Shown here: in pieces, positions 1 to 64,000 of the stretch | Numbering within the stretch: position 1 is the first letter of the stretch | Layout: every line of letters starts with the position of its first letter | NCBI GenBank assembly: GCA_020696385.1 | Contig: JAEHCQ010000005.1 | Span: 27,336 to 91,335 of the forward strand | Reading direction: 5' to 3' | Source of the DNA: Methanobacteriota archaeon | Lineage (GTDB): Archaea; Thermoplasmatota; Thermoplasmata; SG8-5; JAGLSY01 | DNA length: 64,000 nucleotides | Made by a program: the position numbers and the translations under genes | Notes under the pieces: model-generated | Told to the model about the DNA's origin: nothing | What the model saw: the letters and a program-made list of their open reading frames with translations, nothing else | Database searches by the model: none

Positions 1-786
1 ATACCCGACAAGATATCGCATGGCAATTATGAATTCGATATAGGGACCGCGGGAAGTGTCACCCTGGCATTGCAGGCGATAATGCCAGTTCTATTTTCAG
101 TGCCTGGAACTTCAGATATTGTACTGAAGGGTGGCACGGATGTGAAATGGGCCCCTCCAGTTGATTATGTCAAGGATGTATTATTTCCATTCTTCAGATG
201 CTATGGCATCGAGTGTGAGATGGATATCATCCAGCGAGGATATTATCCGAAAGGCGGTGGCGAGATACATGTTCACCTCACAACACCATCAGAACTCTCA
301 TGGGATACTGGCAGGATAAATATGAATGGGGCAAAGGGCATCATAAACATATCCGGATTAAGCAATAAGATCGCCCAGAGAATGAAAAACTCTGTGCAGG
401 AGATCATAGACCAGACAGATATGGATATACAAATAGATGAAAGGGAGACAAATAGAAGCCCAGGTATTGGAATTGTCCTGAGCTATATCGGCCAGGGCAA
501 ATTCCTGGGAAAGGACATGCTGGGTGAGAAAGGAGTTCCGGCACAGATCATTGGCAAAAAGGTGGCCATTGAGATGAATGACATGATGAATTCCAAAATC
601 ATGATAGATGACCTGGGATGCGACCAGGTCATGCTATTGATCGCATTGGCAAGAAATGACCCACAGATAACTTTTCAGATCAAAACAAAGCATATTGAGA
701 CCAATCTTATGATCATAGATACATTCATGCCAGGCATTCTTGAGATTAATAAATCCAATGATTATTATATATTAAATAAGAATTAA
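1..786 (+). CDS. rtcA: RNA 3'-terminal phosphate cyclase (5'-truncated by the window)
   Basis: Frame open from base 1: EFDIGTAGSVTLALQAIMP, GGTDVKWAPPVDY, RGYYPKGGGE, D-x-LGCDQ motifs of RtcA. Confidence 0.9.
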   Translation: MPDKISHGNYEFDIGTAGSVTLALQAIMPVLFSVPGTSDIVLKGGTDVKWAPPVDYVKDVLFPFFRCYGIECEMDIIQRGYYPKGGGEIHVHLTTPSELSWDTGRINMNGAKGIINISGLSNKIAQRMKNSVQEIIDQTDMDIQIDERETNRSPGIGIVLSYIGQGKFLGKDMLGEKGVPAQIIGKKVAIEMNDMMNSKIMIDDLGCDQVMLLIALARNDPQITFQIKTKHIETNLMIIDTFMPGILEINKSNDYYILNKN

Positions 787-866
787 TTGAAATTTATATT
801 ATGTGATATATAATATCCATTACATAATATAAACAACATATTTATTGCAAGTGTACCGATATGAGT

Positions 867-1673
867 CTAACTGTACATCGATGGTCTTGCTGGTGTTGCT
901 GACTGCTTGGTCTTGGTCTGCTTGTGGATGAGCTTCAATTGCGATTCAATTCTTTCAGCCTCATCATACAGTGGTTTTGCATCCAGATCAATATGTAAAA
1001 GCATCTTATTGATGGTCTCTATTATCCTGGCAGCTGCTCTGGCATCAGGATAATCAGGATGTGCCTCTGCAAGTATCGTGGCGACACTGAAATCCCTTCG
1101 CCTTCCCTCATTGAGCAGAACACCCGCAACCCCGGTTATGACGCCTTCAGTGAACTCGGAGACTCCGCTTTCTTTGAGAATATCATTTGCCACTTTGGTA
1201 CTGCCAACACCGTATATCTCAAGGCCAGTGTCATCATCATCCTTCTTATCGGCCTCCACGGTCTTGCCCTCTTCATCTTCCCTGTCAATGACAAGTCCCT
1301 CTGGAGAAACGACCATCTTGCATCTCTGGTCCTCTGCCCAGTCAAGAAGTGCGCTGGCAATTGGTTTTACAAGATTTGGCGGTGGCTGGAATTCGGATAT
1401 GAAGACCACGATCTGATCTTTATTGTCATCAGAATCCCCCACTTTCTCACTGGCATATATCCGGACAGGGTTCTGTGGTTTCCCTTCACGGATCAATGAT
1501 ACCGTAGGAAAATAGACGGAATCCATTATGCCGATCTGTGTCAATTTCATTGTATTGATCAGATAGTTAGCGGCGATAGAGCTGACAAGACCAACACTGG
1601 GAAAGCCATCTATTACAGTGGCTCCTCTAACATCCGCACGCTTCAGCTCATAGATCTTAACATCTTCTGGCAT
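867..1673 (-). CDS. PAC2-family proteasome assembly chaperone
   Basis: VIDGFPSVGLVSSIAANYLI, GVITGVAGVLL, YPDARAAARII motifs. Confidence 0.88.
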   Translation of the reverse strand: MPEDVKIYELKRADVRGATVIDGFPSVGLVSSIAANYLINTMKLTQIGIMDSVYFPTVSLIREGKPQNPVRIYASEKVGDSDDNKDQIVVFISEFQPPPNLVKPIASALLDWAEDQRCKMVVSPEGLVIDREDEEGKTVEADKKDDDDTGLEIYGVGSTKVANDILKESGVSEFTEGVITGVAGVLLNEGRRRDFSVATILAEAHPDYPDARAAARIIETINKMLLHIDLDAKPLYDEAERIESQLKLIHKQTKTKQSATPARPSMYS

Positions 1674-1754
1674 CCATCGACCTCAACCCATTATTTATTA
1701 CAGCATACTTAATAACTATCACTGAAACAAATACTCTGAAATGTGATGAATATA

Positions 1755-1892
1755 AACGTATTAGTTTTTCTAATCGCTAGTAAGATGTAGAATATTGGCG
1801 ATATTGGAACAAACGCTCAGGTCATAGATAACTGTGAACGCGTTAGTTCTTCTAATCGCTAGTAATATACAAAATATAGGCGATTAGAAAAA
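1755..1892. repeat. Two degenerate ~50-bp direct repeats (period 82 bp) containing an inverted repeat, in a divergent intergenic region
   Basis: aacg..ttagtt(t/c)ttctaatcgctagtaa at 1755 and 1837; TTCTAATCGC (1850-1859) / GCGATTAGAA (1880-1889). Confidence 0.8.
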
Positions 1893-1984
1893 TTCTGAGC
1901 AACATTGGATCAAACACTTTGTTGATAAGTTAAATATAATCATCAAGATGCACAAATATAATATCAAATAGGAGCTATGACAGG

Positions 1985-2632
1985 ATGATGAGACCAGAGA
2001 TCATTGTGAACTGCGCGATGTCGGCTGATGGCAAGATCGCAGGCAGGGAACGAAAACAGGTCAAGATATCCGACCAGGCAGACTTCAAAAGAGTGCATGA
2101 ATTGAGAAATGAATGCGATGCCATTCTCATTGGCATCGGTACAGTCATTGCGGATGATCCATCGCTCATTGTCAAGGAAAAATATGTAGATGATCCAAGC
2201 CAGCCCATTAGGATTGTCCTAGATCCTAATGGCAAATGCTCGGAAGGATCACTTGTACTGGATAATACGATCGTCACCCTCATCATCACCAATGAGCAAT
2301 GCCAGCGCGAGTTCCAGGGAACCAATACCAGAAAATTATCATTCGGCAAAGATAAGGGGATCGACTTGACCCGCATGCTGGAGCATCTCTACGGTATGGG
2401 CATCAAGAAGATACTTGTGGAAGGAGGCGGGGAGACCATCTGGCATTTCTTCAAGGCCAAATGTGTTGATAGACTAAGCATCTTCGTAGGAGATATCATA
2501 ATCGGGGGCAGAACATCACCGACGCCGGTGGACGGTGATGGATTTGGTCTCGAAGAGCATGTACAACTTGTTTTCAAGAATATGAAGAGAATGGAAACTG
2601 GTATTGTTGTTGAGTATGAAATAAACTACTAG
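1985..2632 (+). CDS. arfC: 2,5-diamino-6-ribosylamino-4(3H)-pyrimidinone 5'-phosphate reductase (RibD C-terminal/Rib7 type)
   Basis: AMSADGKI, DAILIGIGTVIADDPSL, P.RIVLD, ILVEGGG motifs; no deaminase domain. Confidence 0.9.
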   Translation: MMRPEIIVNCAMSADGKIAGRERKQVKISDQADFKRVHELRNECDAILIGIGTVIADDPSLIVKEKYVDDPSQPIRIVLDPNGKCSEGSLVLDNTIVTLIITNEQCQREFQGTNTRKLSFGKDKGIDLTRMLEHLYGMGIKKILVEGGGETIWHFFKAKCVDRLSIFVGDIIIGGRTSPTPVDGDGFGLEEHVQLVFKNMKRMETGIVVEYEINY

Positions 2633-2673
2633 ACAAAGATATCCAGATCATCTATATTTCTAAATATTATAAC

Positions 2674-3639
2674 TTAAAAAGCATCCTTGCTGGAATAATA
2701 TTCCTCGCTGACAACCTTGCCAGTTGCCGCATTTATTATCATCACGCCATTGGTTCCTTCCACACACCAGACCGGCACGCTGATCACACCCTTGAGAGAT
2801 AGTGTGACATCTTCCTCCTTTGGCTTGAACTCGGTTCTTTCAGTCACGATTGTGTGTTCCTTTTCTATTATGACGTCATCGAATTCCGTGTTCAACTCGA
2901 TGACCTTGGACATGGCCATCGCGGACGCCTCGTGCTCATCGATCTTGGGCTCGATGCGAATATGCGGGATATCAAGACTATCGATGATATCCGGGACATC
3001 ATCGCACTTTGTCGCGATGCCAGTATAAGCATTGATAAGAAGTAGACCAGTGTATTTTCTCTCTGCATTTTCTTTACCTCTGAAAATGCAGAGATATTCG
3101 AAAATGAAATGAGGAATTAATTCCAATTCATACTTGAAGCCCTTCACGGTCTTCTGGGATATCTCTTTCACATCATCCAGTTGAATTATCGGTGACTGGA
3201 TGGCCTCTGTATCCCCGGCGCCGATGCTTTCGATGGTGATCGAGATCTTATCATCGAAGTCCTTGCCTTCAATGATCTCCGCCCTCACCATCTCCGTGAA
3301 CTGCAGGATCGTGGATCCTCCGTGATCATTCACATGGTCGAAGATGATCCCGCCAATCTCCCTCTCGATATCCTCGGAATCCCACAGTGTGATGCCATTC
3401 TCCTCGGCATATTCATATATACTGGGGAGTGGCTTTTTCATTGACGCGATTATCTTGGATGAGGTCGTGCCTCCCAGCTTTGACTTGAAGTCCTCGATGT
3501 AACCAATACTGCACTCATTGACAAAACCCAATGATATCAGCTGATCGCCCTTTTCTCCAGAGAGAACATCATCTTTCTCGGAGACTTCGAAACCATAGTT
3601 CTGTAATAGATGGATTAGGATTCCTTTTAGACTTACCAA
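2674..3639 (-). CDS. Conserved hypothetical protein; possible degenerate Mrr/PD-(D/E)xK-like N-terminus and PepSY-like C-terminus
   Basis: 321-aa ORF; GITLWDSEDI and VWCVEGTNGVMIINAATGKVV resemble those folds only weakly. Confidence 0.5.
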   Translation of the reverse strand: MVSLKGILIHLLQNYGFEVSEKDDVLSGEKGDQLISLGFVNECSIGYIEDFKSKLGGTTSSKIIASMKKPLPSIYEYAEENGITLWDSEDIEREIGGIIFDHVNDHGGSTILQFTEMVRAEIIEGKDFDDKISITIESIGAGDTEAIQSPIIQLDDVKEISQKTVKGFKYELELIPHFIFEYLCIFRGKENAERKYTGLLLINAYTGIATKCDDVPDIIDSLDIPHIRIEPKIDEHEASAMAMSKVIELNTEFDDVIIEKEHTIVTERTEFKPKEEDVTLSLKGVISVPVWCVEGTNGVMIINAATGKVVSEEYYSSKDAF

Positions 3640-3785
3640 GCTGATCCCTCAGTGCCAAGCTAGAGTCAAGCACTTAATTTTGATACCATTGAAATCGCAC
3701 TTGACTTTATAGTTGCACACCAGAATGATGAACATATTGTTAATCATAAGTACAAATTCTTAAGTGCGCAACTACAATCGAACAA

Positions 3786-4778
3786 ATGTATTTTAAGTTT
3801 TGTAGTGTATCCGAGGTTGTGAAGATCAGATTATCCATTGGAACAGCCATAACCCTGGGCCTTATACGAGGAAAGCAAAATGTCGACCCCACCACTACGT
3901 ACATCATGTTGGGTGATGGTTGCACTAACAATTGCTCTTTCTGCACCCAGGCTACCGAGAATGATTCGTCAAAGGATCATCTGTCGCGGGTGATGTGGCC
4001 GGAGTTCGAATGGGAAGATGTCATCGGCAAGCTGGCAGTATCAGATTCAATGAAACGAGCATGCTTTCAAACACTAACATATGATGGGATGGTGGATGAT
4101 CTACTGCAATTGGTGAAGGAATTGAAGAAGATCAATATCCCGACATCTGCGGCGGTAAAACCAATGGATGATGATGACCTTGCCAGACTCAATGATGCGG
4201 GATTGGGCAGGATCGGAATATCCATTGATGGCGCCAGCCATTCCGTGTTCGAGAATGTGAAAGGATCTTTAGTTGGTAATCCATATTCATGGGAAGAACA
4301 TCTGCGATCCCTCGAAAAGGCAAGCCAGGTATTCAAGGGGAGGACCAGCACGCATATCATTGTCGGGCTGGGAGAGACCGATGAGGACATCATGAATATT
4401 CTTGACTGGTGCAATAACCGGAATATCACTGTGGGGCTTTTTGCCTACACATCATTTCCTGGCGTGAGATGTGACGGAGAACCACCAAACCTGGATAGAT
4501 ACAGGACTATCCAGGGTCTTAGATATCTCATGCAGAATGGACATATTCAACCATCTGATACAACAATATCCGATGGTCGACTGATAAAACTGGGTAATAG
4601 CTCGAGCATACGATACAAAATAGAACCAGAGGCTTTTGAGACCTCTGGTTGTAAGGACTGCAACAGACCCTATTACAATGAAAGGGTCAGGGGGCCAGCC
4701 TATAATTATCCAAGGTCTTTGACAGATGACGAGCATACAGAATCTATAAATCTTATCAAGAGATATTTGAGAGAGTGA
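3786..4778 (+). CDS. lipS2: Radical SAM protein, LipS2-type lipoyl synthase subunit (start may be the GTG slightly downstream)
   Basis: CTNNCSFC radical SAM motif; C-terminal TSGCKDCNRP resembles the LipS2 signature; adjacent to lipoate ligase genes. Confidence 0.72.
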   Translation: MYFKFCSVSEVVKIRLSIGTAITLGLIRGKQNVDPTTTYIMLGDGCTNNCSFCTQATENDSSKDHLSRVMWPEFEWEDVIGKLAVSDSMKRACFQTLTYDGMVDDLLQLVKELKKINIPTSAAVKPMDDDDLARLNDAGLGRIGISIDGASHSVFENVKGSLVGNPYSWEEHLRSLEKASQVFKGRTSTHIIVGLGETDEDIMNILDWCNNRNITVGLFAYTSFPGVRCDGEPPNLDRYRTIQGLRYLMQNGHIQPSDTTISDGRLIKLGNSSSIRYKIEPEAFETSGCKDCNRPYYNERVRGPAYNYPRSLTDDEHTESINLIKRYLRE

Positions 4779-4793
4779 AACTGGAGCGATAAT

Positions 4794-5561
4794 ATGGCTG
4801 AGAAGTGGAGATTATTATTGACTGGCGATATGGACGCGGCCTCGAACATGGCACTTGATGAGGCCGTGCTCCGGCTGAACAAGGATAAGCATGAGGGGAC
4901 GGTACGCTTCTATTCCTGGAAGCCAAAGGCGATATCCATAGGATATTTCCAGGGAATTCAGGAAGAAACAGATATCGAAAAGTGCAATGCCAGTGGAGTG
5001 GATGTTGTGCGAAGGATAACTGGCGGCGGAGCCGTATACCACGATGATGAGCTCACCTATAGCATCATCGTGAATGAGAAGCATCCCAAGATATCCAACA
5101 ATATCCTGGAATCCTATGGCCACATCTGCAATGGCATAGTTCTCGGCCTGGAAAAACTGGGCATAAGCTCAGAGTTCAAGCCCATCAACGACATAATCAC
5201 GAATGGCAGGAAGATATCCGGAAATGCCCAGACCCGCCGTCTTGGAAATGTACTCCAGCATGGCACAATATTGCGAACAGTGGATGTCAGGACGATGTTC
5301 GACCTGCTCCTTGTCCCGGATGAGAAAATAAGGGACAAGATGATCTCCGCTGTCGAGGAAAGAGTAACATCTATATCAGACATATTAGGTGAACGACTAG
5401 AAAATGATGTAATCCAAAATGCCATGATCGAAGGGTTCTCCGAGGCTCTTGGTGTAGAATTTGATAAGAATTCTTGGTTACCCACATCGGATGAATATGT
5501 TCTTATGGATAAGATTAGGAGAGAAAAATATGGAAATCGTAAATGGAACTTCAAAAGATAA
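4794..5561 (+). CDS. lplA: Lipoate-protein ligase, catalytic domain
   Basis: NMALDEA, VVRRITGGGAVYHD, KPINDI..NGRKISGNAQ, LQHGT. Confidence 0.92.
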   Translation: MAEKWRLLLTGDMDAASNMALDEAVLRLNKDKHEGTVRFYSWKPKAISIGYFQGIQEETDIEKCNASGVDVVRRITGGGAVYHDDELTYSIIVNEKHPKISNNILESYGHICNGIVLGLEKLGISSEFKPINDIITNGRKISGNAQTRRLGNVLQHGTILRTVDVRTMFDLLLVPDEKIRDKMISAVEERVTSISDILGERLENDVIQNAMIEGFSEALGVEFDKNSWLPTSDEYVLMDKIRREKYGNRKWNFKR

Positions 5562-5859
5562 TTCGCCAGTCATCTCAAAAGGCAGTTCGATCCACAAGGT
5601 TCCGGAGGGAAAGATGATCAAGATATCATTGACCATGACGGATGATATCATAGAAGATGTTCGGATCACAGGTGATTTCTTCGCACACCCTGAAGATTCC
5701 ATCGAGCAAATAGAAAAGAATCTCAAAGGATCAAGATACCCGGACATCCCTAAAAAAATCTATGATCTCATCACTAGCCAGAAGATACAGTTAGTAGGAA
5801 TGGATAAGGATGATATCACACACGCAATAAAATTGGCCATCGAAAATATGAAAAGATGA
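5530..5859 (+). CDS. Lipoate-protein ligase C-terminal/accessory subunit (LplB-like)
   Basis: HKVPEGKMIKI and VRITGDFFAHPE; stand-alone gene overlapping the lplA end. Confidence 0.8.
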   Translation: MEIVNGTSKDNSPVISKGSSIHKVPEGKMIKISLTMTDDIIEDVRITGDFFAHPEDSIEQIEKNLKGSRYPDIPKKIYDLITSQKIQLVGMDKDDITHAIKLAIENMKR

Positions 5860-6010
5860 TTTAGACGTGCCTCATGTTAACTACTATATAATTCTAACTA
5901 ACGTAAAGTATATATATATACAGAATATTCCAACTCTCAATATTACAGAATAGAGGTATCCAGTAAGTGATAAATATCTGTTTTGTGAAATCAGTTAGGA
6001 GGAGAAAGTC

Positions 6011-8620
6011 ATGTTTGGAGAGAAGTTAGCCTCACGTGCAATGAAAGTTGGAATGGTCACCATGTTATTCGTGGCCCTGATGTTCTCAGGAATGTCAGCC
6101 ATGTTCTCAACCAATCTGGATGCAGAAGCCCAGATACTCGGTGGAGAATACGGTGGAGACCTTCGCGTTGCATTGAAGGGAGAACCTAATACGTTCAATC
6201 CGCTTAGTGATTCAGCGAATGAGCCTGCAATGCAGGTAATTGATATAATGTACGATTCACTGGGACGAATCAACCCATACACATATGCGCTTGAACCATG
6301 GATAGCAGCAGGATGGGAGATAGACCCTGATGATGACAGTATAGTGACCGTAACCTTGAGATCTGATGTCAAATGGCACGATGGCTCAATGGTCACAATT
6401 GAAGATGTAGAGTACACATTCGGGCCAAGCGGTTACAATATCGCTTACATCGATACAATGACCCTGAACACACTCAACAATTCGATAACATTTGATCTGG
6501 ATGCACCAGATTCAAGGTTCTTCAGCGAGGTCATAGGCCTCAAGCTCGTTCAGGATGGATATTCAAAGACATCCACAGAAGAAATGGGCTGTGGACCTTT
6601 CTATCTTGATGCAAGTGATTCAGACAGAGTTCTTGCCTTTGATGATTATTTCAAGGGTAGAGTATATCTGGATTCCATCACATACACATACTATGATGAG
6701 AACCTGGATGCAATATATGACATAATAACAAGCAAGATCGATTTCATAGCCTGGGACCTTACTTCCAATGACACAACTTTGATGGTGGAAGTCCCAATAG
6801 GTACTGGCGACTACACTAACCTTGTGCAGGATGCAAATGTATCTGTCGAGAGAAGCAGTGGAATGGACTACTGGTATCTTGGAATGAACTGCGATGAGGA
6901 CCATGTTCTATATGAGCCTGCATTGAGAAAGGCAATAGCACATGTCATTGACAAAGCAGCACTCACCGTCTTTGATATCGGTGGTGGATTAGAGGTATCG
7001 GATTCCATTGTTAGCAAGTACAATGTTCCATGGTACAACTCAACTATCACAACCTACCCCTTCGACACAACCGAAGCAAGCAAGATCCTCAATGATGCGG
7101 ATTATTTCGATTACAATGGTGATGGATGGAGAGATATGCCAAATGGTACATCCTTCTCTTTCAAACTTCTTGGACCACATGAGCAGGACCTGACACCAAA
7201 TGTGATGGCAGGCATAGTCGCAGAATGGTTGCAGGACATAGGCATAAACACCGAGCTCGTGGCAGACACAGATGAGAACCATCTTGTCAACATAGAAGCA
7301 AATGACTTTGACATGTTCTTATTCACAGAAGAAAGAGCAAGCATTGATCCACAGTACATCGAAACAATGTACAGCCTGGATGGAATTGCTACAAGCGATA
7401 ACCTTCTTAATTTCAAACCAGTTATCGATATAGTGGATGAGTCCATCGCAGACAAGATCGACAATACCACTTATTCATGCTATCTGAACAATACCAATGT
7501 GATAGGAGATGTTGTTCTGGAGAGCAATGGAACCATCATACCAACAGGATATACAGTGGATGACGAAACTGGCATGATCACCATAGAGGCAGCTACCTTT
7601 GATGCATTGAAACTTGAACAGGGATTGAATGTTTCATATTCATATCTCCCATTCGACCATTTAATGAGTCTCGCCAATGCACAGATGGATCCAGCAATGA
7701 GGTCAAAATACATTATGGAAACACAGGCATTGATCGCAGACTTCATGCCTTCAATACCATTATTCTCATTCCGTGTGAACCATGCTTACAACAGCTCTGG
7801 TTTCATAGGATGGACCAAAACCCTTGGTGGCGTCAATAACTTCTGGTCATTCATCAATCTCAGGAACCACATGAATGAAGGAGGCATGGGCGTGTCTATC
7901 AGCCTTCCACTTGCAGTATCAGATGATGGTATGCTTGGTGGAGAGGAGATCAATCTCCAGATCAAGGTCGAGGATATTGATGGAAACCCATTGAACATGG
8001 CAGACATTGTTCTGAGCGGAGAGGGAACCTTTGGTACCCCAGCTTATGATGTAGGTACAGGCAGTTACACTGTCTCGTACATGGCTCCAGATATCGAGAG
8101 CACACGCACTATCACCATAGTCGCAAGTGCATCAAAGGTATCATACGGCGGAGGCCAGGGTGAGATCGATGTAACCATCAGATCATTGACAAATGATTTC
8201 ACAATAGAGGTCAGTAAAGAAGAGAGCTCCATACCATCGAACAATGCCACAACGATAAGCTATCTGGTTCTGGACAGGACAACAAAGGCAGCCGTAGCAG
8301 ATGCGGATGTCACATTGACCATAACACCAACAGGACTTGGCGGATATCTGTCAGAGTACAGTGGTGTAACAGACAGTAGTGGAGAGTTCATCGTCACCTT
8401 TGGCGCAGACAATGTGACCATCGATACCACCTTCAGTATCTCAATAGAGGTAACGAAGGATTCCTACAATGCAGCAACAAAATCAACAAGCATCAATGTA
8501 GTGAAGATGGATACAGAAGCACCGGACGATGGATTACTGGGTCTCCCAGCACCATCACTGATCCTGGTACTGATCGCATTTGCTGGTCTTGCCCTTATCG
8601 TAAGGGGCAGGAAACAGTAG
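6011..8620 (+). CDS. Family 5 ABC substrate-binding protein with C-terminal Ig-like domains and membrane anchor
   Basis: Signal peptide; EPNTFNPL, VKWHDG..VTIEDVEYT, MGCGPF, ALRKAIAHVIDK; C-terminal TM plus RGRKQ. Confidence 0.85.
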   Translation: MFGEKLASRAMKVGMVTMLFVALMFSGMSAMFSTNLDAEAQILGGEYGGDLRVALKGEPNTFNPLSDSANEPAMQVIDIMYDSLGRINPYTYALEPWIAAGWEIDPDDDSIVTVTLRSDVKWHDGSMVTIEDVEYTFGPSGYNIAYIDTMTLNTLNNSITFDLDAPDSRFFSEVIGLKLVQDGYSKTSTEEMGCGPFYLDASDSDRVLAFDDYFKGRVYLDSITYTYYDENLDAIYDIITSKIDFIAWDLTSNDTTLMVEVPIGTGDYTNLVQDANVSVERSSGMDYWYLGMNCDEDHVLYEPALRKAIAHVIDKAALTVFDIGGGLEVSDSIVSKYNVPWYNSTITTYPFDTTEASKILNDADYFDYNGDGWRDMPNGTSFSFKLLGPHEQDLTPNVMAGIVAEWLQDIGINTELVADTDENHLVNIEANDFDMFLFTEERASIDPQYIETMYSLDGIATSDNLLNFKPVIDIVDESIADKIDNTTYSCYLNNTNVIGDVVLESNGTIIPTGYTVDDETGMITIEAATFDALKLEQGLNVSYSYLPFDHLMSLANAQMDPAMRSKYIMETQALIADFMPSIPLFSFRVNHAYNSSGFIGWTKTLGGVNNFWSFINLRNHMNEGGMGVSISLPLAVSDDGMLGGEEINLQIKVEDIDGNPLNMADIVLSGEGTFGTPAYDVGTGSYTVSYMAPDIESTRTITIVASASKVSYGGGQGEIDVTIRSLTNDFTIEVSKEESSIPSNNATTISYLVLDRTTKAAVADADVTLTITPTGLGGYLSEYSGVTDSSGEFIVTFGADNVTIDTTFSISIEVTKDSYNAATKSTSINVVKMDTEAPDDGLLGLPAPSLILVLIAFAGLALIVRGRKQ

Positions 8621-8645
8621 ACCGTGGAAAGGATATCAAAAATAA

Positions 8646-8670
8646 TGGGGCAGCTCGAAAGGCTGCCCCA
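8646..8670 (+). terminator. Hairpin terminator after the SBP gene
   Basis: TGGGGCAGC/GCTGCCCCA stem followed by a T-rich tract. Confidence 0.7.
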
Positions 8671-8775
8671 ACTTTTGCTTTTATGTTTTATCTGATGGAG
8701 CTTGCTCATTCAATTTGTTAGGTTGGGTGTGGAGGTGTGTCGTTTCCATTTGTTAAGACGGGTGTGGATAAAGAC

Positions 8776-9011
8776 ACCCCGCCCCTGCTTTGATCGAGGC
8801 GGGGCTTTATTTGACTCCTCGCATTGAGAGAGCGAGGTGTTTATCTTTTTGCAAGGTCATCGCTACTGTCACTCACTGAGAAAATAAAGAGAATACCCCG
8901 CCCTTGCGTCCCTCAGGATTGCTCCGTCTGGCAAATATAATAGAATGACTTCGCAACCTTCGAAATTCTGGATACTCTATCGAATATAGAACGAATTTCT
9001 TCAGGCGGGGC
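8776..9011. repeat. Two GC-rich inverted-repeat units with the same arms and different loop sizes
   Basis: ACCCCGCCC(C/T)TGC...AGGCGGGGC at 8776-8805 and 8895-9011. Confidence 0.7.
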
Positions 9012-9090
9012 ATGTTCGTACAGTTCTACTGATGAAATGATAATATCATACCATGTTAAAATTATCCAATTGATGAAAAATTGAAAAGGT

Positions 9091-9115
9091 CTGTCGGGCT
9101 TTGAAGGCCCGACAG
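9091..9115 (-). terminator. Hairpin terminator after saccharopine dehydrogenase
   Basis: CTGTCGGGC/GCCCGACAG stem; T tracts follow on the minus strand. Confidence 0.7.
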
Positions 9116-9147
9116 TATTCTTCTACTTGAGATATGAATTGATAGTT

Positions 9148-10464
9148 CTACTCATATCTCTCGATGAACTTGATACCTATGGTCTCGAGTTCATCCATGC
9201 ACGGCTCGTAGATGTTCTTCGTAACAGGAACATGAACACCAGGTTCTGTTATCTTTCCCTTTAAGATCATCTTCACACCAATCGCTGCAGGCAGTCCAAC
9301 AGTCCTCGCAATGGATGTGTCGCCATCAGGAATACCAAAGTCAAGGAAAGTGGAGGTTATCCTCTGCTTCTCGCCATCTGCCTTCACGGTGAGGAACTCG
9401 TGGAACATTACGATCATGTCTCTCTCTCCATCTCCAAGCTCCATCCTATCGAGTGATATGACATTGAGATGGTCGATCGGTGTATTTGCTCCATTTGGCA
9501 ATGGCCTGTCACTGAAAAGACCAAGCCATTTCATCCTCTTAATAGCGGTCGCATATGGTGTCAATCCAAGGAATTTAGCAGTTGCAGCCTCTGCGTCTGC
9601 ATCTGTTGAACCGATCAGATGGCGGGTGACATCAGCGTATGTTGAGCCATTGAGGCCAGTCAGCTCATCCTCTCCAAGCCAACCAAGGGCCATGACATTG
9701 CGCATTGTCTCGCACCATCCAGTCATACGGAATGTACCTCTGTAAACGGTCTCCGCGTCCCTGAGACCGTATATCTCCTTGTATGGTACGGAATCTCTGT
9801 TAGGGTAGTTCTCGAAAGCCCCCACGCCAGGGACATCGATGATATCATAATTCTCGAACAATTGCTCACCAGGATACTTCCGGACTTGGCCATTCTCCAG
9901 CCACTGGGAGGCATTCTTCGATGCGAGCAGAACTCCTCTGGGCGCCCATGAGAACTTGTAGCCAAATGGATTATTATTGGCCTCAAATGCCTGAAGCGCG
10001 CCTGTTGTGGATCTGAAGGATAATATCTTTCCGCCATTTTCCTGCACTTCATTGATTATCTTCATTGCGGACATGTGATCGATACCGGGGTCCAGTCCGA
10101 TCTCATTGAGAATTACAACGCCAGCTGCTTTTGCTTCTGCATCCAGTGCCTTCATCTCCGCGCTAACGTAGGATGTGGTGACCATGTGCTTCTTGTGTTT
10201 GATGCACAATTTGGCGACCTTGACATGGAAGACATATGGAAGAAGGCTGACAGAGACATCGTGCTTCGCAACCTGCTCTTCCAGGAGCTCGTCCTGGTCA
10301 GCAGTAAGAGCCATAGGGGTTCCATCTGGATGACCCGCGATTATCCTCTCGGCCTTGCTCACGGTCCTGCTTGCAACAGTTACCGTAACATTCTCTTGAT
10401 CCAATAAATACCTTACAAGGGGCGGGGCCACGGAGCCTGCTCCCAATACCAATACAGATGCCAT
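9148..10464 (-). CDS. Saccharopine dehydrogenase (glutamate-forming, SDH/Lys9-like)
   Basis: VLVLGAG, VSLLPY.FH, VTTSYVS, NEIGLDPGIDHM, NPFGYKFSWAPRG, YPNRDS..Y, RTVGLPAAI. Confidence 0.92.
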   Translation of the reverse strand: MASVLVLGAGSVAPPLVRYLLDQENVTVTVASRTVSKAERIIAGHPDGTPMALTADQDELLEEQVAKHDVSVSLLPYVFHVKVAKLCIKHKKHMVTTSYVSAEMKALDAEAKAAGVVILNEIGLDPGIDHMSAMKIINEVQENGGKILSFRSTTGALQAFEANNNPFGYKFSWAPRGVLLASKNASQWLENGQVRKYPGEQLFENYDIIDVPGVGAFENYPNRDSVPYKEIYGLRDAETVYRGTFRMTGWCETMRNVMALGWLGEDELTGLNGSTYADVTRHLIGSTDADAEAATAKFLGLTPYATAIKRMKWLGLFSDRPLPNGANTPIDHLNVISLDRMELGDGERDMIVMFHEFLTVKADGEKQRITSTFLDFGIPDGDTSIARTVGLPAAIGVKMILKGKITEPGVHVPVTKNIYEPCMDELETIGIKFIERYE

Positions 10465-10588
10465 TTATTCACCTCATTCGCGGCTCTCATCAAGGAGAAC
10501 CGTATTGAGAAGGGATGATAGATTCAGGCTACAAATATGTATCTATATAGTAGTGACATATAAGGAAAAAAAGTGCCATTAATAGATA

Positions 10589-11035
10589 TCATAAAGATAC
10601 AATATTGTCATAGAATTCATTGTATGAGGACATGGTCAATTTGGCAAAAGGATCACAGGACCTGTAATTGTTCAGGAAGTCATTTACAATGTCCTCGGCA
10701 GTGGTCTCGGAGACCGTCAGGATCTGGTCTCCGTTCTTAAGCTCCTGCTTCTTCGTTACCATATCACCATTTCTAAGATACTGGCTTATTGAATACAGGA
10801 TGGTTTTATTGTCATCCATAACAAGCTCGTATTTCAGTTCGAGCTTGTTCTCATTGGATGATATGGTAATGGATGCCTGGCTCTCCGTTATATTTGTGAT
10901 GATCAATTTATCATGCCTCTCTAGCTCTTCCTTTAGGTCATTGAAGGCGAGGCTGGCTATCTCCAGGAAATAACTTTGCTCAATTTCCAGGGACTGCTTG
11001 GCGGAATAACTCATCAAAGCATTATTGATTTTCAA
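10589..11035 (-). CDS. Hypothetical protein
   Basis: 148-aa ORF co-oriented between LKR and SDH; no motif recognised. Confidence 0.55.
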   Translation of the reverse strand: MKINNALMSYSAKQSLEIEQSYFLEIASLAFNDLKEELERHDKLIITNITESQASITISSNENKLELKYELVMDDNKTILYSISQYLRNGDMVTKKQELKNGDQILTVSETTAEDIVNDFLNNYRSCDPFAKLTMSSYNEFYDNIVSL

Positions 11036-11055
11036 TTTAATTAATGTTTCGAGTT

Positions 11056-11145
11056 AAGAGGCAATATCATATGGATATCCTCAGGCTCCAGCTCGAAGAG
11101 ATCTCGCTCCAGTCTATCTGTCTCGGGAGCGATATCTCGCCTCTT
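11056..11145. repeat. Nested inverted repeats in the LKR downstream spacer
   Basis: GAGATCTCGCTCC (11098-11110) / GGAGCGATATCTC (11126-11138), enclosed by AAGAGGC/GCCTCTT. Confidence 0.6.
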
Positions 11146-11167
11146 GCCAGTTTGCGAAATTCTATGC

Positions 11168-12469
11168 TCAAAGAAATTCCTGGATATATTCGAAGTCCGG
11201 TGTCAACTTGCCCTGGTGGGTGATGGTCGCCCTTTTAAGCTCAGGTGGCAAGTTCAGTGAATTGAAATCCTTCTTGAAATCCGTAGCAACGATGGCTTTC
11301 ATGAATGGCATCATCTGGCCTCCGAAAAATGTGGATGATTCTCGCGGTAGTTCTGATGGTAAGGTATCGACAGACATGACCACTGGCCCTTCGCCTTCAC
11401 AGCCGTAGACCATCTCATCTGTTTCCGGGAGATAGACATAGCATGGAGTTCCTGGCTCGGTTGCTTCCAATGTGCACTCGACAGATCCCTCGACATCACA
11501 TGTGATATCGCCAAATACCTTCATCTTGGAATCCATTGTCCAGTTATCCTTTATCCATTCCTTTGTGACAAGAATTGGATAATCCGGGGTCCAGTAGATG
11601 CAGTTGACCAGCATACTAAGATTGTCCATATATTGATTGAACATTCCCTTGTACTTTCCAGGGTTATTGAAATAATCATGAAGCTCGAATTGATGATCCA
11701 GGTCTATGGGCTCGAACATATCCTTCTCGTAAAATACTACTTTATAAACTATCTTATTTGAGTATTCTCCAGATTCAATGAAAGCTGCCAGTTCTCCTGG
11801 CTGTATCTCTTTTGTTGGCAGGATGTCCAATATTTCCTGCGCTCCCCTGGAAACATTTCCATAGCCCGCAAAACCAACGACCAATGGGCCAACAGCATCT
11901 GGCAAGCCCTCTGTCTCGATCCATTTACCAACAACTTCCAGGGCAGTCGTTGCCTCATCCAGGCTATTGTATTCCAATGGTCTCTTGAGACCCAGCATGG
12001 GTGTGGTCACACCTTCCCATTTCAGTCTCCTTCCATATGTGTAAAGGGTCTCGATCATGCCAGCCAATCCGGCATAATTGCCGAAGAATACCAGTCTCTG
12101 ATTCTTATCATTGGTCACCCTCTCATAGTCAAGAAGAGTGCCATTGGAATCCAGTATCTTCTGGAGCATGGCCATATTGTAGCTCTGCCCCTTGATCGTG
12201 TGAGAGAAGAAGATGTAAGCCTGATCGTCCACCAGAGCCGGAATGGGGAATTCCTTCACACCCAGCACGAAATCACATCCAGAAAGATCTTCCTGAACAG
12301 TCGCTCCTGCTTCTGTGTATTCCTCATTCTTGAATATTCTTATATCTGATGGCTGGACAATTATCTCCACGCCTTGCTGAACAAGTTCCTTCACATGCCC
12401 CGGTATTAGTGGAACTCTGCGCTCCCATTCGTTCTTGTCCTCTCTTCTTATTCCTATCACGTTAGTCAT
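11168..12469 (-). CDS. Lysine-2-oxoglutarate reductase-like protein (AlaDH/PNT fold; AASS N-terminal half)
   Basis: IGIRREDKNEWERRVPLIP, FFSHTIKGQSYNM, LLDYE, GYGNVSRGA, LVNCIYW, DITCD, SVDTLPSELP. Confidence 0.88.
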   Translation of the reverse strand: MTNVIGIRREDKNEWERRVPLIPGHVKELVQQGVEIIVQPSDIRIFKNEEYTEAGATVQEDLSGCDFVLGVKEFPIPALVDDQAYIFFSHTIKGQSYNMAMLQKILDSNGTLLDYERVTNDKNQRLVFFGNYAGLAGMIETLYTYGRRLKWEGVTTPMLGLKRPLEYNSLDEATTALEVVGKWIETEGLPDAVGPLVVGFAGYGNVSRGAQEILDILPTKEIQPGELAAFIESGEYSNKIVYKVVFYEKDMFEPIDLDHQFELHDYFNNPGKYKGMFNQYMDNLSMLVNCIYWTPDYPILVTKEWIKDNWTMDSKMKVFGDITCDVEGSVECTLEATEPGTPCYVYLPETDEMVYGCEGEGPVVMSVDTLPSELPRESSTFFGGQMMPFMKAIVATDFKKDFNSLNLPPELKRATITHQGKLTPDFEYIQEFL

Positions 12470-12684
12470 GGCAAAACCTCGATGGAGAGGGGATGACCGT
12501 TATAGATAAAAACTTAATGCCAATATTTTTTTATTTATATTATCGGGATTCATTATCGTTAATACACTGGCTCATAAAAAACGATGGCATAATGTAATTA
12601 TTGTCATGTAAAATCTAACACAATCGCATTTCGCGTAATAACCTATATCTATCTGGATAATGAATATAGTATAGAGGATAATTC

Positions 12685-13203
12685 ATGGAATGTCGTGGAT
12701 CTGTTATTTTGGGCTATTTCAAATACATAAAAAAGACATGGGGTCAGCTTGGCGAAGATGAATGTGCTAAAGCTGTTGGCCTGGGTCCTGGCAAGGTCAA
12801 AGAAGCCATATGGTATGATATACGATACAGTGAGAACATACTGGAATGGATATACAAGAACAAAGGTGAAGAAGCGGTTGTCAACTGCGGCACATACACC
12901 GTGAAGGATCTAGGGTTCCTATCATACATTGTCAGATTTGCCAATGTGAAAAAGATAATAGGGCGCGCATCGGAAAGCCATAAGGATGCTTTCAAAGGTG
13001 ATGGCTCCCTCAAGGTGGACATTAAGGACAATAGCGCACTGATAACAATGAAGAACACTGCGATAAGCAAATATTCCTGCCTGGCCTGGAGAGGATGTTT
13101 TATCGGCGCACTGGAGATGACGAACACAACCGGCACTGTAATAGAAAAGCAGTGCCAGCTAAAAGATGCGGACCATTGCGAATTTATTATGGAATGGTCC
13201 TAG
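12685..13203 (+). CDS. V4R-domain protein
   Basis: C-terminal GALEM...VIEKQCQLKDADHCEFIMEW typical of V4R domains. Confidence 0.7.
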   Translation: MECRGSVILGYFKYIKKTWGQLGEDECAKAVGLGPGKVKEAIWYDIRYSENILEWIYKNKGEEAVVNCGTYTVKDLGFLSYIVRFANVKKIIGRASESHKDAFKGDGSLKVDIKDNSALITMKNTAISKYSCLAWRGCFIGALEMTNTTGTVIEKQCQLKDADHCEFIMEWS

Positions 13204-13389
13204 CCACTGCAAATTTGTCATAGAGTGGGTCTGACCATTGCGAATTTATTATGGAATGGTCCTAGCCACTGCAAATTTGTCATAGAGTGGGTCTGACCAT
13301 TGCGAATTTATTATGGAATGGTCCTAGCCACTGCAAATTTGTCATAGAGTGGGTCTGACCATTGCGAATTTATTATGGAATGGTCCTAA
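13173..13389 (+). repeat. Tandem array of seven 31-bp units alternating A-B-A-B-A-B-A (62-bp period)
   Basis: A = ccattgcgaatttattatggaatggtcctag (the V4R gene end); B = ccactgcaaatttgtcatagagtgggtctga; 21/31 identical. Confidence 0.95.
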
Positions 13390-13433
13390 AAAGCCAAACA
13401 AATTAATTTTATACACTACCACCATCCCGTCCC

Positions 13434-13529
13434 ATGAATGTAATTGACCTTGTAGCCGAGCTTGTTTCTATACCCAGAGCACACCCACTTTTTTCTTTTA
13501 AACCTCGCTGTGCTGGATCGGGCTCCTAA
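13434..13529 (+). pseudogene. Truncated 5' fragment of the M20 peptidase (MNVIDLVAELVSIP then 17 unrelated codons)
   Basis: First 14 codons identical to the intact gene; stop at 13527-13529. Confidence 0.75.
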
Positions 13530-13680
13530 ATCAAGCCCATTTCATGTGCTTGATAAAATAGATGCGTGGACTTTGTCCACATCTAAAAAAGAAAAAAGAC
13601 GGACAAATTAAATCAAGCCAGCTGACTTGATCAAAATAAATGCGTGGGTTCAGTAGGTGAAGTCGCATTTAAAAAGAAAG
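13527..13680. mobile_element. Two tandem copies of a double-hairpin dispersed module (third copy at 31476-31568, opposite strand); mobility inferred
   Basis: AATCAA(G/A)C..loop..(G)(C/T)TTGAT-AAAA(T/A)A(G/A)ATGCGTGG..loop..C(GC)AT(C/T)TAAAAA. Confidence 0.6.
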
Positions 13681-13775
13681 TCGCCCGACCCTGCTCACTC
13701 GGTATTGATTGAACCGTAGATTAGTAAATGAGTAAATAAGCAAAATAATTCTATATCCTAGTGCTATTCAACCCC

Positions 13776-14852
13776 ATGAATGTAATTGACCTTGTAGCCG
13801 AGCTTGTTTCTATACCCAGTACACTTGGAAAGACCACGGATATCGAGAACTTCGTGGCTGGCCAGTTATCCGCAATTATCGATACAGAGTTCATCGAGGT
13901 CCCGGGCAAGGGCAGGTGCGTGCTTGCCCGTTCTATCGCGGATGATAAAAAGCCGACCATAATCTTCAATGGGCATCTGGATACTGTCGAGGTGTGCAAT
14001 GGGTGGACAAAGGATCCCTTCAAGCCAGTGATCGAAGGCGATAAGATGTTCGGCCTAGGAACCGCTGACATGAAAGGCGGAGTGGCAGTTGCCATGCTGG
14101 CATTTCAAGAAGCTGTAAGAAGAGGCATCAATGCGATATTTGTCGGGACCATTGATGAGGAAGGAGATTCGGCGGGTGGCTTTGCTATCAAGGATCTGGG
14201 ACTAAAAGCAGATCTGTGCCTGATAACAGAACCCAGCAATGAGAAGATAATGCAGGGCTGTCGCGGCAGGTACGTGGTGGATGTGAACGTGAGCGGAAAG
14301 AGCGCTCACGGAGCTGTGCCCGAGAAAGGGGTCAATGCGATCACAGAGGCTGGCCGCCTGCTCTCCAGATTGGATGAGTTACCCCTAATTCATCATGATG
14401 TTCTGGGAAAGGGTTCCGTATGCCCACTCAGCGTGGGTGGAGGAACCACCACATTATCGGTTCCGGAAGAATGCCGCATTGTCATCGACAGGCATGTTGT
14501 CCCAGGCGAGACAAAGGAAAGTGTGATGCAGGACATACGCAACCTGGCTGGGAAGATAGACAGCCAGGCGACATTCGATGTGGCACTGAACCAGGAAAGA
14601 CCCACACCTTTCCTGGAGCCATATATCACGCAGGATGATGAATTGACGCGCCGATTCATCAGCACAGTCAAAGGCGATATCGCCTACGGGAAGTCAGTAG
14701 GCGATTACAATATATTTGCCACCATGTGCCCCACGATAGTCCATGGGCCAGTAGGGGAGAATTGGCATTCACCAGATGAGTGGGTGTCTATTTCTTCAAT
14801 AGAAAGATGTCTGGAGAACTACATGAGATTCCTTGATGCTTTCAAGGTCTAA
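13776..14852 (+). CDS. M20 family metallopeptidase/deacylase (ArgE/DapE-like)
   Basis: FNGHLDTV, GLGTADMKGG, DEEG, ITEPS, GKSAHGA, HSPDEWV. Confidence 0.92.
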   Translation: MNVIDLVAELVSIPSTLGKTTDIENFVAGQLSAIIDTEFIEVPGKGRCVLARSIADDKKPTIIFNGHLDTVEVCNGWTKDPFKPVIEGDKMFGLGTADMKGGVAVAMLAFQEAVRRGINAIFVGTIDEEGDSAGGFAIKDLGLKADLCLITEPSNEKIMQGCRGRYVVDVNVSGKSAHGAVPEKGVNAITEAGRLLSRLDELPLIHHDVLGKGSVCPLSVGGGTTTLSVPEECRIVIDRHVVPGETKESVMQDIRNLAGKIDSQATFDVALNQERPTPFLEPYITQDDELTRRFISTVKGDIAYGKSVGDYNIFATMCPTIVHGPVGENWHSPDEWVSISSIERCLENYMRFLDAFKV

Positions 14853-15004
14853 TATCTCACATTAATCGTATATCACCATAGACTAACATATGGCTAACAT
14901 ATGATAGAATTTACCTATATATCATATATATGAAGATATATTCAATATATTAAGTAGATACATTTATCTATTAATTGTCATTCAACCACCAGATAGGTGC
15001 TAAT

Positions 15005-15238
15005 ATGAAAGCGTTCAAAGCAACCGGAACCTTCCTTATGGGCAGAGACACTCAACCATTCAGTAAAGAGGTCGCTGCCAAAGACAAGGAAGATGCAGAG
15101 GAACAGGTATACTCGATCATGGGAAGCAAGCATGGTGTCAAGAGGTTCAGGATCGATATAGATAAGATCGTACCCCTGAAGCAAGAGGACATCACGGATT
15201 CCGTGATAGCTTACAAGACAAGCAAGGGTGAACAATGA
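15005..15238 (+). CDS. rpl18a: 50S ribosomal protein L18ae (LX)
   Basis: FSKEV.A....A.EQVYSIMGSKH.VKR..I.I; conserved position before pfdA-ftsY. Confidence 0.92.
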   Translation: MKAFKATGTFLMGRDTQPFSKEVAAKDKEDAEEQVYSIMGSKHGVKRFRIDIDKIVPLKQEDITDSVIAYKTSKGEQ

Positions 15239-15654
15239 ATGAAGAAGAGATCCAGCAGGCCAGTGCTCAATTAGAGAGCTACAGGGGCCAAATGGAACAA
15301 ATGAAGCAGCAGAACGAGCTTCTCAAGAACCTCAATGATGAGTACATGAGAGCACGTGACACCCTTCTGGACCTCAGCAAGAGATCGCCTGATGACGAGA
15401 TACTGGTACCCATTGGCGGCAATTATTTTATCTTCGCCAAGGTGGATAAACCCGATAAGGCCATTGGAAGCCTGGGAATGAACCTGGCCGCAGAAGAGAG
15501 CACGGAAAAAGCAGTCGAGAGACTGGACAAGAGGATAGCCGAGCTCAGTGATGCGGGAACCAAGATGGCCCAGTCAATGCAGGATATGGATGCCAGGTCC
15601 ACGGAGCTTACCAATAAGCTCCAGGAAGAATACGCCAAGGGCAATGTACAGTAA
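15235..15654 (+). CDS. pfdA: Prefoldin subunit alpha
   Basis: Coiled coils flanking ILVPIGGNYF..K......IGSLG. Confidence 0.92.
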   Translation: MNEEEIQQASAQLESYRGQMEQMKQQNELLKNLNDEYMRARDTLLDLSKRSPDDEILVPIGGNYFIFAKVDKPDKAIGSLGMNLAAEESTEKAVERLDKRIAELSDAGTKMAQSMQDMDARSTELTNKLQEEYAKGNVQ

Positions 15655-15668
15655 GCTTGGTATTTGCC

Positions 15669-16598
15669 ATGTTCAAATTCCTTAAGGATAAGCTGGAAGG
15701 GTTCAAAAAACAGACAAAGGAAGAATTCTCAGCAGAGGCTATATCGGAAGATGACGGCAAGCGCATAAAAGAAAGCAAGCTGGACGATATACTCTGGGAT
15801 CTGGAAGTGGGGCTTCTTGAATCTGATGTGGCTATCGAGGTCATTGAGGAGCTCAAGGAGAACCTGAAGGTGGATCTCATCAATAAGCGAGTGAAAAGAG
15901 GTTCTGATTTTGAAAAGTCTATCAATGAAAGTCTGAAAGCCTCGCTCACCAAGATACTGGACACCGAGACAATTGATTTTGATGAGTTCATCAACACCCA
16001 TGAAAAACCAGTTACATTGATGTTCGTCGGAGTGAACGGAACTGGTAAGACCACTTCCATTGCAAGGATCGCCCACAGACTGAAGAAACAGGGGAAATCC
16101 TGTGTACTGGCAGCGGCCGACACATTCAGAGCTGGGGCCATAGAGCAATTGACAATTCATTCGGAAAATCTGGGATTCAAGATAATAAAACATCAATCGG
16201 GTGGAGACCCGGCTGCGGTTGCCTATGATGCAGTTGCGCATGCCAAGGCCAGGTTCCGGGATGTCGTTCTCATAGACACGGCCGGCAGGATGCAGACGAA
16301 CTCCAACCTGATGGATGAGATGAAAAAGATCAATAGGGTTGTCGAGCCAGACATGGTGATATTCGTTGGTGACTCACTAGCAGGAAATGACGCAGTGGAG
16401 CAGGCCAGGAAGTTCGAAGAGGCTATCGGATTGGATGCGGCCATACTTACGAAAATAGATGCGGACGCGAAGGGCGGAGCTGCATTATCGATCGCACATG
16501 CGGTTGGCAAGCCAATAATATTCGTGGGAACTGGCCAGGAATATGAGGACCTGGAAAAGTTCGATGCTCAATGGATGATCGATAAGATCTTTGGATAG
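15669..16598 (+). CDS. ftsY: SRP receptor FtsY
   Basis: GVNGTGKTTSIARIA, AAADTFRAGAIEQL, DTAGRMQT, TKIDADAKGG. Confidence 0.97.
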   Translation: MFKFLKDKLEGFKKQTKEEFSAEAISEDDGKRIKESKLDDILWDLEVGLLESDVAIEVIEELKENLKVDLINKRVKRGSDFEKSINESLKASLTKILDTETIDFDEFINTHEKPVTLMFVGVNGTGKTTSIARIAHRLKKQGKSCVLAAADTFRAGAIEQLTIHSENLGFKIIKHQSGGDPAAVAYDAVAHAKARFRDVVLIDTAGRMQTNSNLMDEMKKINRVVEPDMVIFVGDSLAGNDAVEQARKFEEAIGLDAAILTKIDADAKGGAALSIAHAVGKPIIFVGTGQEYEDLEKFDAQWMIDKIFG

Positions 16599-16601
16599 AT
16601 C

Positions 16602-19600
16602 TTAATTTTTAAATTTCTTAATGTTTATAAGATACATTTCCTCAGTCAAATTACCATCTTTGTAAGCCATCTCTATTTTATCTATGATCTCTTGATTAGG
16701 ATGAGGTGGCTCAGGCTCAATTGCCAGATCATCAGCACAGATCGGGCATTGTAGGCCTGGATCGATCAGGAAACCACAAACTGGGCAGATATTTTCGACC
16801 TCAGTTGCTTGTTCTTCGTATAGATCATCTTCAGATGATACATCTTCATCAAATGAGGCGTCATCTTCGACAGGTCCATCATCTTTATTTTTACGAACAA
16901 ATAGGAATGCCAGGAACAATAATATAATGAGCCAGATCAACATCCCGATGTATATCATCGGGTCTTGGTCCTTTGACACATATTCCTCTACCCCATCTTC
17001 TGTTTCATCCAGGGGAGCAGGGTCAAATTCATCGAGTACTCCGTCATTGTCATCATCAGTGTCTTCATTGTTACCAATGCCATCCCCATCAGTATCTATT
17101 GATTCATCAGCATCAAATGGGAAAACATCATCAATATCTGGAACTCCATCATTGTCATCATCAGGGTCATCCACATCAAGTATACCATCTCGATCATTAT
17201 CTCCATGAACAACAATGATCTCAATTGTCGAGTTTATATTACCGGAATAATCTTCGACCGTGAAAGTGATACGATAAGTTCCAGGGTCTTCAAAGATATA
17301 TGATATATCATTTTGATAATTATCCAGATGACCTGGATAATCAATTGACCAATAACTATTTGCAATTCCAATATTGTCTGTTGAATTTGATCCCCAGAGA
17401 TATGTTGTTTCTCCTTCGATCGTCTCTCTAGGAACATTAATGTCAATATTTGGCTTGGTTGTATCAACTACAAAAAATAGATCTGCATTCATCGGAGGGG
17501 ATTCTTGATTGCCAGATATATCCTCTGCGATAGAATAGAATTGATACCAACCATCATTTGGTGCATTGGCCTCAACATCATAATAATATGAAGGCGTATA
17601 GTTCCATTTTGCATATGTGAAATTATTATGCTCATATTTCCAGTCAGACCAGGTTATATTATCCGCACTGTACCTTGACCATAGGCTTATGCTCTCATAA
17701 TAATAATGTACGGCATAAGAATAATTGATATTGACCATTGTGTTCTGCAAACCACTTGTTGAATCAGTAGCACTCCAAGAAAAATATAGATCCCCAAGAT
17801 CATGCCAGAAATCTTCTTGAAAGGATAGCTTAGACACAGGATCTGAAGTATCAATACAAAGAGATATGGGTGGTTCAGAAGGGGATTCTTCATAATTCCC
17901 TACTACATCACGTGCTACAGAATATAATTGATAGAAGCCATCATTACTTGGCATTTTAAAAGACCAACTACCATTATTTTCCTCCGCATACCTATGTGAA
18001 AAATAATCAGTCCATGTTAGATTGTCAGAGCTACGCCTATAATAAATATTAATTTGATCCAATCCAGTCAAATTATCATGAGCATCGATTGATAGATTAA
18101 ATGAACCATTGTTATGATAATATGGTACAGGAATTATCTCTGAGCTTGGATTCAGGGTATCACGAATAGTCTTTGTCTCTGAACTATTTTTACATATCTC
18201 AAAATTCCCATAATTGTCCTCAGATAAAGAATAGAACTCATAATATCCATCACCTTCAGGGAAGTCAAAAAGCCAATTCCATTGTGAGATAGAATCCTCA
18301 TTATATTGTTTCCAGGGAGTCCATGTAATATTAAATGAGCTATGGCGATACCATAATGTAACATTCTTAAGGCCAAATCCATCCAGATCCTCTGCGGTAG
18401 AATTTATAAGTTCAGACTGAGAGTTAATATATCTGGGAATCGATCGTAAAGATGATGTTGGTTTGATATGATCGTGAACTGGGTTCATCAGTGAATAATT
18501 ATCACTACTAAATGCGGGATAAGAATCGATATCATATCCCGAATCACCGAATCCATCTGAACCGGATATATTCTGACCCGGACCAGACATCAGATCTAAG
18601 CCATCATAGTCCGACCAGTAATTTCCCCCGATCGGGTATATGTTATTCCAATAATTTGTTGAATAATAATCATAGGCACCATAATTATTATCTAAAAATG
18701 AATTATGATAGACCATGTTCCAATCTGAATGAGAGAACATTAAGCCTCGAAAGTTATTCCATATTGTATTGTTGATTATAAAATTATTAAAACAATCATA
18801 TAAATATATCCCATAATATCCATAATTATATGGATACCCATTCCCATGTATCAAATTATTAGATATGGATGAATTTCTCGTACTTTCCATGCATATCCCA
18901 TAATATTCATTTTCTATCGTATTGTTTTGTATTGTAATATTATTCGAATAACCAGCTAATATCCCACAGGATCCATCCATTAATGTGAAGTTCTGAATGA
19001 TCGAATCTGAACAATTCGCTAAAATGATCTGACCTGCATCAGATGGTATATTAACATCAGTTTGGTTTTTAAGATAATATATTGGCAACCCATTGATAGT
19101 ATTATTGATGAATGAATGAGTATTCCAATCCAATATAATATCATTATACCAGTATCTAATCATGATTCCAGTATTTATCAGAACATTGTCTTGGATCAGT
19201 ATATATTTATTGCCGCGGATACCTATACCGACATCATAGTTATCTATTGAATTATTTATTATACTATTATTATTCCCCGGTTTCATAGTGATTCCAGTAT
19301 CCCTTGTTCCAGAAAAGATATTGTTCTGTATTATGTTTCTATCACCCTGGCCTTCGATGGAGGTTTCCATAAAAAGGTTATTTTCAATTACATTATCATT
19401 ACCAGTGAATGAGACACCTCGATAACTATTATGAGCGATCTGGTTATTTACCACAGTATTATTATTCCCAGTAATAATCACTGCGTCCTCTTGATCATAG
19501 AGCTTATTATCAAATATCATAAAATTATCTGAGTTGAAAAGTTGAATTCCATTGGAACAATTCTCAATTACAATATCATTGATCTGACCATTTGTACAGA

Positions 19601-20459
19601 ATCCTAGAATGATGCTGCCGTATGTCTCTGTAAAAGTATAATTGGAGAGCACGACATTCTTGCAATCTGCATATATTATCTGGCCTGGACCAGTTACATA
19701 AGGAGGGGTGTTAGTGTTCTTGAAATAATATATCGGCAACCCTTGAACTAAATTTGTGGTGTAAATATAATGAGTATCCCATTCTTCGACTAAGGTTCCA
19801 TAGATATGAATTCCATTGCTAAGGATATTACCTGAAAATGTATTGTGTTGGGATCGCAACATACGGATATCATCCCAATTGTTGATACTCCACCAATAGG
19901 GAGAAATATGAGTCTCAATCTGATTATTGATGATCAAATTGTAATTGCTTCCATCTAGGAACAATCCATAATATACCGAACTAATTTGATTGTTTTCAAT
20001 AAGGTTATGATCTGAATGAACAGATAGATATATCCCTCTGCTGCAATTATGGATAATATTATTGATAATATCACCATAATCAGTATTCCATAGTTGAATC
20101 CCAGCAGCTTCCCAATATAATCCACTCCAATTAGAATAAGGAAACATCAATGTACAATTTCGGATAATGAAGTTATCTGTCACGTTCCCCAAGTAAATGC
20201 AGGGTCCAAAAATGGTTCCATTGATCTCCCAGTTCTCGATCACCCAGGGATTGCCAGCACTCCCATTCCCACTAGATACTCCATTAGCAAGGGTAAAATC
20301 AGCATTTGAATTTATTCGGATCTCACCGCGAGGTGTAGTTGTAATCACATATGTAGACACATCCTTGGCTTCCGTATTATTAGCATTTGGTTCGGTAAAT
20401 AATATGATGGAACTAAATATCAATAGTACCGATAGCCAAACAGTAAATGCCTTTCTCAT
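16602..20459 (-). CDS. Large cell-surface protein: NosD/PbH1 beta-helix repeats, Ig-like/PKD domains, TSP3-like Ca repeats, TM, Zn ribbon
   Basis: Signal peptide; Asn/Ile-rich NN.I.NN repeats, GGNYWSDY; DNDRDGILD..D.DDDNDG repeats; TM; CPVC..CPIC. Confidence 0.85.
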   Translation of the reverse strand: MRKAFTVWLSVLLIFSSIILFTEPNANNTEAKDVSTYVITTTPRGEIRINSNADFTLANGVSSGNGSAGNPWVIENWEINGTIFGPCIYLGNVTDNFIIRNCTLMFPYSNWSGLYWEAAGIQLWNTDYGDIINNIIHNCSRGIYLSVHSDHNLIENNQISSVYYGLFLDGSNYNLIINNQIETHISPYWWSINNWDDIRMLRSQHNTFSGNILSNGIHIYGTLVEEWDTHYIYTTNLVQGLPIYYFKNTNTPPYVTGPGQIIYADCKNVVLSNYTFTETYGSIILGFCTNGQINDIVIENCSNGIQLFNSDNFMIFDNKLYDQEDAVIITGNNNTVVNNQIAHNSYRGVSFTGNDNVIENNLFMETSIEGQGDRNIIQNNIFSGTRDTGITMKPGNNNSIINNSIDNYDVGIGIRGNKYILIQDNVLINTGIMIRYWYNDIILDWNTHSFINNTINGLPIYYLKNQTDVNIPSDAGQIILANCSDSIIQNFTLMDGSCGILAGYSNNITIQNNTIENEYYGICMESTRNSSISNNLIHGNGYPYNYGYYGIYLYDCFNNFIINNTIWNNFRGLMFSHSDWNMVYHNSFLDNNYGAYDYYSTNYWNNIYPIGGNYWSDYDGLDLMSGPGQNISGSDGFGDSGYDIDSYPAFSSDNYSLMNPVHDHIKPTSSLRSIPRYINSQSELINSTAEDLDGFGLKNVTLWYRHSSFNITWTPWKQYNEDSISQWNWLFDFPEGDGYYEFYSLSEDNYGNFEICKNSSETKTIRDTLNPSSEIIPVPYYHNNGSFNLSIDAHDNLTGLDQINIYYRRSSDNLTWTDYFSHRYAEENNGSWSFKMPSNDGFYQLYSVARDVVGNYEESPSEPPISLCIDTSDPVSKLSFQEDFWHDLGDLYFSWSATDSTSGLQNTMVNINYSYAVHYYYESISLWSRYSADNITWSDWKYEHNNFTYAKWNYTPSYYYDVEANAPNDGWYQFYSIAEDISGNQESPPMNADLFFVVDTTKPNIDINVPRETIEGETTYLWGSNSTDNIGIANSYWSIDYPGHLDNYQNDISYIFEDPGTYRITFTVEDYSGNINSTIEIIVVHGDNDRDGILDVDDPDDDNDGVPDIDDVFPFDADESIDTDGDGIGNNEDTDDDNDGVLDEFDPAPLDETEDGVEEYVSKDQDPMIYIGMLIWLIILLFLAFLFVRKNKDDGPVEDDASFDEDVSSEDDLYEEQATEVENICPVCGFLIDPGLQCPICADDLAIEPEPPHPNQEIIDKIEMAYKDGNLTEEMYLINIKKFKN

Positions 20460-20530
20460 CTTCCTCTTCCTCAGCCTAGTTTAAGAGTTTAGAGTATTTT
20501 AGGGTTGTGGAATATAAGAAAAGAAATAAG

Positions 20531-20788
20531 ATGCGGGGAACCGTGTGAACGATATGCCCTTGGCATGATGTTCACATCGTAGGCCATAAACCCAATTCTC
20601 GAAGCTTACGTCTTGCTTCGAGTCCAGATGAAACATAATGGTGGGTTTACGGCAACCGTTTACTACTTTCGAATCCTATAATGAAAAATGCGGGGAACCG
20701 GATTTCGCACCTACACTTCATTGCGGTGCTCTCTCGAATTTACAAGTAAATTCTCGATCGAACTTCGTTCGAATCCTATAATGAAAAA
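20531..20788 (-). mobile_element. Two tandem structured units (157 and 100 bp), each ending in a copy of the tRNA-Leu 3' end; mobility inferred
   Basis: 37-bp exact repeat at 20668-20704 and 20768-20804; 13-bp copy at 20531-20543; several internal hairpins. Confidence 0.75.
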
Positions 20789-20872
20789 TGCGGGGAACCG
20801 GATTCGAACCGGCGAATCACTAAGAACTAGACCCTGAATCTAGCGCCGTTGACCAGGCTTGGCTATCCCCGC
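20789..20872 (-). tRNA. tRNA-Leu (CAG)
   Basis: GCGGGGATAGCC...CTAGA-TTCAGGG-TCTAG...GGTTCGAATCC...CCCCGCA; long variable arm; CCA not encoded. Confidence 0.95.
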
Positions 20873-20970
20873 ATGGTGTTATGGATAAGCCCTGTAAATT
20901 CAAGAGGTTTATAAAATCTTTGATTGGATTGTATAATTTTCCGCCGATATCCTTATATCATGAAATTATC

Positions 20971-22014
20971 ATGCCGAATACAATGGCCTCACTTGGCGCA
21001 CTCAAAAGGAGCATGGCTCTCACCCTGATCATGATATTCGGACTTCTGTTCGTGTTCATCATGCTGATATTCGAATTCATGATGTGGTACTACAATGGAA
21101 CTATCAATATTATCGGCCAGCTTATTTTGATATTCTTCTTTGTCGGCATCTTCATGCTCATACAATGGGCGGTCTCCCCCGGTATAATAAGATGGGGGTC
21201 CAAACTTCAGTATCTAAAGCCCGGAGAATACCAGTGGCTGGAGCAGGAAGTTAGTCAATTGTCAAAACAGGCGGATATCCCCATGCCGCGATTGGCCATC
21301 TCCCGAGACCCAACACCCAATGCCTTCGTGTTCGGAAGATCAAGAAAGAGTTCCACACTGACTGTCCACACCGGGCTATTGGAGAAGCTCAATCAGAACG
21401 AGATAAGAGGCGTTCTGGCGCATGAGATAGGACATCTGCGTCACAATGATGTCGTTGTCATGACGGTTGTAAGCGCAATACCCATGCTGGCCTGGATGCT
21501 GGCCCGAAGCTTCCTCTGGGGAGGAAGGCGCAACAGGGATGCTGGTGCGATCATCATAGTTGCCATTATCAGTTATGTGGTCTACTTCATATCCCAATTA
21601 CTTATATTGAAGCTGTCAAGACAGAGAGAGTTCTATGCTGATTCTTACTCGGCTGTCGCTACTGGTGATCCGCACAGCCTCAGCTCGGCACTTGCCAAGA
21701 TAACATTCGGACTATCACTATCAAATGAAAAGCCAGGGGCTGCCAGGGCCTTTTATATCGGGGATCCAGTTAGCGCGAAGAGGGAGATCGCCAGCATCAT
21801 GCAGAATAAGAACAAGTACGATCTGGATGGAGATGGGGTTCTGGACGAAGGAGAGCTACAGAAGGCCATGGAGGAGCAGGCGAAGAGTGGGCGCGCCAGG
21901 ATGGAGTTCATGTCCACCCATCCGTCCACATTCAAGAGGATACTGCTTCTCAAACAGATAGAAACTGACATTGGCCATGGTGGGGCCAATGCGAATATCT
22001 ATGATCATATTTGA
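20971..22014 (+). CDS. htpX: HtpX-like M48 zinc protease with an EF-hand insertion
   Basis: PNAFVFG, VLAHEIGHL, SRQREFYAD, STHP; DLDGDGVLDEGE loop. Confidence 0.9.
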   Translation: MPNTMASLGALKRSMALTLIMIFGLLFVFIMLIFEFMMWYYNGTINIIGQLILIFFFVGIFMLIQWAVSPGIIRWGSKLQYLKPGEYQWLEQEVSQLSKQADIPMPRLAISRDPTPNAFVFGRSRKSSTLTVHTGLLEKLNQNEIRGVLAHEIGHLRHNDVVVMTVVSAIPMLAWMLARSFLWGGRRNRDAGAIIIVAIISYVVYFISQLLILKLSRQREFYADSYSAVATGDPHSLSSALAKITFGLSLSNEKPGAARAFYIGDPVSAKREIASIMQNKNKYDLDGDGVLDEGELQKAMEEQAKSGRARMEFMSTHPSTFKRILLLKQIETDIGHGGANANIYDHI

Positions 22015-22105
22015 TCTTTTATTGTTATACAAAACTCTGTACCAATTTCCTTATATAATTGAATTTACAATATATTCATTTAATAACATTGTGGGAGATG
22101 AGTTC

Positions 22106-22471
22106 ATGTTGATCAAGATATATGCAAGAAGGATAAAGGTCTATACAGGCAGGAAGATGGAGCGCAGGGGAAAGTGGGAAAGATATGCCTGCCATGGTGG
22201 AATGTGGGCCGCAGAGGATGGATTCTTATTATACACAAATGATTTTGACATGATAAGCAGGAAGGCTATCTTGCTTATCAAAGAGCTGGCGGAAGAAAAT
22301 GCACATATTGAGGATATTGAAATAAGAATAATGGACATAATGCAGAACAAGCCAGCTATCAACGCCCTGCTTGATAATATCAAAACGATCCCCACGGTGA
22401 AGATCGGGAAGCACAAGCTGGAGGGTGTCCCCAAGAAAGAAGACCTCAGGAAGGCTTTTGGGAATAGCTGA
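22106..22471 (+). CDS. Hypothetical protein, possibly thioredoxin-like fold without CxxC
   Basis: IKTIPTVKIG...EGVP resembles the thioredoxin cis-Pro region; weak. Confidence 0.5.
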   Translation: MLIKIYARRIKVYTGRKMERRGKWERYACHGGMWAAEDGFLLYTNDFDMISRKAILLIKELAEENAHIEDIEIRIMDIMQNKPAINALLDNIKTIPTVKIGKHKLEGVPKKEDLRKAFGNS

Positions 22472-22535
22472 ACTACCTACAAAATAAATTGTACATACAA
22501 ATAGTTTAATATACACTTGTGTCTGGTCACTATCA

Positions 22536-23242
22536 ATGACATCGATCAAAGATAATGATATAGTATTGGCGATAGAGGATCTGAAGAAGGGTAAGCCAGT
22601 CTTCATCTATGATGCCGATGGGCGAGAGGAAGAGACTGACATCGTCATGGTATCTGAATTTATGAAACCAGATGATATCATGCTGCTCAGAAAGGACGGT
22701 GGAGGGCTTATATGCTCCACCGTGACTGATGAGATAGCAGACAAGATGGGGCTTCCATTCATGGTGGATGTTCTCAGAGGAGCGAAGGCCGAGATGCCAC
22801 TTCTGGAAAGAATGATACCAGACCATCTTCCTTATGATACAAAATCCGCTTTTTCACTGACCATAAATCACAAGGATAATTATACTGGCATCACCGACAA
22901 GGACAGGTCTATGACCGCGTCCGAATTTGGAAAACTAGTAAAGCTTATAGGCGATGATGGTTTAGTTACAGGAAGCGGTGTGGATGAGTTCACCAGCAGG
23001 TTCAGAACTCCCGGACACTTGCATTTGCTGAGGGCGGCCAAAGGTCTTTTGGACAATAGAAAAGGCCACACGGAATTGGCAACAGCTCTTTGTCTGATGG
23101 GAAAAATATCACCATCTGCCACCATCTGTGAGATGATGGGGAATGATGGAAATGCCCTTCAGCGACCAGATGCGATGAAATATGCCCAGGACAGGGGCTT
23201 CATCTATCTGGATGGTAAACAGATAATAGAGGAATGGAAAAT

Positions 23243-23255
<13 letters not shown>
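22536..23255 (+). CDS. ribB: 3,4-dihydroxy-2-butanone-4-phosphate synthase
   Basis: DADGREEETD, GGLIC, TGITDKDR, FRTPGHL, GHTE, ICEM. Confidence 0.95.
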
Positions 23256-24198
<943 letters not shown>

Positions 24199-24292
24199 TG
24201 CAGCCAATATATGATAGTATAAATATAATTCACAATATTAAAATAATAATATTAAATTCAAAGAATAATAAAAAGTAAAGGAGGAGTAAAAA

Positions 24293-24694
24293 ATGAAAAT
24301 AGGAATTGTGGTATCGGAATTCAATTACGACATAACCATGAGTATGCTGGAAAGGGCCAAGGCCCATGCGGATTTCCTTGGCGCGAAGGTCGGAGAGATC
24401 ATCCACGTCCCAGGGGTCTATGATATGCCCCTGGCGGTCAAGAAATTGCTTGCAAAGAAGGATATCGATGGTGTAGCCGCTCTTGGAGCAGTCATCGAGG
24501 GCGAGACAGATCATGATGATGTCGTGATCAATCAGGCCAGCAGAAAGTTGACAGATTTGTCATTGGAATTTGACAAGCCTGTTGGCCTTGGAATAACTGG
24601 ACCTGGCATGTCGAGGCTTCAAGCAGAGGCAAGGATAGAGAGAGCGAAGTCTGCTGTCGAATCCATTGTCAAGATGCACAAAGCATTGAAATAA
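24293..24694 (+). CDS. ribH: 6,7-dimethyl-8-ribityllumazine synthase
   Basis: IVVSEFN, VPGVYDMP, LGAVIEGETDHD, KPVGLG. Confidence 0.96.
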   Translation: MKIGIVVSEFNYDITMSMLERAKAHADFLGAKVGEIIHVPGVYDMPLAVKKLLAKKDIDGVAALGAVIEGETDHDDVVINQASRKLTDLSLEFDKPVGLGITGPGMSRLQAEARIERAKSAVESIVKMHKALK

Positions 24695-24705
24695 ACAATA
24701 GGAAA

Positions 24706-24731
24706 AAGCCAGCCATTTGAAAGGCTGGCTT
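24706..24731 (+). terminator. Hairpin terminator of the rib operon
   Basis: AAGCCAGCC/GGCTGGCTT followed by GTTTTT. Confidence 0.7.
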
Positions 24732-24872
24732 GTTTTTATATTTGCTTAATTTATATTATTGTCTATATAATATTGGATATATTATATTGATTAAATATAT
24801 CTGAATATATATTTAATTCAAATTAATATTAAGATAGCGATGTGGTCGAAAGCCAAATGCCCGATCCCTTAT

Positions 24873-25559
24873 CTATTCCTGAATGACTTCGAATCCATCT
24901 TGATCGAATATCAGTGGGAAGTATCCCCTGGCATGGTTGGATTTTCTCATCTTCGCAACACCCAGGAACAGATTGACATTATTATCATCCCTCTTGAGAT
25001 CAAGGTGAATTATTCCATCACTAAGGAAGTCCTCATCCCGGTTCAGATCACCCTGTCTGCTATCTTCTGAAATAATAAATACAGTAACACCCAGCTCTCT
25101 AAGCCAGCCGAAGAATCTGAATAATTCCGCACGCTTGTTCTTAACATCTGCCATGACCTCGATAGCAGGCAATGAATCTGCAACCAAGATCTCATATTCC
25201 ATGCTGGCCTGGATATTCTCCGCATACATCTTGAATATCCTCATCCAGCTCTGCCCTTCCTCGGATGTGTCCACATTGGATTTCAAATATCCCATGTCCA
25301 CTATATTGACCATGTTCTCCACAGCAATATGATCCATTCCAAGCTCGGCCATATGCTCAAGCAGTGAATCTCGTCCTTGCTCGAGGGACATGTATATCCC
25401 TTTCTTACCTTCCTTTAAAGCGTTTTGATAAAGTATATTGTAGCCTATGGATGATTTCATTGTTCCTGGCTTTCCAGCCAGTAAGACCACGTGGCCCTTT
25501 GGTATTCCACCATTCAATTGCTCGTCAAGTCCCTTTATATAAGTTTTCAAACGTTCCAT
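24873..25559 (-). CDS. KaiC-like/RAD55 RecA-superfamily ATPase
   Basis: TYIKGLDEQLNGGIP, GKPGTMKS, DSL, DGIIHL, KMR. Confidence 0.88.
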   Translation of the reverse strand: MERLKTYIKGLDEQLNGGIPKGHVVLLAGKPGTMKSSIGYNILYQNALKEGKKGIYMSLEQGRDSLLEHMAELGMDHIAVENMVNIVDMGYLKSNVDTSEEGQSWMRIFKMYAENIQASMEYEILVADSLPAIEVMADVKNKRAELFRFFGWLRELGVTVFIISEDSRQGDLNRDEDFLSDGIIHLDLKRDDNNVNLFLGVAKMRKSNHARGYFPLIFDQDGFEVIQE

Positions 25560-25738
25560 GGTATTATCCCCTACTGACGTGGTAAATATCTGTTTGTGTA
25601 TAAATATTATCACCATCATTGACGATCTATTAGCGATATTGATGGATTTCAAAAACCATATTACTCAATAGATGATCTTCATCGCACTCTACCGATTGCA
25701 TAAATACTCCTTTTATATTCCCATTATGAGGTCGTGTA

Positions 25739-26851
25739 TTGGTTCCAGGCTCCAAAAAAAGGCTAATCACCATGTTATTGTTGATGGTGATCGTTTTCAG
25801 CATAGGTAATCTTATCTTCAATGTTGAGAGACTGGACATGGGCGACGAGATAATTCTAGATAACCCAGAAGCAGAGGGAGGGGGATCGTACATAGCCTCC
25901 AGCAGCACGATGGCCGAAACTGTCAGATACATGATGATAGGATTCATGGCCATCGGGATCATCATAACCATAGGCGGTATCGTCTATGGCACAGCCACCA
26001 AAGACAAGGAATTCATGAAATCCATCATGTATCCTCTGATAGGTGGTGGGTTGGCAATCCTGCTCATTGTTGGAACATTCGCCTATCTGGAGATCGAGAA
26101 GAGTGAATACACCCAGAATGAGCTTCTGGAAGAAGGCTATACATCATCCAATAGCACAGGAGGCTCTGGAAATTACACAGAGCCATCAAATGTGAAGCCA
26201 GACGGCATGGACATGGCAGTATCTGTTATGTTGGCCATAGGGGCTGTTGCGGGGATAGCTATTGCCATATTCGCCATCAGCCAGATAACCCAACTCAGAA
26301 CTGAATCTTTATCTGGAATAGATATGGAAGCAATGACCGAAGAAGTGGGGCAAACCATCCAGAAAGCGATGGACGATATGACGAGTGGGACTGATGTCAG
26401 ATCGTCCATAATGAGATGTTACAGTGATATGTGCAAGCTGGCGTCCAAGCATGGCATTTCCGATGAAGAGCATCTGACACCCCGTGAATTTGAATCAATG
26501 GTCGGCTCCAGGCTTCCCATAGAAGATGAGAAATTACATGATCTTATACTGATATTCGAGGAAGCCAGATACAGCGACCATGATCTGTCAGAAGAAATGC
26601 GTAATAAGGCCATTATCGCCCTTGGCAGCATAAAGGACGATCTTGTGATCGAGGAAGAAATAGATATAGAGACAGTAGATGAGATTGAGAAAGTGGATGA
26701 CAAAAAGGTAGAGAAGGATAAGAACAAGAAAATAGAAACGGAGAAGAACAAGAGGATAGAGGGGGAGAAAGACAAGGAGAAAGAGAATGACGATGATCAC
26801 GACACGCCCTCGGTCGTGATGATCCAGGTAGGTGATGATAATGGCAAATAA
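25739..26851 (+). CDS. DUF4129-type membrane protein of the MoxR operon
   Basis: Three to four TMs; RCY..M, HLTPREF, LIFEEARYS; charged low-complexity tail. Confidence 0.8.
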   Translation: MVPGSKKRLITMLLLMVIVFSIGNLIFNVERLDMGDEIILDNPEAEGGGSYIASSSTMAETVRYMMIGFMAIGIIITIGGIVYGTATKDKEFMKSIMYPLIGGGLAILLIVGTFAYLEIEKSEYTQNELLEEGYTSSNSTGGSGNYTEPSNVKPDGMDMAVSVMLAIGAVAGIAIAIFAISQITQLRTESLSGIDMEAMTEEVGQTIQKAMDDMTSGTDVRSSIMRCYSDMCKLASKHGISDEEHLTPREFESMVGSRLPIEDEKLHDLILIFEEARYSDHDLSEEMRNKAIIALGSIKDDLVIEEEIDIETVDEIEKVDDKKVEKDKNKKIETEKNKRIEGEKDKEKENDDDHDTPSVVMIQVGDDNGK

Positions 26852-27536
26852 TAATGAAGCCGCTCTTGACAGATCATCATATGTTTCCACACACGTGGAG
26901 ATCACACCATCCGATACCTTGAAACTTGTTGAGGGAAAGCTGATAGGCGAGAGTTTGCTTGGGCCTACTGGCATTAGGGAATTGTTCATCAATGCCCTGG
27001 TTCTCGTGTTCTATCTGGTCCTGCTTTCTATTCCATTTGTTTCATTTGCCTTTGTCAGTGGGGGGATGAGGTGGATAATTGTTGTCATGGTGGTGACAAC
27101 AATCGCCCTCTACACTGTCTATGTTATGAACATGGGCATCCAGAAGAAGGCATGGAAAAAGACGATCATGGAAAAGAAATACTTCTCGGGTGATCTTTCA
27201 CGAGCGAATGACATAATCACAAGGGGAGCTGGCGGATATAGCTACAGCCAGCAGTTGATGAGAGAGATGATGGCGGAAGCCATGATAGAGAAGATCAGAC
27301 TGGGAAGAGGAATGACCACCAGAGAGATCGAGATGGCCATTGATGAGCCTGAAAGATTCAGGGATATCGTTGATGATGAGATTATAGCGACCTTCATACT
27401 GGCCAATCAGAAAAAGGCAGAGGGATGGAGCGATAGGATCTCCCGAAAGAAGAGTGATCGGGAGAAGACCGAGAGCGGTCGTAAATTCATGTTAGAGATC
27501 AAAGATATATTAGAAAGAGTGGAGGACTGGGAGTGA
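26832..27536 (+). CDS. Membrane protein of the MoxR operon
   Basis: Two TMs; overlaps both neighbouring genes. Confidence 0.7.
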   Translation: MMIMANNNEAALDRSSYVSTHVEITPSDTLKLVEGKLIGESLLGPTGIRELFINALVLVFYLVLLSIPFVSFAFVSGGMRWIIVVMVVTTIALYTVYVMNMGIQKKAWKKTIMEKKYFSGDLSRANDIITRGAGGYSYSQQLMREMMAEAMIEKIRLGRGMTTREIEMAIDEPERFRDIVDDEIIATFILANQKKAEGWSDRISRKKSDREKTESGRKFMLEIKDILERVEDWE

Positions 27537-28483
27537 ATATTAATGAACTGGCAGAAAAGTGCAATGGAATAAAGACGGAGGTGGCCAAGGCCATCGTTGG
27601 AAAGGATGATGTCATCGATAAGGTGATACTGGCCACCCTGGCAAATGGCCACATACTATTCGAGGATTTTCCTGGATTGGCAAAGACCCTATTGGCCAAT
27701 ACATTCTCAAGGGCATTGGGCTGTGGCTTCAGAAGAGTGCAGTTCACCCCGGATCTACTTCCTGCGGATATTACTGGATCATATATCCTGAACAGGCAGA
27801 CCAATGAGTTCGAGCTGAGAAAAGGGCCGGTGTTCACGAACATACTGCTGGCGGATGAGATCAACAGAGCCCCACCAAAGACTCAATCCGCTCTGTTAGA
27901 GGCAATGCAGGAGCGCCAGACGACTCTGGAAGGAGATACACACAAACTACCAGCTCCTTTCATCGTTATAGCCACGCAGAACCCCATCGAGTACGAGGGA
28001 ACATACCCGCTCCCTGAAGCTCAGATAGATCGATTCATAATGCGACTGGATATTGGCTATCCAACTCTCAAAGGGGAAGCCGAGATACTTAGAAGAAGGC
28101 GAACCAGGAAGAAAGAGGAAGTTGACATATTAGCTGTCAGCTCACCTCAGGAGATCATCTCGATGCAGGCGGCCATCGAGGAAGTGCATGTTGAATCAGA
28201 TATAGAGGAATACATAGCACAGATCGTGCAGAACACAAGAAAACACGGTCAGGTGGAGGTCGGAGCCAGTCCAAGAGGTTCACTGGCCCTTATGCAGTTG
28301 GCAATGGCACGTGCGGCCATGAATGGAAGAGACTATGTTCTTCCGGATGACATTAAGGGGATGTGTGTGCCGGCTTTGGCCCATAGAATAATCCTCAAGC
28401 CAGATCCATGGATAAAGGGCATCAAGACAGAGGTCATTGTTGACAAGGTCGTCTCTGATATTCCTGTCCCGAAGGTGAAATAA
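27533..28483 (+). CDS. moxR: MoxR family AAA+ ATPase
   Basis: EDFPGLAKT, RVQFTPDLLPADI, DEINRAPPKTQSALLEAM, ATQNPIEYEGTYPLPEAQ.DRF. Confidence 0.96.
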   Translation: MNINELAEKCNGIKTEVAKAIVGKDDVIDKVILATLANGHILFEDFPGLAKTLLANTFSRALGCGFRRVQFTPDLLPADITGSYILNRQTNEFELRKGPVFTNILLADEINRAPPKTQSALLEAMQERQTTLEGDTHKLPAPFIVIATQNPIEYEGTYPLPEAQIDRFIMRLDIGYPTLKGEAEILRRRRTRKKEEVDILAVSSPQEIISMQAAIEEVHVESDIEEYIAQIVQNTRKHGQVEVGASPRGSLALMQLAMARAAMNGRDYVLPDDIKGMCVPALAHRIILKPDPWIKGIKTEVIVDKVVSDIPVPKVK

Positions 28484-28502
28484 CTGAGATGAGTGAATCT
28501 AA

Positions 28503-29774
28503 ATGAGATCGAGAAAAGGATTCTGGATAGTGGCTTCCGCCATAGCCTGTATAGTCATGGGTGTATGGCTTCGCAGTGGTAGCCTTATTGCCATATCCTT
28601 GCCCCTGATAATTTATCTGGTGGTATCGATCACGATGTTCAAGGACCCCAATTACTCGCTGAATATCAGCCGCTCGATAGATGAGAGCAGGGTGATGACG
28701 GGTGACAATATCCAAGTCACGCTTCATTTGAAGAACACCGGAGCAGCTATCCAGTGTTTGGAGATCGAGGATCTCATCCCGCCTTATGTAAAGGTGTCCG
28801 AGGGAAGCAATAAGGCCATTCTGACACTGAAGGAACTCGAGGAATATGATCTCGAGTATCAGATAGTCTGCCCATACAGAGGAAGGTTTGAGTTCAAGGG
28901 TGTGTGGATCAGAGCAAAGGATTTCATGGACTTCTACACACAACAGATGGAGATCAAGCTTCTGACAACGATCTCTGTCACATCCGAGATAGAATCCTCC
29001 AAGGGACTGAAGATCGCACCCAGAAAGACCAGGAACTGGATCGGCATGATCAAGGCTCGCAGAGTGGGTGTGGGTACCGAGTTCTATGGAATTCGGGAAT
29101 ACATTGCTGGAGACGAGCTCAGAAAGATCAATTGGAAAGCATCTGCCAAACGCGACGTGTTAATGACAAATGAATTCGAGAGCGAGTGCAGTGGTGATGT
29201 CACCATCATGCTCGATGCCAGAACAGAAACGAATGTTGGCAATACAGACAAGAACACGGTGGAACATGGAGTGAGAGCCGCCTCCACGATAGCCTCTCAC
29301 ATACTCATGGACAAGAACCGTGTTGGACTTATTGTATTGAGGGACATAATCGACGAGGTATATCCTGCCTTTGGGAAGAGGCAGTATTATCGCATCTCTG
29401 AAAAGCTGATGGATGTCCAGCCAGGAGGGAGCATGCCCTTTGATGATGCTCGCTGGATGGTGACCCGGCATTTCCCACTTGAATCACAGATAATCGTCAT
29501 AAGCCCGCTTGTGGATTACAAGATCGTGCAGAGCATCGCGGATCTCTGTGCCAGAGGGTATGACGTAGTAGTTGTCTCGCCATCTCCGATCAAGGTCGAG
29601 GGGCAGATAATCGAGGCCTCGAATGAGTTGGAAATGGCCAAGAACCTGAAGAGATTGGAAAGAGACAATCTCATTTCAGAACTATATCGATATGCCAGGG
29701 TGGTGGATTGGGATCCATCAGAGCCACTGGCAAAAGCATTGAAGGGGGTGGAAAGATTAAGAGCGAGGTTCTAG
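28503..29774 (+). CDS. DUF58 domain protein
   Basis: EFYGIREYIAGDELRKINWKASA, MLDAR. Confidence 0.92.
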   Translation: MRSRKGFWIVASAIACIVMGVWLRSGSLIAISLPLIIYLVVSITMFKDPNYSLNISRSIDESRVMTGDNIQVTLHLKNTGAAIQCLEIEDLIPPYVKVSEGSNKAILTLKELEEYDLEYQIVCPYRGRFEFKGVWIRAKDFMDFYTQQMEIKLLTTISVTSEIESSKGLKIAPRKTRNWIGMIKARRVGVGTEFYGIREYIAGDELRKINWKASAKRDVLMTNEFESECSGDVTIMLDARTETNVGNTDKNTVEHGVRAASTIASHILMDKNRVGLIVLRDIIDEVYPAFGKRQYYRISEKLMDVQPGGSMPFDDARWMVTRHFPLESQIIVISPLVDYKIVQSIADLCARGYDVVVVSPSPIKVEGQIIEASNELEMAKNLKRLERDNLISELYRYARVVDWDPSEPLAKALKGVERLRARF

Positions 29775-30436
29775 AGGAACAGACAGACTATGAAACTGAA
29801 ATATCTGTTGATGGATATTCCACCCTCGGAACAAATGGACATGCCAAGCCAGGTATCAATCCCATGGCCATCATTTCCCTTTCCATACTTATTTGCCTGT
29901 CAATGTGGCATCTTCTGCAAACATATGAAGCAGGAGCGGATATGAATGATCATATTACCGCAATAGCATTGAGCATTATCATTGGTGTGACTGGCCTTTT
30001 CATAAATGTTCCAGGAAAAGGAGAGTTGAGAGATTACCTGACAAACAAGCTGGAGCGCAATCGCCATCTATTGTTGGGCATCTCCTGTGTCATAATGGGA
30101 GGCATTCATTTCATGACATTCGCAAAGGCGACTGACATCGTGCCCATGTTCGGCTTCATGGTCATGCTGATCGCCTATTATGACCTGGGATCATTGGCCA
30201 TCCGTACCGCGCCTTATTTGATCCTGAATGATACGAATGATAGCACCAGGCGGTTCATAAGATACTCGGGAGGCAAGATACTTGTAGCCCTCGGGATCAC
30301 CTTCCTCATGTCCACATTCATGCTGTTCATATCCCTCATGGGCATAATTGGATTTACAGGGGTCTGGACTGTTCTTATTCTGGCAGCCATGCTAATGGGA
30401 TCACTTGGCATGATAGTCCGGTCTGGCAATGTGTGA
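29708..30436 (+). CDS. Multi-TM hypothetical membrane protein (start uncertain)
   Basis: About six hydrophobic segments; last gene of the operon. Confidence 0.65.
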   Translation: MGSIRATGKSIEGGGKIKSEVLEEQTDYETEISVDGYSTLGTNGHAKPGINPMAIISLSILICLSMWHLLQTYEAGADMNDHITAIALSIIIGVTGLFINVPGKGELRDYLTNKLERNRHLLLGISCVIMGGIHFMTFAKATDIVPMFGFMVMLIAYYDLGSLAIRTAPYLILNDTNDSTRRFIRYSGGKILVALGITFLMSTFMLFISLMGIIGFTGVWTVLILAAMLMGSLGMIVRSGNV

Positions 30437-30515
30437 ATTCGGTAAACACAATAGTTTTCGGTAAGCCGAAATTTATATATACACAATTATCATTAGGTAA
30501 ATTGCAGGTGAGAAT

Positions 30516-31304
30516 TTGGAAAGCGTGACATTCGCATTATTACTGACCACCATAGCGGGTCTATCCACTGGATTGGGCGGAGCAGTCGTACTGCTACAGA
30601 AAAAGCCCAATAAAACCCTCCTCACCTTTTCCCTGGGGCTTTCAGCCGGGGTCATGGTATATGTTTCTTTCATGGAGCTTTTACCCGATGCGATCGAGGG
30701 CATTGGAGAGGTTGCTGGCATACTGGCCTTCTTCGTCGGAGTTATGTTCATAGCTCTGATCGATGCCCTTCTACCGAAACAGCTGAATCCTCATCATTTC
30801 AGCAGGATCACTGGCAGAAAATGTGAAAAGAAAAAGAAGAGAAGTGAAGCAGAATGCCGCCTAATGAGGGTGGGCACCTTCACAGCAATTGCCATAACGA
30901 TCCATAATTTCCCAGAGGGAATAGCGACCTTTAGCGCGAGCCTGACGGACATCAGACTTGGGATGGTCATTGCCATCGCGATAGCCTTACATAATATTCC
31001 AGAGGGCATCTCGGTAGCCGCCCCCATATTCGCAGCCACAGGTGATAAGATCAAGGCCTTCAAGTACGCCTTTCTATCTGGAATAGCAGAGCCCATTGGT
31101 GGTATATTCAGTTTTATCGTGCTCTACAATTTCATGTCTGATTCCCTTTTGGCAGGATTACTGGCCTTTGTGGCTGGAATAATGATCTACATATCTCTTG
31201 ATGAGATATTACCCACAGCCCATAGCTATGGCAAGAGCCATGTTGTGCTGGCAGGTGTTATGCTGGGTATGTTCATAATGGCAATGAGCTTACTTATGTT
31301 GTGA
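30516..31304 (+). CDS. zupT: ZIP family zinc transporter
   Basis: AITIHNFPEG, IALHNIPEGISVAAP, SLDEILP. Confidence 0.95.
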   Translation: MESVTFALLLTTIAGLSTGLGGAVVLLQKKPNKTLLTFSLGLSAGVMVYVSFMELLPDAIEGIGEVAGILAFFVGVMFIALIDALLPKQLNPHHFSRITGRKCEKKKKRSEAECRLMRVGTFTAIAITIHNFPEGIATFSASLTDIRLGMVIAIAIALHNIPEGISVAAPIFAATGDKIKAFKYAFLSGIAEPIGGIFSFIVLYNFMSDSLLAGLLAFVAGIMIYISLDEILPTAHSYGKSHVVLAGVMLGMFIMAMSLLML

Positions 31305-31398
31305 ACTGCCAGATATCCTGAAAATTTCCATAGATATTATGCACAAATCTAAACCAAGCTTTTATTATGGGTATTGCATTCTCGATAAAATTACCAAA

Positions 31399-31473
31399 GG
31401 GCGCGTAGCCTAGCCAGGATATGGCGCTAGCCTTCTAAGCTAGAAGCCAGGGGTTCGAATCCCCTCGCGTCCG
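31399..31473 (+). tRNA. tRNA-Arg (TCT)
   Basis: GGGCGCG/CGCGTCC acceptor stem, CTAGC-CTTCTAA-GCTAG anticodon arm, GGGGTTCGAATCCCC T arm. Confidence 0.95.
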
Positions 31474-31700
31474 CTCTTTTATTTTTTTAAGATGCGACTT
31501 TATCATTTGATCCCACGCATCTTTTTTATCAAACAAATTTGTAAAAGATTCAGGTAATGAGTTTGATTCGATATGTTTAGAGGACGCGAGGTGGATGAGA
31601 ACGGAGTTCGACGAGATTTTTCTGAATATAATGAAGAAAAAGCGAGCAAGACCTGGATGCTGAAAGCAGACAGGTTGCTGATCCCCTCGCGTCCGCTCTT
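31474..31700 (+). mobile_element. 222-bp structured unit ending in a direct copy of the tRNA-Arg 3' end; mobility inferred
   Basis: atcccctcgcgtccgctctt at 31459-31478 and 31681-31700; inverted degenerate copy from 31582; double-hairpin module at 31476-31568. Confidence 0.75.
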
Positions 31701-31796
31701 ATTTTATTATCTTAATAAATGCGAAGTGTTGTAAACAAAACACTTATCTATTCTCTTTTGATTACTATACTATAGTTAATCCAGGGATGGACCTTA

Positions 31797-34700
31797 ATGA
31801 CCAAAATACTGAACAACCTTATCGTGCTAGTTATTTCAATTGTATTATTATCATCATCATTGACATTTGTTGGAGGGTTACAGCCTGCTGAAGATATCAC
31901 ACCAGCAGCAGAGCCAGAATCTCCTGGACTTGATTTGTTTGACCCATGGCCGACCTTCACAGGAACGACCGTCTACCATTCATGGGATGAGGCAGAGGCC
32001 GAGATGCTACAGATCGCTCTGGACCATCCAGACATCGTACAGCTTACCAGCCTTACCAAGACCTGGGAGAACAGGGATGTCTGGGCCTTCAAGATATCCG
32101 ACAATCCTACAGTGGAAGAGTCGGATGAGCCAGAGGTATTCTTCAATTCCCTACACCATGCCAGAGAGTGGATGACCATCGAGATCGCGCTCTATGCGAT
32201 CCATTTCCTGACTGACAATTATGGTATAAATGCCACAGTTACCGATATCGTGGACAATCGACAGATCTGGATAATACCTGTCGTCAATCCAGATGGAAGA
32301 GTGATCGACAGCCCAGGGGATGATCCAGCAGACCATACAGCTCAACCGTATGGTTGGAGGAAGAATGCCAGGGACAATAATGGTGACATGGTCTTCAATG
32401 AGGCGGATGATGGTGTGGATCTCAATAGAAATTATGACTGGCTATGGGGATCTTCAGGCCAGCAATCGGATCCAACGAACTACCTATATGGTGGGCCAAC
32501 AGCCTTCTCTGAACCAGAGAGCATCGCGATACGGGACCTTTGCATAGAGCATGATTTTGTCTTTGCAGTTAACTATCACACTTACAGCCAGCTCATTCTT
32601 TACCCATGGGGCTGGACATTTGAAGATACAGAGGATCATGATCTACTGGTCACTGTCGCATGGGATCTCGAAAGCAGGATCACCAATCTAGCGGGAAGCG
32701 CGCATGATGGTTATGTTCCCGAGCAGGGTGCGGATCTTTACCCCACTTCTGGTGGAACTGATGACTGGATGTACGGCAATCAGGGTATTCTTTCCTACAC
32801 CATCGAGGCCTATCCATATTATGACTGGGGTGGCGGCGGACCTGAGAGCAGCGCGGCCATTCAGGAGCCATACGACCTTTTCCATCCAAGAGAGGATAAG
32901 GTTCTGCCAGTCTGCCAGGATAATCTGCCAGCGATCATTCGATTATGCGAGATCGCTGATAATCCCTTCCAGGTGATGGATCATATAGAGATATCCACAG
33001 TTGATGAAGAACTGGTCATCGAGAAGGGAACTGGGGATTCAACGACAATTGATCTTCTAAACAATGGCCAGGGAGATGGTGACTACACGATAACAACCAG
33101 CTCGATAGCTGGCTGGTCGATAACTCCTTCCCCGGCAGCCAACAATATACTGAAAGATCAGACTGTACAGTCAACACTGAGCATCACGGTGCCAGGAGCA
33201 GCAACACCCGGTGAATATACCATCTGGGTGAATGTGTCGATGGATACGAATTCCAGCTGCACGGACTCATGCGAGGTCACCGTCATCGTGCCTTATTCCG
33301 ATGACGTTGGCGTGGATTCCATATATCCCTTCGAGGAAATGGGGATCTACCCGATGGGCGAGTACCTGATCGATGGAACTGTCAAGAATTATGGCGAGTT
33401 CCAGGTTCCATCCTTTGACACCACCTGCACGATAACCCGATTTGGTGGTGGAACTAATTACAATCTATTCTCGGATGACATGGAGAGCGGCATGACCCAG
33501 TGGGTGACTGAGGACTGGGATGGCACTCTTACTAATGACTACTGGCATACTGTATCATCCCGCAGCAATTCTCCATCCAACAGTATGTTCTGTGGCCCGG
33601 CTACCAGCGGCTACACGATATATTCAAATCAATTCCTTACCATTGCTGACCCAATTGACTTAAGGGATGCGGAGACCGCGACTCTCACCTACTGGACATG
33701 GCATGAGCTTGTGAACGATGGTTACGATGCGGACTTCTGTGTGGTAGAAGGCTCTGTGGACGGTGGCCATACGTGGAGCTTTATCGACCGCTACACAGGC
33801 GATGATATGACATGGAGGGAGCGAACTAATGACCTCACCAATTTCACTGGCTACCCCGAATTCCTGCTTCGATACAGGTTCACATCAGACAATATGGATT
33901 ATGGGGATACAGGTTTCTATTTCGATGACATAAGTATAGACGCGTTCATACCCGGCGAGACCGTGGTATTCGGCCCCACCATCCAGACCACAAGCGCACC
34001 ACTGGACACGCAACTTACCGAGGATCTGCAATGGCAATATAACTTCGATCAGAGTGGCACATACAGAGTGTCCATGGAGACCCAGTATGGTGCAGATGGC
34101 AATACAGCGAATGACCTGTTGGATGTCATATTCGATATAGGCAGCACACACCTGCCAGATTTCACAGGTGTGGATGATGTCATCAATATCGGAACTGGGG
34201 ATCAGCTTGACATTTACTGGAGCGCGGCAAATGATCCGAATTTGCCGATAACCTACAGCCTTTACAGATTTGACAATTTACCAAACGAAGCGGAGGTTAA
34301 CGCTTCGTCCGCCATATGGACTGGCACAGCTCTTTCCTACAGTGATAACAGTGTGACTGCCGGGGAGACCTATTTCTACATCGTGAGGGCGAGCGACGCC
34401 CTCGGCCAGGAGGAATGGAACATGCTGGCAATAGATGGGACACCATCCATTCAGTTATTGTTCCAGGTACAATCGCCAATGGCTGGCTTCCGCGATCTCA
34501 ATCAAGATACCTTTGAATCATCCATACAGATTGCGACCAGCCCGGACATAACAGGCCCGGGACAGTATCAGGTCGGAGGGGCTGATGACCATTGGCTTTC
34601 CGAAGTTTATACCAATGCCCAGCAAATGGACGGCACATGGAAATTCAATATCTGGGGACAGATGAGCAATGACATGGCCAACTCGAACCTTTATGCAAGG

Positions 34701-36023
34701 GTTTACAGATACAGCGATGATGGCCTTCTTTTCCAGACCGTACTGGATGATGAAGATACCAGTGCCTTCGCAGGTGCCTATCACGAATTCTCATGGGAGC
34801 ATACGGTGGCAGGCGTCACATTGCCCGCCAGTGACAGGTTCTATGTGGAGATATGGCTGGATGCCTCAAGTGGCGCGGCAGGTCAGTCCGGGGAGACATT
34901 GAACCCGGACTTTACCGGAAGTGCCAGCAGCTGGACATATTATGATTGGGAAGATACAGGAGGAGGAGATTCTACAGGAGCCTGGGCTGGCTCATATATC
35001 AATGTCAGACTGGATGATGCAAATACAGGAGGTTCATCCGAGCAGACATACTCAGGATACTGGGAGCAATCCTTCGACACTGGCACAGTTCCCAATTCAG
35101 CTTATATCGAGCTTGATTGGAGCTGTACGGAATTCGATGGTGGAACTGCGAACCTTATCGCATATGCCTTCATAGATACCGCATCAGGCTTACCATCTGT
35201 CGGAACACAGGTCTGGAGCAGCGGCCAGATAACTGGAACTACTACATGGGCCTCAACTGCTCAGATCGATGTGAGCAGTGTGATGGGAACCGGCACCACT
35301 TATTATCTCAAGGTGGGTCTCAGAGATACAAATCTTGCAAAGAATGAGGGGCAGAGAGAGGTTGGCTTTGACAATGTGAAAGTCGTTTACGGCACACCAG
35401 CGCCTGTCTTCACATTTGCTTTCGACCATCAAGCAACACCGTCCGGCATAGAGGCCGCCCTCACTTCCATAGGCGGCGGCATAACCTATGACATTGACCT
35501 TACTGGCATAGCCGCAGATACCTGGGTGATGGCATCCTTCCCGATATTTGCGACTGGAAACCCGACCACGATCATCGATGATGCACTTCACGGGGACGCG
35601 AACACCACATGGGATATCATCATGTGGTATGATGCCAATGATACAGACCACTGGAAGTCATATGATAAGACGCAGGCAGCTGCCGGAATTCCACAGGATC
35701 TACTAACCATTGACAATCAATATGGATTCTGGATACACATCACGTCCAATTCAGGTGATGAGCTACTGTCCATCGGAACGGGCAATCAACCCGCAACATC
35801 CAGCATAATTCTGGAAGCTGGATGGAACCTTGTTGGATATCCATCCGCCACCCCAAGGCAGGCAGATGCAACACTGCCTGGCGAGGTAACTATGATCGCC
35901 TTCTACAACGATGCACAGGCATATTCTATACAGGAATTGCCACTTGCCTCGGTGACAATGGAAAGTGGAAATGCATACTGGGTGTATTCGACAGTGATGG
36001 TGCAGTGGGATGTGGACTGGTAA
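31797..36023 (+). CDS. Secreted M14 zinc carboxypeptidase with multiple beta-sandwich accessory domains
   Basis: HHAREW, NPDG, GVDLNRNY, FSEPES, NYHTYSQLILYPW, YTIE; Ig/Fn3-like repeats; C-terminal GWNLVGYP domain. Confidence 0.9.
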   Translation: MTKILNNLIVLVISIVLLSSSLTFVGGLQPAEDITPAAEPESPGLDLFDPWPTFTGTTVYHSWDEAEAEMLQIALDHPDIVQLTSLTKTWENRDVWAFKISDNPTVEESDEPEVFFNSLHHAREWMTIEIALYAIHFLTDNYGINATVTDIVDNRQIWIIPVVNPDGRVIDSPGDDPADHTAQPYGWRKNARDNNGDMVFNEADDGVDLNRNYDWLWGSSGQQSDPTNYLYGGPTAFSEPESIAIRDLCIEHDFVFAVNYHTYSQLILYPWGWTFEDTEDHDLLVTVAWDLESRITNLAGSAHDGYVPEQGADLYPTSGGTDDWMYGNQGILSYTIEAYPYYDWGGGGPESSAAIQEPYDLFHPREDKVLPVCQDNLPAIIRLCEIADNPFQVMDHIEISTVDEELVIEKGTGDSTTIDLLNNGQGDGDYTITTSSIAGWSITPSPAANNILKDQTVQSTLSITVPGAATPGEYTIWVNVSMDTNSSCTDSCEVTVIVPYSDDVGVDSIYPFEEMGIYPMGEYLIDGTVKNYGEFQVPSFDTTCTITRFGGGTNYNLFSDDMESGMTQWVTEDWDGTLTNDYWHTVSSRSNSPSNSMFCGPATSGYTIYSNQFLTIADPIDLRDAETATLTYWTWHELVNDGYDADFCVVEGSVDGGHTWSFIDRYTGDDMTWRERTNDLTNFTGYPEFLLRYRFTSDNMDYGDTGFYFDDISIDAFIPGETVVFGPTIQTTSAPLDTQLTEDLQWQYNFDQSGTYRVSMETQYGADGNTANDLLDVIFDIGSTHLPDFTGVDDVINIGTGDQLDIYWSAANDPNLPITYSLYRFDNLPNEAEVNASSAIWTGTALSYSDNSVTAGETYFYIVRASDALGQEEWNMLAIDGTPSIQLLFQVQSPMAGFRDLNQDTFESSIQIATSPDITGPGQYQVGGADDHWLSEVYTNAQQMDGTWKFNIWGQMSNDMANSNLYARVYRYSDDGLLFQTVLDDEDTSAFAGAYHEFSWEHTVAGVTLPASDRFYVEIWLDASSGAAGQSGETLNPDFTGSASSWTYYDWEDTGGGDSTGAWAGSYINVRLDDANTGGSSEQTYSGYWEQSFDTGTVPNSAYIELDWSCTEFDGGTANLIAYAFIDTASGLPSVGTQVWSSGQITGTTTWASTAQIDVSSVMGTGTTYYLKVGLRDTNLAKNEGQREVGFDNVKVVYGTPAPVFTFAFDHQATPSGIEAALTSIGGGITYDIDLTGIAADTWVMASFPIFATGNPTTIIDDALHGDANTTWDIIMWYDANDTDHWKSYDKTQAAAGIPQDLLTIDNQYGFWIHITSNSGDELLSIGTGNQPATSSIILEAGWNLVGYPSATPRQADATLPGEVTMIAFYNDAQAYSIQELPLASVTMESGNAYWVYSTVMVQWDVDW

Positions 36024-36044
36024 TGCTAGCGATGAAGATATAGC

Positions 36045-36794
36045 TCAAACATTAATATGCTGACAATCGCCTGCTAAAACAATTTCAGTAGAACCATCTT
36101 CCAGCTCCAGAATAAGCGCGCCTTTATCATCAATGTCCTTCGCAGTACCAGCAAGCTCATCCATCTGCCTCAGTATTAGGACCTTCTTGCCGAGGGTGTC
36201 GGCCATATCCCTCCACTCATTCAGTATCTCTTTGTCTTTACCTTCAAGAGCCATATTGTAAAAACGCTCCAGCTCGCAAATAAGCTGGATCTCCAATTGC
36301 TTGATCTCGGTCTGGCTGCCTTTTTCCTCGATGATAGAGGTGGATACCGGGCTGAACTCATAACCTTCTTGAACATTATTATTGACATTGATGCCCATTC
36401 CGATGATGACCCAGCGATTATCCTCGTGTAATATCGACTCTGCCAGTATCCCGGACATCTTTTTCCCGTTTATCATAACATCATTGGGCCATTTTAATCT
36501 GGCATCAAGGCCGGACACTGCATTCACTGCCCTTGCGACTGCACAGCCAGCCATCAATGGGAGAATACCGAGCTTATCGCCTACAAGGCCGCCTTTCGGC
36601 TTGAGAGCCACCGACACCCAGAGTCCACCCTTGGGAGACTCCCAGACGCGCTCCAGACGTCCTTTACCACCCGTCTGGATTTCGGATATGACCAGGGTGC
36701 CTTCCTCCGCACCCTGGCCTATCAGCTCTTTGGCGTATTCATTGGTCGAACCAACCTCCTCGAGGCGCACAACTATCTTGCCGATCTCGGTCAT
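36045..36794 (-). CDS. birA: Biotin-protein ligase (no HTH domain)
   Basis: GSTN, QTGGKGRLER.W.SP.GG, KWPNDV, KMSGIL, GININ-like GMGINVN. Confidence 0.95.
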   Translation of the reverse strand: MTEIGKIVVRLEEVGSTNEYAKELIGQGAEEGTLVISEIQTGGKGRLERVWESPKGGLWVSVALKPKGGLVGDKLGILPLMAGCAVARAVNAVSGLDARLKWPNDVMINGKKMSGILAESILHEDNRWVIIGMGINVNNNVQEGYEFSPVSTSIIEEKGSQTEIKQLEIQLICELERFYNMALEGKDKEILNEWRDMADTLGKKVLILRQMDELAGTAKDIDDKGALILELEDGSTEIVLAGDCQHINV

Positions 36795-36818
36795 GGAAAA
36801 CCACCTTTCATTCAGATA

Positions 36819-37181
36819 CTATTTCTTTTTCTTCTCTTCTTTATTGAAGATACTGAATGTTCCTGGTGTGGAGACAGTTATGAATATTGCTTCACTGGTT
36901 CCCTTGTTCTTAGCCCAATGTGTGTCATCCGAATGGTGGAAGAGCGTGTCCCCTTCCTGGAAGATGAACTTCTCATCTCCAACATGGTATTCTAATTCTC
37001 CTTTTACCATAAATTTTATCTCTTTACCTTTGTGGGAAAAACCCTGGGTCTTGCATTGAGGTAGAATATGAGTGACAGTGGCTTCCATCTTTTCCTTCAT
37101 CACGATATTCCTGTAAAGCACACCTGTTCTCTTCTCATCCTTCAATGACTCCCCTTTCTTCATAAGTACTGTATTTGCCAT
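36819..37181 (-). CDS. Cupin domain protein
   Basis: SHKGKEIKFMVKGELEY...EGDTLFHHSDDTH. Confidence 0.8.
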   Translation of the reverse strand: MANTVLMKKGESLKDEKRTGVLYRNIVMKEKMEATVTHILPQCKTQGFSHKGKEIKFMVKGELEYHVGDEKFIFQEGDTLFHHSDDTHWAKNKGTSEAIFITVSTPGTFSIFNKEEKKKK

Positions 37182-37316
37182 AAAATCTTCACCTTGTATG
37201 TATATGGATGCCGAATTATTTAAATGTTAAGCATGCACGCCCTAATTTAGTGAGTGGTAAATATATTAAAATAAATATAATGTTAAATAAATATTTATTA
37301 GATTATTATTTTAATC

Positions 37317-37427
37317 TCAGTAACGAGCCAGCGCCCTGGATCCACATTCGGGACATTTGCCCATGCCACTGATGTATTCCTTCCAATTATTGCGCATCCA
37401 TGTATGTTTACATTTTAGACATTTCAT
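37317..37427 (-). CDS. 36-aa zinc-ribbon microprotein (below the ORF-track cutoff)
   Basis: MKCLKCKHTWMRNNWKEYISGMGKCPECGSRALARY; TATA-like ttatatata about 30 bp upstream. Confidence 0.75.
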   Translation of the reverse strand: MKCLKCKHTWMRNNWKEYISGMGKCPECGSRALARY

Positions 37428-37571
37428 AGTATCATATTCAAAGTTATGTATATTCTTATATATAAGGATGGCTTGGGAATTCCCAGATGTACCCACTGAT
37501 GTATTCCTTCCAATTATTGCGCATCCATGTGTGTTTACATTTTAGACATTTCATAGTATCATATTCAAAGT
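37366..37571. repeat. 79-bp direct repeat (37366-37444 and 37493-37571; one mismatch) covering the microprotein leader and first 21 codons
   Basis: Offset 127 bp; the mismatch is a synonymous CAT/CAC. Confidence 0.93.
37456..37554 (-). pseudogene. Chimeric or truncated second copy of the microprotein (32 aa, only one CxxC)
   Basis: MKCLKCKHTWMRNNWKEYISG followed by YIWEFPSHPYI. Confidence 0.6.
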
Positions 37572-37578
37572 AAAATTT

Positions 37579-37606
37579 ATGAAAGGCCAGTTATCTGGCC
37601 TTTCAT
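37579..37606 (-). terminator. Hairpin after pycA
   Basis: ATGAAAGGCCAG/CTGGCCTTTCAT perfect 12-bp stem. Confidence 0.7.
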
Positions 37607-37623
37607 ATTATTCATGGTATAGA

Positions 37624-39069
37624 TCATCCCTGGCTTGCAGCTATCACAGTCTGAACAGCGGCCATTGCGGCGGCAGTTTTCTTATTGCCACCCTGTGCCC
37701 GCTTTTCTTCCATGTACTTGGCCACCTTAGCCATGATGTCATTGTTCTCGATATAGCTGGTATTATAGATACCGGCTTTGAACACTGGGTCATTCATGAC
37801 GACCTCGTGGAATGGTATATTCGTTTTCATTCCACCTATCTGGTATTCCCAAAGTGCGCGCTTCATCCTCTCGATAGCACGTGGGCGATCTTCTGCCCAA
37901 ACAATTAGCTTGGCTGCCATTGAATCGTAGTATGGTGGGAAATCCAATCCCTGATAGACACCGGAGTCCACCCTAACACCTGGCCCTGATGGCTCGGCGT
38001 ATTTGACGATCTTGCCAGGTGATGGCATGAAGCCATTCGCTGGATCTTCAGCATTTATACGGCATTCTATGGAATGACCCCTGCATATGATATCAGATTG
38101 CTCGTATTCCAGCTCCAGACCTGAAGCAACTCTCAGTTGTTCCCTGGCCAGGTCCACACCTGTTATCATCTCGGTTATAGGATGCTCGACCTGAAGCCTT
38201 GTGTTCATTTCCAGGAAGTAGAATTGTCCATCCTTGTACATGAACTCACAAGTTCCTGCATTCCAATATCCTGCGGTCTTGGCGGCCAGAACTGCCTGCT
38301 TCCCCATTTCCTCGCGTATTTCCTCAGATATCGCCTGGCTGGGGGTTTCCTCAATGAGCTTCTGGTTCCTTCTCTGGACACTGCATTCTCTGTCAAGGAC
38401 ATGGATGATATTACCTTGTTTGTCTCCGATCACCTGGAATTCAACGTGATGAGGCTCGTGAATGTATTTCTCGATAAATACAGAATCATCCCCGAAAGAG
38501 CTTTTTGCCAGTCTTCTGACCTTTGCCAGCTCTTCTTCAATGTCCTCTGCTCGATCCACTCTGACTATACCGATCCCTCCGCCGCCAGCACTTGCCTTGA
38601 GCATCAATGGGAATCCGATCTCATGGGCTATATCCAATGCCTTTTGATGGTCGGTTATAGCCTCGGTGACACCTGCCACCACGCTAACACCTGCCTTGAT
38701 CATACTCTTTTTTGAATCTATCTTCGAGCACATGAGTTCCATGGATGGCACTGGAGGTCCAATGAATTCGATATTGTTCTTCGCACACATGGTGGCGAAT
38801 TCAAAATCCTCGGCCATGAAACCATAGCCAGGGTGAATACCATCGGCCCCTGTGTCGAGTGCGGCCTGGATTATCTTATCCTTGACAAGGTAGCTCTGAG
38901 CTGCTGGTGCAGGCCCTATGTGAACCTTCTCATCAGCGTATCTTGTAAAAAGAGCTGACTTGTCTGCATCGGAGTAAACTGCAACTGTTGGTATACCCAA
39001 TTCCTTGCAGGCCCTCATTATCCTTATCGCTATTTCTCCTCGGTTCGCGATGAGTACTTTGCTGAGCAT
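37624..39069 (-). CDS. pycA: Biotin carboxylase subunit (pyruvate carboxylase A)
   Basis: ANRGEIA, HPGYGF, GGGGIG, RECSVQRRNQK, EMNTRLQVEHP, RINAED, YYDSM. Confidence 0.93.
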   Translation of the reverse strand: MLSKVLIANRGEIAIRIMRACKELGIPTVAVYSDADKSALFTRYADEKVHIGPAPAAQSYLVKDKIIQAALDTGADGIHPGYGFMAEDFEFATMCAKNNIEFIGPPVPSMELMCSKIDSKKSMIKAGVSVVAGVTEAITDHQKALDIAHEIGFPLMLKASAGGGGIGIVRVDRAEDIEEELAKVRRLAKSSFGDDSVFIEKYIHEPHHVEFQVIGDKQGNIIHVLDRECSVQRRNQKLIEETPSQAISEEIREEMGKQAVLAAKTAGYWNAGTCEFMYKDGQFYFLEMNTRLQVEHPITEMITGVDLAREQLRVASGLELEYEQSDIICRGHSIECRINAEDPANGFMPSPGKIVKYAEPSGPGVRVDSGVYQGLDFPPYYDSMAAKLIVWAEDRPRAIERMKRALWEYQIGGMKTNIPFHEVVMNDPVFKAGIYNTSYIENNDIMAKVAKYMEEKRAQGGNKKTAAAMAAVQTVIAASQG

Positions 39070-39078
39070 GTGGCTCCC

Positions 39079-40920
39079 TCACTCGATTCTCATCATGACA
39101 TCGCCAGTTTTGACCATGTCACCTTCATTGGCGTAGATCTCTTTGACCTCACCATCGAAGTCCGATTCGATATTAGATTCCATTTTCATGACCTCGAGGA
39201 TAGCGACAACATCGCCCTTCTTGACCTTGTCACCGACCTTGACGGTCAGCTTCCAGAGATTTCCCTGGCATCCAGTCTTCTGCATTCCGATTGCATTTGG
39301 ATCAGGTCCGCCTGTTGCACATGGTGCTCCAGCGGCTCCACCAGCAGATGTGACGTAACCGCCTGTTGGCTCAACCTTTACCTCAAAGAAGTCTCCGTCA
39401 ACCTCGACATTGAACTCGGTTGGGATAGGTGCTGGTCCTGCGACAGTTCTTGCCTCTGGTGGTTCGGTCTCAAGGTAAACAGCTGGCAATTCGGGGAAGA
39501 AGGACTTCACCATGGCTCTGGTAGCATCATGATCCTTGTTGAGTGGAAGCTGGTCTGATGTGAATTCTGGTATAGCCTCACCCTTCAGGAATTTGAGCCC
39601 AACTTCAGGGAACAAAGTGTATGTCATTATGTTCTCGTCGGTCATATCGATACTTGGAGCAAGCTCTGCCAGTTCTTTCTTTCTGATATCCCACATGTCC
39701 TTTGCCACAAGGTCTGCCGGCCTGCAATCGATTACCTGATCTTTCCAATCAGGTCCGAGAACCAATTCCATGATCTCTGGTTTTATTGGTGCTGGTGATT
39801 TGCCATACATACCCTTACAGTAATCGATTGTCTCCTTGGGTATTTTCTTATATCTTCCGAAAAGAACGTTCATAACAGACTGGACTCCAACAACCTGACT
39901 CGTTGGTGTAACAAGTGGTGGGTATCCCATTTCCTCACGTACGCGGGCTGTTTCATCAAGAACATCATAATATTTGTCAGTCGCACCCTGCATTTCCAGC
40001 TGGCTGACCAGATTGGAAAGCATTCCACCTGGTATCTGATGTACCATAACGGATGGATCGACCTTCATAGCTTCCTGGCGTATCAGATGTCTGTATTTGT
40101 GCCAGATCTCCATGAAATATTTTCTGATCTCGATAAGCTGGTGCATATCGTATCCGGTGTCATATTTTGTGCCTTTAAGTGCAGCCACAACACTCTCTGT
40201 TGGAACTCCACCTGTCCCGCCAGATATAGGTGACATGGACGTGTCGAGCACATCGACGCCTGCCTCACAGGCTGCCCAATATGCCATACCAGTCATTCCA
40301 CTGGTGTAATGGCTGTGCAGATCGATAGGAGCTTTTGCTCCAGAATCCTTGTAACCCTTGATTATATCATATGCAACCTGTGGAGCTATCATTCCAGCCA
40401 TGTCCTTTATACAAACACTCTGGCAACCCCATTTGTCAAGCTGAATAAGATCTTGAACATACCTCTCCACAGTGTGAACCGGAGAGATCGTGTAGCTGAC
40501 ACATCCCTGTGCGTGACCTCCGACCTCCAATGTGGCCTCTATCGGGGTCTTCATGTTCCTAAGATCGTTCAGAGCATCGAATATACGGAAATAATCACAT
40601 CCATTCTTCTTTGCCAATCCGATGAACTTATGAACTACCTCATCAGGGAAATTCCAATATGCCACGATATTCATGGCTCTCTCAAGCATCTGTAGTTTTG
40701 TATTTGGCATGGCCTCTCGGAGAGCTCTCAAGCGCTCCCAGGGATCCTCATTAAGGAACCTTATCGGAACATCATATGTTGCTCCGCCCCATACTTCCAT
40801 GGACCAGAATCCTATCTCATCCATTTTCTGTGCTATTGGAAGCATGTCTTCCGTTCTCATTCTCGTTGCCAAAATAGATTGGTGCGCATCCCTCAGTGTC
40901 TGATCGTGTAGTTGTACCAT
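39079..40920 (-). CDS. pycB: Pyruvate carboxylase subunit B (carboxyltransferase plus biotin carrier)
   Basis: LRDAHQS, WGGATYD, IKDMAG, HSH, HQIPGGMLSN, LVTPTSQ, EVMKM. Confidence 0.93.
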   Translation of the reverse strand: MVQLHDQTLRDAHQSILATRMRTEDMLPIAQKMDEIGFWSMEVWGGATYDVPIRFLNEDPWERLRALREAMPNTKLQMLERAMNIVAYWNFPDEVVHKFIGLAKKNGCDYFRIFDALNDLRNMKTPIEATLEVGGHAQGCVSYTISPVHTVERYVQDLIQLDKWGCQSVCIKDMAGMIAPQVAYDIIKGYKDSGAKAPIDLHSHYTSGMTGMAYWAACEAGVDVLDTSMSPISGGTGGVPTESVVAALKGTKYDTGYDMHQLIEIRKYFMEIWHKYRHLIRQEAMKVDPSVMVHQIPGGMLSNLVSQLEMQGATDKYYDVLDETARVREEMGYPPLVTPTSQVVGVQSVMNVLFGRYKKIPKETIDYCKGMYGKSPAPIKPEIMELVLGPDWKDQVIDCRPADLVAKDMWDIRKKELAELAPSIDMTDENIMTYTLFPEVGLKFLKGEAIPEFTSDQLPLNKDHDATRAMVKSFFPELPAVYLETEPPEARTVAGPAPIPTEFNVEVDGDFFEVKVEPTGGYVTSAGGAAGAPCATGGPDPNAIGMQKTGCQGNLWKLTVKVGDKVKKGDVVAILEVMKMESNIESDFDGEVKEIYANEGDMVKTGDVMMRIE

Positions 40921-41101
40921 ATTACATACCTTCAGGTCTATTGTAAGTCCCCTATGGGGACCTTTCTGAACAGGGGCGTATCCATCATTGTATGTTTAAG
41001 CTTTTCTGTAATTATAATTATATATATGTGTGTAAAAATTATATGCATTTATTTATCGCACCTATGAAAAAGAATATAATACATTAACTTATTACAGAGG
41101 A

Positions 41102-41560
41102 TTGGTGGTAAGTATCTCATCAGAGGAGGAGAATGCAATTTTATCGGAGAAGATAGAGGCAGATGACGATCAGTCATTATGCCCCATGTGCGGAGCAGAT
41201 CTATCGATAGATGCGATAGAATGTCCGGAATGTGGTGAACCATTTTCCCCAGAGGCTTTCCATAAAGACCCAGAAGCGGAAAAGAAAAAGAAGACCAATA
41301 AGAAAATGTTCATAACGGGCGTTATCTTGGTCCTGATAGGCGGCCCAGGGGTATCTTTTGGTTCATGGTTGCATGATCTATTGCAGATCCCATTCCCATC
41401 AGGATACGATGCCTGGACTACCTTTGGATGGGTCAATAAAACAGTTGCCACTGTCGGAATTGTTATATTAGTGATTGGTATTATACTGCTGATATTATCC
41501 ATATCCAGGGAGAGGCCTGAGGATTTCGTAGAGGATCAAGAGCTCTACGGAGGAAACTAG
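41102..41560 (+). CDS. Zinc-ribbon membrane protein (paralog 1)
   Basis: CPMC..CPEC plus a two-TM module. Confidence 0.8.
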   Translation: MVVSISSEEENAILSEKIEADDDQSLCPMCGADLSIDAIECPECGEPFSPEAFHKDPEAEKKKKTNKKMFITGVILVLIGGPGVSFGSWLHDLLQIPFPSGYDAWTTFGWVNKTVATVGIVILVIGIILLILSISRERPEDFVEDQELYGGN

Positions 41561-41596
41561 GGAGAGGTTATTATTCCAGAAGACGAGACGAGTGAA

Positions 41597-43021
41597 ATGG
41601 AATATGCATGTCCAGTGTGCGGTGCAGGTGTTAGCGGAGACGCTACAGAATGTGCTAGCTGTGGTGAGAGTTTTGCCACAAATGGTTACACAGACGAGAT
41701 TGTCGCAAATGGCAATATCGGTGACGATACCACAGATGGCATTGACACGGACAGCATTGAGGGAGCAAGCGAGGAAGACTCTATGGCAGAGATATCTGCC
41801 ATAGATGATGAGTTGGCTGAGCTTGAAGATGATTCTGAATTTTCAGAAGAGGTCACTGTAGAGGAGACCTCCGAGTTAGAGATCCTTCCTGCAGATGATA
41901 TTGATGACCCAGATGAACTCTCCGTGGGCGACCAGGATGATCTTGAGATCCCGGAAGATGATGAGATAGCCCCTGACGACCTGGGTGAGTTACCTGTAGA
42001 CTATCTAGATAAGAATACCTGCGAGGGATGTGGAGCATCATTGGGTTCGGATGATGTCGCCTGTGAGAAATGTGGAGATGCAGTTGGTGAAGTTGCAGAA
42101 GGTGATGTATGTCCCAGCTGTGGCAGCAAGGACTACACACTCCAGAAGGGTGATCTAGTATCCTGCGATAATTGTGGTAATGTTTATATTCATGAGAACA
42201 AAATAGATGGCCCAGACAATAGCTGGAAATGGAAGTTCTGGGGAGGACTTATTCTCATTCTGGTCGGGGACTTTGGATTTGCCCTGGCATCATATTTGCA
42301 TAATGCTCTCAGATGGTCACCATTGGGTGACATGTATCTGGGATACGGATGGATGGACTCCATGCTCGGAGGATTAGGTGTGGTCATATTCATAGTAGGA
42401 CTTGTATTATTTGCCTGGTCCTTCAAAAGGGACAGAGAGGTCGATTGCCCAAGTTGTGGCGTCCACATAAAAGAGAGTGATCTTCTCCCAATACCAGACG
42501 AGGATGAGATCGAGCCAGAGGACGAGATTAAACTATCAGATGTGATGGGCGAGATAGAGGATGTCGCGGAATGCCCACAGTGTGGAGCACCTTCCACGAT
42601 ATTTGATATCGAATGCAGTGATTGTGGAGCTTTATTCGACACTGAAGAATTCGATGAGGATATAATCGAAGATGAATTCATGGAAGATGAGTTCACAGAT
42701 GACGTAATTTCTGAAACTATAATAGAAGAAGAAGTTGTAGAAGAAGAAATTGCAGAGATCGAGGAATTAACAGAAGAGCAGATGATAATTGACAGCCTGG
42801 AGCTCAAAGATGATTCCGCTCTGGAACCGGAAACGGAAATTCCACTCAATGGGAAAAGCCAAGAGGTCCTTGAGGAAATGGAATCCGAGCTTGAATTAGA
42901 TGAAGATGGACTTGACCTTGGCGAGGACTCAGGATATGAATGTCCTGAATGCAGTTCCGTAATTGACAAAGGCGCGAAAGAGTGTCCAGTATGTGGTAAT
43001 TCAATGGCAGGAGGTGAATGA
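41597..43021 (+). CDS. Acidic multi-zinc-ribbon membrane protein (paralog 2)
   Basis: Five 4-Cys ribbons plus one lone CxxC, D/E-rich linkers, two-TM module. Confidence 0.85.
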   Translation: MEYACPVCGAGVSGDATECASCGESFATNGYTDEIVANGNIGDDTTDGIDTDSIEGASEEDSMAEISAIDDELAELEDDSEFSEEVTVEETSELEILPADDIDDPDELSVGDQDDLEIPEDDEIAPDDLGELPVDYLDKNTCEGCGASLGSDDVACEKCGDAVGEVAEGDVCPSCGSKDYTLQKGDLVSCDNCGNVYIHENKIDGPDNSWKWKFWGGLILILVGDFGFALASYLHNALRWSPLGDMYLGYGWMDSMLGGLGVVIFIVGLVLFAWSFKRDREVDCPSCGVHIKESDLLPIPDEDEIEPEDEIKLSDVMGEIEDVAECPQCGAPSTIFDIECSDCGALFDTEEFDEDIIEDEFMEDEFTDDVISETIIEEEVVEEEIAEIEELTEEQMIIDSLELKDDSALEPETEIPLNGKSQEVLEEMESELELDEDGLDLGEDSGYECPECSSVIDKGAKECPVCGNSMAGGE

Positions 43022-46000
43022 TCATGGCTGGAGAAATGGAATCAAAGACATGCCCAGCATGTGGAGCCTTTGTTGACCAACACGACTCATCATGTTCAAT
43101 TTGTGGTGCTGCAATAGAGGAAGTATTTGATGCACCAGATGCTATTATAGAGCCAATACAGGATGAGATAGAATGCCCATCTTGCGGTGCTCATATAGCT
43201 GCTGGTTCAGAGAACTGTCCCATATGCGGAGATGACATTGACATAGTGATAGAAGAGGTCAAGGTAGAGGATGAGCCAGAGGAAGTTCATAATGAATGTC
43301 CTGAGTGTGGGGCATTGCAGGAAAATGGCTCGGACGAGTGTTTCCTATGCGGCGCAGAGATCCCAACAGTTCCTGTCGAGATCGATGAACCTATAGAGGA
43401 AGAAACTCCAGATACGGAAGCTCCTGGAGAGTCTCCGGAACTGGATGTACCAGAAGAAGCAGAGCCTGCCGAGGCGGAGATACTGGAAGACGTGCCGGAA
43501 GAAGCACCACAGGAAGAACACAATGAGTGTCCAGAGTGTGGAGCATTGCAGGAAAATGGTTCCGATGAATGCTTCCTGTGTGGTGCAGCCATTATCAAAA
43601 CAGTTTCAATTTCAACAGAAGAAACAATAGAAGTTACTACAGAAGCAGAAATAGCTCCTGAAGAAGAGCTATTGGAAGAGGGTATCCCAGAGGAAGAGCC
43701 AGAAATAGAAATCGAAGAGGAAGCTCCTGTGGATATCGAGGAAACTGTAGAACCTGAGCCAGTAGAGGCAAAGATGGAAGAACCAGTTGAGGAAGAAGTT
43801 ATGGAAACCGAGACCATAACAGAACCCACAGAGGAAGTTCATATTGAATGCCACGACTGCGGAGCTTCACTTGATACAGATGCGAAAGATTGTTTCCTAT
43901 GCGGCACAGTGGTTATCGCGGACGGAGGAGACGCTCTGGTTGAAGAAGCAGAGCCAGACATCATTGAGGAAGAGACCTTGGAAGAAGTTGAGACCATAGA
44001 GGAAGTCATTACAATTGAAGAGGAAACAATTGAAGAGGTCTTCATAGAATCAAATGACGACCTTCCACCGCTCGAGGCAGCCCCACCAGAGGATATCAGC
44101 GAGGAGGTCGAAGAGGTTGTGGACGATATCATCGAAGAAGAGGTTTCACAGCTTGCAGAGGATGAGATGCACTGTCCATCATGTTCAAGTATTATCAAAA
44201 AGGACAATGAGAAATGTACAGAATGTTGGACCGATCTCTCATTGTATATCAATTGCGGATCATGTGATTGCCCACTGCCAGTGGATTCCGAAACATGTCC
44301 AAATTGTTTCGCAGTGATCGAGCTTATCATCGAAGAGGAAGTTGTGGATGAATATACCCTGGAGCCCATGGAAGAAGTGGATGCTCTCATGGACATTGAC
44401 CTGGATGAGACCGAGGTCACAGCCGAACTGGAACAAGAGATGTCTATTCTGGACCAGGAAGATGAGGATGACAAAGAATGTCTTGTCTGTGGAGCTCATT
44501 TCGGCCCGGATGATGATGAGTATTGCCCGATATGTGGTGTCGAGTATGGTATTGAGATAGCCGAGGAGATAGAACCCGAGAAGGAATGGGATGGACTCGA
44601 AGCACTTGTGCAGCCAACAGCATATATCTGCCCAAGTTGTGGCGAGAAGGTCATTGGTCTTGATCGAACACCAAGAAAGGTAGAGGAAGAGACCTGGTTC
44701 TACAGAGGGATCATTACCATATTCATTGGAATATTCGCTACTTCATTTTCAGTATGGCTAAGAGGAATTGCCATGGAAAGCCAGGCGACTGGCGTAAGAG
44801 CGCCGCCTTTTGATATTGTCGCAGGCCTTGCGGGATGGGTATTGGTGCTTATCGGATTCACCTTCTGGTTCATATCATACAGGATCGGCCAGGAGCTCAT
44901 AGAATGCCCACAATGCAGTATCGAGGTCACACAGGATATGACCAACTGTATAAACTGCAACCTCACTCTGATCGAGCCTGAGGAAGGAGAGGATATCGAG
45001 CAGGAAGAAGAGAGAGAAGAATCCCTGCCAGAAGATGCTGACATGGAGGCCTTCACGGAACAGATCCTTGCAGATGAGGAATTCGAGGAAGAGATCATTG
45101 AGGAAGTGGAGCCAGAGCCAGCTATAGAGTTCACAGAAGAAGATGATCTTGACGTCATAGAGGATGAACTTGGACTCGACCTTCCCGAGGAATTGGGCGA
45201 TGAGCCTGAACTCGAAGAACCTGAAGATCTGGAGATCCCTGAAGAGGTAGAGCCTGAAATGGAAATTGAAGAAGAACCATTGATGGAAGAAGCTACACTT
45301 GATGAGGACATTCCAATTGAAGAGCCTTTGGCAGAAGAGCCAGAGATCACGATAGATGAACCGCTTACAGAGGATGATCTGTCTGCTTCTTTCGAGGTAG
45401 ATGAGCCAATTGAGGCTGAGCCTGAAATGGAAATTGAAGATGAAGCTCCACTTGAAGCAGAAATTGCAGATATCGAGGAAGTTGTAGAACCAGAGCCAGT
45501 GGAGGCAGATATAGAAGAACCTGCCGAAGCCGAAGTTCTGGAAGCTGAGCCAGCCATCATGGAGGAACCTATCGAGACAGAGTCCATCATGGAGGACACA
45601 ACAGAAGTTGAAGAGCACATCGAATGTGCAAGTTGTGGCGCATCCCTTGAAACTGGTTCAACAGACTGCTTCCTTTGTGGAGAGATCGTAGTTGCTGCAG
45701 CTCCAGAAACTGATGAATTACCTATCGAAGCAGATACTGACATCCCTGATGTGGATGACGATATGGGTGCAGAGCTTCCAACCGAGCATGAGGATCACAA
45801 GAAATGCCCAGGATGTGGAATATTCGTAGATCTGGATGCGGCAGAGTGTCCAGTATGTGACACACTATTCGATGAGGCTGATGTTCCACAGGAGAACGGC
45901 ATTGAGGTTCCAGTCATCGAGGCAGAGCCCGATATGAGCATTGAGGAATCCGCCGTTGTAGAGGCAGAGGAAGAAGAGCATATCGAGTGCTCGGAATGTG

Positions 46001-46185
46001 GGGCAAGTGTTGAATCAGATTCCACAGAATGCTTCCTATGTGGTGCCGAGCTTGCAGCTGTAGATGCAGAGGGACTTTCAGACATATCTGATGATGGAGA
46101 AGAGAAGAAAGAATGCCCCGCTTGCGGAGCAATAGTCGGATCCTCAGATATCATATGCCCAATATGCGATGAAGCTCTTGTGTGA
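43018..46185 (+). CDS. Giant hyperacidic poly-zinc-ribbon membrane protein (paralog 3)
   Basis: Thirteen 4-Cys ribbons plus one lone CxxC by manual count, E/D/P-rich linkers, two-TM module; ATGA overlap with the previous gene. Confidence 0.88.
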   Translation: MIMAGEMESKTCPACGAFVDQHDSSCSICGAAIEEVFDAPDAIIEPIQDEIECPSCGAHIAAGSENCPICGDDIDIVIEEVKVEDEPEEVHNECPECGALQENGSDECFLCGAEIPTVPVEIDEPIEEETPDTEAPGESPELDVPEEAEPAEAEILEDVPEEAPQEEHNECPECGALQENGSDECFLCGAAIIKTVSISTEETIEVTTEAEIAPEEELLEEGIPEEEPEIEIEEEAPVDIEETVEPEPVEAKMEEPVEEEVMETETITEPTEEVHIECHDCGASLDTDAKDCFLCGTVVIADGGDALVEEAEPDIIEEETLEEVETIEEVITIEEETIEEVFIESNDDLPPLEAAPPEDISEEVEEVVDDIIEEEVSQLAEDEMHCPSCSSIIKKDNEKCTECWTDLSLYINCGSCDCPLPVDSETCPNCFAVIELIIEEEVVDEYTLEPMEEVDALMDIDLDETEVTAELEQEMSILDQEDEDDKECLVCGAHFGPDDDEYCPICGVEYGIEIAEEIEPEKEWDGLEALVQPTAYICPSCGEKVIGLDRTPRKVEEETWFYRGIITIFIGIFATSFSVWLRGIAMESQATGVRAPPFDIVAGLAGWVLVLIGFTFWFISYRIGQELIECPQCSIEVTQDMTNCINCNLTLIEPEEGEDIEQEEEREESLPEDADMEAFTEQILADEEFEEEIIEEVEPEPAIEFTEEDDLDVIEDELGLDLPEELGDEPELEEPEDLEIPEEVEPEMEIEEEPLMEEATLDEDIPIEEPLAEEPEITIDEPLTEDDLSASFEVDEPIEAEPEMEIEDEAPLEAEIADIEEVVEPEPVEADIEEPAEAEVLEAEPAIMEEPIETESIMEDTTEVEEHIECASCGASLETGSTDCFLCGEIVVAAAPETDELPIEADTDIPDVDDDMGAELPTEHEDHKKCPGCGIFVDLDAAECPVCDTLFDEADVPQENGIEVPVIEAEPDMSIEESAVVEAEEEEHIECSECGASVESDSTECFLCGAELAAVDAEGLSDISDDGEEKKECPACGAIVGSSDIICPICDEALV

Positions 46186-46314
46186 ACTACCAGGCCATAA
46201 AAGACAGGAAGTTCCCATTCAAAGCCATTAGGCCAGCAAACTCATATCACAGCCCAGGATCACTCTGGTAAATTGAACATATCTTTTTATACCACCAGTT
46301 CTACGTCCGAACTG

Positions 46315-47142
46315 ATGGACACCCTATTGTTCCTGGTATCGGTTATAGGATTCTCTCCAGCTCTTGGAGTGGTATGGTATAGCCTCAGGAAGTACGACCA
46401 TCCTTATGTGAAAGGAACATGCTTCGATGATAGGCGAGTGTTCTTTCTTTTAGCCATTGGCATGGTGGCTGGTACCATCCTTCTCATGATGGAAAGGCTG
46501 GTTTACCCGCTCTTCAAGGTCCCGATGGACGACGGAACCGTATATTTCAGCCCCCTCTGGTTCGTCGTGTTCTATGTTGTCGCACTGGGGCTTGTGCACA
46601 CACTGACAAAATATGTGATACTGAACTTCCCCTCCATTCAGGGCAGGATAGATTCTCAGTTCTACGGTGTGTCACTTGGAGCCGGGATATCCGCAACCTG
46701 GATAGTTGGTTTCAGTTATATCCAGCTCACCGTGCAGGGTGGATCCAATGATATCGCGATCCTCACCTCACTGATATTGCTATCCTTGAACACAGCATTG
46801 ATACATGCGTCGGTTGGCGCAGTTCTCGGTGTAAGCACTGCGAATAATGAGGGGATGAGAGGCATCATAGGCGGCCTTGTTCCGCATTTGATATTCGGTA
46901 TGATGATGTTGCCATGGTTCTATTACGATGTCATCTGGTATACTCTTCTATTGGCAACACCCATCACCATCGTCATCTACAGAGAAGTTTATCTGAACAT
47001 AATTCCCAAGTCATTGCCTGAAGAGATCCAGCATGAGATCATGGAGAATAAGGCAAAGGCATTGAAAGCAAAAGAAGCTAAAGCAGAGGCAAAAGTAGAG
47101 ACTGAAGCTGAAGCTGAAACAGAATTGGAAGAAACAGAATAG
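46315..47142 (+). CDS. Multi-TM protein, PrsW-like
   Basis: About seven TMs; N-terminal P.....W......D..., G..LGAG, HA..G and H motifs; EExxK degenerate. Confidence 0.55.
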   Translation: MDTLLFLVSVIGFSPALGVVWYSLRKYDHPYVKGTCFDDRRVFFLLAIGMVAGTILLMMERLVYPLFKVPMDDGTVYFSPLWFVVFYVVALGLVHTLTKYVILNFPSIQGRIDSQFYGVSLGAGISATWIVGFSYIQLTVQGGSNDIAILTSLILLSLNTALIHASVGAVLGVSTANNEGMRGIIGGLVPHLIFGMMMLPWFYYDVIWYTLLLATPITIVIYREVYLNIIPKSLPEEIQHEIMENKAKALKAKEAKAEAKVETEAEAETELEETE

Positions 47143-47198
47143 TCTGGATGTCCTGGATCAAGATTTTTCTGTATCAAGATATTGGGTTTTAGAAATTA

Positions 47199-48128
47199 TC
47201 AGTGAGAGATATACATCCCGCAATTGCTCTTGATCTGATTTTCCTCAACTTCTCCAATGCTTAGCAATACCTCGAAACCCAGTGCTTCGAATTCATCGAT
47301 CAGCCTTTTCAAATTATGCTGATGTTCATGACCCTCCTCATCGATCAGACTTTCCAGCAGATTGGCCTTGGAATTGTTAGTTGGGTTGATAGGTGTCAGT
47401 TTGATCAGGAATTTGTCTGTTGGGAACATGTCCGCGATCTTATGGGGGCTGACGGGATATCCCTGAGCCATCGCAAAGTTAAGTGTCACTTTGCGGTCAC
47501 CCTCTTTGCAGAACCTCTGGCCAAATTCAGATATCTGCTCCAGGCTCATTTTATTGATTGGCATGAGCTCATCACGCTTTTCATCATCGGTCGTGTGGAT
47601 GGAGAATTGCATCTGAAACTTGCCATCGGGATAAAGCTCGTCCTTGATCTCCAATAGCTCTTCGAAGAAGGGCCAGGCTCCTGCTGGAGCCACAGTCGAT
47701 ATGCACGGCAGAAGCCCGGGAGCATCCAGATGTTCCGGCAGCATTCTGAGAGTCTGAAGCACATTCGGATTGAGGGCGGGCTCGCCCATTCTGGCAAATT
47801 GGATCTTGAACTTTGGGACAGGTACTTTGCCATCCGGAAATCGCGTTCTTATCAGATAATCGATCTGAGCCAGCATTTCCTCGGCTTCCAGTTTACCACT
47901 GTAATTACCACCCGCATCGCACATCCTACACCTCACCGGGCATCCGAATAGCGAGGAGATGATTATCACCCACTTCTCCTCCCTCGGGACAGGAGGCTGG
48001 ATGGATTCTGCGAATTCAACAAGATAGGGATCTTTCACATTTGAGCCAGCGGTATCTTCTTCCTCTCGGAATCTCGCGACATACACCTTGGCCAGTCCCT
48101 CATTGCCGTGCTCGGATATTATTTTCAT
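47199..48128 (-). CDS. RlmN/Cfr-like radical SAM protein, atypical
   Basis: SSLFGCPVRCRMC, ARMGEP, SIHT, LMPIN, C-terminal NCG. Confidence 0.85.
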   Translation of the reverse strand: MKIISEHGNEGLAKVYVARFREEEDTAGSNVKDPYLVEFAESIQPPVPREEKWVIIISSLFGCPVRCRMCDAGGNYSGKLEAEEMLAQIDYLIRTRFPDGKVPVPKFKIQFARMGEPALNPNVLQTLRMLPEHLDAPGLLPCISTVAPAGAWPFFEELLEIKDELYPDGKFQMQFSIHTTDDEKRDELMPINKMSLEQISEFGQRFCKEGDRKVTLNFAMAQGYPVSPHKIADMFPTDKFLIKLTPINPTNNSKANLLESLIDEEGHEHQHNLKRLIDEFEALGFEVLLSIGEVEENQIKSNCGMYISH

Positions 48129-49027
48129 ATGATATCCTCCTGATTATCCGAGATACTTTCCAGAAATTTCATAATGCCCATCGCGGCCTTGATACCGTCC
48201 CCGACAGCTATGCCCATTTGGCGATAACTGCCCTGCTGCACATCCCCCGCGATGTAGAGGCCCGGGAGTGCGTTCGCGCCCGTATCGCGTTGTAAGGGCA
48301 CGATTAACTCATCGGATGGTCGCCTTCCAATGGCGACCAGTACGATATCTGCTTTTATCTGCATGTGGGGGCATTTGATAACCAGACGGCCTCCATGCAT
48401 CTCGAAGGAGGCCGGATTACAATCCTGGTATATCTGGATACTTGGATCATTCTCTGCCCTTTCATAAAGCAAGGGCAGGCATCTTGGCTTGTCGGATCTC
48501 ATCGCGATTCGAACACTGGCTCCCTTTTCGGAAAGATTGAGCGCATAGTCAAAGGCCGCGTCCCCGCCTCCGATGACAACCACTTCCTTCCCGGAAATAT
48601 TGTCTGGCAGGTCGGCTATCTCGTAAAAAAGATGCTTCCCCTCGATGATATCAGAGCCATCGAGGTCCAATTTGAGAGGAATAGTGCCAGTGGCGATAAT
48701 AACAGTGCGGGCATCCAGTTCCTTAGGTTCGGGGTCTTCCAAGCGCACGCGGAACCCGACATCATTCCTTTCGATGTCGGTCACTTCCGCCATCTCCACC
48801 TCGATATCCCATCTGGCAAGCTGGCCTTCCATCTCTTCCACCAGTTTCTTGCCAGGCAGTCCGTCAAAGCCAGGATAGTTCTCCACAAGGTGGGCATTAT
48901 GAAGAAGCCCACCAGTTCGCTTTCTCTCGAATATCTTGAATTTAATTCCCGCTCGTTTTAGAAAGACCGCGGCGGATATTCCAGCCGGGCCAGCACCCAC
49001 GATAATGGTGTCCAAGCTCTCGGTCAT
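48125..49027 (-). CDS. Thioredoxin-reductase-like FAD/NAD(P) oxidoreductase without CxxC
   Basis: GAGPAG, VENYPGF, IATG, GGGDAA, AGDV; FYEIA at the usual CxxC position. Confidence 0.85.
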   Translation of the reverse strand: MTESLDTIIVGAGPAGISAAVFLKRAGIKFKIFERKRTGGLLHNAHLVENYPGFDGLPGKKLVEEMEGQLARWDIEVEMAEVTDIERNDVGFRVRLEDPEPKELDARTVIIATGTIPLKLDLDGSDIIEGKHLFYEIADLPDNISGKEVVVIGGGDAAFDYALNLSEKGASVRIAMRSDKPRCLPLLYERAENDPSIQIYQDCNPASFEMHGGRLVIKCPHMQIKADIVLVAIGRRPSDELIVPLQRDTGANALPGLYIAGDVQQGSYRQMGIAVGDGIKAAMGIMKFLESISDNQEDII

Positions 49028-49737
49028 TGGTCATCCTCCTCTATCTCCATCATCTCAATTATCTCGGAGGTTGTCACAGGTACTGCGAAACCATCAGCCA
49101 GTGTTCGTAAGGCCGACATGTGCAGTTCTTCAGTATCGGATGCTGTAGCATCGACCACCGCATAGACCTCCAGGTCCTGCATGAAGGCATCACGGCATGT
49201 TGATTCCACACATAGGTGGGTCTGCACGCCAGCTACTATTATTGAGCGGATTCGCATACCTGCCAATACAGAGGCCAGTGCCGTCCCTTTAAAGGCACTG
49301 TATCTTGATTTTCGTATCACCAGCTCATCGCCTTCCGGCTGCAGCTCGGGAGCTATCTGGCTCATTGTATCTGAGCCCCGGAGAACATCACCCCACCAGC
49401 GGCCCATTATTCCGGGTTCCTCGTCATCTGTGAGGGCATGTCGGGTGTAGATCACCGACATGTCATTCTGCCTGGCTATTTCGATCAACCGGGCAATATT
49501 AGGCAGAATCGCCTTCGAGGTTGGAACGAAGGCATGGCATTTTTCATCCAAAAAGAAGGACTGGCAGTCGATTATAAGAAGAACTGAATTACTTTTATCC
49601 AGGGCGAATCTCTTCTTCGCCCTGCAATAAGATTCCAGTTCGGATATCCACCCACTGGCCTTATCCTGAATATTGCCGAGATTAGCGTACTCCTCATCCT
49701 TAATGTATCCAATATCCTTGTCTGAAACCATGTACAT
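49024..49737 (-). CDS. Isochorismatase-family cysteine hydrolase
   Basis: IIDCQSFF, IRKSRYSAF, GVQTHLCVESTCRDA (D-K-C triad). Confidence 0.9.
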   Translation of the reverse strand: MYMVSDKDIGYIKDEEYANLGNIQDKASGWISELESYCRAKKRFALDKSNSVLLIIDCQSFFLDEKCHAFVPTSKAILPNIARLIEIARQNDMSVIYTRHALTDDEEPGIMGRWWGDVLRGSDTMSQIAPELQPEGDELVIRKSRYSAFKGTALASVLAGMRIRSIIVAGVQTHLCVESTCRDAFMQDLEVYAVVDATASDTEELHMSALRTLADGFAVPVTTSEIIEMMEIEEDDQ

Positions 49738-49892
49738 TCCTTCATGGTTTCCTGGTTTAGGGAGCTGGAAACTCTAAAACATTGCTCCGTATCCAGGGGT
49801 AAAATGAAACGGGTTAAAATATATTTTGGATAATATGAGGTGCGGATAAGTTTTAACTATCAATTCCACCATCACATCTGGAGAGTGACCAA

Positions 49893-51677
49893 ATGGCAGT
49901 AAGTTATCAGAACAAATATCTATCAATTGACTTGACAAGTGGAACAGTGGAAACAGGGGAGCCAGACCCCGCCGAGCTAGAGAAATTCCTCGGCGGCAAG
50001 GGCCTTGGCCTATCCCTGCTTTGTAAACTAGATACATCCACGGATGCGCTGGATCCTGATAATCCAATGATATTCCTTACTGGCCCGCTCACAGGCACGA
50101 CCATGACCACATCCAATCGGTCATGCATTGTCACACGCTCTCCACTCACAGGCGGCTTCCTGGATTCCCATGCTGGAGGAAAATATGGAACCGCGATCAA
50201 GGGTGCTGGCTATGATTATATAATTATCAAGGGCAAGTCTCAAAAACCAGTCTATATCCACGTGACTCCCGAAGGAACCGAGATACTGGATGCAGATGGA
50301 TTATGGGGAAAGGGATGCTTCGAGACAGAGGACATCATCAAGGAATCCTATCCAAAGGCAGAGATCGCCAGCATAGGACCGGCTGGCGAGAATCTTGTTA
50401 AATTCGCCTGCATCAGCACCGACAAATCGCGTCAGTTCGGCCGCGGAGGAACCGGGGCTGTCATGGGCTCGAAGAATCTTAAAGCACTTGTCATCGAGGG
50501 CAGGGAACTTACAAATTATCACAATTCTGACAAGTTCAGGGAGCTATCGAAGACCCTGACGAAAGACGTACTGGCACATCCAGGCAAGATCAAAAGAAAT
50601 GACCTCGGCACCATGATGTGGGTGCGCATGGGGCATGAAGATGGACATTTCCTGCCAACCCGTAATTTCCAGAAGGGACAGTTCGATGGCTATGAGGGCA
50701 TAACCTCCGAGGCGATGAAAAATGAACTCGGAGGATGGAAGAACACTGGATGTTTCAATTGTGCCATCCAGTGCTCGAAGGTCGCCGTCTGGGACGGCTA
50801 TGAATTCGAGGGCCCAGAGTACGAGACAACGGCCTACCTAGGATCTGGCTGCGAGATAGGGGATGCCAAGGCGGTCGCGAAGGCCAATTACATGTGCGAT
50901 GATCTTGGCCTGGATACGATCTCCGCAGGTGTTACGATATCCTTCGCGATGGAGGCTGCTGAGAAAGGGCTCCTGCCAGAGGAAGATAATGCCAGCATCA
51001 AATTCGGCAGCATTGAGAGCCTGCATGAGACCATACGGAAAATTGCATATCGTGAAGGCATCGGCGACATACTGGCTGAGGGCACACGCCTTGCCTCCAG
51101 AAAAATAGGCAAGGGCAGTGAGTATTTCGCCATCCAGATAGGCGGAATGGAACTGAGCGGTGTGAACCCACTGGGCAGTTATTCCATGGCACTGGCACTG
51201 GCGACATCGGACTTCGCCAGTCATACAAGATTATGGAGTTGCTCGGATGAGATGGCGGGCAACCTGGAACTGGACACGCTGCCGAATTATATTGCGGCTG
51301 GCCAGGATGATGTCAATATACGAAATTGCTTGATAGCCTGCGATTTCCTACCCTTTGGACTTGACAGGCTGGCTCCTCTGGTGGAAGAAGCTACTGGCTT
51401 CAGGACAACGAAGGAAAGCCTGCTTGCAATTGGTGAGAGGGTGCATAATCTGGCCAGAGAATACAATATGAGAACTGGTCGGACGCATGATGATGATATC
51501 CTGCCAGGGAGATTCCACGAGGAAGAATCTATCGCGGGTCTGATGAATGGGCAAAGGATCTCTAAAGAATTCTTCGAAAGCCAGCTTCAGGATTATTACA
51601 AGCTCAGAGGTTGGGATGATAAAGGCAGACCGACCAGGGAGACCATGGAAAAGGCTGATCTTGGCTCATATATTTGA
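49893..51677 (+). CDS. aor: Aldehyde:ferredoxin oxidoreductase family protein (W/Mo-pterin)
   Basis: LGGKGLG, SPLTGG..DSHAGG, SIGPAGENLV.FA, GRGGTGAVMGSKNLKA, C..C...C, GPEYET, DDLGLDTIS. Confidence 0.92.
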   Translation: MAVSYQNKYLSIDLTSGTVETGEPDPAELEKFLGGKGLGLSLLCKLDTSTDALDPDNPMIFLTGPLTGTTMTTSNRSCIVTRSPLTGGFLDSHAGGKYGTAIKGAGYDYIIIKGKSQKPVYIHVTPEGTEILDADGLWGKGCFETEDIIKESYPKAEIASIGPAGENLVKFACISTDKSRQFGRGGTGAVMGSKNLKALVIEGRELTNYHNSDKFRELSKTLTKDVLAHPGKIKRNDLGTMMWVRMGHEDGHFLPTRNFQKGQFDGYEGITSEAMKNELGGWKNTGCFNCAIQCSKVAVWDGYEFEGPEYETTAYLGSGCEIGDAKAVAKANYMCDDLGLDTISAGVTISFAMEAAEKGLLPEEDNASIKFGSIESLHETIRKIAYREGIGDILAEGTRLASRKIGKGSEYFAIQIGGMELSGVNPLGSYSMALALATSDFASHTRLWSCSDEMAGNLELDTLPNYIAAGQDDVNIRNCLIACDFLPFGLDRLAPLVEEATGFRTTKESLLAIGERVHNLAREYNMRTGRTHDDDILPGRFHEEESIAGLMNGQRISKEFFESQLQDYYKLRGWDDKGRPTRETMEKADLGSYI

Positions 51678-51823
51678 GCTTGTTAGAGATCTGGCATAGA
51701 ATAATGCCTTTGGAGTTTGTACAGGTCTCACAAAATATGAAAATGTACTTTTAATGTATGAATATTCGATATATTTATATACGGATAATACACAGCTTTA
51801 TATATTCAATTGTTAATTCAGGC

Positions 51824-52066
51824 GTGATGATGATCAGAGATGGTTATTATGGACGGGATAGCGACCATATTTTATTTGATATTGTAAAAGATCGTATGCT
51901 TAGGTCCGACCTATCCAGTTCAGAAAATCATCCCCGAATGGAAACAACCGAGATCGGCATGCTTTACCTGAAGTCCTTCCTGAACAACCTTGAGGAGAAG
52001 GGAATGGGAGACAAGGATTATTCTCTCGCATTGGCAAAGGCATTTTTGACATCCGTGGCCGCATAA
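51824..52066 (+). CDS. Small hypothetical protein
   Basis: About 80-aa ORF with a TATA-like ctttatata roughly 20-25 bp upstream. Confidence 0.5.
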   Translation: MMMIRDGYYGRDSDHILFDIVKDRMLRSDLSSSENHPRMETTEIGMLYLKSFLNNLEEKGMGDKDYSLALAKAFLTSVAA

Positions 52067-52175
52067 GAACTGTCTGGCATTTGTCTCAGACAGTTAACTA
52101 AGAGCATAACAATTGACAATCAATCTTTAGTTAAAATTATATATCCTACTGACTTCCCACATCAAAGGTGATATT

Positions 52176-53222
52176 ATTACTCTCAAGATAGCGATCATAG
52201 GATGCGGTGTTGTAGGCCAGGGACTCATGAAGATACTTCGTGACAAGAAAGAATTTTTGAAAGAGAGATACGGATTCGATGCAGAGGTCGTGGCCATATC
52301 CGACAAGTTCAAAGGCTCGATACTGGTCAAGGATGGAATTGACCTGGATGCCCTTATCAAACACATGGAAAGCACCGGCAAGGTGGATGGATTCGAGGCC
52401 ACTGGCGCCATAACTGGCCTGGAGCCAATCGAGACCATCAGACAATCCGGAGCAGACATTATTGCAGAAGCTTCTTTCACAGACATCAAAACAGGCGAGC
52501 CAGCAACTTCCCATGTCAGAGAAGCACTGGGAAGCGGAAAGCATGTCGTGACAACGAACAAGGGACCAGTTGCCTTGTTCGTGAGAGAATTGGAGACATT
52601 GGCAAAACAGAACAATGTCCAGTTCAGATACGAGGGCGCGGTAATGTCCGGAACTCCCATCTTCAACCTTATCGAATTCTGCCTCGCTGGAAATGATATC
52701 CGCGAGGTTAAAGGAATCCTCAATGGAACAACCAACTTCATCCTCACTAAAATGGAAGAGGATGACATGGCATACGAGGATGCACTGACACTTGCTCAGA
52801 GTCTCGGATATGCAGAGGCAGACCCAACCGGCGATGTGGAAGGATACGATGCACTGGCCAAGGTCATGCAATTATCCAATATTGTTCTTGGTGGAAGTCT
52901 GACCGAAAGCGATATTGAGCGCGAGGGAATAACTGGCATCACATCAGATATGATTAAAGCCGCAGCTTCGGAAGGCATGAGGTACAAGCTCATTGGATCA
53001 ACACGAAAAGAGGGCGGTAAGATAATCGCCTATGTGAAACCGGTCAAGATGCCACTCAGTGACCCGCTGGCAGGAGTAGGCGGTGCGATAAACGCCCTCA
53101 CATTCAGTTGTGACCTATCCGGTGATGTTACTATTCAAGGGCCGGGCGCAGGTCAGATGGAAACTGGATTCGCATTGCTCATTGACATACTGGCCATAAA
53201 CTCGGCTGTCAACTGTTGCTGA
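52176..53222 (+). CDS. hom: Homoserine dehydrogenase (apparent ATT start)
   Basis: KIAIIGCGVVG upstream of the first ATG; HVVTTNKGP, EGAVMSGTP, GILNGTTNFIL, GYAEADP..DVEG.DA..K. Confidence 0.92.
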   Translation: MTLKIAIIGCGVVGQGLMKILRDKKEFLKERYGFDAEVVAISDKFKGSILVKDGIDLDALIKHMESTGKVDGFEATGAITGLEPIETIRQSGADIIAEASFTDIKTGEPATSHVREALGSGKHVVTTNKGPVALFVRELETLAKQNNVQFRYEGAVMSGTPIFNLIEFCLAGNDIREVKGILNGTTNFILTKMEEDDMAYEDALTLAQSLGYAEADPTGDVEGYDALAKVMQLSNIVLGGSLTESDIEREGITGITSDMIKAAASEGMRYKLIGSTRKEGGKIIAYVKPVKMPLSDPLAGVGGAINALTFSCDLSGDVTIQGPGAGQMETGFALLIDILAINSAVNCC

Positions 53223-53353
53223 ACTCCGAGCACCAGGATATACTATACAGAATGGAGATCATGCTTCGATCCGATAGCCAATTAGAATAGATATCAATAA
53301 AGGGATTTAGGGCATAATGTTAATAATGTACCTGTCAATGGACACAAGGAGGA

Positions 53354-54337
53354 ATGTGGATGAATATTCTGATAGTTGAAGATTATGAGCCGTCGATAGA
53401 CAAGCTGGGAGCGATCTTGACCAAAGCAGGTCATGAGGTCATGTCCGCCAAGAATGGAAATGACGGACTTGAGAAATACAGAAAGGACGTGTATGATGTC
53501 GTATTCATGGACTGGACACTCCCTGACATGGATGGAAACAGGCTTGCCAGTGATATGCGTGATACCGATACAATGAGACAGAGGAATTCCTATCTCATCA
53601 TGACCACTGGAAGGTCCAAAAAACATGATATGTTGGAGGCCATGGAGGCTGGCATTGATGATTTCATGCTCAAGCCCTATGATAAGGCAGTTGTAATGTC
53701 CAGGTTGACCATTGCCAAGCAGATAATGGATGCCAGGGATAATAAGACAGTCGGAGCCCCAGATATCATGGACATATTCGAGAAGGAGCATGAGCTGGTC
53801 AGCAGGGTGACTGGCATAATGGAGATGACATACAATATGCTGGATGAATCACGCCCCATACCCCAGAAACTCCTGACATGGTGCACATCCTCTGCTTTCC
53901 TTTTGGACTTCCAAGTGCATGAGAGGAAAGAGGATTTCTATATCGAAAGATTCATTGAAAGAGCCAAGGAAGAGCATGGCAAGACCTCGGAATTATTTTC
54001 CAGATCGTCAATGGCACAGATAATGAAGGAGCATGAGATAATCAAGAGGCTCCTCATAAATATGCAGAAGACCATCAATAATAAGAATACTGATGGAGAA
54101 TTTGACATACAGAAATTAATGAAATTCATTGGCCAGTATGTGGAATTGATAAGAATGCATAAGGCCCGTGAGGACGATATCTTCTTCCCCTTTACGATGA
54201 GATATCTAAATGATGATGATATCGAGTATTTGAAGGGTGAGTTCCAGAAGATAGACGAGAAGGTGGGCATTGAAAAGATAGATGCCAGGATTAAGACACT
54301 GGGTCACCTTGAGGACGTCCTAAAGATCAAGGTATGA
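53354..54337 (+). CDS. Response regulator: receiver domain plus hemerythrin-like domain
   Basis: ILIVED, VFMDWTLPDMDG, GIDDFMLKP; HE...H..KE..EH...H..RED..FP. Confidence 0.85.
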   Translation: MWMNILIVEDYEPSIDKLGAILTKAGHEVMSAKNGNDGLEKYRKDVYDVVFMDWTLPDMDGNRLASDMRDTDTMRQRNSYLIMTTGRSKKHDMLEAMEAGIDDFMLKPYDKAVVMSRLTIAKQIMDARDNKTVGAPDIMDIFEKEHELVSRVTGIMEMTYNMLDESRPIPQKLLTWCTSSAFLLDFQVHERKEDFYIERFIERAKEEHGKTSELFSRSSMAQIMKEHEIIKRLLINMQKTINNKNTDGEFDIQKLMKFIGQYVELIRMHKAREDDIFFPFTMRYLNDDDIEYLKGEFQKIDEKVGIEKIDARIKTLGHLEDVLKIKV

Positions 54338-54422
54338 ACCAATCCAAGATTTGATTAATGTCTTCCCAAGCATTTATCCATCTCCACTAATCGTTAAGTA
54401 AGATGGAGTATTTTCCAGTTCT

Positions 54423-55427
54423 ATGAAGGCCGACATCAATGGGAATATAGAGGATATAAGAGCAGTGTGGATGGAAGGAAAAACCGTCCAGATGATCGAG
54501 CAGAGACTACTTCCACATAAACTTGAGATATTCACTGCCAGGACAGTGGACGAGGTATGTTATTCCATAAAGGAAATGGTTACTCGCGGTGCTCCAGCAA
54601 TAGGTGTCACAGCAGCCTACGGCATGGCACTGGCAGTTCTCACAGGCGAAGATATTGATGATGCAGCAAAGAGATTGAAGGCCACACGCCCCACAGCATA
54701 CGACCTTTTTCATGCTGTGGATCACATGCTGGACAAACTGGCTAATGGCGAGGAAGCTGTTAGCGTGGCAGAGGAATATGCAAACTCCATCGTGGAAAAA
54801 TGCAGGCTGATCGGAGAATATGGTGAGCCACTAATACCAGATGGAGGAGTTGTTCTCACACACTGCAATGCAGGTGCACTGGCCACCGTGGACCACGGGA
54901 CCGCACTCGCACCCATGAGAGCGGCCCATAACAAAGGAAAGAAGATCTTTGTGTTCGCGGATGAAACGCGCCCCAGACTTCAGGGCGCGGCATTGACATC
55001 CTGGGAACTGGTGCAGGAAGGCATTGACCATGCGATAATCGCTGACAATGCAGCTGGCCATTATATGCTGAGAAAGGAGGTCGACCTGTGCATAACAGGA
55101 GCAGACAGGATAACAGCCAATGGAGACTTTGCCAATAAGATAGGGACCTATGAGAAGGCGGTTGTGGCAAAGGAGAATGGGATACCGTTCTATGTAGCGG
55201 CTCCTGTGAGCACATTTGATTTCAACCTGGCATCTGGTATGGACATCCCAATTGAAGAGAGAGATCAAGACGAGGTAAGGATTGTCAATGGCGGGCTTAT
55301 CTGCCACAAGGACGCGAAAGCCAGGAATCCTGCTTTCGATGTCACACCAGCTAAATTCGTAGCTGGCTTCATAACCGAGATCGGTGTGTTGAAACCGGAT
55401 GAGATCCACAAGTTAAAAGTAAAGTGA
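54423..55427 (+). CDS. mtnA: S-methyl-5-thioribose-1-phosphate isomerase (eIF2B-like family)
   Basis: RGAPAIG, TRPTA..L, THCNAGALAT, ETRPRLQG, GADRI, NKIGTY, NPAFDVTP. Confidence 0.92.
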   Translation: MKADINGNIEDIRAVWMEGKTVQMIEQRLLPHKLEIFTARTVDEVCYSIKEMVTRGAPAIGVTAAYGMALAVLTGEDIDDAAKRLKATRPTAYDLFHAVDHMLDKLANGEEAVSVAEEYANSIVEKCRLIGEYGEPLIPDGGVVLTHCNAGALATVDHGTALAPMRAAHNKGKKIFVFADETRPRLQGAALTSWELVQEGIDHAIIADNAAGHYMLRKEVDLCITGADRITANGDFANKIGTYEKAVVAKENGIPFYVAAPVSTFDFNLASGMDIPIEERDQDEVRIVNGGLICHKDAKARNPAFDVTPAKFVAGFITEIGVLKPDEIHKLKVK

Positions 55428-55558
55428 GAAAGATCAACTCAGAAATGGGTAGATATTAGAAAACTTCTTAATAAGCCAGAGACTTATGCGACTGTATTAA
55501 CCATTGTTAATAAGAACGTTAATATTTAATAATAGTTAACATATTCACAATCGATAAT

Positions 55559-55825
55559 ATGGCGAGCGAAGTGTATCAACTGGTAGAGAAAGAACTTGAT
55601 TTTTTAGGTGACATACTTTGTGCCGGAATAATCAAAAAAGGATTGAGCAAGGTTCCGGCATCTCCGGATGATGCCTGTGTCGATGACATGATGATGGCAT
55701 TGGACCTCCACATAAAAACAGCTCTGGTAACTTTTGTAGGTGTAGATGAGGCAAATTTGAAGATCCTCAACCTGAAAAAGAAACTGGCAGGCCTCAATGG
55801 CGGAGGTGTTTCCAATGGAAGCTAA
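55559..55825 (+). CDS. Small helical hypothetical protein
   Basis: 88-aa ORF overlapping the next gene. Confidence 0.65.
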   Translation: MASEVYQLVEKELDFLGDILCAGIIKKGLSKVPASPDDACVDDMMMALDLHIKTALVTFVGVDEANLKILNLKKKLAGLNGGGVSNGS

Positions 55826-56900
55826 AGAGTTCCTTAAAAATCCAATGATCCTTCTTCTTATCATTTTTGGGATAATATCTACAATTGTGTATCTGGGTAT
55901 TCCCGAAGACAGTGACAATTTCATTTCCATGACCTACCTTGTCTACCTTGCCTCAACATACATCAGCACAGTGATGTTGTTCTATGTCGTCAAATTCTAT
56001 GGTACGAAGAGCTTTGAGGGGAAGGTCTGGCTACTAATCTCAGTAGGTATGCTCCTTTGGGCTCTGGGTGAGACCATTTGGTATTACTACGATGCAGTTG
56101 CTGGAGTGGATCCGTTTCCATCCATTGCGGATGTGGCCTACATTGTCGCCTATCTGCCAATTGCATTCGCCTTCATCTATAAGGCGAAGTTCACAAAGGC
56201 AAAGTTCGATATGAAAAAGACCGCGGCGATCGCCATAATTCTAATTCTCATAGCCTTGCCCACAGCGATATATGTCGCAGGCCCGATATTGGCTGATGAA
56301 GGTGTTCTGGACATGGATGGAAATGCTATGGACGATGCCCCCTATTATTACTTCATGACTGCCGAAGATGGCGTGATGCCAGATACTTTCATTGTGGCTG
56401 ATGAAGAAGTTTATGACGTTGCCGTCAATGCGACCATCGTGATGGAGCTGGACCCAAGTGTTGATATTGACAGTGTGGAGGAGATGTTCGGCCTCTATGA
56501 TATTGACTGGGAATACATTGATGGAACATTCGAATGGAATGGGACCACTGTGACATTCACACCTGACGAAGCACTTGAGCCAGGCGCGGAATATGAAGCC
56601 GAGGTTTACATCGGATATGGTTCATTGGAAAAAGGCATAAGTCTGCTATACCCCATGCTTGACCTGGTATTGCTGGCCTTCGCGTTGTTCATCGCATTCT
56701 ACTGGGGCTCATCTGTATCTGGTGGGTGGTACATTGTTTCCATCGCTATTGCTCTCACCACATTGGCTGATATTGGCTTTACTTTCTTGGATTGGCAGGG
56801 ATTATCCTTCCCGCCTATGGATCTTCTATGGGTGGCCAGCTACCTGGCCTTCGCCATGGGCGGAATATACCAGAAGATGCTGCATGAATCATTCATGTAA
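55815..56900 (+). CDS. Multi-TM MASE-like membrane protein with an extracellular Ig-like insert
   Basis: WALGETIW.YY...PFPSIAD..Y and LAD..F...D TM motifs; acidic beta insert with TVTFTPDEALEPG..Y. Confidence 0.75.
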   Translation: MEAKEFLKNPMILLLIIFGIISTIVYLGIPEDSDNFISMTYLVYLASTYISTVMLFYVVKFYGTKSFEGKVWLLISVGMLLWALGETIWYYYDAVAGVDPFPSIADVAYIVAYLPIAFAFIYKAKFTKAKFDMKKTAAIAIILILIALPTAIYVAGPILADEGVLDMDGNAMDDAPYYYFMTAEDGVMPDTFIVADEEVYDVAVNATIVMELDPSVDIDSVEEMFGLYDIDWEYIDGTFEWNGTTVTFTPDEALEPGAEYEAEVYIGYGSLEKGISLLYPMLDLVLLAFALFIAFYWGSSVSGGWYIVSIAIALTTLADIGFTFLDWQGLSFPPMDLLWVASYLAFAMGGIYQKMLHESFM

Positions 56901-57154
56901 AGGATCTGGACAATCAAAAGATCCGCATACAAAACAATATGGACAATTCAATTCATAATAGAGGTAGAGCCGGATAAGTTGTCAGGAATTAAGTAAATCA
57001 GTGATCCTCTAGCCTTTACCGGCTCCAGTATTATTATACGTGTCTTGTCCTTATAATACTTTTGGATGAATAATCCAGCTTTTGTAACTTTGGATGAGCC
57101 TTCCATTTCCACAATAACCTTTTAAACAATCAGGTTTATCATCGCCCTGATATC

Positions 57155-58348
57155 ATGAAGCTGGTAACTACCTGGTTTGGCGTTTTCATCCTGGATGAGG
57201 ACGAAATAGTCGAGAAGATCCTATTCCCCAAGGAAGCAGAGGAGATCGCCAAGAGGATGAAGACCATCCAGAACAAGCGCATACTGGCCGAAGAAGAAGA
57301 AATGGCTGGTGGCAAACAGGTGTTCGTCTTCGATGAAAGGCTGGTCATGATCGGAGAGATGTTATTTGACAATCCACCCTTTATTTCACCAGATGACCAT
57401 GATTTTTCCAGCCAATTACTAAATCAAGCAATGATAATAGTCGGCAAGGACATGGTCAGAACCAGTGGTTCTCCCGACCAGCAAATACTCCAGGCCATAA
57501 GGGCGATGGATGACTTTGACAAAACCATCAATCTTCTTTCAGAAAGATTGCATGAATGGCATGAGATCAATTTTCCAGAACTATCAAAGCTGGTCTCTGA
57601 AAAGGATTATTTCAATTTAATAGCCGAGCATGGCGACCGTGAGAGCATTCTGGCCAACTCCAAGATAGATATCCCGGATTCAATGGGCTCGGAGATAGAG
57701 CCAGAGGATGCCGAGGCCATGAAGATGATGGCCGGTAATATCCTGAAGGCGATTGAAACCAGAGAGGATCTGGAGAAGTTCGTTCAGAAACGCATGGAGG
57801 CCTTCGCACCCAATACAACTCAGATTGCTGGCCCTCTGATAGGGGCCCGATTGATATCTCTTGCTGGCAGCATGGAAAAATTGGCAAAAATGCCGACCAG
57901 TACAGTTCAGATACTGGGAGCTGAAAAAGCATTCTTCAAGCACATTAGGGAGAAGGTCAACCCACCAAAACACGGGATCATTTTCCAGAATCCCGTGATA
58001 CACCGCGCTCCATACTGGCAGAGAGGGAATATATCCCGGGCATTGTCAAGTAAGATATCCATGGCCGTGAAAGTTGATTTCTTCGGCGATGGAAAGATGA
58101 TCGCCGATGAATTGCAAAAGGACCTGGAAAGAAAAGTGGCGGAGATAAAGAAGAAGTATCCGGAAGCTCCTGCAAAGAAGAGGAATCCAACTCCAAGCCA
58201 CAGAACGGGGCAGAAGCCAGGAGGACGCCCTGGTGGAAATAGACAGGGCGGGCATGACAATCGCAGGGACAGTAGAGGTGGTGGCGATAGGAGAAAAGGA
58301 CAGTCTGGCCAGGGTCGAAAGTATGATTCCAGGCGCAAGAAGAATTGA
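57155..58348 (+). CDS. nop5: Nop5 (Nop56/58) box C/D sRNP protein
   Basis: ERLHEWH...FPEL, APN...AGPLIGARLI, STVQILGAEKA, PKHGIIF, RGNISR.L. Confidence 0.95.
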   Translation: MKLVTTWFGVFILDEDEIVEKILFPKEAEEIAKRMKTIQNKRILAEEEEMAGGKQVFVFDERLVMIGEMLFDNPPFISPDDHDFSSQLLNQAMIIVGKDMVRTSGSPDQQILQAIRAMDDFDKTINLLSERLHEWHEINFPELSKLVSEKDYFNLIAEHGDRESILANSKIDIPDSMGSEIEPEDAEAMKMMAGNILKAIETREDLEKFVQKRMEAFAPNTTQIAGPLIGARLISLAGSMEKLAKMPTSTVQILGAEKAFFKHIREKVNPPKHGIIFQNPVIHRAPYWQRGNISRALSSKISMAVKVDFFGDGKMIADELQKDLERKVAEIKKKYPEAPAKKRNPTPSHRTGQKPGGRPGGNRQGGHDNRRDSRGGGDRRKGQSGQGRKYDSRRKKN

Positions 58349-58491
58349 GCTTTAGGACGATCCACTCCAGTTTCACTCACCTATTGGTCAATATACAGCC
58401 GGTATTTTCAAGTAGAGCTTTGCATAGTTCCAAAAGCTTAATTACCTTCAAGGTATTTCCAAAATATAATCCGAGCGAGGGAAGTGAGTTC

Positions 58492-59538
58492 ATGAGAGCT
58501 ACAAAGAAAGACATGGGGCCAGGTGGAAGAGACAGCATATTCTTCAAGCAGAATTTGGACAGACCGTCCAATCCAGGGCAGATATCATACTACCCACCGG
58601 AACCTTCTGATGACCTGAAGAAACAGGTGAAGAAGGACAAGACTGGCGGGATAGTATTCTACGTCATCGGATTCGTAATCACGATGATGGGACTCGGGGC
58701 CGCTCTTAGTGATTCAGCAGACTTGGAAGTATATTCCGTGCTGATACCCGTATGTTTGATCATCGGGCTTTTGGCCGCTTTCTTCTATCTTTACAATAAC
58801 AATGTCGCTCTGGCAAAGCTTTCACGCACTTTGCCATTGATCCTGATGGTTGCCCTACTTCTTCTTTACATCGTGGGGATCATTGGCGCGGTCATGAGCC
58901 TTGCCTCACTAGGCGGAGGTTTTGATGAACCTCAGATGCCAGATAATCCATCTCCAGAGCAGATCGCGGAATATGAGAACCTGATGGATCAATACGATCA
59001 GGACATAGAGGACATGATGAACGATATCCAGGATGGATTCGATGACCTCATGAACAGTTTACTGGCTCCTGCCTTTTTCTTCATATCAGCAGGTCTTGTA
59101 ATAGCAAGAGCCGGCGGAACTCAATTATGGACATCTACAAGGATCGTTCATCAGTATATGCCAGCCACCATAATTCTGGAAGCTCCATTTGAAGCAACTG
59201 TAGCTATGCCAGTAGCAGCTGCTTCACCAGTAATAGCAACAGCACCAACAGTTGCACCTGCACCCGCTGCAGCTCCACCAGAAGACCCATGTTCAAAATG
59301 CGGACAGCCAATGAGCTTCATAGAGGAGTATGGCAGATTCTACTGTTATTCATGTCAGGATTACGAACCACTGCAAGCATCGGCAGAGCCAGCAGCAACC
59401 CCAACTGCCCCAGCTCCTATTGTTGAGGAGGAGCCAGCAGAGCCAGAAGGCCCAAAATGCAAGCATTGCGAGGGTGAATTAGAACATATTGAGGAATACG
59501 ACAGATCATATTGCTATGATTGCAAAAAGTATGACTGA
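58492..59538 (+). CDS. Membrane protein with two C-terminal zinc ribbons
   Basis: Four TMs, Pro/Ala linker, CSKC..CYSC and CKHC..CYDC. Confidence 0.75.
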   Translation: MRATKKDMGPGGRDSIFFKQNLDRPSNPGQISYYPPEPSDDLKKQVKKDKTGGIVFYVIGFVITMMGLGAALSDSADLEVYSVLIPVCLIIGLLAAFFYLYNNNVALAKLSRTLPLILMVALLLLYIVGIIGAVMSLASLGGGFDEPQMPDNPSPEQIAEYENLMDQYDQDIEDMMNDIQDGFDDLMNSLLAPAFFFISAGLVIARAGGTQLWTSTRIVHQYMPATIILEAPFEATVAMPVAAASPVIATAPTVAPAPAAAPPEDPCSKCGQPMSFIEEYGRFYCYSCQDYEPLQASAEPAATPTAPAPIVEEEPAEPEGPKCKHCEGELEHIEEYDRSYCYDCKKYD

Positions 59539-59591
59539 ACATTCAATGCCAGCATAACTGCCAATCAGTAATCTCAAACCAAATAGATAGA

Positions 59592-60608
59592 TCATTCTTG
59601 ATCAAATGGGTTGATGATGAGATTCAGGTCTGCGCCACAATTCTTGCATTTGCCATTGTTATGCAATAACTTGATGACATGATATCCGATCCTCTTGATA
59701 GCTATCTGGCCGCAATCGGGACAGTAGGTGCTTTCTTCATCCCTCTGTGGCACATTTCCCATGTACACGAACTTGACCCCGGCTTCCTTGGCTATCTTGT
59801 ATGCCCTTTCAAGTGTCTTGACAGGTGTTCGCCTTATGTCCAGTGCCTTATAGTCTGGATGAAATGCAGAGAAGTGAAGTGGGGTATCGGCTCCAAGCTC
59901 ATCCATCACCCATTGAGTGTATCGACCCAGCTCTTCCGGGCTGTCATTCCTTCCAGGTATGAGCAATGTGACAAGCTCGATATGGATCCCAAGCTCCTTG
60001 GCCAGCATGCATGTGTCCAGAACTGGTTGCAGTCGAGCCTTGGAATATTTTCTATAAAATTCATCTGTGAAGGCCTTCACATCTATGTTCATCGCATCCA
60101 GATGTGGTGACAACTCTCTCATGGCCTCTTCCGTGATGTAGCCATTGGTAACATAACTGGTTGCAAGGCCTGCTTGATGCGCCTGTTTGCATCCATCCAG
60201 CATGAACTCGTACCAGATGGTCGGCTCATTGTATGTCCATGAAACACTCTGGCAGTCATATTTCTCTGCCAGAAGAGGAACTTCAATGGGGGTTATTCGC
60301 TTCAATCCTCTTGTGCTGAACTGCTGGGATATCGAGAAGTTCTGACAGAAATCACATCTGAAATTACATCCAATACTGCCAAATGAAAATGCTCTGGTGC
60401 GGGGCATGAAGTGATTGAGCGGTTTCTTCTCTATAGGGTCAGGTCCCATAGAGGATACCAGGCCATAACTGGATGCAATGAGAACATTTTTATTATTCTC
60501 CCTCACACCGCATATGCCTGACTTTCCATTGGGGATCTTACATCGGTGGGAGCAGAGACTGCATTCGATATTCCCATCCTCCAATAACTTCCACATCCTC
60601 GCCTCCAT
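59592..60608 (-). CDS. AmmeMemoRadiSam-type radical SAM enzyme
   Basis: C.LC.H.C.I..G..G.CGVR, DPIEKKPL.HF, GCNFRCDFCQN, TYNEPT, NIDVK. Confidence 0.9.
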   Translation of the reverse strand: MEARMWKLLEDGNIECSLCSHRCKIPNGKSGICGVRENNKNVLIASSYGLVSSMGPDPIEKKPLNHFMPRTRAFSFGSIGCNFRCDFCQNFSISQQFSTRGLKRITPIEVPLLAEKYDCQSVSWTYNEPTIWYEFMLDGCKQAHQAGLATSYVTNGYITEEAMRELSPHLDAMNIDVKAFTDEFYRKYSKARLQPVLDTCMLAKELGIHIELVTLLIPGRNDSPEELGRYTQWVMDELGADTPLHFSAFHPDYKALDIRRTPVKTLERAYKIAKEAGVKFVYMGNVPQRDEESTYCPDCGQIAIKRIGYHVIKLLHNNGKCKNCGADLNLIINPFDQE

Positions 60609-60609
60609 C

Positions 60610-61545
60610 TCATCGCCCCCTGAAATGTTCATAGCCCTTGTCTTCCAGAACGATATGCTGGCCACCGGATGAGATGTGCACGATACTATCATCGACCACC
60701 CGACCAATTGGAGTCACCTTGGTTCCAGCCAGGCCATTTGATGAAATGGATCCCAGCTTCTTAGGGTCTGCGGTGAACAGAAGCTCGAACTCCCCACCCA
60801 GATGAAGACATTTCTGTTGGTCCTCATCAGATAATCCACCAATAAAAGGAATGCTTTCCATATCCAGCTCGAAACCCACATTACCAGCCTTCTTCAGATG
60901 ATGGATCGACGTGCTCAATCCATCAGAAAGATCAATGCAGGATGTCACGGCCCCGCTCTGTGCCAGCATCTGTCCTTCCCGAACTCTGGGCTGAACTCTT
61001 AGAAGGGATTCAATATCCAATTCGGCCTTTGTCTTGTACCAACCGAGTTGGCTTCCCAGCTCCCCGGTGAGGAATACTATATCACCAGGTTTCGCCCCGC
61101 TTCGCCTCATGATATCTTTCTTTCCGACCAGCCCCAGCGCGGTTCCAGTAATGCTGATAGTATCATTTTCCTTGGTATCTCCACCGAGGACCCTGGCTCC
61201 ATGTGCCTTACAGCAATCGTCTATTCCTTTGGAAATATCATCAAGAAAGTCAATGTCCATGTCCGTAGGCAGACCCAGGGCGAATAGCATGCCCAGGGGA
61301 AATCCACCCATACTGGCAATATCACTCAGATTGATAGCTGTCACATACCATCCAATAAGCCAACCACGAGTTCCATCGGGTATGTGTGTTCTCTGATTGA
61401 TCATATCAGTTGTGGCAAGCAGGTATTCTTTTCCAAGATCCACCATCGCACAATCATCGCCGATCAGCATCTGGCCATCGGGATCGAATGTCTCCATAAG
61501 TTTTAGGATAGCCTGTTTTTCCCCCATATCGCCTAGGATGGTCAT
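60610..61545 (-). CDS. thiL: Thiamine-monophosphate kinase
   Basis: IGDDCA, INLSDIASMGG, GGDT, DLSDGL, GGEFELLF. Confidence 0.93.
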   Translation of the reverse strand: MTILGDMGEKQAILKLMETFDPDGQMLIGDDCAMVDLGKEYLLATTDMINQRTHIPDGTRGWLIGWYVTAINLSDIASMGGFPLGMLFALGLPTDMDIDFLDDISKGIDDCCKAHGARVLGGDTKENDTISITGTALGLVGKKDIMRRSGAKPGDIVFLTGELGSQLGWYKTKAELDIESLLRVQPRVREGQMLAQSGAVTSCIDLSDGLSTSIHHLKKAGNVGFELDMESIPFIGGLSDEDQQKCLHLGGEFELLFTADPKKLGSISSNGLAGTKVTPIGRVVDDSIVHISSGGQHIVLEDKGYEHFRGR

Positions 61546-61634
61546 TGACTGGATAATGTAAGAGGATGATAAATAATTTGTCAGCCTGGCAAACATTTAA
61601 ATAAAGACAATCTTATAATTGTGTTGGTGAAAGT

Positions 61635-62738
61635 ATGGTTCAGGCAAGAAAGGTCAGACCGAAGTTCTTTCGGAAAAGATCGCAGAAGCCCTTCGAGCTA
61701 AGGCAAGAGGAAGTTGGCTCCCCCCCAGGCACACTGCTGCCATCCAGATTTCCTCGAAAGGAAAAGGCCAAGATCACGATAATCGATTATTCACAAGATG
61801 AGTACAATGAATCCACGACCTACGATGTGGAGGATTGTGCCAAATACAAGGATTCCAAATCAGTCACATGGATAAACATCGACAGCGTGGATGATGTGAA
61901 CACTCTATCCAAACTTGGAGAGTATTTTAATGTACATCCACTGGCATTGGAAGATATCCAGGATACGGACCAGAGACCAAAACTGGAGGAATATGATGAC
62001 CTATACCTCATCGTGACAAAGTTGCTGAGGTTCAGGGATATAATCGTCAGTGAACAGGTCAGCATGCTTCTTGGCAAGAAATATGTGATCACTATCCAGA
62101 TGACGGAAGAGGATTGCTTCGATCCTATCAGAGATCGTCTAAGAAGCGGGACTGGGAGGATAAGATCAATGGGCCCGGATTATCTCGCATATTCCTTAAT
62201 GGATGTACTAACTGATGAATATTACCCGATACTTCAGATATATGGAGATGAGCTTGAAAGACTTGAGGACACTGTCTTCAAAGATCCTCGACCTCACATG
62301 CTTCAGAAGATCCAAAGAGGAAAAAGAGATCTCCTGCTTATTCGAAGGTCCATCTTGCCAAATCGTGAGATCCTTGGCAAGCTGATGAGAGACGATGAAA
62401 CTGGCCTGATAGCCGAGTCCACCAAAAGATATCTCAGGGACTGCCAGGACAATACCATCCAGATAAGTGATATCATCGAGACATACAGAGATATGAGCTC
62501 ATCACTTCAAGACCTGTATCTATCCAGCATAAGCCACAGGATGAACGAGGTCATGAAGGTCCTTACCATCATTGCCACGATATTCATACCTCTAACTTTC
62601 ATCACCGGTCTTTATGGAATGAACTTCGATGCCATGCCAGAGCTTCACTGGGAATGGGGATATTATGCTTCACTAACGGCCATGTTTATGGTATCAATAT
62701 CCATGCTGATATACTTCAAAAGGAAGAGATGGCTTTAA
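61635..62738 (+). CDS. corA: CorA magnesium/cobalt transporter
   Basis: HPLALEDI...QRPK.E, MKVLTIIATIFIPLTFITGLYGMNF..MPEL. Confidence 0.96.
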   Translation: MVQARKVRPKFFRKRSQKPFELRQEEVGSPPGTLLPSRFPRKEKAKITIIDYSQDEYNESTTYDVEDCAKYKDSKSVTWINIDSVDDVNTLSKLGEYFNVHPLALEDIQDTDQRPKLEEYDDLYLIVTKLLRFRDIIVSEQVSMLLGKKYVITIQMTEEDCFDPIRDRLRSGTGRIRSMGPDYLAYSLMDVLTDEYYPILQIYGDELERLEDTVFKDPRPHMLQKIQRGKRDLLLIRRSILPNREILGKLMRDDETGLIAESTKRYLRDCQDNTIQISDIIETYRDMSSSLQDLYLSSISHRMNEVMKVLTIIATIFIPLTFITGLYGMNFDAMPELHWEWGYYASLTAMFMVSISMLIYFKRKRWL

Positions 62739-62780
62739 GTCAAAGGGAAATAATGCCTGCTCGAAAATGGAGATGTCATT

Positions 62781-63221
62781 GTGAATTCAGATCGATACAC
62801 GAACTTGATCAGATACAATAGGCTCAAACTGCTTTTTTCAAGAGTGCTTTTCATATCTGGCGCTTTCTTTTTATTGCTCGATTTATATTTTATTTTTAAT
62901 ATAAAATATTGGGAATTAAATATATTGTGGATGAACTTCTTATTGGGGTGTGCTCTGGTAATATTATCCTTCTCAAGCAAGCTGGGTCGTATGTTCAAGT
63001 CCTTCAGAAAGTCTGTGAACCCTTACACAAGAAAAGGAGATTGCAATGAATGCGGTACATGCTGTCGCCTTCCAGTCCCATGCCTTTTCTTCTTCGGGAA
63101 TCGCTGTCTCATCCACAAAATAAGGCCAAAGCAATGCAAGGAATTCCCGGACGAACCGAAACAACTGGTCAGCTATAAATGTGGATATTATTTTGATAAA
63201 GATGATAGTGCCCGCGAATGA
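62781..63221 (+). CDS. Membrane protein with a YkgJ/CxxCxxCC-type Cys cluster domain
   Basis: Two TMs then CNECGTCC...C.....C.IH..RP..C..FP. Confidence 0.75.
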   Translation: MNSDRYTNLIRYNRLKLLFSRVLFISGAFFLLLDLYFIFNIKYWELNILWMNFLLGCALVILSFSSKLGRMFKSFRKSVNPYTRKGDCNECGTCCRLPVPCLFFFGNRCLIHKIRPKQCKEFPDEPKQLVSYKCGYYFDKDDSARE

Positions 63222-63310
63222 TTTATATCAACTATAATGTTCGATTCATAGACATCATAAAAGAGCATATCAGCCCAAATATTATTAAGCAAAATGCCAA
63301 TGGTCTTCCA

Positions 63311-64000
63311 ATGACCATTATCAAGGTTCTTGACAATGATACAATTGACAAAATTGCTGCTGGCGAGGTTATAGAAAGGCCAGCCTCTGCTGTGAAGGAA
63401 CTGGTAGAGAACTCCCTGGACGCAGGTGCGAAGGAGATAGATATAAAGATACTAAGCGCGGGCAAGAAACTAATTCAGATAGTGGATGACGGCCAGGGCA
63501 TGATGCCGGAAGATGCGGAACTGGCATTCCAAAGACATGCGACATCCAAGCTGTCAAGCATCGATGATCTTGACACCATAGCCACCATGGGATTCCGGGG
63601 TGAGGCACTTTCCAGTATCGCATCTGTTTCCGAGGTGACCATAGCCACAAGGCATGAGAGCCAGGATTCCGGAACAAGAATTGTGTTCCGGAACGGTAAG
63701 GTCATCGAAAAAGGAGAGCTGGGCATGGATACTGGGACCAGCATCAAGATCGCGAACCTCTTCTCCAATGTTCCAGCCAGACTTAAATTTCTAAAGAGCG
63801 ACAGAGTTGAAATGTCGCATATCATCAAGGTGGTCACCGAGAGAGCGCTGGCCAATCCGGATGTGTCCTTCACCCTGCAGAATGGAGAAGTTGAGATTCT
63901 CAATTGCAGGGCCAGCCAGCATCTGGAAGATAGGTTCCTTGACATATTCGGGAGAAAAGCAGCGAAGGCCAGCGTGAAGATAGACGCTGGCCATGATGAT
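63311..64000 (+). CDS. mutL: DNA mismatch repair protein MutL (3'-truncated by the window)
   Basis: KIAAGEVIERPASAVKELVENSLDAG, DDGQGM, RHATSKL, GFRGEALSSI; missing from the supplied ORF track because it runs off the end. Confidence 0.96.
   Translation, partial: MTIIKVLDNDTIDKIAAGEVIERPASAVKELVENSLDAGAKEIDIKILSAGKKLIQIVDDGQGMMPEDAELAFQRHATSKLSSIDDLDTIATMGFRGEALSSIASVSEVTIATRHESQDSGTRIVFRNGKVIEKGELGMDTGTSIKIANLFSNVPARLKFLKSDRVEMSHIIKVVTERALANPDVSFTLQNGEVEILNCRASQHLEDRFLDIFGRKAAKASVKIDAGHDD

Follow-up and report, generated by a model that had tools for sequence, protein, structure and literature searches.

Where the 3' end of a tRNA gene recurs in a genome, the copies are usually taken for dead remnants of large viruses or plasmids that had integrated. 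Structured RNAs that are linked to tRNAs and freed by tRNA-processing enzymes include the tRNA-miRNA-encoding RNAs of gammaherpesviruses and the bacterial small RNAs of 3' external transcribed spacers. Tandem accretion is documented for att-flanked elements that lack an integrase (CIMEs) (PMC5704250), and a described example of an archaeal integrase att site spans 44 bp (PMC9897764). Casposons target the 3' ends of archaeal tRNA genes, namely tRNA-Leu in Methanosarcina and tRNA-Pro in Aciduliprofundum (PMC4779613). Integron cassette arrays, whose attC sites fold as single strands, have been reported in Archaea too (PMC9668308).

We analysed a window of 64,000 nt from a Thermoplasmata assembly (GCA_020696385.1, contig JAEHCQ010000005.1, positions 27,336 to 91,335). 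The host is an uncultured marine-sediment archaeon, in which a tRNA-Leu gene carries two small, protein-free folded cassettes behind it. Here, only 100-230 nt of non-coding DNA separate the copies of tRNA 3' ends, yet the shape of these stretches is kept by compensatory mutation and their number varies between close relatives.

Organization of the tRNA-Leu locus

The tRNA-Leu(CAG) gene (20789..20872, minus strand) was called by ARAGORN and matches Rfam RF00005 with 49.6 bits; it is intact, and its sequence is 100% identical in the window and in the related genome L001. A TATA-like box, TTTTATAAA, read directly from the sequence upstream of the gene (20908..20916, minus strand), is its putative promoter. 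A homologous ATTTTACAGG region lies upstream of tRNA-Leu in L002, L011 and L033, and the TATA-like box moves together with the tRNA where the block is inverted in relatives. The neighbouring genes code for an M48 peptidase, a NosD-like protein and FtsY.

The last 12 nt of the tRNA, CGGTTCCCCGCA (20800..20789, minus strand; tRNA positions 62-73), constitute a core that is repeated by each cassette. The initial annotation had reported further copies of the tRNA 3' end at +100 and +257 bp, and CGGTTCCCCGCAT is indeed found three times, at 20788-20800, 20688-20700 and 20531-20543, always on the minus strand and with spacings of 100 and 157 nt. Shuffled sequences gave an expectation of 0.04 copies against the 3 observed, with three copies in none of 100 shuffles. 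As a control, the last 12 nt of 20 tRNAs on unrelated phage contigs were searched for downstream copies, and none was found (0/20). The exact 37-bp repeat reported at 20668 and 20768 was recovered (20668-20704 and 20768-20804), embedded in a 43-nt repeat of 95% identity, and our repeat search also returned the perfect 10-bp inverted repeat described between 20767 and 20809, made of GTTCGAATCC (20767-20776) and GGATTCGAAC (20800-20809). When read on the minus strand, this repeat opposes GTTCGAATCC of the T-arm (20809..20800) to GGATTCGAAC of the cassette (20776..20767), with a 23-nt spacer that comprises the core and the T-run. The GGATTCGA motif, retained at the start of every Leu unit in all genomes (as GGATTCAC in L002), is complementary to the T-loop of the tRNA.

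Unit A, proximal to the tRNA (100 nt; 20689..20788, minus strand), is composed of a T-rich leader with GGATTCGAA (20788..20768), a body whose three hairpins sit within a short closing stem, and, as its tail, the 16 nt AATCCGGTTCCCCGCA (20704..20689). Unit B (157 nt; 20532..20688, minus strand) starts with the same 21-nt leader as unit A (20688..20668), followed by a three-way-junction body and a 12-nt tail, CGGTTCCCCGCA (20543..20532). Two different structured non-coding cassettes, each closed by the tRNA 3' end, had been proposed, and our analyses support this description. The short ORFs in the units code for 49 residues or fewer and no conserved ORF was found among them; a coding role was set aside because the substitutions follow the helices. 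The array is followed by variable, low-GC cargo with the NosD gene, which is missing in L001. An independent MAG contig, L010, has an identical layout, and therefore the stack is not an assembly artefact.

Conserved fold of the B-type units

Unit B has a minimum free energy of -49.8 kcal/mol (z = -3.99), with equally good folds in 0 of 200 shuffles, and the hairpins that had been annotated in this 157-bp unit are present. Six homologous B-type units were aligned, and unit B scores 131 bits with the covariance model. Helices P1 and P2 (20583..20653, minus strand) were defined by an inverted-repeat search and by covariation. P1 pairs GCCGTAAACCCA (20653..20642) with TGGGTTTATGGC (20594..20583) and encloses P2, in which CTCGAAGC (20622..20615) pairs with GCTTCGAG (20605..20598). 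An unpaired AGCTAAAC-like motif is conserved inside P1. Helix P3 (20545..20575, minus strand), defined by covariation in the six-unit alignment, has an outer stem of GTGAAC (20575..20570) with GTTCAC (20550..20545) and an inner stem of ATGCC (20566..20562) with GGCAT (20558..20554), separated by a symmetric ATC/ATC internal loop.

Across the six units, 95.6% of the cells pair and 15 of the 31 base pairs have changed on both sides. Both-side changes affect 5/12 pairs of P1 (97% of cells pairing), 3/8 pairs of P2 (100%), 4/6 pairs of the outer and 3/5 of the inner stem of P3. On the tRNA-sense strand, G-T wobbles outnumber A-C mismatches 9 to 2. Flanking intergenic DNA is no longer alignable across genomes whose B-type units align. 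Between the window and L001, the body of unit B is 90.5% identical, compared with 86-87% for the neighbouring coding genes. B-type bodies are under structural constraint, maintained by compensatory changes across at least family-level divergence. The distal copy had been described as shorter and more decayed. Its core copy is shorter (12 versus 16 nt), but unit B, far from decaying, is the older, structurally conserved one, with compensatory changes and a tail boundary constant at 12 nt in 6/6 B-type units.

Unit A, found only in the window, L001 and L010 and missing from L002, L003, L011 and L033, is 96% identical between the window and L001, where the flanking coding genes are again at 86-87%. 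The four differences correspond to one compensatory pair in hairpin 2 (C-G to T-A) and two loop bases.

Variation of the array among related genomes

In related Thermoplasmata, the number of units at tRNA-Leu is 0 (L011), 1 (L003 and L033), 1 plus a fragment (L002), 2 (the window and L010) or 3 (L001), so that this is not an invariant single-copy locus. B-type units were found in genomes as distant as 75% identity of the neighbouring protein. Where present, unit A always lies between tRNA-Leu and B, and in more distant genomes the B-type unit adjoins tRNA-Leu. As unit A is confined to the closest genomes and B-type units occupy the site next to the tRNA in distant ones, the newest unit is probably the tRNA-proximal one. 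This order fits the polarised accretion proposed earlier, with the newest unit nearest the tRNA; its polarity comes down to a single insertion event, that of unit A, and accretion by insertion is deduced from presence and absence among genomes.

The empty site of L011 reads tRNA-Leu followed by TATGTTTTTATTTT, and the filled site of L002 has a 171-nt unit ending in the core and followed by CTCTGTTTTTATTTT. The two sites share the flank TGTTTTTATTTT after the last core, with a precise boundary at the core. More generally, the terminal core of every array gives way to the local flank and each internal core to a new leader with GGATTCGA; this succession is the logic of cassettes. The L002 strain is present in sequencing runs, in which the Logan contigs are too fragmented to call filled or empty alleles.

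The tails match the tRNA that precedes them. L003 and L033 have an A3-T70 acceptor pair (C70 changed to T70), and their unit tails read CCCTGCA. The identity between tail and tRNA begins at A58 for Leu unit A, C62 for B and A59 for the tRNA-Arg cassette described below, that is, in the T-loop or T-stem, given as the usual sublocation for tRNA-integrating elements in PMC9897764, which cites Williams 2002 and Reiter 1989. A decayed B-type copy that is not next to any tRNA (L003 8303-8440, 23.9 bits) has a broken P1 and a GC content of 35% and has kept a tRNA-Leu-like tail. This tail at a non-tRNA site suggests that the cassette carries its own core.

The whole promoter-tRNA-cassette block is inverted between close relatives, a feature missed by the earlier reading, and small inversions surround both tRNAs of the window. 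In the SG8-5-type relatives L012-L014, L032, L034 and L037, the linkage between the tRNA and the M48 gene is lost.

A second cassette behind tRNA-Arg and dispersed 5' modules

The second tRNA of the window, tRNA-Arg(TCT) (31399..31474, plus strand; called by ARAGORN and scoring 65.7 bits with Rfam), also precedes a cassette, which the initial annotation had missed; the pattern is not unique to tRNA-Leu. This 223-nt cassette (31475..31697, plus strand; fold z = -4.68) comprises a T-run, an 81-nt 5' module (31490-31570) and a body with internal hairpins, and its tail is a copy of the 3' end of tRNA-Arg itself. The closing helix pairs GGACGCGAGGTGGAT (31582-31596) with the tail ATCCCCTCGCGTCC (31681-31694). 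GGACGCGAGGTGGAT is the reverse complement of the acceptor and T stems of tRNA-Arg. The helix reproduces an acceptor/T-stem minihelix of this tRNA, with the discriminator base and a T-run behind it. Inspection by eye revealed no bulge-helix-bulge motif at the boundaries of the Arg unit. The Arg cassette and Leu unit A both contain GGATTCGAAC-N3-GTTCGAT. In L028, the homologue of the Arg cassette is devoid of the 5' module and the whole block is inverted. An apparent tRNA-Arg tail in L029 that matched a different acceptor proved to be an artefact: it lies beside a scaffold gap of 100 N, and no unit is present in the NCBI contig of that genome (L030).

The 5' module consists of a T-run, a hairpin (AGATGCG..CGCATCT), ATTTTATCAA and a second hairpin. 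Two tandem modules were identified at 13521..13684 (minus strand) with blastn and with nhmmer (E-values of 2e-19 and 5e-15). Together with 31490-31570 and with L001 5557..5476, the module family occupies three loci. On either side of the tandem modules, at 13396-13482 and 13738-13824, the 5' end of an M20 peptidase gene is repeated directly, together with its promoter, over 87 nt. This repeat, spanning 13396..13824, belongs to a 543-nt insertion (13198-13740) that L001 does not have. The closing helix of this M20 cassette is not significant (z = -0.46). Other gene-end duplications of the window are located at 13171-13388 and 37366-37580. The contigs that extend the window (L035 and L036) contain no further tRNA or module copies.

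Searches for related families, elements and enzymes

The Rfam 15 covariance models gave no match to the units at E-values up to 10 or 1, and ARAGORN called no tRNA-like gene among them; both found only the two true tRNAs. No recombinase gene was identified among the genes annotated within ~8 kb of tRNA-Leu or on towards tRNA-Arg, and no Cas1 or PolB gene among the annotated neighbours. No larger autonomous relative with the same att site was found in IMG/VR or in the phage and plasmid collections, from which the elements of this lineage may be missing. Viral scans with the unit leader, the 5' module, both tRNA 3' ends and the type-A hairpin, blastn searches of phages and plasmids with units A and B, and a metagenome scan for a tRNA end followed by a unit and a core yielded no match, nor were the units of the window or L001 detected in indexed sequencing runs.

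Several candidates were rejected. Three IMG/VR matches with two cores 135-165 nt apart (L007-L009) correspond to a giant-virus tandem repeat and to two terminators of jumbo-phage tRNA arrays. The 13 metagenome matches to a 20-mer of the 5' module all lack the hairpin context, which points to chance. The arrays are not CRISPR arrays, as they have only 2-4 cores and their 'spacers' are 63-200 nt long, folded and conserved between species.

The units as candidate mobile cassettes

The units look like miniature insertion elements piling up at a tRNA rather than junk. Their anatomy, their copy-number variation, the filled and empty pair, the covariation, the match between tail and tRNA and the shared design at a second tRNA are observed directly; mobility, the recombination mechanism, the trans-acting enzyme, transcription and the role of the structure are inferences. 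Our main reading, to which we assign a probability of roughly 0.5, is that they are att-flanked, non-autonomous cassettes which a recombinase acting in trans has placed at the 3' end of the tRNA, and that they encode or form a selected structure. All cassettes consist of four parts: a T-rich leader, the GGATTCGA motif, a folded non-coding body and a 12-16-nt copy of the tRNA 3' end, made up of the 3' strand of the T-stem, the 3' strand of the acceptor and the discriminator base. A free cassette, circular or other, would recombine through its core with the identical core in the tRNA gene by conservative site-specific recombination, as in elements whose integration site is the T-loop or the 3' end of a tRNA gene, with the recombinase encoded elsewhere. 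Integration would leave the tRNA intact and the cassette ending in a second core. The next cassette would usually enter at the tRNA, displacing older ones outward, and excision between two cores would restore the empty site. If the crossover took place 5' of position 70, the two cores would alternate as the real 3' end of the tRNA, and this alternation would account for the co-variation of tail and acceptor stem. The body would be selected as a folded strand in the tRNA-sense orientation, either as a small RNA, made by read-through or from a start in the leader, whose 3' end would be the core with oligo-T, or as a folded recombination site.

In favour of the mobile-cassette reading we count the excess of core copies over chance with its phage-contig control, the variable unit number, the filled and empty pair, the succession of cores and leaders, the restriction of the always tRNA-proximal unit A to the closest genomes, the start of the tail identity in the T-loop or T-stem, the acceptor-stem change matched by a unit-tail change, the tail kept by the L003 orphan, the structural constraint on the bodies, the conservation of unit A and the B body above the flanking coding genes and the documented accretion of CIMEs. 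Modules with homology at different targets also speak for mobility: the Arg unit is homologous to Leu unit A, and three loci carry the 5' module. Several observations count against it. At 12-16 nt the cores are small for the att site of an archaeal integrase, and RNA-like covariation is not expected of ordinary att arms. B-type units are always at one tRNA-Leu, which a vertically inherited, functional RNA gene would explain equally well. No recombinase gene among the neighbours, no autonomous relative and no virus, phage or plasmid carrier were found. Nor does the simple model predict the 87-nt duplication at the M20 gene or the inversion of entire tRNA-cassette blocks.

Alternative explanations

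The units might instead be tRNA-linked non-coding RNA genes that serve the cell and were born by partial duplication of the tRNA gene. We consider this possible, if on the doubtful side, and it is compatible with the mobile-cassette reading if a mobile cassette encodes an RNA. Such genes would be transcribed with the tRNA or from their TATA-like leaders. Their tRNA-identical 3' end followed by oligo-T would recruit the tRNA end-processing machinery (tRNase Z and CCA addition), joined by RNase P for units with an acceptor-like helix, such as the Arg unit. The strong structural covariation of B, the compensatory or loop-only changes in A and the excess of G-T wobbles over A-C mismatches on the tRNA-sense strand argue for RNA genes, as does the retention of B-type units at one locus over such divergence. 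The Arg closing helix, with its minihelix mimicry, discriminator base and T-run, the T-run after every core, the resemblance of several leaders to the TATA box of the tRNA, and the tails that follow the acceptor change in L003 and L033 are also consistent with this explanation. Nevertheless, neither Rfam nor ARAGORN recognized the units, the Leu units have no 5' acceptor strand, and the leader TATA is missing or misplaced in some of them (L033 and window B). L011 has no unit, and therefore such a gene would be dispensable. Finally, homologous bodies behind two tRNAs, dispersed 5' modules and the M20 duplication point to DNA mobility rather than to local gene birth.

An integron-like extension of the mobile-cassette reading appears unlikely. 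In such an archaeal, tRNA-anchored system, the tRNA 3' end would play the part of attI and the cassette would approximate a structure-specific recombination site. In one folded strand, the core would pair with an internal inverted copy to give a duplex image of the tRNA end, through GGACGCGAGG.GGAT with ATCC.CCTCGCGTCC in the Arg cassette and GGATTCG with CGGTTCC in the Leu units. A recombinase encoded elsewhere would capture, stack, flip and release cassettes, and the promoter-like 5' module and variable surface-protein genes would be carried along.

A casposase (Cas1-like) or another transposase might have inserted the cassettes by cut-and-fill transposition, cutting the tRNA 3' end with a stagger in the way of the tandem casposons of tRNA-Leu. 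The core would then be a target-site duplication renewed at each insertion; we judge this mechanism distinctly unlikely. The cores are near the length of the casposon duplication at tRNA-Leu of Methanosarcina mazei (14 bp, beginning with CGCA), tandem arrays with one common duplication are described for casposons (PMC4779613), a target-derived copy would automatically fit the tRNA variant of each host, and B-type tails are invariably 12 nt long. However, the unit ends, TTTTTCATTATAGG... and ...ATCGTTCACA, as read, are not inverted repeats, and the duplication does not appear to have a fixed length, with 12 nt (B-type), 16 nt (unit A), 15-20 nt (tRNA-Arg) and 87 nt (M20 gene). The annotated neighbouring genes include no Cas1 or PolB, and the L003 orphan keeps its tRNA-Leu-like tail away from any tRNA, which argues that the tail is part of the cassette.

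Very unlikely is that the units are non-functional debris, either attR scars of deleted large elements or sequence generated when replication slipped or switched templates beside a highly structured, heavily transcribed gene, with hairpins held by quasi-palindrome correction only: integrated elements commonly leave partial tRNA genes as scars (PMC9897764), and the window has other gene-end duplications (13171-13388, 13396-13824 and 37366-37580), small inversions around both tRNAs and variable low-GC NosD cargo beyond the array, but B-type units remain alignable with their paired, co-varying helices where flanking intergenic DNA does not, unit A is conserved above adjacent coding genes, the truly decaying orphan of L003 shows what neutral erosion looks like, and the differing bodies of A and B are not slippage copies of each other.

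If mobile, these cassettes would be the smallest att-type integrating units described, and they would offer a tractable recombination substrate, or a small RNA hitch-hiking on tRNA genes, in an uncultured archaeal lineage. As RNA genes, they would form a new family linked to tRNAs, whose members borrow their end from the tRNA itself. Under either reading, they provide a strain-typing marker and a reason to re-examine archaeal 'tRNA fragments'.

Comparison with known systems

Like the structured RNAs linked to tRNAs, the units form stable hairpins directly after a tRNA and with its orientation, and tRNase Z could define their ends. In those systems, the downstream RNA is not known to end in a duplicate of the 3' end of its tRNA, to vary in copy number or to occur in archaea. 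Casposons share with the units an archaeal host, a tRNA 3'-end target, short duplications (14-15 bp in casposons) and tandem arrays with one common duplicated segment (PMC4779613). In contrast, the units have no terminal inverted repeats, Cas1 or PolB, are a hundred times smaller and appear to have duplications of variable length.

As in integrons, the array is polarised, with the newest unit by a fixed site, and the recombination site of each cassette would be at its 3' end. This site is conserved as structure rather than sequence, in a folded strand that may be DNA. The stem that the core of the Arg cassette forms with its internal inverted copy mimics the duplex target. The differences are that the units have neither a GTTRRRY core nor the R''/L''/L'/R' layout, with a boundary that reads ...ACGGTTCCCCGCA|TTTTT, that no IntI gene is present among the annotated neighbours, that the cassettes are free of ORFs and that the anchor is a tRNA 3' end rather than attI.

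The tRNA-integrated elements and CIMEs have in common with the units direct repeats of the tRNA 3' end that flank the insert and a tRNA regenerated intact (PMC5704250, PMC9897764). Further similarities are an identity block that starts from the T-loop or T-stem, several units stacked at one tRNA, empty and filled sites in relatives, and a unit without its own integrase. The units differ in that no autonomous parent or integrase was found in our searches, and in their size, as they are 100-230 nt rather than kilobases long, gene-free and with cores of only 12-16 nt. Unlike CIMEs, they also hold a motif complementary to the target tRNA, and their inserts, rather than decaying, are conserved with compensatory changes over family-level divergence.

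A tRNA-Leu gene followed by two structured cassettes

An intact tRNA-Leu(CAG) gene, detected by ARAGORN and Rfam, is found on the minus strand at 20872..20789, with a TATA-like box, TTTTATAAA, read from the sequence ~40 nt upstream on the same strand. Directly behind it on that strand come a 100-nt cassette, unit A (20788..20689), and, directly behind unit A, the 157-nt unit B (20688..20532). Both start with the same 21 nt, TTTTTCATTATAGGATTCGAA, and both are closed by a copy of the tRNA 3' end, the core. Unit A ends in AATCCGGTTCCCCGCA, matching tRNA-Leu positions 58-73, and unit B in CGGTTCCCCGCA, matching positions 62-73. The initial annotation described this locus accurately, including the 37-bp exact repeat, the perfect 10-bp inverted repeat and the hairpins. 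The feature is real and beyond chance, with three occurrences of the 13-mer CGGTTCCCCGCAT in 64 kb for 0.04 expected. A second MAG contig (L010) has the identical A + B layout, which rules out an assembly artefact.

The predicted fold of unit B is much more stable than those of shuffled sequences (z = -3.99), which is not so for unit A alone (z = -1.16). No Rfam family matches any unit, and the short ORFs that they contain were judged not credible as genes. Elsewhere in the window, sub-threshold Rfam matches to the C/D-box sRNAs sR43 (19 bits) and sR51 (22 bits), at 26767-26821 and 27369-27408, both fall inside coding regions and are probably due to chance.

The source of the window is an uncultured archaeon of the Thermoplasmata from marine sediment or cold seeps. 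The relatives that we found are MAGs labelled Thermoplasmata, one of them Proteinoplasmatales SG8-5, and the sequencing runs with sequence words in common with the window are sediment and seep metagenomes. The strain itself is absent among the indexed runs.

Copy number and order of the units in related genomes

Homologous loci were fetched from other genomes using as an anchor the M48/HtpX peptidase, whose gene lies upstream of tRNA-Leu; the amino-acid identities of M48 to that of the window are given in brackets. The locus proved variable in these MAGs, with 0 to 3 units. L011 (84%) has none, and its peptidase gene follows 60 nt after tRNA-Leu. L003 (82%) and L033 (75%) have a single B-type unit, L002 (85%) has one B-type unit and the first ~50 nt of another, L010 (100%) has A + B like the window, and L001 (95%) has A + B + C, where C is a third, B-like unit with an extra 80-nt module. 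L002 and L011 share their gene order, and the L002 flank past the last core (CTCTGTTTTTATTTT) matches the L011 flank past tRNA-Leu (TATGTTTTTATTTT). They represent a clean pair of filled and empty sites.

Unit A is restricted to the closest genomes, where it always lies between tRNA-Leu and B, and B-type units directly adjoin tRNA-Leu in the distant genomes. This order would be expected from entry of new units at the tRNA. Thus, the polarised accretion proposed in the initial annotation is consistent with the comparative data, on the evidence of a single insertion. In a control set of 20 tRNAs on unrelated contigs, no tRNA was followed by a copy of its own last 12 nt. Pattern scans of genomes and metagenomes detected no family members beyond those fetched via neighbouring proteins.

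The tail of the B-type units is exactly 12 nt long in 6/6 cases. In L003 and L033, A-T replaces G-C as the acceptor pair 3:70 of the tRNA, and both units there end in CGGTTCCCTGCA. This can be explained by copying of the tail from the tRNA at insertion or by a process that keeps both copies alike.

Structural constraint on the units

Six B-type units could be aligned, even though their leaders and most of their primary sequence differ between lineages. We counted pairs over four helices (P1, P2 and the two-part P3). Standard pairs occupy 95.6% of the cells and 15/31 pairs have changed on both sides, in a sample of six related sequences, one of which provided the structure. These values are reached by 0/500 column shuffles, and after a shift of the partners by 1-3 columns pairing falls to 22-40%, with double-sided changes in 0-2 pairs. 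The B-type units are not decaying, and the label 'decayed' previously given to the distal unit is wrong. Between the window and L001, nucleotide identity is 96% for unit A, 90.5% for the body of unit B, 86-87% for the M48, FtsY and Zip coding sequences, and 86% for the region upstream of the tRNA. The four differences in unit A are a compensatory change from C-G to T-A in hairpin 2 and two loop positions. In the tRNA-sense strand, G-T wobbles outnumber A-C mismatches by 9 to 2, which favours folding of that strand only weakly, because six of the nine wobbles represent one invariant pair.

Searching with a covariance model of the six units retrieved one further B-type copy, at 8303-8440 of L003 (23.9 bits). 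This AT-rich orphan is intergenic, 4.7 kb from the tRNA-Leu locus, with no tRNA next to it. P1 of this copy is eroded, and its tail, now ATTCCCCATA, is decayed but still tRNA-Leu-like. It shows what neutral decay of a B-type unit looks like and suggests that the tRNA-like tail travels with the cassette.

A related cassette behind tRNA-Arg and a dispersed module

A 223-nt cassette ending in ATCCCCTCGCGTCCG, the tRNA-Arg 3' end, lies behind the only other tRNA gene of the window, tRNA-Arg(TCT) at 31399-31474. The cassette body is closed by a 10+4-bp helix surrounding internal hairpins (fold z = -4.68). One strand of this helix is the tail, and the other, GGACGCGAGGTGGAT, is the reverse complement of the 3' strands of the tRNA acceptor and T-stem. 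The homologous cassette in the genome of L001 (locus L028) starts with GGGCGCTAGGTGGATTCGAACAGGGTTCGATGAGA and has in common with Leu unit A the motif GGATTCGAAC-N3-GTTCGAT-(C)GAGA and a three-hairpin layout. Thus, tRNA-Leu and tRNA-Arg are followed by related cassettes, and each cassette has the tail of the tRNA that it follows. In a more distant genome, tRNA-Arg has no unit on the NCBI contig (L030). An apparent cassette on the ENA scaffold of that genome (L029, 6860-6970) was rejected as a scaffolding artefact: duplicated tRNA-Arg 3' ends flank a 100-N gap, and the unit is absent from the NCBI contig (2190-2230). Such gap-flanking repeats can mimic cassettes in surveys.

The Arg cassette of the window has an 81-nt 5' module (31490-31570) that is missing in L028, made up of a T-run, the hairpin AGATGCG-N19-CGCATCT, ATTTTATCAA and a second hairpin. 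Further copies of the module are present in L001 unit C and, two in tandem on the minus strand, at 13.5-13.7 kb of the window. The latter are flanked by an 87-nt direct repeat that comprises the promoter and the initial 16 codons of an M20 peptidase gene (13396-13482, the copy; 13738-13824, the real gene start). These two modules and the 13396-13482 copy lie within a 543-nt insertion (13198-13740) missing in L001 (1813-1833).

Other repeats were noted in these genomes. The 543-nt insertion also holds 3.5 tandem copies of a 62-nt unit (13171-13388). Each unit consists of two diverged 31-nt sequences that repeat the final 29 nt and the stop codon of the V4R-like gene upstream (12685-13203); in L001 this gene end is present once, with no repeats. 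The two copies of an 88-nt direct repeat (37366-37580) are 94% identical and 127 nt apart, with a 39-nt insert between them. They contain the promoter and the initial ~20 codons of a small minus-strand zinc-ribbon gene (MKCLKCKHTWMRNNWKEYISG...), another case of a duplicated gene end. Two tandem 80-nt repeats, 73% identical (1723-1884), occupy the divergent intergenic region between the ORFs at 867-1673(-) and 1985-2632(+). L001 has two insertions missing in the window, of 3.1 kb downstream of the M48 region (7495-10650) and of 0.67 kb near an AlaDH-like gene (492-1165).

Gene neighbourhood and inversions

Beyond unit B are the genes of a 1285-aa NosD/beta-helix protein and of FtsY. The former, a 3.9-kb NosD/beta-helix/PKD surface-protein gene (16602-20459), has a GC content of 0.33-0.41, compared with ~0.45 for the window. 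It is missing from L001, where 608 nt hold a small membrane ORF and unit C, and it is probably acquired cargo at this hot spot. Beyond the array, L003 has a gene for a 408-aa secreted protein and L002, L011 and L033 have nothing. No recombinase gene was found among the genes annotated at ~11 to 39 kb of the window, and neither a free cassette nor a transcript was seen; in all, the analysis covered ~80 kb of the window's genome and, for its closest relative, 30 kb.

Several genome comparisons show an inversion of the promoter-tRNA-cassette block with respect to its neighbours. The tRNA-Arg block (31356-31706) has the opposite orientation in L028 (10787-11052), at 95% AAI, and the tRNA-Leu block is oriented one way in the window, L001, L010 and L033 and the other way in L002, L003 and L011. 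No inverted repeats were found at the inversion breakpoints. In Thermococcales, integrase-driven inversions beside tRNA-borne att sites have been described (PMC5495485).

Nature of the cassettes

Behind each internal core comes a new leader with GGATTCGA, and behind the last core the local flank, so that every unit has the core at its own 3' end. The most economical reading is that the units are small non-autonomous elements, inserted at the tRNA 3' end by site-specific recombination and stacked by accretion. This reading is based on the copy-number variation, the empty site, this cassette logic, the start of identity in the T-loop/T-stem, the related modules at different targets, and the tails that match each host's tRNA. 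If the crossover were 5' of position 70, each cycle of excision and integration would swap the core that serves as the real 3' end of the tRNA, and we infer that both copies would then come under the same selection.

The main rival reading is that the units are tRNA-linked RNA genes, which accounts for the covariation and for the persistence at one locus but leaves the dispersal of the module, the second tRNA and the M20 protein-gene case unexplained. It is compatible with mobility if a mobile cassette encodes an RNA. Casposase-like cut-and-fill insertion (PMC4779613) fits the core length, but the units lack terminal inverted repeats, the duplication length varies and the L003 orphan keeps its tRNA-Leu-like tail.

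Precedents for such insertion exist on a larger scale: accretion at tRNA genes has been described for the kilobase-sized CIMEs of bacteria (PMC5704250), and archaeal integrated elements leave partial tRNA genes (PMC9897764). In contrast with ordinary tRNA-integrated elements, the cassettes are 100-230 nt long and gene-free, with short cores; their selected secondary structure is the chief misfit. That structure could be a small RNA predicted to end at the core and an oligo-T, or, by analogy, a folded recombination site like the attC sites of integrons (PMC9668308). Pairing of the Arg core with its internal inverted copy, which would form a duplex image of the target, fits the latter idea. A genuinely new tRNA-anchored cassette system is a minority possibility; the best classification of the feature is att-flanked insertion at tRNA genes, in a new variant that is miniature and under structural constraint.

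Follow-up and report, generated by a model that had tools for sequence, protein, structure and literature searches.

The 3′ end of a single archaeal tRNA-Arg gene occurs three times within 240 bp, in a native, an inverted and a direct copy, and the question is how this arrangement arose and what it is for. An earlier note on the locus described the three copies and proposed that they form a recombination substrate or a structural switch in the precursor tRNA. We analyzed the whole 64-kb stretch of DNA around the locus (the window). The host is an uncultured Thermoplasmata archaeon from marine sediment. Its closest proteins are annotated as Thermoplasmata or Thermoplasmatota, with Ca. Proteinoplasmatales SG8-5 among the relatives, and the sequencing runs with words common to the Arg locus were cold-seep and marine-sediment metagenomes. 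The comparison was based on two tRNA loci in about six related genomes, all of them metagenome assemblies, including an independent assembly (L001, GCA_020714265.1) and a sister species (L002, GCA_020697715.1). A scan of a genome collection poor in this lineage, made with the ZIP protein encoded beside tRNA-Arg, returned the sister genome as the sole close relative. The corresponding loci of the SG8-5 relatives, located via HtpX, showed a different synteny and no tRNA.

The tRNA-Arg(TCT) gene (31399-31474, + strand) was identified with ARAGORN and with the Rfam tRNA model (65.7 bits). It is intact, does not encode CCA, needs no part of the distal copy to be complete, and is identical in the sister. 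It is flanked by a ZIP/ZupT zinc-transporter gene (30516-31304) and by a gene for an M14 carboxypeptidase of 1408 aa (31797-36023). Across the 64 kb there are exactly two instances of the 20-mer ATCCCCTCGCGTCCGCTCTT, one at 31459-31478 and one at 31681-31700 (both + strand), and none of 100 shuffles yielded two or more. The native copy runs from the T-loop to the tRNA 3′ end and on through CTCTT. When the degenerate T-rich flanks are included, the direct repeat is 28 nt long at 89% identity; it is 25 nt long in variants without the 91-bp insertion described below. The inverted copy of the tRNA 3′ half (31579-31602, - strand) is degenerate and comprises the acceptor 3′ strand, the T-stem and the T-loop; at 31582-31602 it reads directly as GGACGCGAGGTGGATGAGAAC. 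The 10-mer core CCTCGCGTCC is found in the native, inverted (31582-31591) and distal copies, i.e., three times against 0.06 expected, a number reached in 0/100 shuffles, and the match of the inverted arm reaches 13 nt at 92% (31579-31591). The T-loop part of the inverted copy is intact in the sister genome (GGATTCGAAC, L002 8891-8914), a variant from a cold-seep metagenome is 2 nt shorter at 31591 and thereby nearer to a perfect reverse complement, and the independent assembly is identical to the window across the Arg locus. For these three reasons we regard the inverted copy as a real tRNA-derived piece. All three copies reported in the earlier note, including the exact 20-bp direct copy at 31681-31700 and the degenerate inverted copy at 31582-31602, were thus confirmed, far beyond what shuffled sequences produce.

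The inverted arm opens the body of the Arg element, a non-coding stretch of about 100 nt (31579-31680, + strand) that consists of a 5′ palindrome module (GGATGAGAAC-GGA-GTTCGAC-GAGATTTTT) and two hairpins. The bounded segment at tRNA-Arg is 202 bp long here, within a range of about 135-220 bp. Terminal inverted repeats of the Arg unit span 13 nt at 92% in the window and are weaker in the sister. The earlier note had predicted that the inverted copy can pair either with the distal copy, in a hairpin of about 120 nt, or with the native tRNA 3′ half, and folding reproduced both. The 120-nt hairpin has a free energy of -51.6 kcal/mol (z = -6.2), and in the centroid structure of a 312-nt fold the inverted copy pairs with the native 3′ half instead. 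The sister's Arg unit folds no better than shuffled sequence (z = -0.8) and has a broken pair in the closing helix. No positive covariation was obtained for the Arg element. Behind the tRNA lies a T-rich tract, CTCTTTTATTTTTT (31475-31488, + strand), a predicted terminator with T4-A-T7 overall, in which the run reaches 31486 and is followed by further T's. T4-A-T7 begins 5 nt past the discriminator base; the sister has T6-A-T5 directly past it. Efficient termination by archaeal RNA polymerase occurs at 5-6 T (PMC2253867; PMC8716108). Because the T-tract follows directly on the tRNA, the element is probably not part of the pre-tRNA.

In a more distant relative (L004, L006; ZIP 77% identical), 69 nt separate the ZIP stop codon from tRNA-Arg, which is encoded on the opposite strand, and no extra copy of the tRNA-Arg 3′ end was found at this orthologous ZIP-tRNA-Arg site. 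Since the neighbourhood is the same and the extra copies are missing, we consider it an empty site. In the sister (ZIP 93% identical) the flanking genes are the same and none of the three copies is missing. Compared with it, a block containing the promoter, tRNA, element and distal copy (31306-31734) is inverted in the window relative to the ZIP and M14-peptidase genes. In blastn, the flanks aligned plus/plus and 31357-31718 aligned plus/minus. The inverted block of the sister also includes a spacer of about 50 nt, and the window's spacer at 31306-31356 has lost all alignment to the sister. In a third lineage (L093, ZIP 83% identical) tRNA-Arg is oriented as in the window, which implies that the block has flipped at least twice. 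A palindrome, AAGTGTT-N8-AACACTT (31724-31745), spans the right breakpoint of this 430-bp inversion, as read from the sequence against the blastn breakpoint, and may be a trace of a rearrangement of the template-switch type. The distal copy of the sister lies 15 nt from the ZIP stop, the position of the intact tRNA end in L004, and it is mainly on account of this position that we read it as the original end, displaced. Homology between the distal-copy flank and the outgroup tRNA flank is suggestive; the alignment is so A/T-rich that it does not discriminate between the copies as the original.

The spacer that separates tRNA-Arg from the inverted copy measures 103 nt in the window; the sister has one of 20 nt, and some metagenome variants also have a short one. 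In this spacer the window carries a 91-bp hairpin-pair insertion, the H element (31480-31570, + strand), which consists of AAGATGCG..CGCATCTT with T6 and then ATCAAAC..GTTTGAT. The insertion is missing from the sister and from some metagenome variants; contigs of two cold-seep runs (X1 and X3) join 31479 directly to 31571. In the X1 and X3 samples the 91-bp segment is multi-copy, with a depth as high as 76 where the flanks have 3-10. In the window its insertion deleted a TATA-like leader ahead of the Arg unit. Paralogues were found at 13529-13679 of the window and, after a tRNA-Leu end copy of the sister, at L094 5464-5544. The H elements follow the pattern T-rich, A(A/G)ATGCG-N19-CGCAT(C/T)T, T-rich, ATCAA..TTGAT, and in two cases stand directly behind a copy of a tRNA 3′ end. 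They had no matches among the viral contigs, and may be MITE-like or terminator-like repeats. The two H-type elements at 13529-13679 lie between the copies of an 87-nt direct repeat (13396-13824, 83% identical, spacing 342) in which the promoter of an M20 peptidase gene (13761-14852) is duplicated together with the gene's first 47 nt; the sister has merely a 48-nt intergenic region there. Next to it, a tandem array with a period of 62 nt and about 3.5 copies (13171-13388) repeats the last codons of a 172-aa ORF (12685-13203).

The second tRNA of the window, tRNA-Leu(CAG) (20788-20873, - strand; ARAGORN and Rfam), has a similar array downstream. Its 3′ end is present in three copies in the window and four in the sister. 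The second copy, at 20689-20704, belongs to a 43-nt repeat of 95% identity with a spacing of 100. Unit A, of 84 nt (20705-20788, - strand), lies between the native and the second copies. The second copy, unit B of about 141 nt (20544-20688) and a third, partial copy together occupy 20532-20704 (- strand); the partial copy is CGGTTCCCCGCA (20532-20543, - strand). The Leu units begin 12-34 nt past the tRNA end with an inverse T-loop copy, GGATTCGAA..., continue with two or three hairpins, and finish by repeating, in direct orientation, the 3′ end of the tRNA that they follow. From this inverse T-loop start and the matching 3′-end copy we take the unit ends to be terminal inverted repeats matched to the target. 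The Arg element has the same layout, with the T-loop part degenerate in the window. The Leu units have no inverted acceptor copy, i.e., no acceptor-complementary 5′ strand. A T-tract stands behind every tRNA-end copy.

The number of units varies among relatives and in a metagenome contig, and the variable part is next to the tRNA. The order at the sister's tRNA-Leu is A, B1, H element, B2; at least two B-type units are present in L095 and none in L097, and one metagenome contig contains an extra tandem A junction. Unit numbers from these metagenome-assembled genomes are lower bounds, since short-read assemblies break at the tRNA-end repeats. The end copies follow the acceptor substitution of their own tRNA, with CCCTGCA in L095 against CCCCGCA in the window. 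Past the Leu array and before ftsY, the window contains a gene (16602-20459, - strand) for a protein of 1285 aa with NosD/beta-helix, Ig-like and PKD domains, at a GC content of 0.33. The relatives have genes for 147 + 76 aa, one gene for 408 aa, or no gene at this position. As each relative differs there, the 1285-aa gene acts like variable cargo in an islet seeded by the tRNA. The 408-aa gene of L095 had no Pfam, PHROG or PDB matches. The block of tRNA-Leu, array and cargo is inverted relative to ftsY/htpX in the window and the sister as against L095, L096 and L097. With both the Arg and the Leu blocks flipping, small inversions of tRNA blocks seem to be recurrent in the lineage. Cassette arrays appear to be a habit of the lineage as well, given that the window's other tRNA carries a similar array.

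Conservation of the units exceeds the neutral rate, i.e., they are under constraint and not junk. Fourfold-degenerate sites are 53-66% identical between the window and the sister, and the corresponding values are 82% for the Arg element (84/102), 96% for Leu unit A and 91% for unit B. A fold of 37 pairs is common to five B units from three lineages. It contains 10 compensatory pairs, and 97.8% of the cells are paired; the observed values were reached by 0/500 shuffles, and slid controls gave 0-1 compensatory pairs. The G-U pairs of unit B are on the tRNA-sense strand. Unit A has one compensatory pair (C-G to T-A) between the sister genomes. Leu unit A and the Arg element have homologous 5′ modules of the form GGATTCGAAC-NNN-GTTCGAT-GAGA-TTT. 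The local alignment of this module scored 20, compared with 10.1 ± 1.8 for shuffled sequences, and 0/1000 shuffles reached 20. In the sequence alignment of the Arg element with Leu unit A only this 5′ hairpin is shared.

No integrase or other gene was found in the 202-bp Arg segment. Its ORFs, of 53 aa (+ strand) and 48 aa (- strand), have no Pfam matches and are interrupted in the sister, and the Arg element as a whole gave no Pfam match. A six-frame comparison of the window and the sister revealed no frame that keeps a conserved start; about half of the changes are synonymous in one frame, which has no start codon and in which the signal is not significant. Among the neighbouring genes scanned, no integrase was identified. 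In Rfam 15, the tRNAs alone matched in the Arg and Leu regions, and the next-best matches had E ≥ 0.18. C/D box sRNAs have C (RUGAUGA) and D (CUGA) boxes beside a terminal stem. The window has GGAUGAG and CUGA, and the sister has GGAUUCG at the C position, so that the C box is not conserved; the match to Rfam sR4 was 13.8 bits against a gathering score of 50. A primer-binding site for reverse transcription was also rejected, as there is no TGG (the complement of CCA) beside the inverted copy. The hallmarks of casposons are a Cas1 gene, terminal inverted repeats at the boundaries and a duplication of 14-15 bp. The sister's repeat is 15 bp long, yet boundary inverted repeats and a gene are absent. 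Read by eye, the units do not fit the RYYYAAC and GTTRRRY motifs of integron attC sites. Scans of viral contigs for a free, circular, viral or plasmid relative gave nothing or chance matches that did not extend, and scans of JGI metagenomes with tRNA patterns gave 0 matches in collections that may not hold this lineage. Four RNA-type runs contained only tRNA-like pieces from other organisms and no unit transcripts. No further copy of the Arg unit was found in the window or in the related loci compared with it.

Our preferred explanation, to which we assign a probability of about 50%, is that small non-coding cassettes are joined to tRNA 3′ ends by site-specific recombination and that the Arg case is one member of this family. 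A cassette would have entered the T-loop/3′ end of tRNA-Arg(TCT) by conservative, integrase-type recombination in the common ancestor of this archaeon and the sister species. The original tRNA 3′ end would have been pushed about 135 bp downstream and would now be the attR-like distal copy. The cassette would have brought its own copy of the 3′ end, which as the attL-like core would complete the working gene, and the inverted copy would be the motif of the cassette's left end. Two later events shaped the window: the 91-bp hairpin repeat entered the gap between tRNA and cassette, and the block as a whole flipped. Insertion at the tRNA 3′ end is indicated by the intact gene with a displaced direct fragment, the identity block starting in the T-loop, the empty site, the stacking of units, and copies that track their tRNA. 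Archaeal att sites likewise have an identity block from the T-loop to past the tRNA end, and tRNA-Arg(TCT) is among the most used targets (PMC8371274). The variable cargo beyond the Leu array, the 5′ module common to two tRNAs, and the constraint on the units together with the conserved fold of unit B also favour cassettes. Several points tell against their integration. No integrase was found in the segment or among the neighbouring genes scanned, and no free, circular, viral or plasmid relative turned up in the collections searched. Units of 84-141 bp are too small for autonomy and small for double-stranded circles, and simple integration alone gives no account of the presence of the inverted copy. 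The cassettes may still be in use, either as recombination sites or as small RNAs. A broader proposal, which we advance tentatively, is that the units form an undescribed family of structured non-coding cassettes of about 85-170 nt, stacked at tRNA 3′ ends and maintained by selection, to which covariation and a conservation well in excess of the synonymous rate point, as an integron-like platform or as small RNAs with a tRNA tail or minihelix. Members of such a family would start with an inverse T-loop and finish with an exact 3′ end of the host tRNA, and recombination at the copies would account for their gain, loss and homogenisation.

It is also possible, but in our judgement rather improbable, that the units are genes of small structured RNAs, with a TATA-like T-rich leader and termination at the T-tract behind the end copy, and that the arrays grew by duplication. 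A closing helix between the two copies of the Arg unit, inverted and direct, would then be a minihelix mimic of the stack of acceptor stem and T-stem. Conservation above neutral, the compensatory changes of unit B, whose G-U pairs are on the tRNA-sense strand, the compensatory pair of unit A, the z of -6.2 of the Arg unit, and the T-tracts behind every copy all agree with such RNAs, which are compatible with a recombinational origin of the units. They are harder to reconcile with the absence of Rfam families and of transcripts in the four RNA-type runs, with the z of -0.8 and the broken closing-helix pair of the sister's Arg unit, and with the loss of the TATA-like leader to the H insertion. 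Moreover, the Leu units are without the acceptor-complementary 5′ strand, and the empty site of L004 shows that the unit is dispensable. The element could alternatively be an inert scar, left when a large virus or plasmid integrated in the tRNA and was then nearly all deleted, with the arm ends and the att duplication drifting neutrally. Neutral drift does not fit an element that is 82% identical next to fourfold sites at 53-66% and to a neighbouring spacer (31306-31356) that cannot be aligned, nor does it fit a compact architecture that recurs at tRNA-Leu with complete units and covariation in three lineages. Thus a scar is unlikely, even though duplications of tRNA fragments by integrated elements are pervasive in archaea (PMC9897764; PMC8371274), the outgroup has an empty site, and no ORF is present.

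Local replication errors, i.e., template switching or slippage at the palindromic T-arm, might have made both partial duplicates without a mobile element. The palindromic junction at the right inversion breakpoint (31724-31745) and the other local duplications at 13.2-13.8 kb, the 87-nt gene-start repeat and the 62-nt tandem array, speak for such errors. We nevertheless give them little credence, because the roughly 85 nt between the copies derive neither from the tRNA nor from the outgroup trailer, a homologous 5′ module stands at another tRNA, and the units are conserved and structured. The switch suggested in the earlier note, in which the three copies would control the folding or 3′ processing of a read-through pre-tRNA, draws on the identity of the native and distal copies over 20 nt and on the ability of the inverted copy to pair with either, the alternative being visible in the 312-nt centroid. 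We consider it very unlikely. T4-A-T7 stands right behind the tRNA, where termination is expected (PMC2253867; PMC8716108), the spacing of 20 to 103 nt was changed fivefold by the recent 91-bp insertion, the sister's fold is non-significant (z = -0.8), the arrangement is missing at the empty site of L004 and L006, and the Leu units have no inverted acceptor copy. The other half of the suggestion, a recombination substrate, fared well: the att-type duplication, the empty site, the inversion, the insertion and the tRNA-Leu parallel are all in line with it. An artefact of the metagenome assembly is hardly credible. Gaps of 101 N with the same tRNA 3′-end k-mer on both sides occur in scaffolds of one study (L003 8870-8970 and L095 3863-3963), and several contigs, among them L005 and L093, stop at the tRNA 3′ end. 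Against this, a second assembly is identical, another species has the orthologous arrangement, and metagenome contigs cross the junctions.

We return to the recombined cassettes as the preferred reading. At one level the locus is ordinary, since integrated mobile elements are classically recognised by duplicated tRNA ends. Its unusual part is the content between the copies, which consists of compact, gene-less, hairpin-rich units and not of a decayed virus. The units recur at two tRNAs, share a module, keep their fold via compensation, and evolve more slowly than synonymous sites. If they are active cassettes or small RNAs, they would represent a new kind of tRNA-anchored element in widespread uncultured sediment archaea, and, as both tRNA blocks have flipped between relatives, they would also give rise to rearrangements nearby. 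In practical terms, the tRNA-end copies break short-read assemblies and can mislead tRNA annotation.

The arrangement can be compared with several known systems. As in tRNA minihelices and tRNA-like structures, the closing helix of the Arg unit equals a stack of acceptor stem and T-stem followed by the discriminator base. Here, about 85 nt stand in place of the T-loop, the Leu units form no such helix, and no transcript of the unit was found in the four RNA-type runs. MITEs (PMC11602168) are likewise small, non-coding and hairpin-rich, and the Arg unit has imperfect terminal inverted repeats of 13-18 nt, weaker in the sister than in the window, inside a direct repeat. In contrast to MITEs, the "target duplication" of 12-43 nt equals the right terminal repeat, and the insertions are confined to tRNA 3′ ends. 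MITEs are further marked by a short target duplication and many dispersed copies, whereas the direct repeat at tRNA-Arg is 15-25 nt long and the 64 kb hold no dispersed copies. The units resemble integron arrays in that short units are stacked at one anchor, with conservation of structure and not of sequence and with a strain-variable copy number. They differ from them in the absence of an IntI gene, R''/R' boxes and ORFs, and in having a tRNA 3′ end as the anchor. Integrons have been reported in archaea.

The footprints that tyrosine integrases leave at tRNA genes (PMC8371274, PMC9897764, PMC4383910) have the same intact tRNA with a direct 3′ copy, the identity from the T-loop to past the end, the favoured tRNA-Arg(TCT) and an empty site. 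Of the features that define a footprint in the sense of Islander, we found an intact tRNA with a displaced direct 3′ fragment and an unoccupied site in a relative (L004 and L006); the segment itself has no integrase, and the searched viral and JGI collections yielded no free element or attP. Compared with these footprints, the segments described here are only about 135-220 bp long and gene-less, begin with an inverted copy of the target, and are conserved above neutral. Tycheposons of Prochlorococcus (bioRxiv 10.1101/2020.12.28.424599) are also built by successive tRNA insertions that push older material outward, with partial copies separating the units, and the variable cargo beyond the array and the heterogeneity greatest beside the tRNA make the tRNA-Leu locus similar to them. 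Tycheposon units are kilobase elements with integrases, whereas those described here are hairpin modules of 84-141 nt in an archaeon.

Follow-up and report, generated by a model that had tools for sequence, protein, structure and literature searches.

To our knowledge, small zinc-ribbon modules are abundant in archaea and almost none of them has a known role; the well-studied zinc sites formed between proteins are likewise few, namely the Rad50 hook and the zinc clasp that joins CD4/CD8 to Lck. The first clear role for an archaeal zinc ribbon was described in 2026 for CdpC (HVO_0399) of Haloferax volcanii, in which a disordered linker of 243 aa connects a membrane anchor with a C4 ribbon responsible for FtsZ1 binding. 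According to that study (bioRxiv 10.64898/2026.07.16.738847), every class of Thermoplasmatota contains remote relatives with multiple zinc ribbons.

Here we describe three adjacent plus-strand genes, A, B and C, from an uncultured sediment archaeon of the Thermoplasmata, located within a window (the whole stretch of DNA analysed) of 64,000 nucleotides. By analogy, CdpC would be the closest functional counterpart of this triad. Both possess a long disordered linker between anchor and ribbon (pLDDT < 50 in the triad), and C-terminal C4 ribbons are present in B (residues 449-466) and C (residues 1033-1050), for which FtsZ binding could be proposed by analogy with CdpC. The anchors are different: CdpC is described as having an N-terminal C3H ribbon with a membrane-binding amphipathic helix, which the triad lacks, whereas the triad uses a two-helix transmembrane (TM) hairpin that lies mid-protein in B and C and in the C-terminal half of A. 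In addition, the triad distributes 1, 5 and 13 ribbons over three proteins and has a split half-site. In the Rad50 hook, two CxxC motifs from two chains bind one zinc and create a very stable lock (PMC5093744, PMC9569753), an arrangement that is predicted here for the triad. However, the hook joins two identical chains and is found at the tip of an antiparallel coiled coil, while the triad would use membrane-adjacent beta-hairpin knuckles from different paralogous subunits, with no coiled coil.

Other families resemble parts of the triad. Individual ribbons are members of DZR (PF12773), Zn_ribbon_3 (PF13248) and Zn_Ribbon_1 (PF13240), but these models describe only a 25-45 aa module with no assigned function, leaving the hairpin, the operon and the half-sites outside. 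The RanBP2-type arrays of Nup153 and Nup358 also string small Cys4 ribbons in tandem on flexible linkers, and each ribbon binds one copy of a GTPase (Ran-GDP). RanBP2-type fingers were the best local structural matches to the modelled triad ribbons (target-normalised TM-score 0.6-0.74 over 24-34 residues), although no Foldseek match, including those of the modelled C core against PDB, reached E < 0.5. Nup153 and Nup358 belong to the nuclear pore of eukaryotes and have no membrane hairpins, and the likeness is generic to zinc ribbons.

RESULTS

Organization of the operon and its products

Counts of open reading frames and cysteines agree with the initial annotation of the locus in both the lengths of the three products and their numbers of Cys4 ribbons (Table 1). 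The intergenic region upstream of gene A is its likely promoter, and a GAGGA lies immediately 5' of the gene A start. An alternative GTG start at 41105 would give a product of 151 aa, as in a 92% identical orthologue. The genes form a tightly coupled operon: the gap between the end of A and the start of B is 36 nt, and the start of C overlaps the stop of B (ATGA).

Table 1. Coordinates of the features discussed, numbered within the window
Feature	Position	Strand	Details
ZIP transporter gene	30516-31301		10 kb upstream of the triad
Intergenic region	40921-41101	+	AT-rich, 30% GC; between divergent pycB and gene A
Gene A	41102-41560	+	152 aa, TTG start; 1 ribbon from 2 CxxC
A Cys4 ribbon	41180-41233	+	CPMC-x10-CPEC
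A TM hairpin	41303-41518	+	residues 68-139
Gene B	41597-43021	+	474 aa; 11 CxxC, giving 5 ribbons and the lone C284-P-S-C287
B ribbon preceding hairpin, conserved	42110-42175	+	CPSC-x14-CDNC-GNVY
B TM hairpin	42212-42424	+	AlphaFold2 helices 206-240 and 248-276, pLDDT 85-93
B lone zinc knuckle (predicted)	42446-42457	+	C284-P-S-C287, 5-8 residues past TM2
Gene C	43018-46185	+	1055 aa; 27 CxxC, giving 13 ribbons and the lone C538-P-S-C541
91-nt ribbon unit, three copies	43267-43357, 43498-43588, 43819-43909	+	span 43267-43909
C lone zinc knuckle (predicted)	44629-44640	+	C538-P-S-C541, ~22 residues ahead of TM1
C juxtamembrane helix and TM hairpin	44671-44892	+	residues 552-625
C complete ribbon directly past TM2, conserved	44905-44958	+	CPQC-x10-CINC

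Protein A is composed of its single ribbon, a GEPFSPEAF motif, a basic stretch, the hairpin and a short acidic tail. The HMM score of the A ribbon (24.4 bits) is slightly under the Pfam cut-off (~27), but its CPMC-x10-CPEC motif is nonetheless present and all four cysteines are invariant among 13 aligned homologues. Protein B carries its five ribbons and a hairpin homologous to that of A, together with disordered acidic linkers, and scores 49.2 bits for Zn_ribbon_3 and 44.7 bits for DZR, while C scores 119 bits for DZR and 100.8 bits for Zn_ribbon_3 (gathering cut-offs ~27). Scans of all three proteins against Pfam and NCBIfam returned generic zinc-ribbon models only, and Rfam returned nothing within 40000-47500. 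The linkers are predicted to be disordered, with AlphaFold2 pLDDT values under 50 in those of the C core and, in B, at residues 29-138, 303-315 and 351-391; the TM helices reached 85-93. Each lone CxxC of B and C was modelled in a beta-hairpin near a TM helix.

The duplication of ribbon units with synonymous divergence was confirmed in C, where copies 1 and 2 of the repeated unit differ at 12 of 69 nt, all synonymous, leaving 23 residues identical. Orthologues of C retain 9-17 ribbons while their lengths vary from 584 to 2102 aa, and the ribbon sequences themselves are under purifying selection as folded modules. Acidic residues (D+E) make up 16, 29 and 33% of A, B and C, respectively, placing B 6th and C 2nd in acidity among 1661 proxy genes of the genome (median 14%). 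The initial annotation had proposed a polyanionic scaffold. Polyanionic character as an essential property was not supported, as the D+E content varies between 14 and 34% among C orthologues, and those with only 14-15% still have 11-14 ribbons. Extreme acidity is a lineage-specific trait of the spacers, not the core of function.

The transmembrane hairpins

Two TM-like helices are present in each of A, B and C, and an N-terminal hydrophobic signal or signal peptide was found in none of them. Lysine and arginine are concentrated to either side of the hairpins and not in the hairpin loop; seven of them precede TM1 of A, and the loops contain 0-1. Because of this distribution and the lack of signal peptides, both ends of each protein are expected to reside in the cytoplasm. 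Together with the disordered linkers, these features support the idea of a membrane-anchored cytoplasmic scaffold put forward in the initial annotation.

A single two-TM module had been proposed to be shared by all three proteins. This is borne out for A and B, whose hairpins are clearly homologous in profile comparison (hhalign probability 99%, E 1e-18); in A, the motifs GGPG..GS.LHD and FGW.N..G are invariant. The agreement is only moderate for C. TM-only profiles of C against A or B gave probabilities of 3-4%, and a broad A/B family profile gave 50% (E 1.7e-4) with a colinear alignment of 62 columns, suggesting that the C hairpin is probably related to the A/B hairpin.

As for known families, the hairpin matched nothing above threshold in Pfam or NCBIfam, with AmaP, DUF3185 and YcjF-type matches all below, and its profile had no matches among PDB sequences; the module thus belongs to no characterised family there. 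AmaP (NF033218), the anchor of Asp23 in Firmicutes, is a membrane anchor by its NCBIfam name, as is proposed for the triad, and 24 of the 49 A/B hairpins align in register with the N-terminal part of this model (~6-73 of 166). However, the best score was 25.5 bits against a cut-off of 55 and the rest of AmaP is absent, and the similarity may reflect hydrophobic composition. A further hairpin match (C11:386375-387319), beside a divergent tubulin gene, was rejected as spurious, being a multi-pass membrane protein that matched through hydrophobic stretches only. When full-length A was used for a phylum-wide scan, the matches were dominated by ribbon-only sequences.

Conservation and gene neighbourhood

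Conservation of this operon spans one order of uncultured Thermoplasmata. B was detected in 16 of 21 relatives from the same order and C in 17 of them; every one of the seven genomes with a completeness of at least 90% has both genes, which share a contig and a strand. The junction between B and C ranges in orthologues from an overlap of ~11 nt to a gap of 4 nt. Loci with A only occur in soil and groundwater genomes, in unrelated gene context.

At the six triad loci with annotated flanks, UbiD-AcnX-Cdc48-PRC genes lie upstream and a methylmalonyl-CoA mutase gene lies downstream, and the operon is directly behind a Cdc48 and PRC-barrel gene pair in 8 of 14 triad loci. This pair is known as an independent neighbourhood (10.1101/2023.03.28.534520). 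In the source genome it is located on contig C11, where the triad is not found. As a lead to function, association with Cdc48/PRC-barrel did not hold up: the linkage is present in 8 of 14 loci and absent from the source genome. The 289-aa membrane protein encoded downstream of the triad is syntenic only in the nearest relative; neither this protein nor A, B or C matched the anti-phage defence models of PADLOC.

Lone CxxC motifs and a natural fusion protein

The unpaired CxxC motifs that had been noted after the B hairpin and before the C hairpin are indeed present (Table 1), with the nearest further CxxC to the lone motif of B being 38-44 aa away. Both motifs are conserved: that of B in 15 of 15 orthologues and 56 of 56 database homologues, and that of C in every C-type sequence read, comprising 14 of 14 locus-derived orthologues and five database matches (sets that partly overlap). 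Neither of the outcomes that would have overturned the initial proposal, loss of these motifs in orthologues or membership of the hairpin module in a characterised family, was observed. Such conservation of the motifs fits homodimeric and heteromeric zinc sites alike. The Rad50 hook shows that a Cys4 site can be built from two CxxC motifs of identical chains (PMC5093744, PMC9569753), and each lone CxxC could pair with its own motif in a second copy, B with B and C with C, with no bridge between B and C. We consider this arrangement improbable, given that no coiled coil surrounds either knuckle in the AlphaFold2 models and that B and C co-occur (see the seven genomes above) and are translationally coupled.

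A fusion protein provides a further argument against homodimeric hooks. It is present in two genomes (G430 and G437) of a different family of the same class, and was seen in this one genus only (2 of 251 class genomes sampled); a separate B gene was found in neither genome. Its order is B-type hairpin, CxxC, 25 aa, CxxC, C-type hairpin, so that B-type and C-type knuckles are set side by side in one chain. The B-type hairpin matches the HMM of the B hairpin (tmB) at 2e-12, and BLASTP of the fusion against B (E 5e-15) aligned KRKYRH-CSFC to KRDREVD-CPSC. The second knuckle, CP(K/N)C, aligns to the lone knuckle of C, with the C-type hairpin coming next; here the C juxtamembrane HMM matched over positions 4-95 (E 2e-8 and 2e-9), and comparison with the C profile gave an hhalign probability of 94.5% (E 8e-8). 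As a counterpoint to this assignment, an alternative BLASTP alignment placed the second knuckle onto the C326 ribbon of B across a 13-aa gap.

Holding both types of knuckle in one chain, the fusion supports a zinc site shared by B and C. In contrast to Rad50, two different knuckles are paired here in cis, as CxxC-x25-CxxC. The initial proposal that B and C are joined through a shared zinc site thus gains support from the invariant half-sites, the overlapping or abutting genes and the fusion protein, and we infer from these sequences that the B and C knuckles share one zinc ion. Natural pairs of split and fused forms such as this one are rare as evidence that different proteins are locked together by zinc.

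DISCUSSION

The triad as a proposed membrane-anchored complex

We propose, with about even confidence, that A, B and C assemble into a single membrane-anchored complex in which B is locked to C via a split zinc ribbon. The hairpins of the three proteins would pack together within the membrane, and the half-knuckle after TM2 of B and the half-knuckle before TM1 of C would bind one zinc ion, with the resulting split ribbon locking B onto C. By analogy with CdpC, the 19 ribbons could act as beads on flexible spacers, providing a multivalent docking platform beneath the membrane for a cytoplasmic partner. Our preferred guess for this partner, again CdpC-like, would be a cytoskeletal or division component (FtsZ paralogues or PRC-barrel/Cdc48); in favour are the Cdc48 and PRC-barrel genes ahead of the operon in 8 of 14 triad loci and the five tubulin/FtsZ-family genes and SepF encoded by the source genome. 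In its most specific form, which we regard as tentative and on balance unlikely, the triad would be an archaeal membrane-cytoskeleton tether, in which a ribbon split between two polypeptides staples the subunits and up to 17 ribbons capture many FtsZ-family or PRC-barrel/Cdc48-associated partners. If true, it would be a transmembrane, multivalent counterpart of the haloarchaeal CdpC in uncultured Thermoplasmata, previously undescribed.

The operon offers a defined system, with three subunits, order-wide conservation, a hairpin absent from domain databases and a half-knuckle prediction that is easily mutated. The ligands of the ribbons would reveal how uncultured archaea organise the layer directly beneath the cell membrane.

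Alternative roles for the ribbons and half-sites

A different kind of partner is suggested by the wider hairpin family, in which SAP domains occur in 8 of 103 members scanned and several members have K/R-rich N-termini, with K/R-rich tails also found. These features point to nucleic acid rather than the cytoskeleton, and some zinc ribbons do bind nucleic acid, such as the ZRANB2-type structural matches. The ribbons of the triad would then hold DNA, RNA or basic chromatin proteins at the membrane, and the acidic spacers might mimic DNA. Such a chromosome or nucleic-acid tether has only a slim chance of being correct, as A, B and C lack a SAP domain or basic region, nucleic acid would be repelled by net charges of -0.25 to -0.30 per residue, and DNA-related genes are not among the conserved neighbours of the triad.

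It is also conceivable, though very unlikely, that the lone CxxC motifs are not halves of a shared site at all: they could be remnants of decayed ribbons that serve local folding, redox-active sites or iron-sulfur ligands. The ribbons flanking the hairpins are complementary, with a full ribbon in C and a half in B after TM2, and a full ribbon in B and a half in C before TM1, which is the pattern that decay from a common ancestor would give; CP(S/H/N)C also resembles redox motifs. However, neither cysteine of either motif varies among proteins that share only 30-45% identity, the motifs follow the CPxCG knuckle consensus in predicted beta-hairpins with no thioredoxin fold, and both knuckles are retained in the fusion protein.

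Finally, the idea of a metal buffer, in which Zn2+ or other cations would be stored at the Cys4 sites and carboxylates in functional connection with the nearby ZIP transporter, is the least probable despite the 19-20 predicted zinc sites and ~500 acidic residues of the three proteins, because Cys4 ribbons are structural sites. The ZIP (ZupT) gene does lie about 10 kb away, as first annotated, but a functional link to it was not supported: a carboxypeptidase gene, birA and pycAB separate it from the triad in the window, none of the six triad loci with annotated flanks has a zinc transporter, and no gene cluster conserved beside the triad matches the ZIP gene of the window. The purifying selection on the ribbons as folded modules, and their retention in orthologues of low acidity, argue further against such a store.

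Organization and composition of the triad

Genes A, B and C are ORFs lying head to tail, with a gap of 36 nt between A and B and an ATGA overlap of the B stop and the C start. A 181-nt intergenic region of 30% GC is found 5' of A, with GAGGA immediately ahead of the A start. The start codon itself is ambiguous (41102-41107): a TTG at 41102 comes right after GAGGA, and a GTG at 41105 is implied by a 92% identical orthologue of 151 aa (P0001).

Coordinates of the triad genes, the fused B-C protein and other loci mentioned in the text (window numbering unless a contig is named)
Feature	Position	Strand	Remark
Gene A	41102-41560	same as B and C	152-aa ORF
Gene B	41597-43021	same as A and C	474-aa ORF
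Gene C	43018-46185	same as A and B	1055-aa ORF
ZIP gene	30516-31301
Multi-pass membrane protein	46273-47142		289 aa, 3' of the triad
Fused B-C protein	L080 (G430:C38), ORF 1778-4945	minus	also at L081 (G437:C51)
Giant membrane protein with zinc ribbons	G000:C11:189592-196449
Giant membrane protein with zinc ribbons	G000:C44:45910-49485
Giant membrane protein with zinc ribbons	G000:C44:40530-45926
Giant membrane protein with zinc ribbons	G000:C33:192345-198146
Tubulin/FtsZ-family gene and ribbon proteins	G000:C11:378894-386352		outside the window

A recount of CxxC motifs matched the initial annotation: 2 in A forming one Cys4 zinc ribbon, 11 in B (five ribbons and a lone C284PSC) and 27 in C (thirteen ribbons and a lone C538PSC). 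The triad ribbons are ordinary members of Pfam zinc-ribbon families, those of B and C scoring above threshold as DZR, Zn_ribbon_3 and Zn_Ribbon_1; apart from zinc ribbons, none of the three proteins has a match over cut-off in Pfam, NCBIfam or PADLOC. The internal ribbon duplication with synonymous divergence described earlier is real. It comprises three 91-nt copies, the first two of which differ at 12 of 69 nt and encode 23 identical residues, a pattern that reflects purifying selection on the folded module.

Asp and Glu make up 16% of A, 29% of B and 33% of C. Among 1661 proxy ORFs of the same genome (median 14%), C ranks 2nd and B 6th, indicating that acidity is specific to these proteins and not proteome-wide. 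Eight of the 15 most acidic proteins of this genome (G000) carry CxxC ribbons, and it encodes several further giant membrane proteins, each with 4-10 zinc ribbons (see table). The combination of acidic spacer and ribbon is thus habitual in this lineage and not peculiar to the triad. The membrane protein encoded 3' of the triad has a weak, sub-cut-off match to YhfC-type metalloproteases; since only the nearest relative (L028) also has it beside the triad, there is no support for a functional link between the two.

Distribution of the triad and relationship of its hairpins

The A-type protein is the most widespread of the three (53 genome loci); many of its loci, from genomes of soil and groundwater, have A by itself and in another gene context. 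At A-only loci L034-L036, L043 and L048-L078, a four-ribbon soluble protein of some 215 aa is kept about 1.2 kb upstream, and a small protein that looks TRAM-like by eye and a methionyl-tRNA-synthetase-like gene lie nearby; the four-ribbon protein may serve these lineages as a ribbon partner in trans. The complete A-B-C triad characterises a single order. In relatives from that order, B was found in 16 of 21 and C in 17 of 21. Each of the seven genomes with a completeness of at least 90% has both, sharing a contig and a strand, and the genomes without B and/or C are 61-83% complete.

Each of the three proteins has two hydrophobic helices, which the initial annotation treated as one shared module. 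This holds for A and B, whose membrane hairpins are, judged by profile comparison, unambiguously homologous (hhalign probability 99.1%, E 1e-18). The C hairpin is laid out alike and carries a colinear motif, and its relationship is only probable: comparison with a broad profile of the A/B family reaches probability 50% and E 1.7e-4, and the reversed control yielded E 0.01 across 12 columns. The A/B hairpin profile recovered only 128 representatives among 1.84 billion proteins, and no sequence relative of the hairpin was found in the PDB. Many family members join the hairpin to zinc ribbons at the N-terminus, and acidic linkers are present as well in many of the longer proteins. A SAP domain occurs in 8 of 103 members scanned, several members have K/R-rich N-termini, in some of them extremely so, and a MazG_C domain is fused to the hairpin in P0036. 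Such representatives (P0062, P0066, P0070, P0080 and P0102 among them) indicate that the hairpin anchor has been joined to very different cytoplasmic parts.

Conservation and predicted location of the half-sites

The initial annotation had pointed to complementary lone CxxC motifs in B and C, and had set their loss in orthologues against its own proposal. We found the opposite of loss. The B motif, FKR[DE]REV-x-CPSC, is kept in 15 of 15 orthologues and 56 of 56 database homologues, and its lone CxxC is always 38-44 residues from the next one. The C motif, CP[SNH]C, about 22 residues ahead of WF[YR], is present in 14 of 14 orthologues and five further database hits (partly overlapping sets). 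Both are invariant columns of alignments with a mean identity to the window protein of 30-50%. Their order is indeed complementary, B being arranged as complete ribbon, hairpin and half-site, and C as half-site, hairpin and complete ribbon.

In AlphaFold2 models computed with orthologue alignments, B helices 206-240 and 248-276 and the C hairpin have pLDDT values of 85-93, ribbons form small beta-hairpins and linkers fall below 50. A, B and C have no N-terminal signal sequences, and Lys/Arg residues sit on the hairpin flanks (7 within 15 residues ahead of A TM1, 0-1 in inter-helix loops), pointing to a cytoplasmic location of both termini and hence of all ribbons. The lone CxxC of B is predicted to form a hairpin 5-8 residues past TM2, and that of C one about 10 residues ahead of a helix running into TM1; both half-sites are thus predicted to sit near the inner membrane surface.

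A fused B-C protein

The strongest new evidence on the half-sites is an acidic poly-ribbon protein, about 1055 aa in one chain, from genomes G430 and G437, which belong to one genus of another family in the same class. It consists of a B-type hairpin, KRKYRH-C(S/E)FC, 25 residues, CP(K/N)C, about 20 residues and a C-type hairpin, followed by a short third hairpin and one complete ribbon. The B hairpin HMM matches the first half at 2e-12, and BLASTP pairs this half with B itself at E 5e-15, setting the first knuckle against the lone CxxC of B. The second half covers the whole C-family HMM, which spans the lone CxxC through TM2 (positions 4-95; E 2e-8 and 2e-9), and hhalign against the C profile (probability 94.5%, E 8e-8) aligns the second knuckle to the lone CxxC of C. 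Both genomes have a separate A-like gene and no separate B. The fusion was seen in only 2 of 251 sampled genomes of the class.

Fused and split forms stand in a Rosetta-stone relation, with a one-chain CxxC-x25-CxxC site between two hairpins being split, in the order of the window's genome, over two translationally coupled genes. The fused form thus argues for physical association of B and C and for the shared Cys4 site proposed initially; the pair of knuckles in the fused chain would coordinate a single zinc ion. Alternatively, the lone CxxC motifs may pair within B-B and C-C as homodimeric hooks, and a BLASTP alternative extends the second knuckle of the fusion, across a gap, onto the C326 ribbon of B. 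The third hairpin (residues ~496-546) is shorter, and its first helix has an A/B-type LF.GG..G..GS motif, the match not being significant; one fusion chain may therefore hold as many hairpins as A, B and C together.

Comparison with known systems

In overall design the triad is most like CdpC of Haloferax volcanii, its closest characterised analogue. CdpC combines a membrane anchor of zinc-ribbon type with a disordered linker of 243 aa and an FtsZ1-binding C4 ribbon, with remote multi-ribbon relatives in every Thermoplasmatota class according to its authors (bioRxiv 10.64898/2026.07.16.738847). Since an N-terminal C3H domain with the amphipathic helix is missing, the triad falls outside the CdpC family as that family is defined. 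At the subunit junction the triad most resembles a zinc hook or clasp. It does not qualify as a hook of the Rad50 type, because a coiled coil is missing and the paired chains differ. Roughly half of the hairpins of A/B type show a weak match to the N-terminal part of AmaP, a Firmicute anchor; every score is far under the AmaP cut-off, which excludes membership of that family. We regard the triad as a three-subunit system that is so far uncharacterised and occurs throughout the order; its hairpin module is undescribed, and its split zinc site has computational support.

Possible functions of the triad

Beyond architecture, all our statements on the function of the triad are inference. C orthologues range from 584 to 2102 aa and from 14 to 34% in Asp plus Glu, whereas their ribbon count is always 9-17. 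Polyanionic character, stressed in the initial annotation, is thus not the conserved trait; the design that is kept is a complex of membrane hairpins whose many ribbons are borne on spacers differing in length, an arrangement suggestive of a multivalent docking platform. Our preferred reading is a hetero-oligomeric membrane scaffold locked by the split zinc ribbon, to which we give about even chances.

That the partner of such a scaffold is a cytoskeletal or division component seems rather unlikely. Cdc48 and a PRC-barrel gene immediately precede the operon in 8 of 14 triad loci. The Cdc48-PRC pair has been recognised as a gene neighbourhood, and PRC-barrel proteins (CdpB) are archaeal division factors (10.1101/2023.03.28.534520). 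The genome also has five tubulin/FtsZ-family genes and SepF (C47:122124); its three FtsZ genes are at C22:234263, C22:228314 and C11:181583. This context is weakly consistent with a cytoskeletal or division role, since Cdc48-PRC in this genome (Cdc48 at C11:500961-503303, the PRC-barrel gene at C11:503348-503590) lies on another contig without the triad and since the SAP-bearing relatives of the hairpin hint instead at nucleic-acid tethering. Metal buffering, which the initial annotation linked to a ZupT gene about 10 kb away, is unlikely, as the ZIP gene in question, separated from the triad by a carboxypeptidase gene, birA and pycAB, has no counterpart in triad loci with annotated or clustered flanks.

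Elsewhere in the genome there is a divergent gene of the tubulin/FtsZ family (330 aa; 34 bits against PF00091), and after it the same strand encodes two proteins of roughly 1050 aa. Each combines repeat-rich helical regions, TPR-like by eye, with disordered acidic stretches and with one or two zinc ribbons. This arrangement may be a second connection of ribbons with the cytoskeleton here. At L009, L011, L013 and five further triad loci, genes for UbiD-like and LpdD-like proteins and for the large and small subunits of AcnX are kept ahead of Cdc48-PRC, a run reminiscent of the archaeal modified mevalonate-pathway cluster.

Follow-up and report, generated by a model that had tools for sequence, protein, structure and literature searches.

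A conserved three-gene module of an RlmN-like radical SAM enzyme lacking the Cys118 equivalent, a cysteine-free flavoprotein and an isochorismatase-family hydrolase

Three genes joined by ATGA overlaps on the minus strand of DNA from an uncultured sediment archaeon (positions 47199-49737 of the window, the whole stretch of 64,000 nucleotides that was analysed) form a self-contained three-component radical SAM module that is distinct from RlmN. The module consists of a cysteine hydrolase (P0001), a flavoprotein with the thioredoxin reductase (TrxR) fold (P0002) and a radical SAM enzyme related to RlmN and Cfr (P0003). The features of the locus are listed in Table 1.

Table 1. Features of the module and its surroundings, in window coordinates
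Feature	Position	Strand	Basis or remark
Isochorismatase-family cysteine hydrolase P0001, 237 aa	49024-49737	-	Operon gene 1; PF00857, D57-K143-C176
Thioredoxin-reductase-fold flavoprotein P0002, 300 aa	48125-49027	-	Operon gene 2; Pyr_redox_2, TIGR01292
RlmN/Cfr-like radical SAM enzyme P0003, 309 aa	47199-48128	-	Operon gene 3; TIGR00048, RlmN alignment, fold
ATGA stop/start overlap, hydrolase/flavoprotein	49024-49027	-	Read from sequence
ATGA stop/start overlap, flavoprotein/radical SAM gene	48125-48128	-	Read from sequence
Intergenic region, 155 nt, common to the trio and the divergent AOR gene	49738-49892	-	Putative operon promoter
Aldehyde:ferredoxin oxidoreductase (AOR)	49893-51677	Divergent from trio	AFOR_N/AFOR_C

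An earlier note on this DNA had described the ATGA overlaps between the three genes and a local peak in GC content at 48241-48300. Both observations hold: the overlap is seen at each junction (CAATGACC and CATATGAAA), and the GC content of the peak is 66.7%, a value reached by just 0.05% of 60-nt windows. The intergenic region upstream of the hydrolase gene is rich in A/T (AAAATATATTTTAA). No Rfam elements were found near the module (18 other loci searched); a TPP riboswitch in locus L088, 3 kb from the module, is unrelated to it.

Of 20 Thermoplasmata loci, 18 have the three genes side by side, and the radical SAM family is present in 87 of 301 Thermoplasmata genomes, nearly always as a single match. 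The trio recurs in anaerobic archaea and bacteria numbering in the hundreds, and its hosts outside the Thermoplasmata include Elusimicrobiota, Myxococcota and Heimdallarchaeota, among others. Of 52 loci in other phyla, 44 have the flavoprotein gene next to the radical SAM gene, 34 have the hydrolase gene there and 32 have both; of the eight that lack an adjacent flavoprotein gene, four are truncated by the end of a contig. Natural fusions link the flavoprotein to the radical SAM enzyme (P0124, P0152 and P0162) and, in Elusimicrobiota, the radical SAM enzyme to a C-terminal hydrolase (P0157-P0159 and P0195). Where the genes are unlinked (G014, G304, G136 and G306), family-level orthologues of the partners are encoded elsewhere in the genome (185-264 bits). 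The three-enzyme unit put forward in the earlier note is therefore conserved across archaea and bacteria, sometimes fused, and co-occurs within genomes even when unlinked. There are no further conserved partners, the highest Pfam tally being 4 among 104 flanking ORFs. A complex prediction on the three chains gave a score of 0.00 and carries no weight either way. A role in anti-phage defence was rejected, as none of the three proteins gave a meaningful match to PADLOC models. The ESM Atlas returned only unnamed 'radical SAM' clusters, and the literature, searched for this combination of genes and for single-cysteine RlmN-like enzymes, yielded nothing relevant and no published function.

RlmN and Cfr rank first for P0003 in HMM, PDB-sequence and fold searches alike. 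The scores are far below the curated cut-offs for TIGR00048 (51.9 bits, cut-off 290) and for the Cfr models (46-48 bits, cut-offs 530-550); the PDB sequence search returns RlmN with an E value of 5e-10. In a Foldseek search with the AF2 model (pLDDT 94.5), RlmN, 6fz6 and Cfr are the top matches with a TM of about 0.7, and the next fold scores 0.51. P0003 contains CPVRCRMC, in which the cluster cysteines C63, C67 and C70 align with C125, C129 and C132 of E. coli RlmN in the CX3CX2C arrangement. MGEP, LMPIN and the C-terminal cysteine are retained, as had been claimed; the last of these, C303 in the C-terminus SNCGMYISH, aligns with Cys355 in the C-terminal CGQ loop of E. coli RlmN (AACGQ).

The replacement of the first RlmN cysteine motif is likewise borne out. 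P0003 has KWVIIISSLFGCPVRCRMC in the Cys118 region, with Ile in the Cys118 column, where the family has I, L, V or N. This position, which precedes the first cluster cysteine by seven residues, is Cys in all six genuine RlmN sequences. In a cysteine census of 178 family members, C63, C67, C70 and C303 alone are invariant (C303 in 178/178); at position 142, Cys (44%) and Ser (54%) predominate. These 178 sequences have no second conserved catalytic cysteine in cis, and Cys118 has no conserved substitute. The RlmN N-terminal domain, said in the earlier note to be missing, is indeed absent: the alignment begins at RlmN residue ~70-87, and the ~45 residues of P0003 that precede the core leave out the helical RNA-binding domain.

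The radical SAM family comprises more than 5000 sequences from archaea and bacteria, with phages as a further branch. That it is a clade separate from genuine RlmN is supported by a quick IQ-TREE run, in which genuine RlmN (support 100) is split from the family by a long branch, and by the co-residence of the two in bacteria. Five carrier bacteria also encode a genuine RlmN, which has Cys at position -7; four of these proteins exceed the curated cut-off, and the gene for the remaining one is broken into two parts. The family is acidic, with a median pI of 5.95 versus 9.1 for six RlmN sequences. Its members, archaeal ones included, are labelled by JGI as 23S rRNA A2503 methyltransferases.

P0002 matches Pyr_redox_2 of Pfam at 92 bits and TIGR01292 at 167 bits (cut-off 343), and retains the FAD and NAD(P)H motifs GxGxxG, GGGDAA and R177. 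The site of the TrxR CxxC in the NADPH domain is occupied by LFYEIAD, and no conserved cysteine was found among 49 orthologues. The AF2 model (pLDDT 94.3), which stops directly past the last helix at 300 aa, has TrxR in the flavin-reducing (FR) conformation as its top fold match (TM 0.86). The statement in the earlier note that TrxB needs its CxxC is correct for TrxB itself; P0002 fits the description of a cysteine-free NAD(P)H flavoprotein better than that of a defective TrxB.

P0001 matches PF00857 at 148 bits (cut-off 27) and scores far below all NCBIfam equivalog cut-offs (RutB 68.6/378, BiuH 57.9/370, PncA 21.4/174, YcaC 22.4/310). In its orthologues, D57 and C176 are invariant and K143 is conserved at 90% or more. 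The nearest PDB sequence relatives are isochorismatases, which have Gly at the position of C176.

In RlmN, the protein-substrate adduct is resolved through a Cys118-Cys355 disulfide. As Cys118 is lost across the whole family, the exact mechanism of RlmN cannot operate here. The proposal in the earlier note of a different chemistry on a non-RNA substrate is consistent with the absence of the RNA-binding domain and the acidic pI. The reading that we prefer, tentatively and with slightly less than even confidence, is that methyl-Cys303 passes a methyl or methylene group on to a non-rRNA substrate, and that NAD(P)H electrons or hydride from the flavoprotein would replace the missing cysteine. A first SAM would methylate Cys303, and cleavage of a second would generate the 5'-deoxyadenosyl radical that activates this methyl group. 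The resulting S-CH2 radical would add to an sp2 carbon of the substrate, and release of the adduct would be aided by the partner flavoprotein rather than by a Cys118-Cys355 disulfide. The flavoprotein might pass two NAD(P)H electrons per turnover to the cluster, or might deliver a hydride to an exocyclic methylene after departure of the thiolate, following the logic of ThyX and TrmFO; no observation separates the two options. The cysteine hydrolase would cut an amide, ureido or enol-ether group, either to make the substrate or to complete the product.

Going by the alignment, Cys303 could be a methyl carrier or, alternatively, an H-atom donor. Cysteines serve as H-atom donors or thiyl sites in spore photoproduct lyase and in radical SAM epimerases, and Cys303 might act in this way in a radical lyase, isomerase or reductase, with the flavoprotein re-reducing the enzyme. 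One conserved non-cluster cysteine together with a dedicated reductant fits such enzymes, and the family-wide loss of Cys118 excludes the exact mechanism of RlmN. We nonetheless consider this unlikely, given two indications that are not decisive: Cys303 lies in the methyl-carrier CGQ loop of RlmN, and one protein of the sister clade carries a fused MTA/SAH nucleosidase (224 bits, cut-off 169), suggesting stoichiometric use of SAM. Nucleosidases of this type remove SAH and 5'-dA, and the fusion thus fits a reaction in which SAM is consumed, not recycled.

The flavoprotein could also be a private donor to the [4Fe-4S] cluster, similar to a ferredoxin-NADP reductase (FNR), and the hydrolase a passenger with no link to it, co-inherited on repeated occasions. 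The FNRs are among the TrxR-fold flavoproteins that have no CxxC, and P0002 matches FNRs in the PDB at E values of 1e-18 to 1e-13, weaker than its TrxR matches. A feature of TrxR-type FNRs is a C-terminal extension over the flavin. The hydrolase gene is not adjacent in 18 of the 52 loci outside Thermoplasmata, so the hydrolase may be accessory. Against this stand the fusions of radical SAM enzyme and hydrolase in Elusimicrobiota, the family-specific hydrolase orthologues encoded elsewhere in the four genomes with unlinked genes, and the dozens of other radical SAM enzymes per genome that have no private reductase; we regard this explanation as decidedly unlikely.

A further alternative is an RNA methyltransferase that modifies tRNA or rRNA in an m2A/m8A-like manner, with the adduct resolved in trans by a partner protein or a small thiol. 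Such an enzyme would account for the proximity to RlmN/Cfr in sequence and fold, for the invariant Cys355 equivalent and for the JGI annotation. It is made improbable by the missing RNA-binding domain, the acidic pI of the family, the retention of genuine RlmN in carrier bacteria and the low TIGR00048 score. Moreover, we know of no RNA methylase that is obligatorily coupled to a flavoprotein and a hydrolase.

With methyl transfer through Cys303 to a non-rRNA substrate as the preferred reading, that substrate is probably a common small metabolite, and the bacterial gene context points towards pantothenate/CoA (2-oxo-acid) metabolism as its area. An Elusimicrobiales operon has the order panB-panC-coaC-coaB-coaX-panD-flavoprotein-rSAM::hydrolase, and in Myxococcota the radical SAM gene is divergent to a second panB copy; this context was seen in only two to three lineages. 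PanB was found in none of the 301 Thermoplasmata genomes searched, PPS in 247 and IlvC in 111, and the window's own genome has a PanE-like gene. Replacement by the trio of PanB or of the IlvC route (2-oxoisovalerate) was rejected for want of clean phyletic complementarity, as family f7 has both the module and IlvC and family f13 has neither.

A more specific version, which we regard as a long shot, would make the trio a C1 transferase that operates by radical 'methylene-then-reduce' chemistry, independently of folate, and whose substrate is a 2-oxo acid or an enolpyruvyl compound of pantoate/CoA biosynthesis. The methyl-Cys303 radical would attack the enol carbon and the thiolate would then leave by elimination, so that a second cysteine would not be needed; the flavoprotein would reduce the resulting methylene, and the isochorismatase-like enzyme would handle an enol-ether or amide precursor. 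If true, this would account for the Elusimicrobiales operon and the panB/radical SAM pairs of Myxococcota, as well as for the source of ketopantoate in Thermoplasmata that have PPS and lack PanB. A pantothenate link would in turn bear on pantoate synthesis in archaea without PanB. An alternative thymidylate synthase was rejected: the window's genome encodes ThyX, as do 19 of the 21 genomes searched (G000 and 20 relatives). ThyA was found in 0 of the 21.

The neighbouring AOR gene is divergent from the trio, as the earlier note had observed; a functional tie between them is not supported, because AOR is not a neighbour of the trio in any other locus family and the upstream gene differs in a congeneric genome, and the adjacency is coincidental. 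That the order of the trio is a chance or lateral arrangement tied to AOR is hardly credible on these grounds, despite a spacing of only 155 nt and a module GC content 5 points over the window mean (50.3% versus 45.3%), as the AOR gene has a similar GC content (50.9%). The possible lateral acquisition also raised in the earlier note is at best weakly supported, as the mild rise in GC is common to the module and the AOR gene.

To our knowledge, no class A radical SAM methylases other than RlmN and Cfr have been characterised, and each of these two requires two cysteines. Here, a large sister family of RlmN keeps the methyl-carrier cysteine only and recruits a cysteine-free flavoprotein. Elucidation of the trio would reveal a new route by which a protein-substrate adduct is resolved, would probably lead to a modification of a metabolite or cofactor not seen before, and would correct a widespread mis-annotation.

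P0003 shares with RlmN and Cfr (TIGR00048, TIGR04432; PDB 3rfa, 5hr7, 6fz6 and 9p0p) the fold, CX3CX2C, MGEP, S(I/L)H...RDE..P(I)N and the invariant cysteine aligned with Cys355. In contrast to these enzymes, its family lacks a Cys118 equivalent (178/178) and the N-terminal RNA-binding domain, is acidic rather than basic, and forms a separate clade that is typically partnered with a flavoprotein and coexists with genuine RlmN. QueL, the queuine lyase of C. difficile (Q186P0), resembles the sister clade as a radical SAM enzyme tied to an ECF S-component transporter (QueT-like domain), and is filed in InterPro under IPR006638 rather than under the RlmN family (PMC11130926, Table S6). A role in queuosine salvage was rejected in view of this different InterPro family and of QueT-like matches that are borderline (30-40 bits, cut-off 33.7) and limited to the sister clade.

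Like low-Mr TrxR (TIGR01292) and TrxR-type FNR (PDB 3lzw, 3ab1), P0002 has a two-Rossmann fold with FAD and NAD(P)H motifs, modelled in the NADPH-to-FAD (FR) conformation. It differs from TrxR in having neither CxxC nor any conserved cysteine, from FNR in its length (300 aa versus 329-360 aa in the matched entries), and from both in being fused or translationally coupled to a radical SAM enzyme. P0001 has the domain and D-K-C triad of PF00857 amidohydrolases (CSHase, RutB, PncA and BiuH). The vinyl-ether hydrolases EntB and PhzD also belong to PF00857, and among PDB sequences P0001 matches enolpyruvyl-ether hydrolases best. Unlike the named PF00857 enzymes, its family has a conserved GxMxxWW motif of its own and is fused to the C-terminus of the radical SAM enzyme in Elusimicrobiota. 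ThyX and TrmFO catalyse flavin-dependent methylene transfer followed by reduction, with folate as the carbon source. By analogy, the trio may also handle a C1 unit at the methylene level, with a reduced flavin turning an exocyclic methylene into a methyl group; the folds are unrelated to those of ThyX and TrmFO, and the carbon would come from SAM by way of a methyl-cysteine radical rather than from folate.

The three consecutive minus-strand open reading frames encoding P0001, P0002 and P0003 are joined by ATGA stop/start overlaps, in a genome (uncultured Thermoplasmata archaeon) that is 94.5% complete. The aldehyde:ferredoxin oxidoreductase (AOR) gene has a GC content of 50.9%, and its raised GC is common to the operon. 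The divergent AOR gene described in the earlier note is present, but its position next to the module is not conserved.

Features of the operon and its divergent neighbour in the window
Feature	Positions	Strand	Length
P0001, isochorismatase-family hydrolase	49024-49737	-	237 aa
P0002, flavoprotein of low-Mr thioredoxin-reductase architecture	48125-49027	-	300 aa
P0003, RlmN/Cfr-like radical SAM (rSAM) protein	47199-48128	-	309 aa
AOR (AFOR_N/AFOR_C), divergent to the operon	49893-51677	+	

A literature search on the rSAM family to which P0003 belongs retrieved no paper. In Pfam, P0003 has only a weak match to the generic Radical_SAM model; its best NCBIfam matches are RlmN (51.9 bits) and Cfr (48 bits), both far under the cut-offs, and RlmN and Cfr are its only sequence relatives in the PDB. 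The AF2 model is confident (pLDDT 94.5), with RlmN, 6fz6 and Cfr as best folds (TM about 0.7; next fold 0.51). RlmN uses two electrons per turnover, and its Cys118 releases the Cys355-CH2-substrate adduct. In an alignment to E. coli RlmN (sequence from NC_000913), C63, C67 and C70 of P0003 correspond to the cluster ligands, C303 (SNCG) shares a column with Cys355 (AACGQ), and an Ile occupies the Cys118 column. These four cysteines are the only invariant ones in the family (n=178), position 142 alternating between Cys and Ser; the genuine RlmN sequences extracted have a Cys at position -7 in 6/6 cases. The missing resolving cysteine noticed earlier is a family-wide trait: no second cysteine equivalent to that of RlmN is present among the 178 sequences.

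The rSAM family of the trio is distinct from RlmN. In five bacteria that hold one of its members, the RlmN model is matched as well: above the curated cut-off in four, and by a gene split in two in the fifth. A quick maximum likelihood tree sets RlmN (support 100) apart from the family by a long branch. Family members are without the N-terminal RNA-binding domain, and their acidity (median pI 5.95 vs 9.1 for RlmN in a small comparison, n=6) suggests, from sequence, a further mark against RlmN identity. Action on an RNA substrate, as in RlmN, is one of the less probable alternative readings.

More than 5000 rSAM homologues are found at E ≤ 0.001. The gene is present in 87 of the 301 Thermoplasmata genomes sampled, patchily by family and nearly always as a single match; two of the genomes behind these class-level tallies (G098 and G211) are unpublished, and no other counts depend on them. 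All three genes are adjacent in 18/20 fetched Thermoplasmata loci, the surroundings of which hold no conserved gene beyond the trio. A wider scan, limited to a single genome for each species, gave 80 loci. Of these, 52 hold close relatives (subfamily A, 37% identity or more) and are spread over Myxococcota/deltaproteobacteria, Elusimicrobiota, Acidobacteriota, WOR-3, Planctomycetota and Heimdallarchaeota. Among the 52 subfamily A loci, the flavoprotein gene is adjacent in 44, the hydrolase gene in 34 and both in 32; contig ends cut four of the eight loci with no adjacent flavoprotein gene. Natural fusions of both kinds occur (flavoprotein-rSAM and rSAM-hydrolase). Where genes are unlinked, partners with family-level scores lie at other sites of the same genome: the hydrolase elsewhere in G014 and G304, a hydrolase-flavoprotein pair on a different contig in G136, and such a pair on one contig in G306, the only rSAM being on another. 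The cluster proposed in the earlier note is conserved; together with the lack of an equivalent second cysteine, this answers the refutation criteria of that note on both points. One locus (L071, a 4.5-kb MAG contig) has two identical 301-aa rSAM copies in tandem (830-1735 and 2087-2992) followed by coaC, which may reflect a true duplication or an error of assembly.

The sister clade, subfamily B (L053-L132, with 28 subfamily B loci; L146-L225; L133:7001-8008), has 27-35% identity to P0003 and the same single-cysteine pattern, with neither the flavoprotein nor the hydrolase partner. Its hosts are Moorella, Bacteroides, Lachnospiraceae and CPR bacteria, and it is common in phages (phrog_24834; at least 528 IMG/VR relatives), including Bacteroides phage Versailles. 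A second small rSAM gene (about 243 aa) lies beside it in 40/80 viral loci, and an NMN-adenylyltransferase-like gene in four bacterial loci. Some members are fused to other domains: in P0252 (from a Bacilli MAG), P0247 and P0211, the RlmN-like rSAM shares one chain with a QueT-like membrane domain and a bona fide MTA/SAH nucleosidase. Such triple fusions join the rSAM to a by-product-clearing enzyme and a transporter-like domain, which hints that SAM is consumed stoichiometrically.

Genes for pantothenate and CoA synthesis recur near the module. Five related Elusimicrobiales loci have a tightly packed panB-panC-coaC-coaB-coaX-panD-flavoprotein-rSAM::hydrolase arrangement, with the module at the operon end; the rSAM gene is divergent to panB in three Myxococcota/deltaproteobacterial loci, and coaC adjoins it in one further locus. 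Both genomes searched from those three (G306 and G307) have two panB copies. This neighbourhood is above chance for a single-copy gene, yet is confined to two or three lineages. Phosphopantothenate synthetase (PPS) and a PanE/ApbA-like gene (G000:C22:65585-66028) are present in the genome from which the window comes; PanB, PanC and IlvC were not found there. Across the 301 Thermoplasmata genomes, PanB (PF02548) is found in none and PPS (PF02006) in 247. Module presence shows no clean complementarity with IlvC in Thermoplasmata, so the pantothenate link is a lead, not a result. Readings of the module as a substitute for ThyX, PanB or IlvC, or as a defence system matched by PADLOC, were rejected, and a QueL-like role was set aside. 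An ilvC match with one in-frame stop (TAG, TGA or TAA by genome) is found in more than 20 genomes of family f7, genera g11, g29 and g49 (for example, G299:C1:159889-160827 and G151:C1:1791393-1792331), too recurrent for random pseudogenes. Outside the window, a single 565-aa open frame for ThyX (G000:C22:8611-9975) contains the Thy1 domain twice in tandem, an arrangement common to most relatives.

P0002 matches Pyr_redox_2 in Pfam and scores 167 bits against TIGR01292 (cut-off 343); its confident model (pLDDT 94.3) resembles TrxR in the flavin-reducing conformation (TM 0.86). No cysteine is conserved among 49 orthologues, which retain GxGxxG, GGGDAA and an Arg, the residue that usually binds the NADPH 2'-phosphate. 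Because the rSAM is constantly accompanied by this cysteine-free NAD(P)H flavoprotein, we infer that the latter supplies the two electrons per turnover. These electrons may go to the cluster; alternatively, the flavoprotein might give a hydride to the exocyclic methylene remaining after elimination of the Cys303 thiolate, which would be possible if the attacked carbon adjoins a carbonyl or imine. Two further, less probable alternatives assign Cys303 the role of H-atom donor or make the flavoprotein a plain reductase. In the electron-supply scheme, the hydrolase would act either in making the substrate or in finishing it. P0001 matches PF00857 (148 bits, Pfam) and is far under all curated NCBIfam equivalog cut-offs. 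Its family retains D57, K143 and C176 in 39 orthologues, whereas true isochorismatases have a Gly in the place of C176.
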